Source of the DNA: Takakia lepidozioides
Lineage: Eukaryota > Plantae > Bryophyta
Assembly (NCBI GenBank): GCA_030704615.1
Contig: CM060733.1
Span: forward strand, 56,482,001-56,546,000
Reading direction: 5' to 3'
DNA: 64,000 nt
Part shown: positions 1 through 64,000 of the stretch, piece after piece
Layout: each line of letters starts with the position of its first letter
How positions within the stretch are numbered: the stretch's first letter is position 1
The notes under the pieces: generated by a model
Database searches by the model: none
Seen by the model: the letters and a program-made list of their open reading frames with translations, nothing else
Told to the model about the DNA's origin: nothing
Position numbers and translations under genes: made by a program

Positions 1-59
1 GTCAGTCACTCCAAACTATTAAAGGTTCACTCAACCAGCTAACTTGCAGAATTCAACAT

Positions 60-186
60 GGCCGATTCCAGGGCTGCCAGGCTTGCACAAGCATTGCAAA
101 TGCACACAAACACAATGTGCTTCCCCCATCATTTGCTCATAGGTCTCCAAAGCCTCCATCCCACGTCCCTGCCGTGCATACCCTGG
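60..186 (-). pseudogene. PLS-PPR gene fragment (left of element A)
   Basis: Sequence is near-identical in style to the PPR pieces at 2860-3300 (GYARQGRGMEALETYEQM..., CNACASLAALE); frameshifted and truncated. Confidence 0.75.
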
Positions 187-489
187 ACCAAGCTGACTCT
201 CCCAAGAACCTTGTAAACATCAGCGAGGACTTAAGTGCGCAGCAGTGATATGGCTTAGTGGGGCTTAGTGCTTGAGGGAAAAAAAAACATCGCATTGGTC
301 CATGAGAACCACCATGGTGCAGTTAAGCGAGCAGAGATTGAAACACGACCTGCTAAGACCAAGCTGACTCTCCCAAGAACCTTGTAAACATCACGAAGAA
401 TACCAAATCATGGTACTAACAGGAGCCAAAAGCCCACATTTGCAGGATGGACAAACTTCTTCACATCCTACATTAAGAAAAAGCCACAC

Positions 490-560
490 CCTGCGATTGC
501 GATTGTCCCACCATCATGAAGGATCTGTAAAAAACCTCATGCGAGCTCTGCTCCGTGCTA
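490..560 (-). pseudogene. OSB-like (organellar ssDNA-binding, WWDNR/PDF-motif) exon fragment
   Basis: Reverse strand reads ...DPS*WWDNRNRR followed by a GT donor; aligns at nucleotide level with 48145-48212 (+). Has a stop and a frameshift. Confidence 0.6.
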
Positions 561-1987
561 CAAATTCAGGGCCGAGTCTGATGAGAGGGCAAAACAGGCT
601 GAAATAGGTCGAAGAAGAAGGTGCCCTCACCACATTGTCGTCGACCTTGTGTCATGACCCATGGAGGATTTGACAGACCATGAACCCAAACGGACCTCTT
701 GTGTGTGCTGCTTGTGTCTGTAGTCAGGTAACGTCGGATTGTCCATGAGAACCACCACGGTGCAGCTGAGCGAGCAGAGATTGAAACGCGACCTGCTAAG
801 ACCAACTTGCACGAGGACTTGGTGTGCGCAGCAGCGATAGGGCTTAGTGGGGCTTAGTAAGGCTTAGTGCATGAGGGGAAAAAAAAGACAACGCGAGGAG
901 TTTGAACCCGCAACCCCGCGAAAAGCAGGAAGAGCCCTTACCAATACGCTACATGCACCCATTTGAAATTTTTCCGCAAAAGTATGTATATACTAGGGCT
1001 TCGCTTTGCTCCGCACTACTAGCGACGAATTCTGAGAACTATGTTCAATTTTTCACAAAAAAAGGGTGGGTCATCCCCACTGTGTTACATGCAGAGATCC
1101 CATGTTTTGTTTTTTCCTGGAAGAAAAATGGTGGATCTGCATTTCAACATTCAATTTTCACAAGCCGCATCAATCAATAACGACATATCCAAATACCCTT
1201 ACATTCACTGTATGAACTTTCAAGCATCCACCATGGGATTGGATCTTGGTGGGTTAAGGCTAGCTTTTGACAATATTCATGCAAGTTCGTCAAGGGCTCC
1301 ATCCAAAGCCACACCACGAGAAACAAACGAACATGTCCAAATTTAAGATGCTGAACAAACTTGTGCACAGGGCTGCCCCTCTCATCAAGCTCATTAAAAT
1401 TCGTATTCACTTCCATCTTCAAGCTTTGGAGAAGCTCCACCACCCCTTCAGTCAAGTGCAATTGTGAGCTGACTTCCTACCTATGCCGGGTAGACCCCAC
1501 TATCAGGAAATGGTGGATGGTCTGAGTAGCTACACAGATCAATGAATGAAGCAAGACACTAGCATCTTTCCAAGAAAACATACATCATACATCTCAACAG
1601 CCTCCCTGCCATACTCATGCGGAGCATATGCTGCAATCATGGTCCTCCATGAAACCACATCATGTTGTGTCATATTGTCACCTGCGAGATGCGGCGTAGA
1701 TGTTGGATAGCAGCACATAACCTGCATGGTGGTTGGGATCGCACTTGAGAAGAGATTTTGCTGCATGTTCTGCTACCTCCACATCCCCATGAATTCTGGC
1801 AACAGCAAGCAAGGTCCCTCAAACCAGAGCATCTGGTTCAATTGGCATTTTGTTGATGAACTCGTCTGCCTCATCTCATCGGCCTACACGGCCAAGAAGG
1901 TCTATGATGCAGCAAAAATGCTCCACTGTAGGAGTGAGGCCGTGATCTCTACTCATGGAACCAAACAAGTGGTGGTCTTCATCCACC

Positions 1988-2516
1988 AGGCCTACATGCC
2001 TACAAGCAGAGAGAAGAGAAACGAAGGTGATACCATCTCGCTTCAAGCCTTCCTGCTGCATCTGTTCAAATAGTTGGAAGGCCTCTGTACTACACCCATG
2101 CTGAGCATATCCTGCAATTATGGCATTCCATGCTGCTGAACCATATTTTCAAACACTTGACGTGCATCGTGAACACTCCCACATTTGGCATACATGTTAA
2201 CAAGGGCATTGTCCAAGTTAAGATATGACACAACCCCAGCTTTGTTAATATCAGCATGGACCCGCGTGCCCTTTTCCAGGGCCCCTAGACTGGCACATGC
2301 ATTGACAACAGAAACGAACGTGACCCTGTTCGGTGTCATCGCATCCAGTTCCATTTGCTTGTATCTTGAAAGCCTCTTCAGCATAGCCATGCTCAGCATA
2401 TCGTGTAATCATGGCATTCCATGAGACCACATCTCGTTCAGGCATTTTGTCGAAAACCTGACGTGCATCTTTTCCGCTCCCACATTTGGCGTCAAGAAGG
2501 CTGTTCTCCACTTTAA
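1988..2516. repeat. ~530-bp block duplicated at 5371-5900
   Basis: Near-identical copies that share the same lesions (LLDAKCG lacking MY; frameshift at EEAFKI-QANG). Confidence 0.9.
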
Positions 2517-3547
2517 TATCCTGCAATCATTGCACTCCATGAGGGCTTCACCACTTCCCCCATCATTTGTTCATAGGTCTCCAAAGCCTCCATCCCGTGC
2601 CCCTGCTGTGCATACCCTGCAAGCATAGCGTTCCACGACACCACATTTCTTTCAACCAGTGTTGAAAACTCCTTTCGCATCCTCGATCCACCCACATTTG
2701 GCATATGTCCATCAGGGCAGTGTTCAGGATGAATCTGGTGCAATTCCAGCATTGACGATGTCACCACGGACCTCTTTCCCATTTTCCAGGGCTCCCAGGT
2801 TTGCACACACATTGCAACCTTGGCTTTGATGATGTCACCATGCACCCTTTGCCCTTTTCCAGGGCTGCCAGGCTTGCACAAGCATTGCAAACGCACACAA
2901 ACATGATGTGGTCGCACTTCACCCCTTACCCATCATTTGCTCATAGGTCTCCAAGGCCTCCATCCCGCGCCCCTGCTATGCATATCCTGCAAGCATGGCA
3001 TTCCATGACACCAAATCTCATTCAGCCATACTGTTGAACACTTCATCCGCAGCTTTAATGCACCCACATTTGGCATACATGTCCACGAGGGTATTGTTCA
3101 GAATCACATCTGGTACAATTCCAGCTTTGGCGATGCAACCATGCACCTCTTTGCCCTTTTCCAGGGCTGCCAGGCTTGCACACGAACTGCAAACGCACAC
3201 AAACGTGATGTGGCTTCACCCCTTCCCCCATCATTTGCTCATAGGTCTCCAAAGTCTCCATCCCACGCCCCTGCTGTGCATACCCCTGCAAGCATCGCGT
3301 TCCACGACACCACATCTCGTTCAGCCATGGTGTTGAAATTAACTCCCTTCGTATCCTTAATGCACCCACATTTGGCATACATGTCCACCAGGGCAGTGTT
3401 CAGGATGACATCAGGTACAATTCCAGCTTTGGCGATGTCACCATGGACCTCTTTCCCCTTTTCCAGAGCTCCCAGGCTTGCACGCGCATTGCAAACACAA
3501 ACAAATGTGATGTGGTTGGGCTTCGCCCCTTCGCACAACATTTGCTC

Positions 3548-4220
3548 CTAGGTCTCCAAAGCCTCCATCCCGCACCCTTGCTGTGCATATCCTGCAATCA
3601 TTGCACTCCACGACACCACATCTCGTTCAGCCATACTGTCGAAAACTCCCTTCATACTTGTCCACAAGGGTATTGTTCTGAATGACATTTTGTACAATTG
3701 CAGGTCTGACAATGCACCCACATTTGGCATACCTGTCCACTAGGGCAGTGTTCAGAATGACATCTGGTACAATTCCAGCTTGGACGATGTCACCACGGAC
3801 CTCTTTCCCCTTTTCCAGAGCTCCCAGGCTTGCACACGCATTGCAAACACAAACAAATGTGATGTGGTTGGGCTTCACCCCTTCGCGCAACATTTGCTCC
3901 TAGATCTCTAAAGCCTCCATCCCGCACCCTTGCTGTGCATATCCTGCAATCATCGCACTCCACGACACAACATCTCGTTCAGCCATACTGTCGAACACTC
4001 CCTTCATACATGTCCACAAGGGTATTGTTCTGAATGACATTTTGTACAATTGCAGGTCTGACAATGCACCCACATTTGGCATACCTGTCCGCCAGGGCAG
4101 TGTTCAGAATGACATCTGATACAATTCCAGCTTGGACGATGTCACCACAGACCTCTTTCCCCTTTTCCAGAGCTTCCAGGCTTGCACACGCATTGCAAAC
4201 ACAAACAAATGTGATGTGGT
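3548..4220. repeat. 352-bp tandem duplication of a PPR unit
   Basis: ORFs 3548-3730 and 3900-4082 are near-identical and offset by 352 bp; both carry the same insertion (attgcaggtctgac). Confidence 0.9.
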
Positions 4221-4224
4221 CGGG

Positions 4225-5037
4225 TGACGCGGAGTTTATCTCTTCGCACCAGAAGATGGACATGGCGAGCATATTTTGTAAGATAGATTGTTTCCTCCAT
4301 TGCAGTATCACCCCCTCCCACCACTGCGAGTTCCTGCCCTTTGTAAATAGGGGATGCTCCATCACAGATAGCACACGCACTGATGCCCCTACTCCAAAAT
4401 TCATGCTCCCTTGGCAAACCTAGCCTCTTAGTTGTTGCGCCCGTAGCAATTACAATACTGTGGCACTTCACCTGAAGCCAATTGCTTCTGAGCATAAGCT
4501 CAGGTCTAACAACATTCGACCAGTTGATTATCATACTAATCTGTTGTAAGCATTGCAACGGAGCAAGGAGGGAGCATGACATCACACACTATGATTGTCT
4601 GTTAGGAAAGGATCACAGCATTTGAGGGAAGACACAGTTATCTGAGGGGCAAAAAAGACAGAGCAAGAGGTCTGGATATCTGCTTTCTTTGCAAGTACAT
4701 GTGAGTACATGTCAAACAAGCGAGGAGAACACGAAACCAAAGAAAGAGGTTGCAAAGGGCGTTACTGTACCATGTCTGTAGGAACCAAAAGCAGCCTATA
4801 GTCACCTATACTCATAATGACTTAGATGAATCAACAAGCTAATTTATATAATTTGAAGCACATTGATGTCTAGACACAGAGTTTTGTCTGGTTCCATGCA
4901 ACCACGTATACAAGCTCAGATGCATCCGTACCTCACGTTCACTAGTTCTGACTGTGAAGGGTCGATTCTTAACATCAACAAACTCAACATCTTATGTAAA
5001 TAGCTCCGCCCCCCATCGCTCTGCTTGCCTTTTCATC
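4225..5037 (-). pseudogene. NTRC: Captured two-exon fragment of NADPH-dependent thioredoxin reductase C
   Basis: Exon 5037-4932 reads [34 protein letters not shown] (premature TAA at 4992-4994). A GT-AG intron follows. Exon 4471-4225 reads [41 protein letters not shown], the NTRC-type CAIC site. The fragment is fused directly to PPR sequence. Confidence 0.85.
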
Positions 5038-5370
5038 CTGAAGCCATGCACAGCAAACCAGAATGTTAGCAAATTGGACCTTAGGTGAGGTGCTAAGCAG
5101 AAATGCATGAAGGAAACAACAACAGTAGCTGCTAGATGGTGTTGAAACTTGATTGTCACCAACTTCCCTGCCCCAGTTATCATCTATATATGCCTACGTA
5201 CAGGTCCATTCAGCCCTTCTAGAAAACACAACCAAAGAGAGTTCTCTTGTCCTTTTGGAGGCCCGTGACTCTCTTCTTAGGCCCACTCTCCCCTAGTACA
5301 CTCCAGCACACAGAATGTGGCAACTACAAACCCCGCAAGCACAATACCCTGGCCCCCTCTCTGGGCACTC

Positions 5371-6380
5371 TGGCCTACATGCCTACAAGCAGAGAGAAGA
5401 GAAACGAAGGTGATACCATCTCGCTTCAAGCCTTCCTGCTGCATCTGTTCAAATAGTTGGAAGGCCTCTGTACTACACCCATGCTGAGCATATCCTGCAA
5501 TTATGGCATTCCATGCTTGCTGAACCATATTTTCAAACACTTGACGTGCATCGTGAACACTCCCACATTTGGCATACATGTTAACAAGGGCATTGTCCAA
5601 GTTAATATATGACACAACCCCAACTTTGTTAATATCAGCATGGACCCGCGTGCCCTTTTCCAGGGCCCCTAGACTGGCACATGCATTGACAACAGAAACG
5701 AACGTGACCCAGTTCGGTGTCATCGCGTCCAGTTCCATTTGCTTGTATCTTGAAAGCCTCTTCAGCATAGCCATGCTCAGCATATCGTGTAATCATGGCA
5801 TTCCATGAGACCACATCTCGTTCAGGCATTTTGTCGAAAACCTGACGTGCATCTTTTCCGCTCCCACATTTGGCATCAAGAAGGCTGTTTTCCACTTTAA
5901 TACACGAAGAAATTCCAGCTTTCATTATGTCAACTGGACCTCTTCGGCCTTTCCCAAGTCTCCTACACTGGCACATGCATTGAGAATGCAAATGAATGTT
6001 ATGTTGTTGGGCATAACCCCTTCCTGTTGCATTTGCTCATACATTTTGAAAGCCTCTGTACCAGATCCATGTTGAGCATATCCTGCAATCATTGCACTCC
6101 ATGAGGGCTTCATTTGCTCACACGTCTCCAAAGCCTCCATCCCGCGCCCCTGCTGTGCATACCCTGCCCCTTCATGTTGCATTTGCTCGTAGGTCTCAAA
6201 AACATCCCTGCTGCACCCATGCAGAGCACATCCTGCAATCACTGAACTCCAAGGGACAATATTTCATTTTGCCATATTGTTGGAACTTGACATGCATAGT
6301 TCATGCTCCCACATTCGGCATACATGTCAGCAAGGGCAGACTCCAGTAAGCGCTAATCCAGTTTTAACAAGGTCAGCGTG
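5371..6380 (-). pseudogene. PLS-PPR fragments (5' cargo of element A)
   Basis: PPR motifs in ORFs 5277-5783, 5635-5991 and 5925-6242, with internal deletions. Confidence 0.88.
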
Positions 6381-6777
6381 GATCTCTAAGCAGGCAGAGA
6401 TTGAAACACGGCCTGGCAAGACCAAGCTGACTCTCGCAAGAACCTTGTAAACATCAGGACGAATACCAAATCATGGTACTAACAGGAGGCAGAGATTGAA
6501 ACATAGCTTGGCAATAACCTGCTGTGTGTGCTGCTTGTGTCTGTAGTTAGATAATGTGGGATCGATCTATGAATCTGGACCCACACTCGATCCCTGCTCC
6601 TTCAGCTATCCATGCCTCTGCTTGCAAGGTGAACGATGGCGGTAAACGCAGAGCGCCTGCAGTTCAAGAAGATCAAGATCCGGGCATTGCGGGCAATTCC
6701 AAAAACGTTGGCGCGGCGATTTCTATTGGTCTATTTCTCGCGGGCCGTCCGGGCAGATTCCAAAGAAATTAACGACG

Positions 6778-6875
6778 ACGATGACCTGGCTACGATGACG
6801 TGTCTACGATGACATGGCGACGATGACGTGACGACGATGACGTGTCTACGATGATGTGGCTACGATGACGTGGCA
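6778..6875. repeat. 7 x 14-bp tandem repeat ACGATGACGTGGCT near the 5' end of element A
   Basis: Units start at 6778, 6792, 6806, 6820, 6834, 6848 and 6862; the consensus contains TGACGTGG. Confidence 0.92.
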
Positions 6876-7221
6876 CTATGGCACCCTATTCCTGCTCTAC
6901 GCTAAACTAGCTTCCGACCTTGGGTCGTCGCTAGAACTAGGGCTACACGTTGCTCCACACTACTAGCGACGAATTCTGAGAACTATGTTCAATTTTCACA
7001 AGGGCGGGGTCATCCGCATGGTGTTACATACACACATCCCAGGTTTCATTGTTTCACACAAGAAGAATGACGGAGTGTTGCTGAAGCTATCCGCCTTTCA
7101 TTGTTTGATGCAGATAAAATTATTCTTCCATGAAGGCTTTGTTTGAACTATACGACATATTTGCTACCATAGGTACCCAATGATGTGTTCAATGTGACTT
7201 TTATGACAAAATAGTTATGTT

Positions 7222-7448
7222 TTATTTTAAGGGAAACACCTGCGTGCGACAGCTCACAAATCACACCCCTTGATAGTGAGGAGAAAATAACCTCAAACCT
7301 CGCCATGAAGGCTTTTTGATGGGACACTGCCCAAGGGTAGTGGGAGAAGATTAGGAGAAGAGCATACCACACCCGTCAAGTAGCAGGATTTGATCCCAGA
7401 ATCATCTGGGTGGCAGCAGTGCAGTAACCAACTGTGCTACTGACTCTT
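7222..7448 (-). mobile_element. tRNA-derived SINE (family 1)
   Basis: A-box-like TAGCACAGTTGG and B-box-like GGATCAAATCC; body is homologous to the copy at 50661-50895. Confidence 0.75.
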
Positions 7449-8049
7449 GGTAATAGTTATTGTTTTGAAAATATCAAGGTGCCACTGGCACCCCAACAAT
7501 TTTTCAAATCTCAATAAAGTCAATAATAATAATAATACCCTGACCCAGCGGGTAAATCTTTTCACAAAATTCAGGTTACCCTTTAGATACCACCATACAA
7601 AGAGATTAGGCTTACATTGGAAGAAATCTGAGAACCACAGAAAGTTATGTGTGCTTATCATTTTTGTATATTTGGATATGTTTGTAGGCATTGCCACAGC
7701 CTTTTGCAGTTTGCTGCTTGTTCTAATCTAAATTACAAAACAGCCTGTTAGAGCAGTGTTGCAATAATACTTTTGGAGTTGCACATGGAGAGAGTCAGTT
7801 GGTTCATGTTCGTTGCTCATTACCATATCACAAGCCTGTGCTTGATCACCTAAGTAGGTCAGGGTTTGTTACAGCCCAGCTAGAGTAACCTCTCCACTGG
7901 TGGCTGCACTGTGGCTCTATACAATTACCATCTACTATGAGAATGCAACCACTAACCTTGAGAGTTGCCAATGCATCAAACTATACGCTGGCAATCAGAT
8001 TATGTAAGTAGCATTTAACGTACCCAAAAGTGCCCATCACACGCGTTGA

Positions 8050-10460
8050 TACATAGCCATGAACTTTGCAGGCACTAAGCATGGCCCTCCACACCCCAAC
8101 ATCTGGTTGCAGCATGGACATCTTTACCTGTCTCCTGGGCACCCCAGGCTTGCACACAGATTGAGAACACAATTGAACGTGACCTTGTCTGGCATCACCC
8201 TTTCCCCCATTATTTGCTCATAGATCTGAAGAGCCTCCCTGCCACTACCATGTTGAGCATATCCTGCCATCATGGTGTTCCATGCCACCACATCTTGTTG
8301 AGTCATTTTGTCAAAGGATAAGCATAGGATAAGCATAGGATAAGCAGATCAAGCTCGCAAATTTCTGAAGGGGAAGTTGTCATTCAAGTTTGTTGAAGCC
8401 AAGATTGTCCGTCGATCTAAGCTGCAAATACTGTTGAGCCTCTCCGTCGCTTAGTTCGTTCATGGCACACGCTGAGCCTGATTTGATCCTGGCCCTGTAC
8501 ATGCAGTCACCACACATCCAAAGGTTCTTGATGATGCCGATAGGCGTCCCAGAGGGTGTGCTTATCATCCAAAAAGCAATGGCCAGCTTCTCACTGAGGT
8601 GGCAGAGAGAAAATTCCTTTTGCTGCTCTTCCACATCGTGCAATACAAAACGAGTGTCTGGTCCGGCATGTACCCGGTTTTCTCCATCTGCTCAGAGACT
8701 CTCTTCAGCTCAGCATGGATTTCCCCCATTTGTGGATGCAGTTTGTCTTCTGCAACAAAGGTATGCACCCGGTTGTCCACCTCAATACAGCTATGCCCTG
8801 GCTCCTTTCCTACATCTCTCTTGTGCACCATTTTCCTGACCTTTGCTGTGTCAGCCCACCTGCCAGCTGCATCATAGATGTTTGATAGGAGCACATAAGT
8901 TGCAAAGTGTTGTGGATTGCACTTGAGAATGCATGTCGTTGCATGCTCTGCTTGCTCCACATTGCCATGAATTCTACATGCACCAAGCCAGGCACCCCAC
9001 ACCGTAGCATCTGGTTTAATTGGCATCTTACTAACTCTGCCTCATCCAATCGCCCTGCACGGCCAAGAAGGTTCACCATGCAGCCAAAGTGCTCCAGGGT
9101 AGGAGTGAGACTATGGTCTTGACTAATGGAAACAAAGTAGTGAAAGCCTTCATCCACTAGGTCCACATGGCTACATGCAGACAAAACACATATAAAGGTG
9201 ATACCATTTTTCTTCAAGTCCTCCAGTCTCATGTGTTCAAATAGTTGCCCGTACCCCATACTGGGCATATCCTGCAATCATCGCATTCCATGAGACCAAA
9301 TCTCGTTCGCACTTGGCATACATGTTCACAAGCGCAGTCTCGAGAATGATGGCTGATGCAATTCCAGCTTCTATAATGTCAGCATACACCTCTTTTCCCT
9401 TTCCCAGGGCTGCCAGGCTGGCACAAGCATTGAGCACACAGATGAATGTGACCTTGTCGGGCATCAGCCCTTCCCCTCGCATTTTCTCATACATCTCGAA
9501 AGCCTCCTTACTGAAACCATGCTGAGCATATCCTGCAATCATTGTGTTCCATGAGACCAAATCTCATTCAGCCATGTTGCCAAACACTTGGCACGCATCC
9601 TTCAGGCTCCCGCATTTAGCATACATGTTCAGTAAGGTATTCTCCAAATTAATATATGACCCAGTTCCAGTTTGATAATGTCAGCATGTACCCTTTTGCC
9701 CTTTTCCAGGGCACATGCATTGAGAATGCAAATGAAGGTGACCAAATCAGGGGTCACCCCTGCCTGTAGCATTTGCTCATAGATCTCAAAAGCTTCCTTA
9801 CCAAACCCATGCTGAGCATATCCTGCAATCATCGCACTCCAGAACAAATCCCATCTTCAAAGTGGTGGAAGTGGTTAGTGTCCCATACAAAAATTGCTCG
9901 ACCAACAATCTTTGAGATGTGTGGCAGTCACCACACACTCGAAGATTCTTGATAAGACGGAGAGGCGTCCTAGGGGTCGTGCTGATCAGCCCAAAACCAT
10001 TGGCCAGCTTCTCACTGTGGTGGCAAAGAGAAAACTCCTTTTCGCTCATATGTCTCCAAAGCCTCCCTACCAACTCCATGCTGGGCATATCCTGAAATCA
10101 TTGCACTCCAGGAGAGCACATCTCGTTCAGCCACCAGGCTGGCACATGCATTGAGAACGCACACAACCGTTACCTGGTTGGGCATAACCCCTTTCTGTTT
10201 TGCTCATAGATCTCCAAAGCCATTTTACCACATCCGAGCTGAGCATATCCTCCGATCATCGCACTCCATGAGACCACATTTTGTCGAGCCATATTGTCAA
10301 ACACTAGATGCACATCTGTCATGTTCCCAAATTTGGCATAATGTTGGCAAGGGCAGTTTCCAGGACGATATTTGGCTCAATTCTGGCTTTGATAATATCA
10401 GCATGGATCTTTTTGCCCTTTTCCAGGTCTGCTAGGCTGGCTCATGCATCGAGAACGGAA
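8050..10460 (-). pseudogene. PLS-PPR-E-DYW fragments with two partial DYW deaminase domains
   Basis: 9026-8500 reads KEPGHSCIEVDNRVHTF..CHLSEKLAIAF..KNLWMCGDC. 10040-9845 reads [42 protein letters not shown]. Both are interleaved with PPR motifs and frameshifted. Confidence 0.9.
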
Positions 10461-10613
10461 AATCCAAGCACCATGTGCTTGGAAGTTGGCAATTAGGTGT
10501 GGCTTCAAATGTGTGGAAAACATGTCCAATAATGCACAAGCTACTAATATTGTGATAAACTGTCCACTCATCTGAGCAGCTGTAAAAGACAAGCCAATAT
10601 GAGCACTCCTTAC

Positions 10614-10707
10614 CCATTGGATCATAGTGTGGACCGCATCCTTAAAGAAATCATCTGAGGGCCGCTTTCCTGTGAGAATCTCCAGGAGCACCACACCAAA
10701 GCTGTAC
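10614..10707 (-). pseudogene. Receptor-like kinase exon fragment (subdomains IX-X)
   Basis: YSFGVVLLEILTGKRPSDDFFKD..IQW followed by a GTAAGG donor. Confidence 0.7.
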
Positions 10708-10884
10708 AAGATGAAAAAACTTACATTATGAAACCACCACTGTGAAGCATCTGAGAAAAACTCCAGCCAGAGCTGTTTGTTGCTCATTGCTTGATCTGCG
10801 TGCAGACACTACAAGAGCATGCGAGCTCTGTCATTTCCCTTACTCCGAGGAAAATCCTGGTAGGCATTACCCCCTAAACACATT

Positions 10885-11590
10885 TTATTCAGCCGTATTC
10901 TCAAACACATCAGGCACATACCCAGCCTCCTTCATCTGCCCAGACAATCTGCTCAGCGCAGCATGGATTTCCTCAATCTGTGGATGCATTTTGCCATCCA
11001 CAATGAATGTATGCACTTCGGTGTTTACCTCAATGTAGCTGCGACCTTGCTCCTTCTGCACACCTCTGGCCTTCATCATTTTCCAAACTGATGTGGGCAT
11101 CGTCCCACCTGCCAGCTGCAGCATGGATGTCTGATAGCAACACATAAGTTGCGGCATCTTGTTCATCCCACTTGAGGATAGATGTTGCCGCACGTTCAGC
11201 CATCTCCACATTGCCATGGATTCTGCAGGCACCAAGCAAGGCCTTCCACACCACAACATCTGGATTGATTGGCATTTTATTAATCAGGTCCACTGCCTCA
11301 TCCAGTTGTCCCGCACGTCCAAGAAGGTCCACCATGCAGCCAAAGTGCTTTACTGTCGGAGTAACACCATGATCGAAGTAGTGTCTTCCTTCATTCAGTA
11401 GGCCAGTGTGGCTGCATGCAGAAAGAACACATATAAAGGTGATACTGTCCGGCTTCAAACCGTTCTTTTACATTCCTTCAAATAGTTGCAGGACCTCCCT
11501 ATGACAACCATGCTGGGCATATCCTGCGATCATCAAATACCCACAACACCACATTTCGTTCAGTCACATTGTCAAATACTCCCTTTGCCC
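10885..11590 (-). pseudogene. PPR L2-S2-E-E+ fragment
   Basis: KPDSITFICVLSACSHTGL..HFGCMVDLLGRAGQLDEA..WKALLGACRIHG..EAGYVPD; contains a frameshift. Confidence 0.9.
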
Positions 11591-11899
11591 CTCTAATCAA
11601 GGTCATTGCGAATCATATTCACTTTCATCTTCAAGCTCTGGAGAAGATCCACCACCCACACCAGAAATATGACAGCACTCTAATTTCCTTCCACTATCAC
11701 CAGAGACAGTCAAAATCCCCCCTTCACTAACTACCTGTAGACCCCGCTACTGTTTCATCTGGATCTATGGTACAGAAATGCGCCCCTCAACAGTACATCA
11801 TGGCCATTATTCTCAGGAAATGGTGGATGAATTGAGTAGCTACACAGATCAAAGAATGAAGCAAGGCATCCGCACCATTCCAACAAACAAGACAACATT

Positions 11900-11995
11900 T
11901 CACCAGTAATCCCTACAAGAACAAACCCCATCTTCAAAGTGGTGAAAGCCGTTAGTGTCCCATACAACAATTGCTCGGCCAACAATCTTTGAGAC
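11900..11995 (-). pseudogene. DYW C-terminus with stop codon
   Basis: [30 protein letters not shown] (TGA at 11900-11902). The downstream UTR-like sequence also occurs at ~1490-1570 in element A. Confidence 0.88.
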
Positions 11996-12915
11996 CAACT
12001 GTACTGAGAGGCTTTATACACAGGATTGAAAACTTTCATGCTCTCATGAGTCTTCAAAATGGTAGATACATTCGGCGCTTATGGCCCCTCTCTAGTCCCT
12101 GATGGTGATTTGTAGGCCTACCCTCCACAAAAGGATCGCAGAAAATCATCTTTCCAAAGAAAGGCAGGGCATGACTGCTGAGCCATGGGAGGATGCTGTT
12201 TTGAGTGTCTCATCAAACTTCCAATGTAGGAATAAGATAATGTAATCGTCCAGTGGGTGGGAGAACCCATGGCCAGCAGATGCATGCATTGAGTGGGAAT
12301 GATCTTGGAATAAACAAGAGTATGCAATTCTCGTAATACCCATTGTAGGCAGGTCATGTTTGTCCCATATGGCCGCTGCAAGAAGTCTTGATCAATGTGC
12401 ACGCCCCACTGCACAAGCAATCCACCACATCATAAATTGAGCTTGGACCCGCAAGAGAGCAGGCTCTTGGTTGTCGAAGGACTTGCATGTTAAATGTAAG
12501 TTGAAAGACCTGCAGACCCAGATGTCTCTCACAGGGACTGCTTGTGAAAACCATGTTGCAAAACTGAAGTGTTAGCTTGTAATAATTGATGTGCACACTT
12601 AATTTGGTCCACAACATGCCCTTAGATATGAGCATCCTGGGTGGGACAGTCCACCTATGTCTACCTATTAGCCCCCCAATAGACAAAAGTGGAAAGTGTC
12701 AGTCCTCACCTCATGAAATGTTTTCTGCCTCAGTGATGCCAAACAGTTTGTCAACCAACCCACCATTTACAGCAGAAACTGGACATGGATCATGAATTTC
12801 ATTATGCTTTTAAAACCAGCATTCTGTTGAGGTGGTGACCCCCTGTCCCAAGGCATCAATGTTTTGCTTCCTGCTATGTTGGAGCTCTGATTTTTGTAGT
12901 CCACAGCTGGCGCTC

Positions 12916-14110
12916 CTATCTTATGTTAATACTTCGCAATGACAGATCACCAGTTCCTCCTATGGAGACCTTCTTGACAGGTTGTGCCATCCCAAATACC
13001 TTCCAAAAGCGAAGTGTCTCATCCGCAGCAGCGGAGACTACCATTGTTCCATCAGGGCTCTACACAAATTACAGCACTAAAATCATGAGAAAGTCACAAA
13101 CATAAAAGTAATTCACTCAATTTCAACAAACGATGGCAATGACGATGTTGGACCGTCAGTGGCATTATGGATCCACATGTGCATTTTCGAGCCAGAGCTG
13201 CAACACGGCTCCTCTGAACCCTAGAGTAGTACAAACGTAAGTGTAATATGAAATGAAATTCTGCAAATTGTCATCTTTGGAAACACTAGAATGTCAACAG
13301 AAAGAAGTCTTAAAACCTGGGCAAGATGGAGAACACGGGCAATGTGACCAGTGAGTTCAGCAATTTTGGCCATAGATGGATACTTCCGCAAGCACAGTTG
13401 ATTCTGGCTGAACCCATGGCTGCTCAGTATCTCCTTTTGATGCCGGTTCCATTGCAGAGCACACACCTGAGTGCACAACCCAATGTTTGACCACCAGACC
13501 TAGATCAATAATAGTGAAACCTTGTGTGATGCAGAACATCTTCACATATGCCATCCTAACTTGCCCATGCAGTTCTGAAAAGTTCAGATATCACCAACTG
13601 AATTTAGAGGAACATATATAATACAGTTTTTCAAACATCTCATTTTCAGTCATAAGAAACTACATACGGTGCACTAAAACTTTCTCATTACACGAGAAAT
13701 GGGACAGTGGAATTAATAATATCACATCGTACAATGTAAGCTAGATTTTACTATTCTTCAAGGAAGTATCGATCTCATCGGCAAACCATCAACCTGGGAA
13801 TGAGTGTCGACACTGTTGATACAGGCACCTGTCTGCGTGTTCCATACAACGATCAGCAGTACCCCCTCCAGACGCGAGTAAGTTGGCCTGGAAGGGGCAC
13901 CAGGCAAGTGCTTTCACAGCTGCTTGGTGGTCGTCCAGCCTGTGTAGATAGACTACTGACTCAGGTGATGATGATGTGACAGCTGCATCCCAAATGTGGA
14001 GCAAGTTGTCATTGCCTCCACTTGCTAGCTGTTGGCCTGACGGTGACCACTTGAGGCCACACACCTCCTGATTGTGCCCTATCAGACGGGAGGTGATATG
14101 ATCTCTCACC
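12916..14110 (-). pseudogene. CDC20: Captured 3' three-exon fragment of CDC20 (APC/C activator, WD40)
   Basis: Exons ~14110-13794 ([30 protein letters not shown]), 13466-13317 ([20 protein letters not shown]) and 13059-12916 ([21 protein letters not shown], the IR tail). Introns are retained, the N-terminal half is absent and there is a frameshift after TADRC. Confidence 0.85.
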
Positions 14111-14731
14111 AGTACTGCCAATTCAAAACACACTCTTTAGCAAGTCATATTTTGAAGGAAGACATGTCTGCAGTATCCATTTAAGCCTCTTTCTCCTTCT
14201 GGTACTTTCAGTAATCTCCACTGCCTTCAAAGTTCCCCGTCTGAATGCTCAGTTAGTTTTTTATCCTTGAATGTGTATGTGACAACCCATTGTTGAGTTT
14301 CAGAAACATCTCACTCCATCAGAAAAACATTGTTATGCTGATCAGCATACTTTGTATCACTTCTTGTTGATTCCTTACCCCAAACTTTCTATTCAATGCT
14401 TGGAAAAGGGCCCAAAAGCAAACAACCTTACCATCATGATTGATGATGTGGCTGTCACGACCAAAACACGTTCACAAGCCTAAGCAAGCAAAATGATGTG
14501 ATCTGCGGAGCCTTTGCACGAAAATCGAAGCTGATCGAATGAGGGAAAGGCCACGATTTGGATTGAGCAGCGAGACTGTTGAGAGCTTGCAAGGTGCAGG
14601 ATGGCGGAAAACGTAGAGATCCTGCGGTTCAAGAACTTCAAGAACCGGGCAGTCCGGGCAACTCCAAAACAACTTGGCGCTTTGGGGTTTTTCGCGCGCT
14701 GTCCGGGCAGATTCTAAAGAAATTGACGACT

Positions 14732-14773
14732 ACGATGACCTGGCTACAATGACGTGTCTACGATGACGTGGCA
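14732..14773. repeat. 3 x 14-bp repeat near the 5' end of element B
   Basis: Same unit as 6778-6875. Confidence 0.88.
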
Positions 14774-14896
14774 CTACGGCACCCTATTCCTGCTCTACGC
14801 TAAACTAGTTTCCAACCTTCAATCGTCGCTAGAATTGTACATACGTAACGGGCAACTTTTTAAGTTTTTTAACCTTTTTACAAACCCTATAAGCAA

Positions 14897-15108
14897 TTTT
14901 TTTTTTTTTTTAAATAAATTTTAAAGGAAACCTCAGGCCCTTGAGGAGGGGGAAAAATTAACCCCCTTTCATTTATGGGCCATGAGACCTACAGGAGGAT
15001 CGACGCCCAGACATACCGTCGTCACAAACAATCCCACACATGGGGTAATGCAGCGGGTTTGAACCCTAAACCACCAGGGCGACACACTCTGCACTTACTA
15101 GCCGATGT
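14897..15108 (-). mobile_element. tRNA-derived SINE (family 2)
   Basis: Minus strand has B-box GGTTCAAACCC, a 3' end TCAAGGGCCTGAGGTTTCCTTT resembling the family 1 tail, then poly(A). Confidence 0.55.
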
Positions 15109-15159
15109 GTTTTTTTTTAAATCTTTTGCACTTTGATTTTTTTTTTAAATTCATTTTAG

Positions 15160-16764
15160 TGGTTACAAGTGAGCACATAGATGTATTTCATGGAGATAAA
15201 CAAAACTGTTTATCCGGTGTCTTCACGGTGGATGTATCCCATGGAGCGTTACATGAAAGATCTTAAGAGATACGTTAAGAATTACGCAAAGCCAGAAGGG
15301 AGTACGGTTGTAGGGCATGTTCTTGATGAGGCTATGGGGTTCATGACTGAGTATATGCAATCATTTGATGCAACTCAACTGCGGACTTGGGATGCAAATG
15401 CGGAGGAAGGGGTTGAGGACGAGGTCTTCGAAGGTGTCGGCGAAAAGCGGGACATAACTGGAGCTGGGAGAGATGCAGCACAAATTTTATATGTGCTGAA
15501 CAATACCAATGTTATGACTCATTGGGTGCAGTGAGTACTTCTTTTCATTGCACCTTATTCATATCAAGTTCAATTTCAATTCTAATTGTCACCAATGTAA
15601 TCAAACCACCCACAAAGTCACAAATGTTAGTGGTTCATCTTGATTATAACCAATGCTGTAGTAACGGATTGTCTAAGTGAGTGACTTGTTGGAAAAACAT
15701 GTTCATTTACAAGTCATTCTGCTCACTCCTCCAATGGTTTGAAACAGTGGTTTTCAAAGTATCATTCATGCTAGGTATTTTTTGCTAAGTAATGCAATAC
15801 TTCATTGCTAACATGTGTCATTCTTGTTGCCATTTTGTGACAAAAAGTATGCAATAGAGAAGACACAGTTCACAGCAGACAGAGAGGCATGTGGTGATGA
15901 GTGGCGTGCCAATCGACGTCTACCTTATCAGATCAGCCAATACATAGGTCATTAGATGGTGCCACGGCTCTAAATAAAAAAGACCTGGCTATGTTGGCTA
16001 CCATTCAAGCGGCATTTGTGCAACCAACCGCTATTCCAGTTGAGCAAAGTGATTCAGAGGGTGACGAATATGTTTCAGATTCAAAATAAAGTTTATTATT
16101 GGAACCATTTGTTCAATAGCATCATCCCACAATGGTCTGGCCACTTGTCTGTTTTTCAAAGTCTATCACAACTGCACAAACCACTTAAAGTTTTTCATGT
16201 ATCATCCAAAAAGTGGTACCAATCACTGTTGTGTAGGCAATAACTCATGAGCAACCACTAGAATAGTGGTTCCAATTACTACAGTATCTTTCACCACCCA
16301 CTTTCCACCACTGTCAAAGTGGTACAAATCAATGAGGTGTCTTTAACCACTCAAAATCAACGTGCACTGTCCCCGTCGAATATTATATTTATTAATTAAA
16401 ATATATTTTCAAATCATAAATCACAAATAAAATTTGAATTATTACACGTGGAGTAGCAAGTGGTTTCAACCACTTCCCATCACTGAGTTGTCTATAACCA
16501 CTCACAATGTACCACTGCACTCGTCCACGTGGAATATTATATTTATTAATTAAAATTTATTACCAAATAAATAATAATAAATAAAAACAAATTATTACAC
16601 GTGGACTACTGAGTGGTTGAAACCACTTCCAACCACTGTCTGTGATGCCACCGTGGCATTTCATTGGGATTAACCACTGGCAAGTGGTTACTAGTGGTTT
16701 ATAGAGTGGAAAAAGACAGTAGTGATTAAAGGGCCAGTGGTTATTTCACGTTTTTCTTCTAGTG
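15160..16764 (+). mobile_element. CACTA (En/Spm) transposon 3' half, degenerate
   Basis: TNP2-like C-terminal peptide RWMYPMERYMKDLKRYVKNYAKPEGS; dense AACCACT/AGTGGTT subterminal repeats; a ~150-bp duplicated subterminal block; terminus TTTTTCTTCTAGTG (reverse complement CACTAGAAGAAAAA) at 16764. Confidence 0.85.
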
Positions 16765-18340
16765 CCACGCAGGAGCCAACGTCATTAGCAGTGATCCAAC
16801 CCGCTCTACACTATACGCCGTCATATGTAGGAGGAGCATGGCCATACACCCCGACGACGTCCCCTACGTGTACCAGTGGTAACACCGACCGTGCCACAGT
16901 ATACAAATGCTGCCCCTACTAACTCGTATGCAGATTCCACTGGGCAGTTTGATTTACGGGTGGGCCATTTAGAGGCGCAAATAACCTCTCTCATCAAAAC
17001 TATCGAAACAATGGGCAATCGCATGAGCTCCATCGGCCAACAGATCATTAGCTACGTGGGGTATCGAGATGTTGCTCCAGTAGGAGAATCTGGCCCCAAC
17101 CCGACAAATGTATGGTGCTCCAACTGCGACAGTCCCGGGGATGCTGCTCAACATTGTCCTTATCCCACTCGGGAGAGGCAGGTAAGCCGAAACCCGTCTT
17201 ATCAGGATAGATCAAAATGACAATTCAGTCAATTCAGGAAAGGTTGTAAAAAATGTGGCAGAACCACTCACCCAACAGAAGACTGTTGGAGTGATATAGT
17301 ATGTTTGCATTGCGGCCAAAGAGGCCATCCCTTGGAGAGATGTTCCCGGAGGCAGGTGGACCGACCGGCCCCTGCCACTCCAGCAAGTAGAGAGGAATTT
17401 GGAAGAGCAACGAGCCTCATTCCCAGATCAGTATGCGACTAAACCACCCAACTCTCTACCGCAACAACATAGCATGTATTTTGCTAACCCAATGCAGATT
17501 CTTAGGAGACGTAGCACCAAGTAAATTGGATTGCGAATGAGCCGGAAGCCACTCCAACAGCGATAGCTAGCCCCGAAAAAGGTAGCTACGCAGTGATGAC
17601 CCGACAACAACGAGATACGCTAGGGAAAGGCCCTGGGTATGTGGCGTTGGAGTCAGCCACATCCGCATAGGAACGAGATGATCTGAACTTCACAGTAATG
17701 AAGTTAGATGCACGGAAGGTGGCGGAGACTATGCTTCGAGAAGAGGAAGATATCCATCCCAAAGAAAAGGAGGTAGCATTTGCAGAGGCGGATTCAACCT
17801 CCAATAGTCCGACCAACCATTTCTCGACCCCCTGTATCAAGAGCGAAGAGTCTGGCAAATCGGCCGGCGGCACCAGAAAAGCTTCCCCGGAGGAGGATGC
17901 ATTCAACCATGCGGTTCACAGACGAGTTGGAACCGTACAATCTAATGGAGGATCTTCACTATATTCAAGCAAACATTACGTTTGTGCCCACAGTCCGCCA
18001 CGCTCTTACATTGGTGATGAAGCGAGTAAGCATTTCTGCTCAGGCACACCATATCAATGCTCACATTGACCCAGGACCAGTAGAGATAGAAGTGGAAATT
18101 GCTAACCGATTCATATGGCGTTGTTTAGTGGATGATGATAGCTCCGTCAACATCATGCCGTTTTCTACTCTATCCAAACTGGGTTTGAACATGACATGGG
18201 AATCCCCTCTGACAATCATGCTAGCTGACCAGCGGAAGATCCGACCAGTGGGTCACATAGTCAAGATGAAGACATAAGACTACACGTATGCAGTAGACTT
18301 CCAAATCATAGACTAGGATGCTGGTGAGGAGGCGGATGAG
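16765..18340 (+). mobile_element. Ty3/Gypsy-like gag-protease remnant
   Basis: Zinc knuckles CSNCDSPGDAAQHC and CLHCGQRGHPLERC; protease-like CLVDDDSSVNIMP..IMLADQRKIRPVG; disrupted. Confidence 0.65.
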
Positions 18341-18399
18341 CCATTTGTACCTTGACGCTCACAACATAGTTGGAAGCCCTCCAACAAATTTGTAGAGTC

Positions 18400-18808
18400 T
18401 CTAGACATGGCTTTTGTATTTCACTGTGCTAGCAATGATGAACCACAGTCCTTGAGAGAAGCATTGGGGAGTTGATGCTTCACAGCAGAAGGATTTAGAA
18501 TACAAATCCAATATGGACAATGGTACTTGGGTTTCTTGTTCCTCTGCCACTTGGAAGGAGAACAGTTGGAAGCAGAAGGGTCTTCAAGGTGAAATACAAG
18601 GCAGATGGAACTGTGGAGCGATACAAAGGCGCCTGACTCGTTGCCAAGGGCTATTCTCCATGGAAGGTGAAGCAAATCTTACGGTATCTCAAAGGTACTA
18701 TTGGTCATGGGTTATGCTTCAGTGGGAGTCGGCCCTTAGACAAGGATGGTTTGCACATGGTGGGATATTGTGATGCGGATATTTTGACCAAGAGTCTTAT
18801 TCGCGAAA
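18400..18808 (+). mobile_element. Ty1/Copia RT-RNaseH remnant with large internal deletions
   Basis: EPQSLREAL, FKVKYKADGTVERYK.RLVAKGY, KQILRYLKGT, GYCDAD/ILTKSL. Confidence 0.8.
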
Positions 18809-18950
18809 TGGGCTACATATTGCCAGGCCGACCAATTGCAAATGTTTGCTTCAAAACAGTATGTCGCACTATTTCCTTCTTGCAAGACTTCAAGTTGGTT
18901 CATAGTCTAGGTGCATGTTTTGAAGACGTTGGCATGTCATTTCTCTCCTT
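18808..18950 (+). pseudogene. OPT exon-5 plus intron copy (inverted part)
   Basis: [26 protein letters not shown]; reverse-complement match to ~41470-41665, including the start of the intron. Confidence 0.85.
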
Positions 18951-19294
18951 TGTCAAGAAAACATACACATACTTCTGAAGATGCATGGATGCAACAATAT
19001 GACTCAATTACAAATAAGCTCTCATCCCAACTATAGAGGTCTGCACAAAGATTAATTGCCTCTCCCCTGAGGTCAATATATATATCTCATAGATGTCTCC
19101 TACCAAGAGTCTATCCCCTCAAGACTTATCTAATAGCTATTCTAAGCCGCATCTATTCTAGGTATCTAGAATGTCTAACGGATGATGAATTGAACCCAAA
19201 AGTTCAATAATTCTAACATTCCCACTCAACGAAACAGCCGTTAGTAAGATCGGGAGTCAACAACCCCCCTCATCTTTTTGAAGCGTACATGTTT
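18951..19294 (-). mobile_element. Copia 3' end: pol C-terminus, PPT and ~268-bp LTR
   Basis: Minus strand reads KHVRFKKMRGL, then PPT GAGTGGGAA, then an LTR TGTTAGAA...TTCTTGACA (19218-18951) containing a TATA-like run. Confidence 0.7.
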
Positions 19295-19304
19295 GCGCAC
19301 AAGC

Positions 19305-19470
19305 TGATGATATTCAACCCAGGAGACTCCACATTCAATTCAACACAACAGTCAACTGGCAAGAAGGATCTGTGGTTGGTCATAAGGCCTTATAGGAGAC
19401 ATCAAGGTCCCACTACATTGACACATGTACATAGGTTTGTAGCAAAGGCCAATCAATGAGTTGACTGGGT
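19305..19470 (-). pseudogene. OPT exon-5 5' end and intron-4 copy
   Basis: Direct match to 41677-41840 (gatattcaacccaggag..caactggcaagaaggatctgtggttgg). Confidence 0.85.
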
Positions 19471-20247
19471 TTCTGCAGTTTTTATTGAAAGTGCTCAAAG
19501 GGAAAATCTGATTGCCTTGAGCTTGCATACTTGCATAATAAGTTAGATAGCTGATGACCCATACCCTACGGTCTCAAAAGTTCATTCTGTCTTTGACAGC
19601 TGACATACACCGTTGTAACAATGGGAGGGCAACATTTTCACATTTCGTGAAATAACCATCCATGAAACTCTGGACAGTTCATTCTTTAGATACCTCCCAT
19701 ATGTCCCCCACACGAGATCCAGTCACTTTCTACGTAGACGACGGAGGTTTTCTAATTGCCAACTTAGGCAGAGAGAGGGACCTCGGCATCAGAAATGCTA
19801 GAGAGAGACAAGAACTAACTTATAGAAAGAAAGGAAGAAACTCTAGAACTACAGAACCCACCCACAGTGTCAAACCATTGAAAGTGGGGGAGTACATGAC
19901 CCATCTCTAAATGCTTCCCATACCCCAAATCATCCACTGGATGGAGAGAGAGATAACACGAGGCTCCATTCACACCAGGACCTATGGCTCACACTATTTC
20001 CCTAATCAACATGTGGGCGATCTAATTACCCGGTTTAGCTAATGTCAGTAATCTCCTTAACGGTGATTACAAAGTAACTAATTAGCAGGTGGATTCCGTT
20101 GTGCCCACAACTATGAGGAAGCTAGCACGTAGGCTGAGCTGCATTGCATTTCTGGAGTGGACCAAGGATAGCACCGATGAGATTTTAGTAAGGAAAGGAG
20201 GGGAGGGGAGAGAAAGTCTGTGGATTGCCTTCATTTCAGTGAAGGAA

Positions 20248-23200
20248 ATGCCACCATGGATAGACCACCAAACTCTCCGCTGCACTTCTGTGTTCTATCT
20301 AGAGTCTCTGCCTTGCCTGAAATGTAATTGTGTTTCTCCCTCCTATTGCAGCCTGGGTTGGGAAACTCGTTGGCGGGGAAAGGTTCATGGAGAGAGGAAT
20401 GGGGCACGACTGTGGCGGAGGGGCAAGATTGCATTGCGGGACTCTTCTTTACTTCCTCAGGTGTCTCATGTATGTAGCCATGGGGATTTGGCTCGGAGTT
20501 GGAGAGAATTCCAAAATGGACAATTGAACCATCTGAAAGTGGAAAGGGATAGTACTACGCAAAGAGTCACTAAGATTTCAAGTGGAGGCTGGAAAACCTC
20601 TGCAAAACCCACGCGAACAGTGACAGAAATTGTAGTTGCCAGAGAAGCCGGAGTTCGCCCAAAAGCACAGGGAAGAAGGAGGGCGGGACGAAGTGGGAAG
20701 ATGACTGGCTATTGGCGGGTGTTCAGAGTAGAAGTTCTGTTGGATGGTGATCTTGGCAAAGACAATTTTGATGTATCGGATGGTCTTTTAGAGGCCACAG
20801 CCTCTGCTCTCGGCTGCTCTGTGAGTTCTTCCGGCGACCCTTTTGCAATATAAATCTGCCCTGAGGTCATACGTGTTAAAATGGATAAATCTTTGGCTGC
20901 CAAAATCTTTAACTATGTCTATGATTCATGGCTAGCTATACCTTTTACATGTGGAAGCCCGCGCTTTTGGCAATCACTGGTCATCGTTTCAAACAGATTG
21001 GGGGTCTGAGTTTGGGTGCTTCGGGCAGAAATGCGAAGGTTTTAGAGTCAGTCTTTGAAGAGACCAAATTTTAAGGGCTTTAGGGTTGGTCACTTTTGGG
21101 GTCCTGTCTATTTTTTTGCTGTGGCAGGTTTTTATTGGCTTAGGTCTTTTAAATACCATTTTTATGATCCTTATTTTGAAGATGGAGTGCTTTGGGTGGG
21201 AGGTAGTGGAAGTGGGATTTATGTGAGGCAATTGCTTGATGTAGTTGTTTGGTTGGATGCAGGCAGACATGCTGCCAAGGACAGCTCTTTTAGTTATTCG
21301 CAAATCATTTGACGCTCGCAAGGTACAAAATTGATTGAAGTTTGTCCACACTGTCCGAGCTATTATCCAGAGAGCTTTCTCTCTATGAGCTTTCCGCGGA
21401 CGTTATAAAGCACCATTTCATTTCATTTCATTTCATTTCTCTTTGACAGCTAAAAGTTTTACAAGATTGCAGGGGAAATTTCCTCCACTCTCATTGATTC
21501 ATTTGCATTCCCAGGATCCCAGGTTTGTATATACAGTCGAGATGGACATAGGGGAATGCTTGAGGGCACAGCCTGGGAGCAAGGCCTTTCTCTCTAGATT
21601 ACATGAGAGGCCCGGCAAATTGGAGTTTTCCAGGACCCAAAGGACTCCCTCAGATCTGATTTCACACCTCCGCCAATCAGAATGTGTGGCATCCAACCTG
21701 CCAGGTTCCAGTCAATGTAATGCAAATGGGAGTCAGAGAGATGGCCTATCAGTTGACGAGGGTGGAAATGAGGCTCCAAAGGCTTCAAGTTTGGATCGTC
21801 GAAGAGGTAAAATCCATTTCATTCCAATCTCTTTTTCCTCTGGATACATCTCTCTCACTGAAGTCTTCCACTATGAGGATCAGAAATGCTTGGCAGCTTA
21901 CCTGCACGAGGCCTTCACCCTTAGACAATAACTCGAACAATAGTTCTTATTCTTGGCTTTGGTTTTGTTTCCTCTCTCATGTTTTCTTCCATTTTGTCCC
22001 ATAAGCTCTATGAGCTTCCGCGGACGTTATAAAGCACCATTTCATTTCATTTCTCTGTCTCTCTGTTCCATCCACAGGTCCTAAAGGATTATGTGTTCAA
22101 TTGGGCAGATAGTATCGTAGCAACCAAAGGGTAAAAAGTCTTTCTGTGACCACCTCAGGCTTGGGAATAGTTGCTTGATCAGCAGTACATTCAAATGTAT
22201 CGTTTCATGCACATGAGGTATTGTTGTTTACAATCATCTTGGGTGTACATGCGTGGTGGGGTTGAACAGGAGAGGGGAGGCCGAGGGTAGTGGTTGTAGG
22301 CAGTGGGCCAGCAGGTCTATTTGCTGCACTGGTATTGGCTGAGACTGGTGTGCAGGTAACCCTGGTGGAGAGGGGTCAACCTGTGGAGACTAGGGGGCGT
22401 GATATTGGAGCTCTCATGGTCCGGCGCTTGCTGCACCCTGAAAGCAATCTTTGCTTTGGAGAGGTATGCTCTCATTCTCTCTCTCTCTCTCTCTTATAAA
22501 GTACCATTTCATTTCATTTCCCTTTCATATCAAAAAACCATGGGGGACCAACACAATCAGATCTCCTCTACGCTGACGATGTTGCCCTTTTGGCACAATT
22601 CCCGGTCTTCCTGCAACGCCATCTCAAAATTTTGGAACAGTTCTGCAAAGACCATGGGATGCAAGTCAATCTTAGCAAGACCAAGATCATGGTCTTCAAT
22701 GGCCAGGCTGATCGTAGATTCATCTTCAACCAGCAGGAAATTGAGATTGTGAAATCATACCGGTAGCTGGGTCTGGTTATCCACTCCCCCAAGTTTCACT
22801 TTGCAGCCACGGCCCTGGACAGATTGACTAAAGGTAAGGCGGCCTCCGTCCGCCTTCAGGCCAAATGCAAGCAAATACATCTGCGTCATCCCCCAACCAA
22901 AAAGTGGCTGTTTGACACCGTCGTCAGCCCTGCTACCATCTATGGTTGTGAGTTCTGGGCACCTGGTGTCCCTGTCTCCTGGTGGGAAAAGAATCTGGAA
23001 CCATTACAGTCATCTTTTCTCCAAGCAATGCTTGGCGCCAGGAGCGCAACTCCATCTCAGATCCTAGGTGCAGAGTTCGCATGTGTACAATTGCAATCCG
23101 AGGCCCTCTTCCGGCTTACAATCTTTCTCCATAGATTACAGGCCCTTCCACCCAAGGGGCTCGTGGCAAGGGCCCTCACAACATCTATGAGGCTCAAAGC

Positions 23201-26200
23201 TGCAGGTTTCAGGAACTCCTGGTATGCTCGTGTGGACAGTTTATTTCAACGCAACGGACTCTCTACTGCTTTCCTATTACCAATGAATCCAGATGAGGTG
23301 GACACCACATCCAGACACGACTGCAATTAGGAGAGAGCTTATGGAATTGCATGTCAAGAGAACTTGGAAGCTACCCAATCTCACGACAAAGCTCCACTTC
23401 TATCGAGAGACATTCTTGGTGCTCCACGATCATAGAATCTTGAGACCAAATTACCTTTCAGCATCTTTATCTCCTTCCCTCCTGAGGGCATTGGGGCGGT
23501 TCAGGGTGGGTTCCCACAACCTACGGATAGAGACTGGCAGAATGGGAAAACCTGCAACGGGAGGACCGCCTATGTCCAGCTTGCATAGGGCGCAGCCAGG
23601 AAATTGAAACTGAAGAACACTTCTTCTTCTACTGCCCTCTATACTACGAGATCCGTGGGAGATTCCACTGTTTATTCAGTGGAACCCAAACTCTCACTGA
23701 TGTCTTCCACTATGAGGATCAAAAATGCTTGGCAGCCTACCTGCACAAGGCCTTCACCCTTAGACAATCTTTAGAACATTAATTGTTATTCTTGGTTTCA
23801 TGTTCCTCTCTCATGTTTTCTTCCATTTTGTCCCATAAGCTCTATGAGCTTTCCATGGACGTTATAAAGCACCATTTCATTTCATTTCATTTCTCTGTGT
23901 TGAAGCTTTGGGCTGAATCCTGGGTTGGAGATTTACATCAGTGCTAGGAGTTTGGAAGGCCAGATTGTGCACCAAGGTGAGTTTCAGTGCGTGGGGAAAG
24001 CATGCAGTGCTGGTTGTGGGCTACACCTCGCTTTTGACTTCCCTTCTTCGCTTTCCAATGGGTAGTGGGGTCTGTCTCCAAAGTGCTGGCACATCTATGC
24101 CCTTGACCATATATGCTGTCTTTTTCTCTCTGCATTGTTTTGTCTCTACCTAGTACATGTCTCTCTGTATTGTTCTGTATCTATGTGCCAATGTGTTGAT
24201 CGACAGAACTGATATTGGTACCTCTGACCACTTCCTGGTTTGGACTGAGATCAAAAGGTGTTTTCCCAACACCAAGAGATCTGTGAAACGTTCGATTCGG
24301 AAGTGGCGCATAGAAAAATTCCATAATGAGGAGGTCAAGGCTGAGTACGCCCAGGCCTTGCAAGAGGCTCTCCCTCATTTTGTCCAATCGCTCCAAGAAC
24401 TTCAGTCTCGCTCTGACAATGCAAGAAATGAAGTTGAAAGAGCAGTGGACTCTTGGGAGAGTTTCGTTTCCTCCGTGGCTGACAAGATCATTGGGAGGAA
24501 ACTAATTGTCTGCGGAAGAGCTGTTAATTGGTGGACCAATGAGATTAAACTCAAGATAGCTGAGAGACGAGCCCTCTATAAAGAGTGCTGCAATTTGAAA
24601 ACCAACAGAGAATTGTGGGCGAGGTACTACCAGCTCCGTAAAGATATTAATCAGCTTGTTAGGTCTCAGAAGAAATTATACTGGGACAAGTTATACAGTG
24701 AAATAAACTCAAACCACCATGGTGGTAATGACAAGAAATTCTGGTTGGCCCTTCAACATTTGTACAAGCCGAAAAACGGTCAGCAAGTACAAGCGCTGAA
24801 GACTACTAAAGGTGCAGTGGTGACTTCATCGGTTGACATTGTCAAAACCTTTGAAACTCACTACAGTATCCTTGGCAGAACTTCTAGGTCTAACAGTGAG
24901 AGGTCTTCTGCTGAATGGAGGGACACAGTTGGAAAAACTGTTCCTATGATTCAAAACAGCCCTGATGAACTGGAGTATATTTCAATGGCTTATAACTCTC
25001 CCATTAGTTCTTCTGAGATTGTGGAAGCAATTGAACATTTAAATGGATATAAAGCTGGTGGACCTGATGGTATTGTCAACGAGCTTATCAAGCACGGTGG
25101 CGATCCCATGATAGAGGCCCTAGTTCTCCTCTTTAACCTTATCTGGAAGACTGAAATGATCCCCTTTCGCTGGCGACAGGGGTCATTGTCAATCTATACA
25201 AGAAGGGTGACAGAGAAGAACCGGGGAACTACCGCGGCATCACGTTCCTCAATGCTGTTGGCAAGACATTCTGCAGAGCTATAAGTACTCGTCTCGAGGT
25301 TGATCTGGAGTCTAGAGGTTGTTTCCACGAAGGCCAAGCTGGCTTTCGGCGAAACAGGGGCTGTGTGGATCATATCTTCACTCTAAGCCAGATTATCCAG
25401 GGAAGGAAAAAAGAAGGGAAACCCACTTATGTTTTTTTCCTGGATGTCAAAAAGGCTTATGACACAGTGTGGAGAGATGGCCCATGGTTCCGCCTCTGGT
25501 CTTGTGGGATCAAGGGAAAGATGTGGAGAGTTGTCCACAACTTGTATGCTCACACCAAAAGCTGTGTCACTGTTAATGGACAGAAGTCCAACTTCTTCGA
25601 CATAGACCAAGGTGTAGCTCAAGGATGTACTCTCTCCCCTCTGCTCTTCAATATTTTCATCAATCAACTCCTCGAGGATGTGGAAAGTGAGGGATTTGGG
25701 TTAAGGGTGGGTGATACCACTATACCAGCCCTTATGTTTGCGGATGACTTCACAGGCATAGGGGAGACTCCAACCAATCTCCAGGAGTTGATTGATTGCG
25801 CGAAGAGATACTTTGATCTTTGGGGGCTAGAGGCTAATGTCAGCAAATGTGCAGTGGTAGCATTCAACGACAGAGGAGGGAGGAAGTGATCTTAAGTGGC
25901 AGTGGGGTAGCCAAGAGATCCAGTCCTCCCTTCCTACACTTACCTGGGCGTTGAGTTTTCCTCCAATTGTAATTGGGATGCACATATCCGGAAAGTTGTT
26001 CAAACTGGCAAGGGCAAAGCTCTGGGGCTCACTAAATTTTTCCACTGCAGAGGGGTCAACTCTGAGGTTAAGAAAACCATGCTTTGTCGCATTATTAGAC
26101 CTGCCTTGGAGTACGGATCTGCAATATGGGTTGATAACTCCAACCAGGCTAAGTCTCTAGAATCCATTCAAGTGGGGGTGCTTAAGGAGTGTATGTCAGC

Positions 26201-29200
26201 ATGCTCCAAAACAGCCAATGTGGCTGTTCGGGGTGAGTTTGGCATTCCGTCCTTAAGCTCCCGACGAGATGAATTCAAGGTCAGATGGTGGGGTCAGCTG
26301 CAACATATGCCCAACACCAGATATCCAAGTTAATCGACTCTATATCTTGGAAACAGGACCGCCCTGTCAAACAGGCTAAGTCCTGGCAGAAGAGAGTAGA
26401 AGAGATTCTCAAGGACCTGGACCTGGATCCGCAAGTCTTGACCCTGCTGGATAAATCTGACTTAGAGGCTGTAGTGTCCAAAGCCATGTCTGTTGCCTTG
26501 AGATTGTTTGATGAAAATGAAGTTAGGCAGAAAACTTCCCTGAACTTGTTTCCAGTCAGTGCCATGAGGGAGGACATCTTGGATGACCTCAAGGGTCTAC
26601 CCAGTCTCGGCACTAGACTGAAATTTAAACTCAGGGCAGGAAGCCTACCTTTGAACAGCAAACAGAAGCAGAGAGGAAAGGGAGAGTGCAATTGCCCGTT
26701 GTGTGGGCAATCTGAAGACAGTATTCATTTTCTGATACACTGTCCGGGGTTCTCTCACGAAAGAGACGCTCTCTTCAAATCTATCAAGGGAATTGTGCCT
26801 GTACCCCTGTTTACCAACTTTGAAAGTCTCGAGGCTGAGCCAAAAGCCCAGGCCCTCCTGAGGCCTAGTTTTTGGGCAAATCACACACAGCCGATTGATG
26901 CTTGTGTGAAGGGATTTCTAGAGGATATCTGGAAAACCCGGATTAATTCTATATATGAAGGTAAGTCTTACTACCAACGTCAGCCCCTGACAGAGGTAGG
27001 TTCTGTCCCTTTTGTTCCCGCTCAAACTGGGCGCGGGGTCAATGGCCACAAGGCTACGGCAAACAACGTCTTATGAGTACAATCTCTGTATTGTTCTGCA
27101 CATCTTGGAAATTGCTGTGTGCATCATGGGTTGGCATTCTTTAATGCTGTGTCACAGTCACAATGAGACAAGGGTCCATGCTGCAGGGTGGGGCAGGGAC
27201 ATGGAGTGATGGAAAGCTGACCACACGCATTGGGAAAAACAGTGGCAGTGTGCAAACTGTAAGTATCTTTTGTTCTGCATGGTCCCTGGCTGATTGGAGT
27301 CTCGTGTGAAACCTGGAAACCTTGTGTTGGATTCTGCTACTGCTACTGGCCTCACTGGGAATTGAATCTGGATCACCTGCCCTAGGATTTAGAGGGGCAG
27401 GCTCACGTAACAGAAGAGTAGAAAATAAATAATAAATCCTGGTGTTTGGAATCAAAGCTCAAAAGCCAAGAACATATGTGTATAATGTGTACATCTATAT
27501 GACATATGCTCCACCTCAAACAAGATAAAATTGATGCTTGCAGCCAGAAAGTCCCCATTTCCTTATTTTAGTTTCATTTGCACTTTCCTTTGCCACTCTG
27601 CAGTTGCTTCAATGAAATTACAGACATGTACACATCACATTAGGTATGAAGTATTTCATTTCTGGGTTTATTGAATCATGACCCAAGTGGTTCCTTGCAG
27701 GTCCTAGCGACACTGGTACGCTTTGGTGCTCCGGCACATATTTTAATGGATGGAAAGCCCCATATAGGGACTGATCGACTTATCCGCATCCTACAGGCTT
27801 TTCGGGAGCATTTGCTTTCTCTGGGTGTAGTGTTTTGCCCCTCTCTATCTTTCTAGATGCCCACCAAGGAGGAATGGCAACTTGCTCCAGTCAATCTTGG
27901 TGTGTCCTAGAGGTTCAGATATCAGTTTCTTTCATGGAACTCAGGTGGTCAGGATTTTGAACTGATTATGTGATTATCTTTGTTTGATGCCTGCATGGTA
28001 AAACATGTAGTGAGAATATCTCTTTGCTTTTGTGGAAGTGGTAGAGGACATGTGATGGATTGTTCTGCGTTGGAAAAGAGGGGTATAGGAGATAAAGATA
28101 TTCCGGCACAATATCCTGGTCCTCAGAAAGCAGTACCATGCTGAAGTGGGAAACACGTTTCATTGATTGGATTTCGGAAGTTGGCACAAAAATTTGACAT
28201 CGTCAAGCAATTTCTGCAGGTCAATATTATGTTTGGGACGCGGATGGATGATCTCATTGTACGCAATGGTCGTGTGGTTGGAGTGCGATTATGTCCGGTG
28301 ATGGGGAAACCTGAACATATCTGCCCAGGTGTACTGGAAGCAGATGCTGTAGTGCTGGGGGTGGGGCACTCAGCACGCGATGTCTATGAGAGCCTCCTCT
28401 CACATGATGTTCTTATGACTGCCAAGGACTTTGCTGTATGTCCTCTTTCTCTTACAACTATGATCTGGTTGATTCCAGTACGTGGAGCTTGTAAAGTGTG
28501 CATGGTGTATATAGATTTGAATTGAGAGTATTATTGGGTCGGAGCCGTGCCCTCTGTCTGATTTTTTTTTTGAGGTCGAAGTCATTGAAGAGGCATATCA
28601 TGAGTTTCTTTTCTCTCCCCCCCTCCCCCCTGTGGACTTTATAACGTTTATTTCTTAATTCTGTCTCACAGGTTTCCTTTTGCCCTAATATAGTTCATTC
28701 TTTCTCTGTTGTCCTAAGGTGGTTCATTGGCATTCTAGGTGGGTTTCCGAATTGAGCATCCACAAGAGCTTGTCAATGAGATCCAGGTGCACACTGTGTC
28801 GCTTTCTATTTGCGCTAGCTCTGTGAGTGATTGGATATGATTGTTCTTTCCTACTTCAAAGACAGCTTATCTCGCCATACTAATGGAATCAGAACCTTTG
28901 AGACGGAATTTTATTCTGTGGTGTCTAGGGTGTGAGTGTGCACTGCACAACCTAGAGACACCCACCGTTGCTTGCTGGGTTATCTCCACCTCACTTTGGG
29001 AATATGCTCAGACAGGCCTTGTTGGCAGATGGCCCAGTGGTTAGGGAAGTTGAACTCCACATCTGGTTCTTACCCACTATGGTCAACCCATCTATAATGG
29101 AGGGTTATTGAGGCAGCTGGTTAATGTGAGGGATATCCAACCAGGTCAATTGTCTAACTCCGAAAACATTTGAGTCTTCAGGAGAAGTATTGGGCCACTA

Positions 29201-32200
29201 AATGGCCCGGGTCGAAAACCCAGCACTTCAAAATCACCTGCTTCCTACCTATGGGTCTTGCACTATGGTTTCTCTTCTCTCCTTGTGCGTCACTCTTTCT
29301 TACTTTCTCACTTCTTTGAGACCAGCAACAGGGAAATTTTATTATAAATTGAATGTTTTAAGCTATGATAATAGAATGGTAGTCTTATATGGGGGATTTT
29401 CATGCAGGTCTAAAGGGTTATATCTCACCGGGTCAATAGCTGCATCCCAAGGTTTAATCTTGGTCCAAACCACATAAATGAAAGGAAATGATACTTTAGA
29501 ACATCCACGGAAATCTCAAAGACCTTATGGGACAAGAGAAAGAAGGAACCTTTGTAATATCCAGGGGAGGGAGATAGGACAAAGTGTAACAACGGAGTGA
29601 GTGAGGCAAAAGTAGGACTAAAGAATGTTGCCTAAGACGCAGGATTGTTACCAGTCCATAGAACATTCTCTCCTCCACCACAATAGTTCCTGGAATGTAA
29701 ACTGAAGACATTTATTAATCTCTGTCTCAGTATCATAAGTGGGCATCAGAAGTGCATCGTGGTAAAGGAAGAATTCCAGTTGCGGACTACAAAGTTGCTG
29801 CAGATGTTGACCTGCGTGAGTTGAAGCCTTTCTCACCAAGTGACGGGGAGGCCCAGCGCGGTTGCTACTCATTCTGCATGTGTCCAGGTGGCCAGGTGTC
29901 TCTTTCTGTCTCTTCTCTGTTTTCTTTTGTGTGACGAGGAATGGGGGAAGACCCAAGATCAGACATTGTTAGAAAATCTCTTTTCAAAAAGTTCATCAAA
30001 GCTAAGAAGGCCTATAGCCAAGAAGCCACAAGAAGTGAGACAGGTGGGAAGGGTGCAAAGGCAGCGAGCCAAATGCCCGAACAAAGGTAGTGTCCCTCAG
30101 AAAACAAGAACACTTGTTCTTTTATTGGCCTCTGTATTATGAGATCCGTGGGAGATTCCACTGTCTATTCGTGGGACTCAATCTCTCACTGAAGTCTTCC
30201 ATTATGGGGATCGGAAATGCTTGGCAGCTAACCTGCATGAGGCCTTGACCCTTAGGCAATCCCTTGAGCACTAGTTGCTTTTGGGCTGCTTTTTGGCTTT
30301 GGTTTTGTCTCCTCTCTCTTGTTTTTTACCATTTTGTCCCGTAAGCTCTTTGAGCTTTCCGCGGACAGTATAAAGTACCATTTCATGTCATTTCATTTCT
30401 CTCGCTCTGTCTATGTTGCCCTCCCTCTCTTCCTCTTCATATATTGTGGCACAGGGACAGGGACTCAATGAATCTAGTGGTCAGGAAGGAGGTCAATGTT
30501 GAATGGCTATTGATGTTCAAATCCTTTCCATTCTCTCAATCACTTTCCGTGGCAGGTGGTTCCAACAAGCACTAATGATTCGGAGTTGTGCATCAATGGG
30601 ATGTCATTCTCAACACGCTCGTCCAAGTGGGCTAATGCAGCACTCGTCGTCACTGTACCATCCACCGATTTTGCACACTTGGTTGCTGACCATGGACCCC
30701 TTGCTGGCGTGGCCTTCCAGGTTTGTGGATCCATTCTGCTCTGCTGTTTCCTCGCACCCCTCTTCTGGCTCCATCTAAACCAGCCGGGGGGTGGTCACAA
30801 GGTTAGGTCAATAATGTCTATTTAGTGCTCATATGAGTTGAATAGAAGCTAGTTAGAAATGGAATAACTTGAGGAAAGGTCCAGAGATCTTGGAGAGAGA
30901 AATGAAAGAACGAGGAATGAAATGGTACTTTATAACATCCATGGAAAGCTCAAAGAGCAAGAAAGAGAGAGGGACCCTCCTCAAGCAGCCCAAAAGCTAC
31001 TGTTGTTCAAGGGATTGTCTAAGAGTCAAAGCCTCATGCAGGTAAGCTGCCAAGTGAAAGACCTCCACAAGAGATTGGGTATCACGGAATAGGCAATTGA
31101 ATCTTCCACGGATCTCATAGTAGAAAGGACAGCGAAAGAAGAATGTCCTAGTTCACTTTGGATTTCCCTGTTGTTCCTAGCACAAGCAGGGGCAAAGGTG
31201 GTCTTCGTGTTGCATGTTGTCCCACCTACCAGTCTCTATGCGCAGAGGCTACAGCAAACAAAGTCTTATGAGTACATTCTATCTGGAGACTGTGGGAGCC
31301 CACCCTGAACCTCCCCAATGCCCTTAGAAGAGAGGGAGGGAGATAGAGCTGCAGACAGGTAATTTGGCCTCAAGATTTTCGTCACAGAGGTCTCCCGATA
31401 GAACTGCAGTTTTGTTGTAAGATTGGCTAGTTTCCATGTCCGTGTGACATGAAGTACCGTAAGTTTTCTTCTGATGGATCTATTGCAGTCCTGTTTGGAC
31501 GCAATTTCCACCCCCTCCATAGAGCTTGATGGACGTTGTGAGGGCCTTGGCTGTCAGAGAAAGATTGTACTCATAAGACGTTGTTTGCCGTAGCCTTGTG
31601 GCCATTGACCCCGCGCCCAGTTTGAGCGGGAACAAAAGGGCAGAACCTACCTCTGTCAGGGGCTGACGTTGGTAGTAAGACTTACCTTCATATAAAGAAT
31701 TAATCCGGGTTTTCCAGATATCCTCTAGAAATCCCTTCACACAAGCATCAATCTGCTGTGTGTGATTTGCCCAAAAACTAGGCCTCAGGAGGGCCTGGGC
31801 TTTTGGCTCAGCCTCGAGACTTTCAAAGTTGGTAAACAGGGGTACAGGCACAATTCCCTTAATAGAGTTGAAGAGAACGTCTTGGCAGAGAAAGAGAAAG
31901 ACATTACGGTCATGGATGACCAAAGGGCCCAAGGGACTTCCATAGAACAACACAGGAGAGCCATTAATTCAAAGAGCAACCCAAGCTCATGAGATGCTCA
32001 AAGACAGAGTGCCTCTTGAAGGTAAGCTGCACATGTTGTGTCCTCATAGCTAAGGCGTCTTCCCGGAATAGGGAATCTGTTAACCGAGACCAGTATCTGC
32101 CCTGGATCTAATAGTATGCAAGGCACAAGAAAAACAGAAGAGGATTTGTCTCCACTTTGCATATTGGGCAGAACATATTCCCAGGAGGTGTTATCCTGTC

Positions 32201-34992
32201 TGTCTGTCTGTCTCAATTGGGACAGTGTGGAGATCACTTCGAAGTTGGCCAGAGCACTGTGTGAGGGACAGGGAAAACTTAGCAGAGAGGTAGGACGGCA
32301 TGAAGTGCAAGTATCGGTATTTGTAGAATCGGTTCTTATGCGAGCTGGTTCTTGGGCCTGCAATTGTGTTGCATACGTGGAACCTTCTCATATGTTCTCT
32401 GATCATCCTGAGAGGGAGACACAAAGAAACTTCCTAATGTCCACAGGGGAGCGCCCATGACCCGTAGAGTAACAAAGAACCACAGAAAACAAACTGTAGA
32501 ACTGAGAGAGAGTGAAGTGGGGGAAGTGATCTATTACATCCATGAGGGAGGGGGAAATTTTTGTCAAATTTTGATTGAAGTGTGGGTGTCATTGCAAGGC
32601 AGAGGGCTATTGAGAGGGAGGCAGCATTGCGGGGGGGCGGCAAGCTGGTGGCACCAGTGCAGCTTGTTCCAGATTTCTTGGATGACAGGCTTTCTCGTAC
32701 TATTTCTTCCCCATGAACCCACACCTGCACTATTTCAGCTGGAGATCCACTTGTCAAAATCTATTCCCTTTTTTCCCCACACTACACTTCTTGAAATATG
32801 TTGGACTTGTGACTTTGGCAGGTGATGGACTTCCATTATCCAGTTACCGACTTGGTACCCGGGCCGCCCCCCTTCATGATTTGTTGCCACCACAACTCAC
32901 CCATGCTTTAAAGCAAGCCCTCGTCACCTTTGATGATCAAGTTAGCCTCTCGTCTCTCTCTGTCTTGCTCTCTCTCCCTCTCACAAGGCTATGGCCACAA
33001 GGCTACGGCAAACAAAGTCTTATGAGTACATTCTCCCCATTGATATTACTTTACCACGCTTTGTAAAACTCCTCTGAAAGTCGACATGACTTAAAAAGGA
33101 ATCATCTTATCAAGACCTTTGTAAATATAATAACTTGGTTGTTGTCTCTCATACTTCAAATTGTCTTTCACATTTCATCCAAATGGGCCACTTGGTCACG
33201 AGGACCTTTAACAGTCTACAGTTGTTTCATTACGTGTCCCTAACCGGGGTTAATATCTTGCAAGTGGTAGTTCCTATAGCTTTACTGTTCTGACTGACTC
33301 TAGACATTGTCATTCTGTCTCCTCACCTGATGTTTAGGGCTACTGCCTGACACCACTTGCAATAGTAAAGGTGAAAAAGATCAACACTTACCATTCATGT
33401 AGCTTGACTGTTGGAATCTTGTAATACAAGCAAAGAAGAGCCCTAGAAAACGTGCACTTGTACTAAAGGTTTCAAAGAAGTTCTGTAGGAAAATGGCAGG
33501 TTCGTCTATGTATAGGAACACATTCATGACTTTTGGGGCTTCAGAAAGAGTTACATTTTAGGGGGCATTTTTGGCTGTCATGGTGCAGTTGCCGGGCTTC
33601 ATAGACCAGCGTGCTCTCCTTCATGGGGTGGAGGTAAGACCTGTCTTTGCTCTATTGTTTCATCAATTGCTCTCTCTCTACCCACCCTCGGCACTAGACT
33701 GAAATTTAAACTCAGGGCAGGAAGCCTACCTTTGAACAGCAAACAGAAGCAGAGAGGAAAGGGAGAGTGCAATTGCCCGTTGTGTGGGCAATCTGAAGAC
33801 AGTATTCATTTTCTGATACACTGTCCGGGGTTCTCTCACGAAAGAGACGCTCTCTTCAAATCTATTAAGGGAATTGTGCCTGTACCCCTGTTTACCAACT
33901 TTGAAAGTCTCGAGGCTGAGCCAAAAGCCCAGGCCCTCCTGAGGCCTAGTTTTTGGGCAAATCACACACAGCAGATTGATGCTTGTGTGAAGGGATTTCT
34001 AGAGGATATCTGGAAATCCCGGATTAATTCTTTATATGGAGGTAAGTCTTACTACCAACGTCAGCCCCTGACAGAGGTAGGTTCTGTCCCTTTTGTTCCC
34101 GCTCAAACTGGGCGCGGGGTCAATGGCCACAAGGCTACGGCAAACAACGTCTTATGAGTACAATCTCTCTCTCACAGATACTGTTAAAAGTTGTTCAAAC
34201 AAAGCTTTGGGTCTCACTCAATTTTTCCACTACAGAAGATTGATTCTGATGTTAAAGGAACATGCTTTGCAATGTTACTAGGCTTACCTTGGAGATGCCT
34301 GTGGGTTGGCAACTCCAGCCATGCTGAAACTGTAGAATCCATTCAGCTTTCGGTGCTCAAAGAGGGCACATGGCTGTTTGGGGTGAGTTTGGTGTTCCAC
34401 CCTTGAGCTCTCGACGTGATGAGCTCAAGGTCAGATGGCGGGGTCAGTGTAATCGCATGCCTAATACCAGATTCCCTAAGGTAATCGACTCCAATTCTTG
34501 GAAGCAAGACCGTCCTGTTAAACAGGCTAAGTCCTGGTGGAAAAGGGTAGAGGAGATTTTCAAGTACCTGCATATTAGGCAGGAAGAAATGACACTGCTA
34601 GATGAAGCGGACTTGGGGGCTGAAGTGGCTAAGACCATGTCGGAAGCACGGAGAATGTCCGAACCAACGAAGTTAGGCCTAAAACTTCCCTGAACTGTTC
34701 CCAGTTTTGTGACATGGGTGAGGACATTTGTTAGTATACAATGGTCAATGCTTGATTTAATCAGAATTTTCTGCTGCAGACAAGAACCAGTTCTCCAGTG
34801 AGAATAGAGCGCAATAAGGACAGCTTTGAGTCTTTGACAATGCCGGGCCTCTATCCAGTAGGAGAAGGAGCAGGATACGCTGGTGGCATTGTAAGCGCTG
34901 CAGTGGATGGAATGCATGCAGGACTTTGTTTGGCAAAACAGTTTGATGCCAACAATGCCCTCCTCCGGTTACTTCCATCAAGCCTGTCATAG
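20248..34992 (+). CDS. FAD/NAD(P)-binding oxidoreductase (At4g30720/PDE327-like), 14 exons
   Basis: Exons 20248-20820, 21263-21322, 21515-21806, 22270-22463, 27187-27258, 27701-27826, 28220-28435, 28739-28786, 29731-29895, 30556-30720, 32603-32696, 32822-32940, 33589-33633, 34780-34992. All introns are GT-AG and phase-consistent. Motifs: RKSFDARK, VVGSGPAG, FGEGGAGTWSDGKL, GKPHIGTD, YSFCMCPGG, ETRTSSP, GEGAGYAGGIVSAAVDG. The start codon is uncertain. Confidence 0.9.
21371..21442 (+). mobile_element. LINE-B 3' tail-only insertion
   Basis: ctctatgagctttccgcggacgttataaagcac(CATTT)n, the same 3' end as 22535-23895. Confidence 0.75.
21830..22055 (+). mobile_element. LINE-B 3' fragment
   Basis: [26 protein letters not shown] followed by the 3' UTR and (CATTT)n tail. 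Confidence 0.8.
22535..23895 (+). mobile_element. 5'-truncated non-LTR retrotransposon, family LINE-B (RTEX-like)
   Basis: LYADD at ~22566, VNLSKTKIMVF, LGRFRVGSHNLRIETGR..LCPAC..EEHFFFYCP..EIRGRF, (CATTT)n tail; frameshifted. The clade assignment is inference. Confidence 0.85.
24178..27082 (+). mobile_element. 5'-truncated non-LTR retrotransposon, family LINE-A, with 16-bp TSD
   Basis: Endonuclease end (SDH), KAGGPDGI, LDVKKAYDTV, QGCTLSPLLF, FADD, and C-terminal CPLC..HFLIHCP; several frameshifts. TSD TCTCTGTATTGTTCTG at 24162-24177 and 27083-27098. Confidence 0.92.
30110..30402 (+). mobile_element. LINE-B 3' fragment
   Basis: Homologous to 23620-23895, including the tail. Confidence 0.8.
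30900..31552 (-). mobile_element. LINE-B 3' fragment, antisense, diverged
   Basis: Minus-strand peptide HVTRTWKLANLTTKLQFYRET..ILRPNYLSA, with a tail (gaaatg) at 30900-30930. Confidence 0.75.
31563..31880 (-). mobile_element. LINE-A 3' fragment abutting the LINE-B copy
   Basis: Near-identical reverse complement of 26765-27085. Confidence 0.9.
33686..34163 (+). mobile_element. LINE-A 3' fragment flanked by (CT)n
   Basis: Near-identical to 26606-27082; (CT)5 lies on both sides. Confidence 0.9.
34240..34695 (+). mobile_element. Diverged internal fragment of a LINE-A relative
   Basis: GEFGVPPLSSRRDELKVRW..WKQDRPVKQAKSW matches the peptide at 26230-26540. Confidence 0.8.
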
Positions 34993-35689
34993 CTCAATCG
35001 ACTGGTCGGCATTGACTGTATGTTTGTAAGTTTAAATTTGTGGTGCAGATCAGCCAGATTCTTTGAAAGGCATAGAGCTCATGTAAAGGGTTGTGGCTGT
35101 TGAGTGGCTCAAACCCACTAGTAGCAGCTAAAGAGAAGCAATTATGAACTACATTTTCCTAGGTGTTCTGTATGAATGGAACAGGAGCAGAAATGAGAGG
35201 CCACTCCTGAACCCTCGTGGGTGATAATACCGACAACCTTGTATGCAATCCACAACCAAGAAAAGTAGGAAGGGGGGGGGAGGGGAGAGAGAGAGCAGCA
35301 GCAGTGCTGCTGCTGCCGCTCTCTATACCCATTTCTGAAGTTGCCATGCTGGTGGTACCCTCCTTCCAAAGCATCCAAACCCTCGGTTTGCAGTTTGTTC
35401 CGCAGTCTTGCCCATTATGTCCTCCAAAGACGCATGATCAATATAAAATTTGATTAAAAATTTAGATCATTCCTAAATATATCTTTCCTGATGGAAATAT
35501 GTATCTTCAAGGAAGGTATGTTTGTACTGATTCTGGAATGTCTTTCATGTTTTAGCGAGCTTTATGAAAAGATGGTCGACGAAACTTTGGAAAACATGTT
35601 GATAGTAGAATGATGAAATGATGCACAAAGACCTGTTTCCTTTCCTCAGCCTGTAAAATATGTGTGATGAGGAGTGTAGAACTGGAATA

Positions 35690-36075
35690 GACTTGAGAGC
35701 TGTCTGCACTGCCCCAACTTATCATTTGACAGACAGCTAAGCCCAGATGGTTGCATGTTGTATGCCCTCACAACTCGATGGTGGCACAACATTGGCCTCA
35801 AATTCCCTGAGGGTAATTCACTATACACAGCTCATGCTGCAGATGGGGGCTTATTTTGCATGACGGAAGAGGGCGTCAATGACTTAAATCAATTGTATGC
35901 AATCCTCTCTTGAACAGTTCGAGACAATTGCCTACCCCGCCTCACAATCCGACACATTTGGACGTGCAAAGTGTGAATCTGATTGTGAATAGATGCACCG
36001 AGAGCTACAAGGTCATTCTGATATCAAACGAGTACACGAAACATTGGATAACACATATCTATGACTCTAGGACTC
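35690..36075 (+). pseudogene. F-box-associated (beta-propeller) domain relic
   Basis: AADGGLFCM..IVCNPLLNSSRQLP..YKVILI..THIYDSRT is a pattern typical of plant F-box proteins; frameshifted, and no F-box is seen. Confidence 0.55.
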
Positions 36076-37734
36076 TTCGTGAAGAGGGAGCTGCTGACAG
36101 AGTTGCTGAAAACTAGCAGTAGATGGGAGGGCATTCCACAACTTGCAAACTGACTTAGAGCGGACAAGACTTCAATATCGCACACAGGCCAACACTACCT
36201 CATTAACTCGAAAGGAAGTCTGCTCCAAATCTCCTCCTCCATATCGCCAGAGGCAGTTTCGGAGTCAAAACCTCTCCAACTGTGTTCTTGTGATCCTAAC
36301 CTTAACAGAGCTTGGGGGGGAAAAGTTAAGGGAAAGAAAGTCTCGGCCTTGAGCCTCCCCGAATTGGCCAAACTCTATTAAGACTATCGAGCATAGAAGA
36401 ACTAAGTGAGTAGAAGTGATTTAGTGAGAGCAGGTTAAGCTCACCCTTCGTTATATGCATGTATGTATGTGCAGCCTCGTGCAGTGCGTTCCCGCCCTGC
36501 TTACGGCCTAAAAGACAGATATTGCTGGGATTTCTTTCCTACCTCAACGGCCCAGATTATCTTGATTGGATGGTGCAATTTAGTTGTTCTCATTTTCTTG
36601 ACCTCCCCTTACTCTCTCCATGAAAAGATATGTAAAAGAAAAATCAAAGGAGGAAATACTACTTTGGAGTGCTAATCCCTTGGCCCAATGTTTCAACTGT
36701 ATGCTGGATATCTCTACAGGAGTGCATCATGCTCAATAGAAATGAAAGCAATGACCTTTGAAATGTCTGAGAACTGCAAGAAAAGCTGGCTTGTAGTATG
36801 ATGGTATTTCTCACAGGTATTCCTCACAAAATCTCAGAAGTCTGAATTGCTCAGACACTACCCAGATGGAAAAACACCAATCACCTTCAAACCAAAACTC
36901 TTTTCAATCGCCACTAAAGACCCAAGGAGAGTATGGAGTTGCAGGCCAAGTTAGAGGCGAACTCTACCATAGATTATAAACGGAGGTAGAGAAATTGAGT
37001 GCAGCCTGCACATTGATGTGATGAAGTTGGGCTGGCCCTTGGTGGACTTGTCAACAATGCCACTCCAGTGCATTGATTCAGCCTAAAGGAAAGCTAAAGG
37101 TAGTAATTTTCCATGATCAGCAAGTCAGCGAAACACAGCAGTGGTTGATGTTTGAACGCATTTTCAGCACAATTGTCTCCCCATTAGATAGGCGTCCCTG
37201 GTTGTATTGGGATCTTGGCGAAGAACTGGCTTGTTCCGCTTTTTGCGGCTCTTGCTTTTGTATTGACCTGTGTCACAGGTGTGTCTCAGGCTACAATCCA
37301 GTTTGCAGCAGCGTGAACTTCGAAGGCCAGATGCAAAGCCTGATCTATAATCTTCAAATCTTTAGCAAGTAGCTCCATCTGTATTTACTGTAACGTGAAG
37401 ATAGAAGGCATATTGTGTGGTCCAATCCCTGCCATAGCGTGCTCTCTCTCCAGATATTCTAAACCACCTGGTCTTTGACTGTAACTAGCAACGCTGAAAT
37501 TGGCGTCAATGGCCATTTGACATTTGGGAACTGACAGAACTGGCTGTGGGGGCCCCAGCGAGATTCTTCCCTAAATCGCCTTAACTTGGCGCGTAGCTGT
37601 AAAATTCAGGCTATACGAAACTGACTATTTGATGTACAAGCTGGGAAAAATCATGCTAGAACACACAAGTTCAGCTGCAGACCCCAACAAAAAAAAAATC
37701 TGTGACATGCATGAGAGAAAGAAAGAAGAAAGAA

Positions 37735-38090
37735 ATTTGGTACAACTGCAGCTCTGACCATGTGGACCTCTTTGCCCTTTTCCAGAGCTGCCAGGCTTGC
37801 ACACGCATTGCTATGCATAGAAACGTGATGTGGTTGGGCTTCACCCCTTGCCAAGGTCTCCAAAGCCCCCATACCACGTCCCTGCTGTGGATACCCTGCA
37901 AGCATCGTCTTCAATGACACCACATCTCGTTCAGCCATAGTGTTGAAAACTCCCTTTGCATCCTTAATGCACCCACGTTTGGCATACATGTCCACCAGGG
38001 TAGTGTTCACAATGACATCTGGTACAATTCCAGCTTTGACGATGTCACCTTGCACCTCTTTGCCCTTTTTCAGGGCTGCCAGGCTTGCAA
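37735..38090 (-). pseudogene. Isolated PLS-PPR fragment
   Basis: GDIVKAGIVPDVIVNTTLVDMYAKRGCIKDAKGVFNTMAERDVVS; very similar to 3040-3480. Confidence 0.85.
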
Positions 38091-40680
38091 GTCCACGGAA
38101 GGCCCAGAGGTCGCGTCACACAGTACAACAGCGCAAAGCACCACAGAAACCTAAAACAGACCAACCCCAAAGGTTGCGCAAAGATAGAATTCCTCAGTCA
38201 TGTAAGAGAGACAGGCTTGTACTCTTCAGATTGTATTTGACTCAGAGTCTACTCGTTTTGTGTTTATGTATCGGAGTGTTGGTTTAGAGTCTCATGCTGA
38301 AAGAAAAGTGACTTTGTCTCCTCTTTGAAGCCTATGTACACCTACCAGGAGCCCTGAAAGTTCCATACATGGCATCATATCGCGGACATGAATACTCGAG
38401 AAAATATCACACGAAGCGTACGCAGATAGAGCATGCGGGTGGACTCTGCTTTCATCATCACCATTCGCACAGAAGCACTAAACAATCGCCGCCTCTTGGG
38501 TGGTGTTCTTCTTGGAGCCCCGCTGTTGTTTGGGTGGGGAAGAATGCAGACGCGATGGTGGTGACAAGCTGCCATCTTCCTGCAGTGACGGCCTGCAAAC
38601 TCTGTCTCGGAGTATAGTTGACTTCGGTCCCTTTCTGTTGCGGAATCTCTTTCGCACGGGCTGGAGATTGGAGGAAATCTGTTGGAGACAGGGCGTGCGT
38701 AGAGGCAACCACCCATCGCCTGGATCTCGTGTTCAGCTTGCCGTCAAGCAGACCTGCCGGCAAAGCACCTGTTGGGGTGCCCTTGGAAAATGGTCTGGAC
38801 CCAACTTGTTCTTCTGTGTTGCGTTTTTCTTCAGGCACGTTCTCCCCATCTCGTCCGTGTTCTTGTGCTTGTTTTTGTTTGGGCCCCGCGCTTGTGCCTC
38901 GATTGACTGGTCATGTTTACAATCTGGGGTTGGTATTGAGTCAATCGAAGAGGATCAAGCAACCATCATGCCATTTGAGAGCAATCAAAGTAGGTGACGG
39001 TTCTGGTCTATGTTTTTAGCTTCTCTAAGGTTGGAGCAAGAATTTGTCCGGGTATAAGGTTCCAGATCACACGGGGAGTTCTGGACAAGCCACTTTGGCC
39101 TTAATGCAAAGAATGGAGGGAAATCGACATACCATGGCTGTTTCTCGACTGTTGTGGGCTTCATTGCCGTGAAATTAGCAACACTCTGTTACTGTTCATC
39201 ATATCACATGGACCAAAACCAACGACACTGGTCTATGGTGGCCCTAGTTATAGCATACATTTTGTAAAATCCATCTGGAGTTAGAAGTCCTCCCAACCTC
39301 CAATTTCTACATATTAGCTCCATTTTCAGCTTCTTGTTGTTCTTGTCTTCCTCTTGTGAGATTTTAGCGTATACATATGAAGGGTTGCTAAGCCTATCTT
39401 CCTTGAGCATCCTTGATGTACCTCCAACTGAATGTAAATGCAAGTGAATGTGTTTCTCATAGTTCTCAGATTGTCTGAGAAAATTCTGGGTGCTCTCTCC
39501 CTCTCTCTCTATGTTACAAGGTCCAATTATGTGTTTGTGCTTGCTAGATCATCAGTTGAAGCTGGCAAATGTACCTATTTTGTATCTATATCACCAGGAA
39601 GCAAGGAGCATAGAGACTGTAAAATTGAACATGCCAAGCACTGCGGGGAGCCAGTAGAAGTCACTCAATTTACTTTGTTTCAATGAAGAAGATATGATCC
39701 ATGGGCAAGGATGTTTGGCCTGTGACTCTATTCATAACAGCGACAATAACACTGCTTATAAGAAATTAGCCAAGGGAAAGGGAAGTGATTTGGAAGGGAA
39801 ATTCTGAAGGCCTCTATTCCTGCAGGTGCTTAAGGCAGTGTATGGTGAGGCGATAAAGAAAGTAGTGGGGAACCAGACAGCACACACTCCATGAGTGGCC
39901 CAAAATTTTGGTGAGCATAAAGCCAAAAGTGAATATTATGTGAGCAAATTCTACATACAAAGATTTGTCTCACTCACGATGATCATAAGACTAAATCTGA
40001 CCATCTTGTTGACTTCATGTAAGGTCGGTGGCAGGTGCAGAAGAACTCATGTATGTTTTTGACTTGAAGTTTTGGTTGAAATTAGGTGGAATTAGGTTCG
40101 ACATCATGTGGTTCTTGTAGAGAACCACACACACCTAGCCCGAGATTAGATCCAAACCATGGTGCCAAAGCAAAATTACAGCAGTTTTCCTCCAAACTTG
40201 CAGGTTTGATTGTATCAAGGTTCAGTCCCCACCTGAAGTTGATGCTATGTGACTTTGAGAGCACAACATTACGGGTCGTTTCACTTGTGCAACATCTGAT
40301 TGGGTTACTTTTTGATGTGTGTATTGGAGTCATTACTCTGTACATACTTAGATGGTAACTCACATTTCCAAGTAGATTACATCCCTGGGTGCCCTAGCGT
40401 GACCAAGCTCAGGTAGCCCCATGACTGGAGTGACATCTGTACATGTAGATTTAAAGGATTTAGATAATTTGACTACCAAATATCTTGACTTAACAATAGG
40501 TCTGTTAGGAAAATTTCAAAAACAGATTCCTTTGTGTCACAATGGTTTCATAGCTAATACTAGCACTGGTATGGGAAGTTCATAGATCCCATCACTGACC
40601 ATGCTGTGTTTCTGTACACATGATGAAATTAATAGTGGACAATAAGAAAGTGACAGAGGCTGAAACTGGAGTGTTTCTAA

Positions 40681-43600
40681 TCAATACACAGGGCAAGGGG
40701 CTCCTACATCAATGCCAGGATATGTAGGGCATGCTGCAAGGCTACATCCATCAACATTATTTCCCCACCAGGTCATTGTCTTCTTTTCGAGGCCGAGAAC
40801 AAGGTAGACAAAGACCGCCATGAATGCAAGCCCAGCATCAAGGCCCCCAGAGAGTACGTAATTGTAACGCCGCCACCAGGCTTTCCGATATTTGTACACA
40901 AAGTAATTGAAGATGAACCCAACTATGAACCATGAGATGTAGTTGACTGATGTCGCAGGTGGCATATTTGCAGTGGCCCCCAGCAAGATAGGCATGTTGA
41001 TAAGAGTGAACAACTTTACTGTCGGGAACGTCTTATGCAAGCACCACACAGGGAGGGGTGCAAGGGCACCTATAAGGAAAAACCAGTTCATTGCTTTGTA
41101 CTGGCCAAGAGAGCCGAAGATTCGCTTGGGGCCCACAAGGCCCCAGATGACTGATGCATCGAAAAACACCCGATCACCTGGACATGTCCAAGGGCTGTTT
41201 GCAGGGAGCAAACTTTTATCACAAATGTTGGTAATTGTATCCAGCAGCCACCAAGCCACACCCATGTTCACTAGCCCAGCTAACATTGTGCCTATGATCT
41301 GCAGGCCACACCCAGCATAGTTCTGAGTTCGAATACACATAAGATCCATGCACACGACTATTGGTCAATCAATGTACCCACCCAAAACACAAACTGCAGA
41401 GACAACCATGAGCATTTGACGATTCCAACGAAGCTCAGCGAGCATGCATAAGATCCAAGAAAGAAATTGACGAAAGGAGAGAGAGAGGACAGGGCAGGGT
41501 CTTTAAAACATGAACCTGGACAATGAACATTGAGCGAGGTGGGATTTTCATGTAGTGCCCCAACTTGAAGTCTTGCAAGAAGGAAATAGCCTGCGACATA
41601 CTGATATAGCCGTATGTTTTGAAGCAAACATTTGCAATTGGTCGGCCTGGCAAAATGTAACCCATCATATACTCTGTGATGATATTCAACCCAGGAGTCT
41701 GCGCATCCAATTCAACACAACAGTCAACTGGCAAGAAGGATCTGTGGTTGGTAACAAGGCCTCAGGATACACCAAGGTCCACTACAGTGACACATGAGGT
41801 TTCTAGCAAAGGCCAATCAATGAATCAATTGGATTCCTGGCCTGTAAACTCATCATACAAGCCACTGTTCTAGGTTAGATCTGCATACCGAATTTTTCAA
41901 CTCACATGCATAAGCTCACTCACACCTGATTAGTAGTTGCAGTGATGACTCCAATTGGCAGCGTGAAGATAGAGGCAAGACCACAGGCCAATAGTACACC
42001 CCACCATGGCAACTGCAGTTGGCGCTTGTAGCCCTCAACTGTCCAGATCGATGCAAGTACGGTGACAACCATAAGTACCAGGAACCAGGTGTTCGGGATG
42101 TCCTTATACCTTTGCATCAATCGTGTGTGCACATCAGGCCTGTACTCCTTTGCTGCAGCCCGACTCCGCGTCCATATTTCCCTGCAAAACAAAGTGGTCA
42201 TGCAACTTGCTGAGTTTCGTTACAAAATGAAAGTATTTGGTTCTCCCTCTAACATCTAAGGATGTGGAATTGGAGCGGGAGAAGAGGTGGTATCCCATTG
42301 ATCAATTGCTAAGAATATGGGCTATGACATACCCCTATTGGTTGTGGGGTTTTGACCCTCTTGAGTATGAAAGGCTCAACCTGTCACTGCCATAGTGACT
42401 GTACACAGCAAACAGACACAGAAGAAAAATTCACCTGCCATGGAAGAGTGCAACATGGGACAATGTGGCAGTGACTGCTGCAAACCCAAAGCCATACGTG
42501 ATCGCAAAGAACGTGCTCAAATGGATGGGGCCAGCTGCCTCATAGGCAGTTATATTCAGGTCAAATTTTGCATCCACCACACTCGTGACATCGTAATAAG
42601 CTCCATTTGACTGAAAGAGGTGACTGGAGAAGATAGGGAATTTCTTGGCGTCATACACATTGGAAAAGTAAGTAGCCGGCGTGACCACATACATCACAAG
42701 TATGAAACCCACCAGGACGTTGGCAATGGCGAAGAAGGGGGTCACAAGCGGACTCAGAAGAAAAGACGTAGTTGTTGCCCAGTCCACGCTTATAGTGCCC
42801 AATCCAAGGCCAGACATACCTGAACCAAGTTGCTGGGCTGTGACGGAATTTGGCCATGCCCAGCATACCCACGACAGAGATGTCAACATCATGAAGAAAT
42901 AGCCCGGAAGAAGGTACCATGTGAAGCTTATAATCATGACAATCGTGAAGAACTGGACTCGCTTCAACCCCTTGATGACCTCTTTCTCATGAAGTGTCCT
43001 GAGAGAAACAGAAGAGAAGCAAGTGAGGTTCGGTGATATGTCAACTGACACGAAATAACATTCAGACCATTTCCATATTTATGGAACATTTTGACACTAC
43101 AAGATGCGGCAACAAGCACTACCTTACCAGGACCTCCTCCCTCTCTCTCAGGTTCGAAAGAAATCACAAAACCTGCAATATTGGGTCTAGATTCCTGCTG
43201 CCGATTATCTGTTCAATTCATGCCATGATCAGCAGGAACCAACTTGGCACAGAGATAGGCACAGCTATAAACTAAAGCATACCAAAAGGTCTTCCTACCA
43301 GCATTTTTTAGTCTCATAGAAGAAAGAAAGGACCTTTACAATGTCCACAGGGAGGGAGAGAGATCTGGGAAAGGGCCTCCAGGCCCCGTGTGACTGAAAG
43401 CACATCAATCGTAGATAATACAAAGTGGGTCCTTCACAATGATAGAATCTTACAGCCTACTTACTTGCCTGCAAGTCTCTCTCAATCTCTTTTAAGGGCA
43501 TTGGGAAGGTCTAGGTGGGCTCTCACAGTCTGCTGATAGAGACTGGTAGGTGGGACAACCTGAAGGGTGCTGTCCACTTGTGCCCTGCTTGTGCTAGAGA

Positions 43601-45412
43601 TGACAGAACGGAGATTGAAACTGAAGAAACTTTTTCTTCCAATCCCATCTCTACTATGAGATCCCAGGCACTCCAAGATAGCCAGTCCCTTATACAGGTG
43701 TTCCACTATGAGGATCAGAAATGCTTTATAGCATGTCTGCATGAGGCATTACATCTTTTTTCTTGTATCCTACTTTCTGGGCTGCGCCTGCAGAGGGCCC
43801 CTCTCTATTTCTTGTTTCATGTCCCATAAACTTTGACCTTTCCTCGTTATAAAGTGACTTTCATTCTTTCTTTCTGGTGTCCTGCAGACGAAATTAATTC
43901 TTTTTCTTTCTGCTCTCTCTCTCTGTGCACACTTTGTGTACTTGGAAAAAATTGTAGACCTCACCCAAAAGCTATCAGTGACAGAGTTCAACATGAATCC
44001 ATCTCCACTTAGGCTGCATGGCCAACGGAGGAGTACCTGAAGATGGAGACTTGTACCAAGTTGGCAGGCCACCACATATGTGCAGGCTCCACCAGATATT
44101 TGCGAAGAAGCCCTGCCCAGCCATAGCCCAACACCTGCCAACTCCCCAAGACAGAGAGTGGTTCGTGCAAGGTTAGGGAGGCCAAAACTGTTTTGAGATC
44201 CCATACAAACTTCCTTGTGTAAACTGGACCCTAATTACAGCTCTCATGAAAATAGCATCAAACTTCTTTCTTCTGGAATTCCTTCTGTGTTCACCTTTTA
44301 TGCTCCTACTGAACTAGGCACAGGGTCCATGGCCACCAGGCTACAGCCAGAAAAAACTAATGTCTCTCTCTCCTACTCACGTTGGCACCAAGGCATGATA
44401 AACACATGAATCTCTCCATCTCTCCAGTCTCCAGTGAACCTGAAAGGCATGCAGCCCAAACTTCAATTTTCTCAAATAAGAGAATAGTAGAAGTACACTG
44501 TGAGAGCATTCTTACATTCAAGAAGGAAAACTCTTCGAGACCTTCTGCTAGCACCCAGAAAGACTATGTCGCCAACTCCCAACAAACCAAGAGCCCATTT
44601 TGGAAAACTCAGATTTCTCAAACCATACATCTCGAACTGGGTTGTTTCGAAATGTCACCTGATCTCGTATCCTTAAGTGGGAATCATTTTTTATGATGAA
44701 TATTCTACTACAATAGTATGAAGAAGAAGACGAAGAAGAAGAGCTCATGGGTGCTAGTTTCAACCTGGGTGGTTATCACGATAAGAAGGCCAGCAAGAAA
44801 GTCAATTTTGCGCTTGTAAAAAGCTTTGGTAATGTCCACAATGTAGACTGCATATGCATCTCCGCTCCCGAAAGCGCTCCCAGCATTTGCAAAGATAGTG
44901 ATGAGGACATGCTCCTTGACGTTGAAAGGCCCTGGATTGAGCGAAAACTCCCAGTTTGTAAAAGGGAATTTCATCTTCCTCGTGGGCAATGTAGCTGCCA
45001 TGAATCTTCCCAGAGGCAAGGCTGCAATCTGTGCTGAGATTGCGGTGATGGTGAGAGGTTCGGTGCGATAAGCAAAGAATTGATTCAAAAACGACAAAAG
45101 AACACAAGAAAGTAGGCCTAGAGTCCACATCCGGAATGTCCACACTGGGAGATCAGCGTCATCCGTGGTGGGCACTGTGAGCGCGACCTGAGGTACGGGC
45201 GACTGATCATCAAGCTCATCCTTATAGTCCTCACTCCCAAATTTCAACCCATATTTCCCATCTCCATCTCCCTTCTTGCCATGCTTGTAACCACCCTTGG
45301 TCAGCTCAACCTCGGAACCCGTCTGTGCACCACCCTTTACACCTCGAGGCACAACATTCGCCTCCGCCCCGTTCCCAACACCGTCACCTACCTCATTCCC
45401 ATGTTGCCCCAT
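40681..45412 (-). CDS. OPT: Oligopeptide transporter (OPT family, OPT4-like), 6 exons
   Basis: Exons 45412-44765, 44134-44037, 42998-42435, 42181-41926, 41698-41516, 41298-40681; GT-AG and phase-consistent. Contains the signature motifs [10 protein letters not shown] and [14 protein letters not shown]. Confidence 0.95.
43470..43870 (+). mobile_element. LINE-B-related 3' fragment in OPT intron 2
   Basis: [29 protein letters not shown], ending gttataaagtgacttttcattc. Confidence 0.75.
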
Positions 45413-45888
45413 CTCACTCCAGATTCAAAGACAACCGAATGCTCTATATATATCTAAAGGATCGATGTGATGCCACTTTCAGAAGCGCATTGGACAATGT
45501 TAGCTTTCCTTCACCCTCAGACCACCACGGCAGCTTCACACCGATCTCCCAACCTCTCGCCTCACCCCGCAACACCAAATTGAGGCCAAGTATCGATCCA
45601 TCGACACACAGACAGACCAGCGAGGCCGCGTTGCATGAGTGTTACGGTGGTTCGGGTCAGCACTCAACACAGCAGTAGACCGCATCAAGCAAGGAGGAGG
45701 GGTAACAAGTAACAAGGTAATAAAAGGGTAAAGAATCTTTGAGATTCAGTTACCCTCCTTGCAACCCGGCACGTGCGCCTGCCCGCTGCCCACTTTTCGG
45801 CGCATACCATCTTTCCCTTTCACACAACTCGAGGATATTTTCCAGATTTTTCAAAAACAATTGGCAGAATTATCGCAAAAACTATTTG

Positions 45889-45970
45889 TAATAGCTCAGT
45901 TGGATACAGCACTGAGTGCCACCCAGGTGATACTGGGTTCAAATTCTACTACCTTGTCGGATGTGGTATG
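45889..45970 (+). mobile_element. SINE family 1 tRNA-like head
   Basis: TAGCTCAGTTGG ... GGTTCAAATTC; matches the head of 50661-50895. Confidence 0.6.
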
Positions 45971-46363
45971 ATATGTTTTTTCCTCCGAGTAAATTTTCTA
46001 TGTTGTTTTTTCTGTAAATAAGAATGTAAATATAGACCATATTTTGACGCAACGGTACCCTATAGCAGCCGATGACTTGTATTTCCGTTTGCAAACATAT
46101 TATCTTGAGGCGGCCGCTTGTCTTGTTGTGAGGTAGCCGCAAAATTACGGCAGCGGAGGGAGTTAAGGGCCAGGTTCAATGGGCACTCCCCATGACCGGG
46201 AGCCAACCAACTGCTCAATTTTCCTTCAAAAACAATCGCTACATAAATGGAATCTAATTCTGTGGCAACCATGATTTTTTCCTTGGCAGCTTCAAGCCAG
46301 ATATAGCTAACAGAAAATAATATATTCTTAAGTATATAGAAATAGAAACAATAATCTTGCAAG

Positions 46364-46435
46364 TAGGTAGCTCAGTTTGATAGAGCACTAACAAGTGCCA
46401 CCCAGGTGATTCTGGGTTCAAATCCTTCTACCTGT
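46364..46435 (+). mobile_element. SINE family 1 tRNA-like head
   Basis: TAGCTCAGTTTG ... GGTTCAAATCC. Confidence 0.6.
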
Positions 46436-48053
46436 GCTCTTACTTTGAAAGAGGTTCTTTTCTCCTCTAATTTGAGAGCGATTGCTCCCCGGGGGCAGAG
46501 TGGGGGGGGTGGGGGTGCCGGTGTGTTTATGTTTCCCTTTCCCCAGAGGCATAGACTGAAGGAAATGCGATTTCCGTCACAAGGTAAGTTTGGCCCGGAG
46601 GCCCCTGTAGCTCTATGTAAATATTCAACTATTCTCTAAATTGGAGTATGCCGGCCAAGCATCTTTTATGCAAGATTGTGTCTTTTCGGATGTCCAGGTG
46701 CACCAGTGGAAGATCCATGGGTTGTAGAAGGTCAATAATGGAAGCACTGATTTTTGGACAAGGCTCCCAAAAACAAGTTGGTGGTGTGAACGTGTGAACA
46801 GTCATCATGGTGGTTTTTTCGGTAGCCGGTTAGTAGGCTGTGGCGTTCACATAACAACATGTTGGGTTTGTGGGAATTGGGAACATTTGTGATTCAGATT
46901 CAAAATAATTTTTTGGGGAAATATCAATATATGAATGGAGGGGGTTTTTTTGTTGGCTCTTCCCTCAAGAAGAGATGCATCAATTTTGAAAAAGTGGGAT
47001 GATCCCGATATACCTACACCAGAAATTACCTAAAAATTACCTACAATGAGGATATAGCACTCTCGGATAAGCCCTATATTGTAGATATACCTACCCTAGT
47101 TAGTAAAATATTAATATGGAGGAGCTCCATAATCGTTCACTTAATGAGGTGTGTATCACATTAAATGCAGTGAAGAGCAAAAGGTGAGGAGTTCCAATCC
47201 TTCTAACAGAAATTTTTGAACATGTAAGCAACTAGGATGAAAAAAAGAAACTGCACATTAATCGCACATTAATAGCAGTCAAGATCATTCACATGTATAC
47301 AAAAAATATATAAAAATATATAATAAAGAAAATTACTCACCTTCAACAATGCAAGAACATGTTATTCAGCGTCCGGGAAATAATTTCAGTTGAACCAGCC
47401 AATGGCCCCTCATTCTGAGAACCAACCGGCTAAGTGGGTTGGGGAGTCGGTTGCTTCCCCTTAATGGTAACTGCAATAGTCAATTTCCTATGTGAACATA
47501 CTCGGTAAATTTCCGAAGGTTTCAATTTTCACTCGGAAATCCTCGGAATCAGTCGGCTAGCATGTAACTAGCTGCCGGTTCTCCCCGTTGGTTGATGTTA
47601 TTGCTTGGTGGTATGATGGTTGTGCCAGGTCGTAGAAGTAGAAGGGTCAAACCTTCTACTAAACTCAAAGCCAAGCATTAGATGGTGCCCTCGAGATGAA
47701 TGTGAGGGAGCCGGTTCAGCCAGCGTGGACCCCACGCCCACCCCGCCTCCATCGCCCGCGCACGCCCTCCCGCACCTCATGTTCCCGCTGCCAGGACATA
47801 GACGAGCCCTCTCCCGCATCCCCATTCCTCCTCCCATCCTGCCCTCATGCATGGCATCGCCCTTCATCCCCCATGCATGCCTTCATCCTCGCCATGCTAC
47901 ATGGTATCCCAATGCCCTCTAAATCGTGTCAAACTGGTTGCTTAGCTGCTCCTACTCGTTTTCACTACGCCGGTTTAGCATCTGTGTACATTTGGACATG
48001 TTCGTATGTCCTCGTTGTGGAGAGTCCAATGGAGCCCAAAGCGAGCAGCATGA

Positions 48054-48212
48054 ATGTTGTTGAAAGCTCACCAACACCCCTTCGTAAAGGAATTTGTCAA
48101 AATGTTGATGCTGCGGATTTTCGGGCACAAAAGTCTACCTTGGAGCACGGAGCGGAGCTGGCATGAGTTCTTCAAAGATCCTTCACGATGGTGGGACAAC
48201 CGTAATCGCAAG
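48054..48212 (+). pseudogene. OSB-like exon (WWDNR motif), apparently orphan
   Basis: STERSWHEFFKDPSRWWDNRNRK followed by GT; no downstream NP..PDFKHK exon was found. Confidence 0.55.
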
Positions 48213-49003
48213 GTCTCTGTCCCCTTTCCTTTTTAAAAACAAAATCAACAAGCATTTTAATATTTTAATGATTAGGAAATCCGAAGATCAGTTTTGTAAT
48301 ATCATACATCAATATTTAATTCATACATCAATAAGTTCTACCATGGCCTCTATCCCAGCTTTATGAAGAAATAAATAAATAATTTTTTCTCTTATAGAAA
48401 ACATGTTTAAAATGTAGTTTAAATATATTATTGTATTTTAATATAACATTTTAAGGAAATTTTGCACTTAAGAGTTTTAGGGTGGAGCCATTCAATACGC
48501 GACTAGCCGCTTGTTTTGTTTTGTTTTGTAGAGTTGAGATGTCCCAAACTGCGGGCCCCCCCACCCCGAGTGCTTGGTACCGTTGGAAAGCCCTCCATGA
48601 GGAGGTGCACCTAGTTGGTCTCATGATTTTTGGACTTGCAGTGTGGGAGATGTGGAATTTCAAGTACTTTGGGCCGCTGGAAATTCGGAAAAAATAGCAA
48701 ACTGGGCTCTCTTGGGACAATGGTTGGAGCCTCGACCGGAGATATATCATTAATAATTTGATGTATTGCTACTCGTAAAAAATAGCAAATTGGGCTTTCT
48801 TGGGACAATGATTGGATTACTCAATAAATTCATGGAAAACAATAAATTGAAGCTACTCTATGAAGCGAGGTTGTTGTTTAGTTTTTTCTGTCGAATTTCA
48901 AGTACTTTTGGTTGCTGGAAATTCGTGAAAAATAGCTCATGTTATGCGAACAGTTACAATGTTATAAAGACTATTCATTGCAGGTCAACCCTAGAAAAAC
49001 AAA

Positions 49004-49195
49004 AATCGTGGTTTTCAGTCGGGTATCGGCAGTTTAAGCCCTTGAAAAGTTATTTTTGCAGTGAGAAAATAAATCTGAAGGTACTCATATGCACCGTGCC
49101 TGTTAACATGCAATTCCTATGACCGCGGTTTGAAATCATTAACCCCTATGACCGCAGGTTGTGCTCAGCCATGCTCACAGAATACCAACCCCCCC
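49004..49195 (+). mobile_element. Partial copy (right end) of the MITE at 52040-52515
   Basis: ~190 bp nearly identical to 52309-52515. Confidence 0.75.
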
Positions 49196-50660
49196 TTGTA
49201 GCTGCCCATGGAACCTAGCTCTAAGGTGCAAGGAACGGTGGTGGGCCCAGCGACCTCTCCATAAAGAGGCTATTGTCGCATCGAGCCGCATGTGTTGGAA
49301 ATGGTAGATGTAGTGTGGATCTTTTTTGAATGTGCTAGAGCTAATTCCCTTTACGAGAATTGTGCTACTGTTGAATCGAGCCTCTCCAGTGAGATTCAAT
49401 ACATCGTGTTGTTACTCCAATGCAAACTTTGGTTGCTCAGCAAGGTTCCCTATATCCCTTTGGCAGAAGATTTGTGTGTTTTTTCCCTCGTAACTTTCAA
49501 ATGTTTATACTTGTAAAAAAAGTTCCAGACCATCAAGTCTTAAATCGAAGCCACAAATAACCCCACAAGCCATAGATAAATAGAATTAATTTTGTGGCAA
49601 ACAATATGGAAGGGTGTCATGTCTTTTCCTCCGTCTTTCTCAGCTTCAAGCCAGATATAGCTATTAGAAAATAATATATTTCTTATGACAGTCAGAAAAG
49701 AGAAACAATAATCTTGCACGCAGGCTGGAGCTCTCAACTCTTCCTTCATGGCAGGCCAAATGGGCAATCTTGAAAATATCATCTAGGGCTCAAAATTTAT
49801 CAAAATGCCAAAATTTGTGGACAAGGCACTATGTAATGTTAGTGTGCATTTACTTACCAGAGAAATTAGAAAACAAATATCACCTCATTGGTGTACTTGG
49901 AAAAGAATCTCCCAAATGCAATGGTCAAATTGACTACATTTTTCCCAGAATATGGCTGTAGTAGATATGCACATTAGTATACAGTTAATCCATATGGGGA
50001 TAAAAATTACACCAGGAAGCATTTCACACCCGCACTTCTCTTTTAGTGGGCCCACCCAAGTGGTGCTAGTCATTTCAGGGTTAAATTGGAGTATGCCAGC
50101 CAAACATCTTTAACACAAGATGGAGTCTTTTTAGATATACTACTTAGTGAAGATCCATGGGTTGTAGAAAGGTCACTGCATTGTTGACAGTCAAGCAAGG
50201 CCCCCCAAAAGCAAAGACTGGAACTGATGTCTGATGGTTCACTGATGTGGGGCTTTTCCTGAAGGTTGTAAGAAGGGAGAGGATTGGAGCGGCCAATGAG
50301 GTTTGGATGGGTGAAATGTGAGGCCACGTCTAGAGGCTAGCATAGAAATAAGAGGGTGGCCCTCCTTCTAGTTCTAGAGCTTTCCACAAGTAGGATGAGG
50401 CGGTTGCCCCCCTTCTAGAAGGCTCCACCAGCCCCCTTGAGACAGTACATAAAGTGGGCGAGGGCTACTTTCTATAGGGTTTCTGCCGCCTCCACCGTAT
50501 TTTGGTGGGCTCTGCATGCAAGTAGAGCCCCCCTTAAAAAATATAAATTTGGAATCTTGAACAATCTTCAACTGACTTCTAGGTCGCAAACATATGTCTT
50601 TTTGGTGGGGACCTTTCTACAACGTTGTCCCCCACATGTCACCCCTAGAAACCACCACTT

Positions 50661-50895
50661 TTTTTTTTTTTTTTTTTAAAAGGGAAATACCTGGGAGCGA
50701 CAGCTCACAAATCAGGCCCCTTGATAGAGAGGAGAAAATAACCTCTCGGTAACCTCGCCATAAGGCTTTCAGATGCGACACCGCGCAGGGAAGTGGGAGA
50801 AGAGCGTACCACACCCGTCAAGTAGCAGGATTTGACCCCAGGGTCATCCGGATGGCACTCAGTGCACTTTACCAACTGAGCTACTGACTGTTGGT
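50661..50895 (-). mobile_element. Full-length tRNA-derived SINE (family 1) with poly(A) and TSD
   Basis: A box TAGCTCAGTTGG, B box GGTCAAATCC, poly(A) tail; TSD CACCACTT at 50653-50660 and 50896-50903. Confidence 0.85.
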
Positions 50896-51520
50896 CACCA
50901 CTTGACACGTGTACATTTTTCTTTTTTTTTTAAAGTTTTGGAACTCATTACAGTTATTTCTTCAAATCCTTGTGTAGCTTACTATATATCCCCCCTTTCT
51001 AATTCCTGGACCATCCTCTAGTGGACATGGCCCTGCAAACGTGGGGGGCTTACTCAATGGAGGTCATGGTCAATGATAAGGTGTTTGCTCAAGATACATA
51101 TGTAGGCTGGGTTATATTCAACCCAGAAAAGGTCAGAGCCCATAAAATTTAATCATGTGACCTCAGCAGTTCCTGGAGCTCCATTGGAGATGGCATTGGA
51201 TGAAAGAGTCAAAATTGAAATCTGGACATCCATGGAACTTGGAAGTAAAGCTCAAAAAGTACAGAAAAGGTAGGAGATTCAGTCAGTGGCATCACAAGTC
51301 AATGATGTCAGACCCTTAATACTCAGAGAGGTTTCCAGGTTGGTCTCCACATTACATTATTTGTACTTTGGGGACATCCAATGGATAGCCCATCAGCGAG
51401 GGCATAACACATAACACCATGTTGTGTTCACAACCACATATGTAAGTGTGTGGGATGTCATTACCTGTTCACTACTGTTGGGCGGTTATTTGTTCTTCCG
51501 GCAAAGCCCAGGGATTCTTA

Positions 51521-51611
51521 CCCTGGTTCTATACCCTTGGATGGGGACTGGACTTGCGGTGTGTGAATCCCTGGTTCTATACCCTTGGATGGGGACTGGA
51601 CTTGCGGTGTG
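51521..51611. repeat. 48-bp period tandem duplication
   Basis: ccctggttctatacccttggatggggactggacttgcggtgtg at 51521 and 51569. Confidence 0.95.
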
Positions 51612-52039
51612 GTGGGCACACGTACACACACACAATGAGGTGCGGCCATATGTACACACAATCATCCGCACACGGACTTGGGCCCAAATGCAAAGTGTAG
51701 AGCCAATTTACATGCTTGCCCATTGACCTTGATTATATCGTCAAGCCCAATATTCGCTCGATCTTCCACCTCCCCATGTTGAAAATGCACTTCCTACCCT
51801 TGCACCACCATCAACGGGCTGGCAATTGCAAGTTCCATACTTGCTACCAAAAGAAAACCCTTGATCCCACTCCATTGCAAGCTAACCATTAGCTGCTCCC
51901 AGGCACTCTCTGCATGGACCTTTAAGAAGATTAACGACATATATTTTTAACATTTAATTCATGTGGGCCTTTCGAGGGCTTCCTTTTCTTGGGTTCTTGG
52001 CCCTTTTTAAGTCATTTGGTCTTGGCCCATAGTTCTTTT

Positions 52040-52515
52040 GGAGGTTGGGTAGCGTGTGAGCATGCTCAAGTGAGCACAAACGAATATTAAGGATATTCTC
52101 TAGATCCTTTTCGAATATTCTCCAACGAAACTAAAATTGAGAAACTAAAAACTTTGCGAAACTTTTTTTAACTGCTCACATAAGCCCTCACAGCATCACT
52201 TAAGAAACAAGTAACACCTATATACGATAAACATGTTACCCTATAGGCGTGGGGTTTCCTCACAAATGGATGCGAACCGGATACCCCGGAAAACCCCATA
52301 AAAGCAGAAATCGTGGTTTTCAGTCCGGGTATCGGCAGTTTAAGCCCTAGAAAAGTTATTTTCGCACTGAGAAAATAAATCTGAAGGTACTCAAATGCAC
52401 CGTCCCTGTTAACATGTAATTCCTATGACCGCGGTTTGAAAACATTTAACCCCTATGACCGCGGGCCGTGCTCACGTGAGCATGCTCACGCTGTGCTCAC
52501 AGGATACCAACGCCC
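52040..52515. mobile_element. Non-autonomous TIR element (MITE; hAT- or Mutator-like)
   Basis: Imperfect TIR GGAGGTTGGGTAGCGTGTGAGCA versus reverse complement GGGCGTTGGTATCCTGTGAGCA; subterminal TGAGCA/TGCTCA repeats; TSD GTTCTTTT(G) at 52032 and 52516. Confidence 0.8.
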
Positions 52516-53464
52516 GTTCTTTTGTTACTGTTCACTTGGTTATCCCTGCCTTTTGGCATGTAAAGCTTTCATCTTTTCCCTTGAATAAGTCTCAAAAACT
52601 CTCAAGGGCTTTCTTTAAATTTAAGAAAAAATAAAAAATCATGGTTTGAAGTTTGGCTTGTGGTGTTTGTTTATGTTTGCTAATGCGGTTGGGAACCAAC
52701 ATGCACAACCGCCAGTTCTCAAACCAACAAGGCCCAAGGTGGAAAATTTGAAACTTAATGGGAACCGGAAAGGTAAATAAAATGGGACCTATCAAACCCC
52801 CGGCACCAACAGATCTCTAGCAGGCCCCCCTCTTCCAAACCGGAACCAGAGATTCCCATATAAATCAAAAAACCGCTCATCACTCGTCTAGACTACACCT
52901 TCTCCTTATTCCATGATCCGCAATCCATTGCAAAACCGGTCTTCTGAGAATCATAGCACAGTATAGTGCAAACTGTCACCCAAGTTTGTGTCGCAGTGAA
53001 ATCCCATTACATTTGTGTAAACGACATTTCTTGACAACACATTGTGTACAAACAACAGTTTATGCACTGTCCGAGGACACTCTCACCATTGCATTGCAAC
53101 TTTCCTTCAACAAATTCACAGAATTAGATTTTACTTTATTTTATTCAACTCACCCCACCATGACACAGTACCGGTACATCATATCCCAAAGATATAATCT
53201 CACCACAACCCATCAACTGATCCGTTGTTGAAGGCCAGGGATCACAATGCTGATACTCCTGAAATACTCCTACTTGGTGTAGACAAATACAAGACCAGTA
53301 AGTCAGATTCAATTAGCTGCCCACATACATGAGACGCATTGAAAGGAAAAGAGGGGAAGGAAAAGACAATTAAGTTCAATCTGGGGTTGTGTCAAACCTA
53401 ACCTTACCTGAATGAACACTTTCAAATCAAGGAACACAAGAATACTTTGCCAACGCCACCAACC

Positions 53465-56336
53465 TCACATTTTGCGAAACTGACTGCCAACAAAAACAAT
53501 CAAAGTGGTGACTGCAGATGAGTAGAGGACATGGGGGATGCGACGCACTACATCCCCCACACGGGGAACTTGCTCTGCTCCTCGCCTGCTCAGCACAACT
53601 AGTGTTGGAATCACAATGGAGAAGATAAGTATTTGTGAGCTGACTCGAGCTGAGACAGTCTTGGTGAACCTTTCAAGAAAGGCAGTGAACTCCATTCGGT
53701 CAAGCACGCCATCATTGTTCCTGTCAAATGTCTGCATGCCAAACATTCCCGTGAACAAGAATGTCAAACCTTTTGGACTAGGAGAAAATTTAACTAAGAC
53801 AGGGAGACGGCATGACTGTGGAGAAGACCACCCAGAACCATTTCAACTTACATTATCTCCATAGGGCTATGGCTTTGACATGGAGAGATTGTCCTCCAGA
53901 GGTACCCAATTTGCTGGGGCAAAGTTGAGAGAACATAGCATGGCCTCCAGCATAGGGCCAGATGTGACTCCAGGACCACCACAATGTGGCCACCCACGAC
54001 CTGACCACTTGGCTATCTATGTACACAAGTGTTTAAATCTGCATTAATACGGGATTTCAAAGTTGCGGTCAATCCAAGTGGCTTCAAAGCCAAAGAGAGG
54101 GATAAGCTCTACCTGTTGTACAACAAGAGAGTTCCCCTTCCTCTCCAGTCTGGGATGCAAATTCACTTCGTCCCAGCCAGACGTTGCCCAATTTTCTCAC
54201 AGTAGAGTAGCCATGACAAGCTGCAGATTCATACATGAACAAAGCTAAACATGATGCAGGGGATAACACAAGGGTGGTAAACCTTCAGCATGGCCTCCAC
54301 CTCTTCCCTCGTAGGCGGGTCATGGAATGGACCAGGGAGGGTCTTGTTGATGTCACTGACACAGGTAGACCACAGAGCTATTAGGTCATCTTTTTTGCAG
54401 CAATCCCGTCTGACAACCTTCTGTGAAATAATCCTTGATAAGAACCACCCCCATTCTCCACACAGAATCTCCATGGTAGTGCCTGCCTATATTCTCACTG
54501 TGAGTGCAAAATGCCATAGACCTTTGAGACCCCCTATTTCACTCATTGAGGGGGAATGCCTATAGAGTCTGAAGTAGCCCTGAATGTCACTTCAAGAAAA
54601 GAAACGACCAGCACAGAGGAAAGTCAATCTCCAGATGCTTAAAAGCAAATAAAATCTGAAAGGCACTTACTTGTAAACGAGCAACACGGCACAATAAAGG
54701 TCTTGCACACCAAGATGGTCAGAGCCACTGACGCTCACAAAGCGGTCCCACTCACGATCTACAATTTTCTTCACTGTTGGATTCTCCCGTGCCTTGGCTG
54801 CCAGGCATGGTCCATCCCACCACTAAAAACTTGAGACTCCAGGATTGGTGACTGAGACAGAAGTGAACCAAGTACATACTTGAATTGGGAGATCATATCT
54901 TCCAACCATGGTACCCTCACTTCCTTAGCAACTATGGGCAGGAGAGAGGGAGGTGGGGAGGGGGAGAAAGTGTTCGATTACCAGCAACAGCATGTTACCT
55001 TTCTATTGATGCATACCTTCTGAGGATAGGTAATCACAACATCGCAAGCTAAGGGCAGCCTTTGGGTCCACCTTTCCTACATTTTGTAAGTTCCAGTGTA
55101 ACTTTGACCATCGATAATGTTAGATCAAACGTTATAATATAAGCTTCACCAATCACTTGTGTCCAGACTGCTTCATGGCGACATCGTGAACTGGTTGAGA
55201 TCATAGCCAGCTTTCTAGATACCTCAAGAAAGACAAGCATTCCCAGCAAAAAACCTGCCCCAAAATACTCGCGTAGAGTCCACCGTACACCAATTCACTG
55301 AGAGACATTAGCATTCATAGAAGAAATGTAACAAGCTTGTCCCACCGCGAGGTTTCCCGAAAATGATGTGACTATCACTTACAAAATGAGGCAAAGAATT
55401 AACCCGCGCCCAAGATTCATTACTACACTACACGGAAGAACTCAGTCCCATTTGAAAGTCATGCAGTGATGGATGTTAGGAAGCTTCTACATCATGTTCG
55501 GTTGATAGTTACCAAGGTCCCATACCAGAACGGCCACTTTCCAGGAAATTGACAGGAACTCCGAGCAGCCCTGAAGCTCTTTCTTTGAATGCATGAACAT
55601 GCTTAGAATGGCTATTTCTTTACTCGAGAGAAACTGAAATCAATAAGGTCCGTGAATTGTTTAAGCTGTATCATGGAGCTATGAGAGAGATGGAAAAGCA
55701 ACACGGAATGAGGAAAGCCACAACGCAAGACAAAAGCGGAACTGCTTTCAACATACCCAGGTCGCAATCGTGCCCAAGAGATTGACGAAAACTGATGAAG
55801 AGAAGTAACCTAGATAATAATGCACGAAAACGTGAAGGGATGGGCAACGCTTACACTTGAGATTCCCCATGGCTGCACACCACACTCGTCTCTAAAGACC
55901 TCCGAGTCCTGATGGAGATGGGGTTGCGATATTTGTGCTGGTTTGTAGTCGCAGTTCGCGAGTGAATGGTGAGACCACAGTAAACTTCTCACATTACACT
56001 CTGTCAAGCCTTATAAAGACCGAAATGAGGTGACTGTACACTGTGAGGAGAGGAAGTTAAGTTGTTGGGTAGGCCCACTTTCACCCACAAACGAAGTGGT
56101 CTCTATCATTAGAGCAGACGCCTTCATATCTTAGCAGTATAAACACCGATGAAGTTGGGTGGGGGCTTTGCCTCATCAGCAAAAGATAAAGCGATCAACG
56201 AGTCACAACCACGACCTCTTAGTTGACGTTTGGGGGTTGTTGCACGAGCTGGATGGAAACGGTGGATGTGCTAAAGTCCTCAGCAAAATGTCAGTCATTT
56301 ACTTGTGTCTCGGAGGGGCTTGAGGATATCAGCCAT
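53465..56336 (-). CDS. Small calcium-binding EF-hand family protein (At2g44310-like), 4 exons
   Basis: Exons 56336-56303 (tentative), 54797-54671, 54355-54283, 53731-53465; phase-consistent. Motifs DLYCAVLLVYNDINKTLPGP.HDPP and EF loop DRNNDGVLDRMEF; hydrophobic C-terminus. Confidence 0.82.
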
Positions 56337-58571
56337 GGCACTTAAGCTGTGGCTACTGCTAAAATCAATCGGGTTTTCAAGATGACATTTTGAGCACTCC
56401 AACCGTGTTTAGACTTGCTTGGCAGAGGACCGGATCAGCCTGACATCATTAGCGGACAAGACCATGCAGGGTTTCCCGTCATGGGCGCTTGCAAGAGTGA
56501 CGAAGAGGGTGCCATGGCGAATAGAGAAGAATCCGCTGCCACATTACTAGACCAGACTTGAGCCCCCACCTATCCATTGGGCTGGCGGCTGAGGACTGGG
56601 GAAATCGGCGGTGGCAGCCCAGGTTTCCGACGCCATAGTCTAGTTCCTTACGTCGGAGCTGGAACCGTGCAAGGACAAGTAGTGCTGATCTAGCAGGCGC
56701 AGCTGCTTCCTCTCTTTCCATCTTTAGACTGCGTTGTTGGACATCAAGTGCAAACTTCACAGAATTTCTAGTTTTGTCCAGGGACACTAGACAAATTTAA
56801 GTAGTAAGTATACTTCAATCGCTACTGCAATGGGTCTCCTGGGAGTAGTAGTGCGCTCTAAGCGAAATTTTCCGTGCCAAGGTCTACCAACTAGGGAAGT
56901 CAATCCATCTCGTCAAGTGCTTGATCCGCTTTGGAATAGCGACTGTACAGCACACCTAGAAAGAGTAAATAGAGTTCCAGATGTCTTCCTCACTGGAATC
57001 TCAATTTCCATGCCATCATGCAGCTCAAGCTGATCATTGAGCAGAGTTCTTTGACTGTGTCCATGGAGTTCCCACTTTTGGTCGTCGTTGAATAGCAGTT
57101 TGATCGAGGTGCCTGATTGAAACAATTGTGCCTGATTCAATCCTGCCATCCTGCATGACTCAAAACTCTTATTCACAAATACGGACATCTACCCGGGTCC
57201 TTGATGAGGATGTTCTGCACTAAAGTTCCTAGAAGCCAAAATGCATCTAGTTAAATAGATGATCTCTTAGAAACTGTTCATACCAACTGTGTTTACAGTG
57301 GTTGATAATTGGAGTTCACACACAGGTCTGCATCTCGTCTGCATGTTCTTGCAGTGCTCGAATGAATACAAGGGAAATCTTGTGATTATGAATTCAGACT
57401 CACACCCTGTGCGTGAAGGGCGACTGATGGTCCCCAAAAGGGAGATACCCCAATCCGGAGTACGTGGGTGACTATCATGGCCCAAGGGAAGAGAGGAAAC
57501 AGCTAAACAGGAGAGCTCTCCAATACCAAAACAGATTACCGTGCGAGTCGTCCGCGATGCAGAGAACTCGTGCAGTAGTGACATCAAGTACAGCCAAGAG
57601 CTTATACTCAAACCCTGAGGCACATTGGACTGATCTAGACTTTAAAGACTCTGTAACCTCCCGATTGCAGTGACGTTGACTCCCTTCCTGGCCTAGGTAA
57701 TACCACTCTTGAGAAAAGGACGTAGACTTTGGGCCAATGTTCAGATGTTGTTGGAAGAATTTTTAGCATCTTCATTGGCACCGGGCCATGCGACATGTCT
57801 CAACTGCAGCAGTTGATGTATTTAGTGCTCACCTATCTGGAGATGAAGGCCTCTGAATCCTGTACTAGTCCACCATGTTCATTGCCAACGTAGGGGGGTT
57901 AAGTCTGAGAGGAACAGTGGATACTGGGCAACGATCCTGCATGTAGAATATCTGATGGTGAACGACACTGCATGCTGTGCTGATTTTGAATGTGAGAGAG
58001 TGGTTTCACGAGATTCAGAAGACCACTTCATCCAAGCTGAGCATCCACGGTTTCCTCATGCGTTCACTTCATCGAATAACATCGACTGCAAGCATCCAAC
58101 ATTTAGACTCCAATGAATTTCTTGCGTGAGCTGACTACTCTCATCTGCTTGAACCGAACAATCTAAGTTAGATAATGACATCCACTTGAGAAGCCCACGG
58201 GACATTCAGCACTGTGCGATGAGACCTCTTAGTTTTGGATTAAGTTAACGGGCACTGAATGGATCATCTTGGTCGTATCACCTTTTAGCACGTAGGATTC
58301 TTCAAGACAAAATTCGTGTGAGACATTCTCCCAACATTCTCTCCCTTCCACTGATCAGAATTCCTCGAGCGGTAATACTTAAGATTCGACAGACTCTCAG
58401 TTGTTTGGAGCGGAACGTACAACGATCTGCAATATAATATCGTTCCCTCATTCAAGATGCAACAACAACAACCCACCTGCACAAAACATGCACGCTCCTT
58501 ACTTTTTGCCTCATCACCAACCTTCCCTCTTATTCGGAGGAAGGTGATGGACTGTCCGCCAAGATTTAAGC

Positions 58572-58702
58572 TCACGTGCACGCGCCTTTGGGTGCTCCGC
58601 CAGACCACTCGGCCGCTGCTACTATCTTCACTTTGTCTCTTTCGTGAAACAAAGCTATGTACATGTTGTCGAGACTCGCTGACGTGATTGTCCCTTATAA
58701 AT
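58572..58702 (+). promoter_or_regulatory. Putative transketolase core promoter
   Basis: CACGTG (~58573), TGACGTG (~58680) and TATAAA (58696-58701) upstream of a candidate first exon. Confidence 0.45.
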
Positions 58703-59003
58703 CTTCAGTACCAGAAATCGGCCGGGATTCTTGAGTGCAAACAGGAAGTACAATCTCAGAGTATTACTATGGTGAGGGCTTTAATTCACTAGTTTGAACG
58801 AGCCCTTCATTGTGACCTCCGAGATTGCACCCTCCACGCCTTGTCTAATTTGAAGGGTCAAACAATACGATGCATCTGTGAGCCCGAGAGGAGAGAGTAA
58901 ACTTAAGATCGACAATATATCCGATTGTTACCTTGTCGGGTACAACTCTTGCCTGTATAGGTACGGCTGGGGTCGTTGGGTGCCCTTGTTGCAGGAACGG
59001 AGC

Positions 59004-62000
59004 ATGATCACTATGGCCGCTCTCGGATGCAATGTGGGCACTGCATTAGCTACCAAGGGTGCCCCTGCCATCCAGGAAGGCTCCATGACCCAATCGGAGA
59101 GAATCGGGACACCCTCCCAGGGCTTCGCTTTGAGTACGTTTGCAGGCCTGAAGCTAGTTTCCAAGGTATCGAAGGCAGCTCATCTACCACTGGCATCTAG
59201 ATCATCCCTTAATACCCACAGCAATATCCGTGCTATTGCTACCGTTGAAACCCTGGAGAAGACAGATGCATCAGTGGTGGACCTATCCATCAATACCATT
59301 CGCTTTCTGGCCATTGATGCAGTGGAGAAGGCAAATTCGGGTCACCCGGGGCTGCCCATGGGATGTGCCCCAATGGGGCACATCTTGTATGACGAGGTGA
59401 TGAAGTATAACCCGAAGAATCCTTACTGGTTTAACAGGGATCGCTTCGTCCTATCAGCGGGTCATGGCTGCATGCTACAGTATGCTCTTCTCCATCTTGC
59501 CGGATACGATAGTGTGGAGGTATTCATAATTTACATCTGGACACTGCTTTTTGTTATTTGCATATCCGGGAACTTCATGCAGGTCTGGACTGGCAGTTGC
59601 TAGTTGATGCTATGCATGGCAGTGAGATCGCCGGTATTCTCTTTGAGCTGCTCAAAAGGCACCCCATTTGCACCACCTTAACTGGGCGGAGCTGTTCGAC
59701 AACACAACTATGACTTCTATTTTAAATATCGCATTCTACATAGAAGGTACACAACATGTCTCAAGAACTTGGCCTCGAAGTTTTGATAAATTCCTCTTTT
59801 GTCCATTTCAGGAAGAAGACTTAAAGCAGTTCCGGCAATGGAAGAGTCGGACACCTGGTCATCCAGAGAATTTCGAAACCCCTGGCATCGAGGTCACCAC
59901 AGGTACTTTGAGAGCGAATTTGTTATCCAAAAGGTTTTCAGAATTGGTTTCACGTCTACAACTTTCTCACTAGCAGTGTACTGATGTTACCTACGATATG
60001 TAAGCAATTTTTTCAGGCGATTGTCAGGCGTTCTTGCTCATGATTCATCACTTTTGCTTGCTATGTTCAGGCCCTCTAGGACAAGGTATTGCAAATGCTG
60101 TGGGTTTAGCTCTTTCTGAGGCACATCTGGCAGCCCGTTTCAACAAGCCTGATGCTAAAATCGTCGATCACTACACGTAAGCTTTCTCAGGCACACCTTT
60201 CAGCAGTTTGATCAGTATGTTGTTGTGATTCTGCTCTAGCTGGCAACTCTCTCATTTCATGAGCAGAACTTTCCCAGGGAAACCACCAAATGCTTGGTAA
60301 GTGTGCAGCAGGCATAATTGGGCCTTCTAAATTCTCTAGAGCCCAAAGGTACAGTGACCCTCTCATGCTCTCTATGAGGACTGAAAGACATTTGAAGGTT
60401 ACATTTAAGTGCTATTTAAGTTAATTCGCTTGAAGTCTTGGACCGTTTCGAAGGAGCCTTTCACTCCATGATAGTTCTGAGTGGAAGTGGGTAAAATTGC
60501 ACGAGTTCTGAAAGTGGAGTGATTTTCGCACCGCTGATTTCGGGACTCGTCAAGCAGCTCTTAAATATATGTACACATTATTATATATTGCAGGTACTGC
60601 ATTCTGGGAGACGGTTGCAACATGGAGGGGATCTCAAATGAGGCAGCATCACTTGCAGGCCACTGGGGCTTGGATAAGCTCATTGCATTCTACGATGACA
60701 ACCATATCTCTATTGATGGAGACACTGAGATTGCCTTCACCGAGAATGTTGATGCCCGATTCGAGGCCCTTGGTTGGCACACTATCTGGGTCAAGGACGG
60801 TAACACTGACCTGGATGCCTTGCGTCTTGCCATTGCGGAGGCGAAGTCTGTGACTGATAAGCCAACTATGATCAAGGTGGGGCTCTTGGGCAAGTCCCAA
60901 TCAACCCAAATCTGCTTGGGTAGCTCTAGATCTAGTCCCTCTGCTGGACAAGGGTGGGCAAGTGGTGTCCTTGTATATTTCCTACATCGTTTTCTGAATC
61001 CTACCAAATCCTTCGGAATCCATTGGACTATATTTCAACGTTTGCATGTCAAAGTGGTTCCTTCACCAGTTTCTGAATCTGCAGTTGGGGAATGTGAACA
61101 GGTGACAACAACCATTGGATTCGGATCACCAAATAAGGCTAACTCATACAGTGTGCATGGGAGTGCTTTGGGTGCTAAGGAAGTGAATGCCACTCGCCAA
61201 AACCTGGGCTGGCCCTACGCCCCCTTCATCGTTCCAGAGGAAGTGAAAAGGTAGTAGACACTGCTTGCTATGTTACATCTATGCACTTTGTTGAGTTGAA
61301 ATTATATGCCACTGTCCGACGAGCTCTGCCTTTGCGTGTTGGCGGTCGCTGACGAGTGTCAAATTTGGTCCTGGCTGCAGTCACTGGAGTAGACATACCC
61401 AGGAAGGAGCTGCACTTGAGGCAGCGTGGGAAGAATCCCTAGCCGCTTATGAACAGAAGTACCCAACCGAGGCTGCCGAGTTTAAGCAACTCATCTCTGG
61501 CAAGCTTCCAGCCGGCTGGGAGCAGGCTCTTCCTGTAAGTCTTACGCCATGTGTATCAACATACATAACTTACATCTGTTGAACTTTCAGAGCTATGCTG
61601 ACGCCTTGACAGCTGATGTCATCCAGACCTTCTGTGGACTTTGTATGAACTGCTGTTGAGCTGCATGGTCTGTGATGCTGAATCTGTGGATTGACTGTTG
61701 TGTGCACAGACGTTCACTCCTGAGACTCCGGGCGACGCCACACGGAATTTGTCTCAGACATGCCTTAATGCGCTCGCAACAGTGCTGCCCGGGCTGATTG
61801 GAGGCAGTGCAGACTTGGCATCTTCCAACATGACCTTGATGAAAATGTTTGGTGACTTCCAGAAACACACACCAGCTGAGCGCAATGTGAGGTTCGGAGT
61901 GAGAGAGCACGCTATGGGAGCCATTATGAACGGAGTGCAGCTGCATTTGAGTGGCCTTATTCCATATTGTGCTACTTTTTTCATCTTCACAGATTATCTT

Positions 62001-62672
62001 CGTGCAGCCATGCGTATCTCGGCCCTTTGTGAGGCCGGTGTGATCTACGTTATGACCCATGACTCGATTGGCCTGGGAGAGGATGGGCCCACCCATCAAC
62101 CCATTGAGCATTTGGCCAGCTTTCGGGCAATGCCCAACATCTTGGTGTTGCGACCTGCTGATGGCAACGAGACCTCGGGTGCATACAAGGTGGCCGTTCT
62201 CAACCGCAAGAGGCCCTCAGTGTTGGCTTTGTCTAGACAAAAACTGCCCAATCTACCTGGAACATCAATTGAGGGAGTGAAGAAGGGCGGCTACATCATC
62301 ACTGACGATTCATCAGACAACAAACCAGACCTCATCCTCATTGGAACAGGCTCTGAGCTTGAGATCGCTTTCAAAGCCGCAGACGTGATTCGGAAGGAAG
62401 GCAGGACAGTACGCGTGGTCTCCCTAGTGTCGTGGGAGCTTTTTGAGGAGCAGAATGGTGAGTATAAGGAAAGCGTGTTCCCAGCAGGAGTGAAAGCTCG
62501 TGTGAGTATTGAGGCAGGGTCCACATTTGGGTGGGAGCGATATGTGGGACTGGAAGGGAAGGCTATTGGCGTTGATCATTTTGGTGCCAGTGCACCTGCC
62601 AGCGTCCTGTATCAGCAGTTTGGGCTCACAGTTGATAATGTAGTTGAGAATGCCAAACAAGTTCTAGCTTAG
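59004..62672 (+). CDS. TKL: Plastid transketolase, 7 main coding exons
   Basis: Exons 59004-59519, 59812-59902, 60071-60176, 60594-60876, 61102-61250, 61381-61534, 61710-62672. Has a transit-peptide-like N-terminus and motifs [29 protein letters not shown] and [16 protein letters not shown]. Confidence 0.97.
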
Positions 62673-64000
62673 ATTTTATGCATATGTCAATCAACCCTCA
62701 TCATGAAGCAGAGTCAGAGAGATTGTTGATCTGATACTTGTATCATCTTTGTCAAGTCAACCAACTTGAGAGCTGGCTACAGCATCCAAAACTTACCCAT
62801 GCAACTGTTTTGCCCATGGATTTGCTCTGCTTGATTGGTCTTTCGAATTATGCATCAATAACTGGAATGGAACCATTCAGGGCAGAGAATCAGAAACCTC
62901 AGAATAACTCTCTGAGGAACAGTCCACAACCCTGACTTGGCTTCCAAATCCTTTCCTGAACAAGATGCAAAAGCCCTTCAACCAGAAGAAGGCACAGGAC
63001 AGTGACAGTTGAGCAACTTGTGTCTACACTTGCTGGAGCCTTGGTGACAATTGGCAGCACCTTCATACTGTTTTAAGAGTCTGGAAAAGTATCCAATACT
63101 AGCTGGAACAACTGGGCACCAAAGAACTTGTTAAGTGTAAGACTGGAGATCAACGAAGAAAGACTGTCACTACCCCCAAAAAGTTTTTAAAGTGAATGCC
63201 AGAATCGTATCAAGCGGTTGACGGTGAGGGAAACAGAGCTTACAGTTGGAAACCATAAAAGCCAACCTACTCATTGTACCTCACATCTTACCTTCTGAGA
63301 CATGTGAAAGATGGATCCTAAAAAACATGAAGACACCGTCACGCTGCCCTTTCAGCAATCGGTCAGTCAAACCTACGAACATCAACGAGTCAAAAGAGGT
63401 GGTGCAGTGACTTAACAACAGAACATACACTATACGTAATACACTATGCAACCTGTGCCTAGCTGCAGAGCCGGTCGGTTCACAAAGAGAGGTGTTCTGA
63501 AAGAGTTCCACATACTGTTTTGCTCTCAACTGGAGGCCAAGAAACACACTTCTTTTCCCTGTTAAAGACCGTAATTGAAGAGTCAAACCTCATTTGACAT
63601 GCTCTGGAACCTCATCTGTGAAGTTAAAGTGGGAAAATGTGAACATTCACAAACACAACCTTGCTGCAAAGGGCAAGGTGCAAACCTAATTTTGAACTGT
63701 AATAAACCTTGAGGGATAATTGTACAGTCTCCCGGTGATGGTGTGCCAAAACAATCCTCCAAAAGAGATAGCATATGCAGTACTTCATGTCCTACATTGC
63801 AGTTCTCCTTGTCCTGTCCCCGCAAGCTTGACCCACAAGATTGGGTCAACTTCATACTGAAATTCTGATATTTGGTGAAAAGGAAAACCTAGTTTCAAAA
63901 ATGTCCTTCATGTCATAGAAGTTGCCTTTGATAGGCCTCTCCCATACTCCACTAGAAATATCATACACTGCCACTCGCATATCATATGCATAAGTGACCA

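Follow-up and report, generated by a model that had tools for sequence, protein, structure and literature searches.

Two putative HLE2-like elements loaded with PPR/DYW gene fragments in Takakia lepidozioides

Layout and interior of the two elements

The window analysed, a 64-kb stretch of Takakia lepidozioides contig CM060733.1, contains two elements in head-to-tail arrangement on the minus strand. Element E1 (993..6936, 5,944 bp) is classed as non-autonomous and HLE2-like, and its 5′ end is adjoined by element E2 (6937..14834, 7,898 bp). The original prediction had placed two elements at 993-14834, and these coordinates were correct. Alignment gave 80.6% identity over 139 bp for the left ends (992-1130 against 6936-7069), and 80.5% (6620-6818 against 14585-14772) and 88.8% (6830-6936 against 14728-14834) for the right ends. 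A 21-nt terminal motif was exclusive to these two ends and occurred in 0 of 100 shuffles. The termini are therefore homologous as predicted, but the interiors, predicted to differ, share two short non-coding blocks (1503-1588/11813-11898, 83%; 1374-1445/11586-11657, 86%). Identity between PPR pieces of E1 and E2 reached at most 83%. Together with the end identity of 81–89%, this rules out a single rolling-circle concatemer as the source of the pair.

The interior of E1, read on the minus strand from its 5′ end, begins with a segment of no assigned identity (6387..6572) that is 83-97% homologous to left-flank pieces within 186-805, followed by the first block of a PPR mosaic (PLS, P2-L2; 5373..6386). 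Next lies part of an NTRC-type thioredoxin reductase gene, consisting of an exon with one in-frame stop (4932..5037, translation inspected), a retained GT-AG intron of 460 bp (4472..4931) and a cut exon fused to PPR sequence (4229..4471; Pfam, PDB at E 4e-44). PPR block B (2516..4224), built of PLS triplets, contains a frame-breaking 352-nt tandem repeat (3359-4224, 2.5 copies, 95%). Beyond it are a recent internal duplicate of 5372-5902 (1989..2518, 531 bp, 98.7%), the L2-S2-E1-E2 part of a PPR gene with two stops and a cut in the E2 motif (1681..1990), and a short PPR piece (1585..1680). The two blocks in common with E2 11586-11898 follow at 1374..1588; in E2 they lie downstream of a DYW stop codon, and from this position they are probably the 3′ flank of a DYW gene.

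In E2, an unrelated dispersed repeat is nested at 7220..7451 (81% to 50669-50895). On the minus strand, CDC20 is represented by the 3′ part of the gene (12916..14470; Pfam, homologue search), with one frameshift and three GT-AG introns (14431-14115, 13793-13467 and 13316-13060). The final 32 codons and stop of a DYW domain (11903..11998) are followed by a P2-L2-S2-E1-E2-E+ remnant cut where DYW begins (10906..11597), a receptor-like kinase fragment (10608..10709; weak, 34 aa, E 1e-4 to BRI1) and PLS pieces (10045..10459). A DYW piece at 9844..10043 has HSE and CxxC, with an internal deletion and PPR sequence in place of the C-terminus. The longest collinear PPR-E-E+-DYW remnant (8503..9841, Pfam) carries deletions, frameshifts and a stop, has LSE in place of the HSE motif and is cut in DYW after CxxC. 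A PPR piece and an E1-motif piece lie at 8050..8315.

Terminal anatomy and classification

All terminal features other than the minisatellite are given on the minus strand. The 3′ terminal region of E1 (993..1130) ends in CCCTAG and that of E2 spans 6937..7069; the conserved 5′ regions lie at 6620..6936 (CpG-rich, o/e 1.47) and 14585..14834. Each element has an asymmetric inverted repeat of 10 bp perfect match (12 with one mismatch), whose arms lie 2 nt inward of the 5′ end and 26 nt inward of the 3′ end; the chance probability is ~4e-5 for each copy. In E1 the terminal arm CTAGCGACGA (6925..6934) pairs with a subterminal arm at 1019..1028, and in E2 the arms lie at 14823-14832 and 6963-6972. 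Short asymmetric inverted repeats at the 5′ end and 20-40 nt from the 3′ end, an HLE2 trait, are thus present in both copies. A second HLE2 trait, a hairpin or short inverted repeat within the 5′ arm, is present in E1 (6907..6934, −8.4 kcal/mol, z −2.7), one of its arms falling inside the terminal repeat; by folding, its E2 counterpart has decayed. The 5′ regions also carry a 14-nt minisatellite, with 6.9 copies in E1 (6776..6874) and 3.1 in E2 (14730-14772).

Folding found no Watson-Crick hairpin beyond the 3′ arm of E1. Two GCGNAGC motifs lie in that position, beyond the inverted repeat, and could fold as mini-hairpins that the folding model does not score. The GC-rich hairpin of HLE1 type, 10-12 nt before the 3′ end, was absent, and terminal inverted repeats, not expected in HLE1, were present. 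The ends can nevertheless be read in HLE1 fashion as 5′-TC and 3′-CTRR (5′-TC...CTAG-3′). No target-site duplication was seen at the three element junctions, which are compatible with TC...CTAG at T|T or TTC...CTAG at A|T. CTAG forms a 4-nt direct repeat at both ends, within the inverted repeat. The ends support a rolling-circle-type assignment that appears closer to HLE2 than to a canonical Helitron. Accordingly, the earlier description as rolling-circle/Helitron type stands for the type of end and the lack of target duplication, but an HLE2-like anatomy takes the place of the canonical Helitron.

No transposase is encoded by E1 or E2 or elsewhere in the window, and a Pfam search of 128 leftover frames on both strands gave nothing credible, indicating no RepHel remnant and no further cargo. 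Symmetric terminal inverted repeats with target duplication, as in Pack-TIR elements (MULE, CACTA), were not found in E1 or E2. ARAGORN and Rfam gave no match, nor did metagenome scans with two E2-derived terminal patterns that are largely common to the E1 ends. A related PPR contig (L001) was without these termini.

Among known systems, HLE2 elements (HelenSM92 of Sphagnum, PMC11417382; FoHeli, PMC5148889) share with E1 and E2 the asymmetric terminal inverted repeats, 5′ hairpin, lack of target duplication, tandem insertion and occurrence in mosses. E1 and E2 differ from them in the HLE1-like CTAG 3′ end, the lack of a clear 3′ stem-loop, a target readable as A|T or T|T, the very heavy host-gene cargo and the absence of a transposase from the window; FoHeli3-5 are likewise without a 3′ hairpin (PMC5148889). 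The non-autonomous Helentrons DINE-1/HINE (PMC4067079) also have subterminal inverted repeats, a short inverted repeat inside the 5′ arm, internal short tandem repeats and no coding capacity, whereas E1 and E2 are 6-8 kb long and packed with gene fragments; capture was found to be infrequent in Helentrons and HINEs (PMC4067079). Maize gene-capturing Helitrons (HLE1; PMC3288121) show the same stepwise multi-gene cargo, internal loss and mainly non-autonomous state, but lack the asymmetric inverted repeat, and in the cargo of E1 and E2 a single gene family predominates. Pack-MULE and Pack-CACTA elements are likewise non-autonomous with scrambled gene fragments taken from DNA, but have true terminal inverted repeats, target duplications and cut-and-paste movement.

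Composition and source of the cargo

The PPR, E, E+ and DYW pieces were verified by Pfam. PPR/E/DYW sequence accounts for 61% of E1, 38% of E2 and ~48% overall, so that the predicted predominance of such sequence in the interiors is true of E1 and not of E2. All recognised cargo lies on the element strand, as had been claimed: tblastn of 150 PPR proteins against the elements gave 7,502 hits on the minus strand and 0 on the plus strand. Co-oriented cargo is also a feature of maize Helitrons.

The cargo is pseudogenic. Its 32 pieces contain 16 frameshifts and 10 stops, and the longest open frame is 171 codons. No intact DYW domain (HxE, CxxC, C-terminus) and no functional PLS-DYW gene, with PLS array, E1-E2-E+ and DYW in a single frame, was present in either element. 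This bears out the earlier statement that the copies are non-coding, and the proposed search for intact PPR-DYW ORFs between the termini, confined to E1 and E2, likewise found none. Junction microhomology was 0-3 nt and not enriched over chance (p 0.085); 9 of 16 PPR-PPR jumps were in frame (p 0.05).

At least four PPR donors are represented, as judged from four E1-motif donors 65-83% alike. At an assumed PPR share of 12%, and without correction for selection of the window by its PPR load, the PPR excess had p 0.005 at the minimum donor count (4/7) and p ~1e-7 at a generous one (10/13). The excess over the PPR-rich background at the minimum count is modest, and at the generous count the share would be high even in a genome this rich in PPR genes, which speaks against abundance as the explanation. 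PPR debris also occurs beyond the termini in the window (66-185 and 37727-38089), and family-specific PPR enrichment is therefore not supported.

For the non-PPR cargo, gene models of NTRC and CDC20 were searched exon by exon. The predicted NTRC and CDC20 pieces were verified, the former by Pfam and PDB and the latter by Pfam and homologue search, while the predicted kinase piece remained weak. In searches for proteins of the same species none was found, the best matches reaching 65% for a PPR piece, 82% for CDC20 and 84% for transketolase. Four GT-AG introns are kept in the cargo, one in NTRC and three in CDC20. This indicates capture from DNA rather than mRNA and rules out RNA-mediated capture or retrocopy for these genes. 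PPR genes are often intronless, and the PPR pieces alone say nothing on retrocopy.

Origin of the pair and bearing on PPR expansion

The paired ends, asymmetric inverted repeat, nested 5′ hairpin and minisatellite match published HLE2/DINE-1 anatomy, and we consider it likely that E1 and E2 belong to a single HLE2-like (Helitron2/Helentron) family as non-autonomous members and inserted separately. A RepHel transposase provided from another locus would have mobilised them in trans, with one inserting against the end of the other without target duplication. Host-gene DNA, whose genomic source is shown by the introns, would have been acquired stepwise; it then underwent deletions and duplications that disregarded reading frame. 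The dominance of PPR cargo would mainly reflect the abundance of PLS-PPR genes in the genome, and capture may have been aided by homology to PPR DNA already aboard. The locus is best described as holding members of an HLE2-like family that captures genes, in a genome rich in PPR genes. The original prediction that the family repeatedly picks up and rearranges PPR modules agrees with the several PPR donors, internal rearrangement and co-oriented capture. A PPR-specific vehicle is unsupported because rearrangement was frame-blind, no DYW was intact, non-PPR genes were captured and PPR sequence lies outside the elements.

An origin among canonical Helitrons (HLE1) or other HUH elements, for example Replitrons, with the inverted repeat incidental, would accommodate the 5′-TC...CTAG-3′ reading, or that of a unit at A|T, and the CTAG direct repeat. 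It is very unlikely given the perfect asymmetric repeat in both copies and the missing HLE1-type 3′ hairpin. Replitrons are marked by short direct terminal repeats and a Y1 Rep transposase, of which E1 and E2 show the 4-nt CTAG repeat only, and the paper on Replitrons makes no mention of gene capture. Even less credible is a decayed PPR gene cluster in which small independent insertions mimic element ends. PPR debris does extend left of 993 and has sequence in common with E1, but both elements have their ends in the right pairing and orientation, with repeat arms at opposite ends of each; unrelated NTRC, CDC20 and kinase sequences are spliced in and no collinear gene survives.

The question addressed is the origin of the thousands of PPR editing factors in early-diverging land plants, to which a DNA-level gene-capturing rolling-circle family would offer an alternative, testable route. 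A 2026 survey credits PPR gain to retroposition, yet reports limited retroposition features in Takakia, where PPR duplicates are mainly dispersed, and does not mention Helitrons (PMC13386178). Gene capture by elements of this type is already known, heavy capture by HLE2-type elements is little documented, and a literature search found no paper tying Helitron capture to DYW genes.

A true contribution of the family to PLS-DYW expansion, with some members carrying functional whole genes or new repeat orders and E1 and E2 as decayed siblings, is doubtful. The probable 5′ and 3′ PPR-gene flanks at the ends of E1 and the long collinear stretch at 8503-9841 in E2 suggest that large gene parts were captured, and the dispersed Takakia duplicates and in-frame PPR-PPR jumps are in keeping with such a role. 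The entire cargo of E1 and E2 is broken, however, and the amplified 352-nt unit is frame-breaking. It is similarly improbable, though conceivable, that the Takakia family makes DNA-level copies of whole or nearly whole PLS-DYW genes, and that new functional repeat orders now and then arise when homology guides template switching between the thousands of PPR paralogues. This would explain some of the dispersed duplicates without retroposition marks. With broken cargo, frame-blind rearrangement and no intact DYW, the suggestion that the elements could feed editing-factor expansion is unsupported here. If intact cargo nowhere exists, this is merely a well-loaded transposon family. PPR debris within such elements may also raise PPR gene counts artificially.

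Paired ends and structural class

Self-comparison of the window identified two sets of homologous ends enclosing two elements of one family on the minus strand, E1 (993–6936) and E2 (6937–14834), bearing out the coordinates of the original prediction. They lie head to tail, with E2 beginning at the base directly after the last base of E1. The left ends were 80.6 % identical across 139 bp, and the right ends matched in two blocks (80.5 and 88.8 %) separated by a 14-nt minisatellite of unequal length in E1 and E2. A 21-nt terminal motif occurred at just these two sites in the window and at none in shuffles. On the minus strand both 5′ ends read TT-CTAGCGACGA, the reverse complement of the CTAGCGACGA decamer lies 26 nt upstream of each 3′ end, and both 3′ ends are CCCTAG. 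The 5′ arm of E1 and a neighbouring short repeat are predicted to form a hairpin (z −2.7), the counterpart of which is decayed in E2; in the 3′ ends a Watson–Crick hairpin was looked for and only two GCGNAGC motifs were found. At the three junctions a TTC...CTAG unit at A|T and a TC...CTAG unit at T|T fit equally, and no target duplication was detected. When the flanks (983–992 and 14835–14845) are rejoined, the site of insertion is surrounded by a 7-bp inverted repeat.

The asymmetric inverted repeats, the nesting of a short repeat within the 5′ arm and the internal tandem repeats agree with published descriptions of Helitron2/Helentron elements (HLE2) and their non-autonomous kin, DINE-1/HINEs (PMC11417382, PMC5148889, PMC4067079), and by structure alone E1 and E2 appear to be HLE2-like. 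HLE2 elements are already known in mosses (PMC11417382). A Pfam search of the leftover frames found no transposase remnant in either element.

Captured gene fragments and their decay

A profile was derived from 150 retrieved PPR proteins and used with jump-alignment to split the interiors, giving 32 PPR, E and DYW pieces of editing-factor coding sequence that cover 61 % of E1 and 38 % of E2. Four distinct copies of the E1 motif (of PPR proteins, not the element) were 65–83 % alike and therefore derive from at least four PPR donor genes, or about 10 on a generous count. Since no PPR piece exceeds 83 % identity between the elements, they were loaded separately, the exceptions being two short blocks common to both, which in E2 lie downstream of a DYW stop codon. 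In agreement with the original prediction, every recognised piece of cargo runs on the strand of its own element (p ~0.01, assuming seven independent donors).

Non-PPR cargo comprised a thioredoxin reductase piece in E1 (E 4e-44), presumably of NTRC type given its motif and top hits, and, in E2, a CDC20 gene part and a weakly matching receptor-like kinase scrap. A 460-bp GT-AG intron survives in the NTRC piece and three GT-AG introns in the CDC20 piece, where one exon stops at Pfam model position 273 and its neighbour resumes at 274; exons were searched one by one. These retained introns rule out capture from mRNA, and the several genes were therefore captured from genomic DNA. Template switching during break repair would fit the internal, interleaved placement of cargo better than end bypass in rolling-circle copying. 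Helitrons are well known to capture genes; in Helentron-type elements capture is reported to be infrequent (PMC4067079), in contrast to the multi-gene cargo here. We found no paper on DYW cargo of Helitrons.

The cargo is pseudogenic, with 16 frameshifts and 10 stops inside its pieces and a longest open frame of 171 codons on the element strand. None of the three DYW pieces is complete: in one, HSE is replaced by LSE and the sequence ends after CxxC, another has lost an internal stretch and is joined to PPR sequence, and the third retains only the last 32 codons. A 531-bp block is duplicated (98.7 % identity) on either side of an insert of NTRC and block B, a PPR block of E1 (2516–4224, minus strand). 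Out-of-register junctions share 0–3 nt of microhomology, which does not exceed chance expectation (p 0.085); of 16 such junctions, 9 were in frame (p 0.05, borderline). A 352-nt unit, whose length is not a multiple of three, is present in 2.5 copies (95 % identity). The predicted rearrangement of PPR modules is real, but it is blind to coding.

Origin of the PPR load

Takakia lepidozioides has 2,016 PPR genes among 27,467. At an assumed PPR share of 12 %, PPR donors were over-represented on either count (4 of 7, p 0.005; 10 of 13, p ~1e-7), these being raw values that take captures as independent and the window as unselected. PPR debris 88–94 % alike to block B also lies beyond the family termini (66–185 and 37727–38089). 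A PPR enrichment peculiar to this family is a possibility.

Overall, the sequence establishes that E1 and E2 have paired ends and co-oriented cargo captured at the DNA level from several genes, and that this cargo is scrambled without regard to frame and pseudogenic. We consider it probable that these HLE2-like elements were mobilised in trans by an HLE2 transposase (RepHel) and arrived in two separate insertions, one landing at the end of the other; their PPR load would reflect PPR abundance, perhaps with a contribution from homology. That elements of this kind yield working editing factors seems unlikely. The current account of PPR expansion is retroposition, signs of which are weaker in Takakia (PMC13386178), and for this reason the family makes a real question about that expansion testable.

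Neighbouring sequences

In the left flank (66–870), a PPR piece 94 % alike to block B adjoins rearranged copies of E1 6387–6572, the segment next to the 5′ region, on the same strand; the flank represents a sibling element that has decayed or, alternatively, the 5′ part of a related PPR gene that the E1 and E2 insertions interrupted. The isolated fragment at 37727–38089 (minus strand) is 88–90 % alike to block B pieces and has no family termini nearby. On an unrelated contig, L001 1998–13821 holds two long, oppositely oriented PPR genes along with an MSP/ankyrin gene, and gave no match to the family termini.

Short minus-strand sequences at 870–965 and ~14998–15108 carry A-box/B-box-like motifs and are possibly tRNA-derived SINEs; ARAGORN and Rfam returned nothing for them. 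A DUF4218 fragment (15181–15531, plus strand; E 1e-14), typical of CACTA transposases, lies 350 bp from E2. Segments 18637–18975 and 19305–19475 are 84–85 % alike to an oligopeptide-transporter-like gene (41560–41839), the former being fused, by inspection, to an apparent Copia-type reverse transcriptase/RNase H fragment. LINE-like reverse transcriptase fragments (24154–27087, 31562–31882 and 33677–34168), with partial copies 98 % identical, apparently separate the exons of an FAD oxidoreductase-like gene, also by inspection. A plastid transketolase gene (58854–62669, plus strand) groups with Sphagnum and Physcomitrium (support 100/99) in a tree with no labelled liverwort or hornwort, which puts the host close to the mosses.
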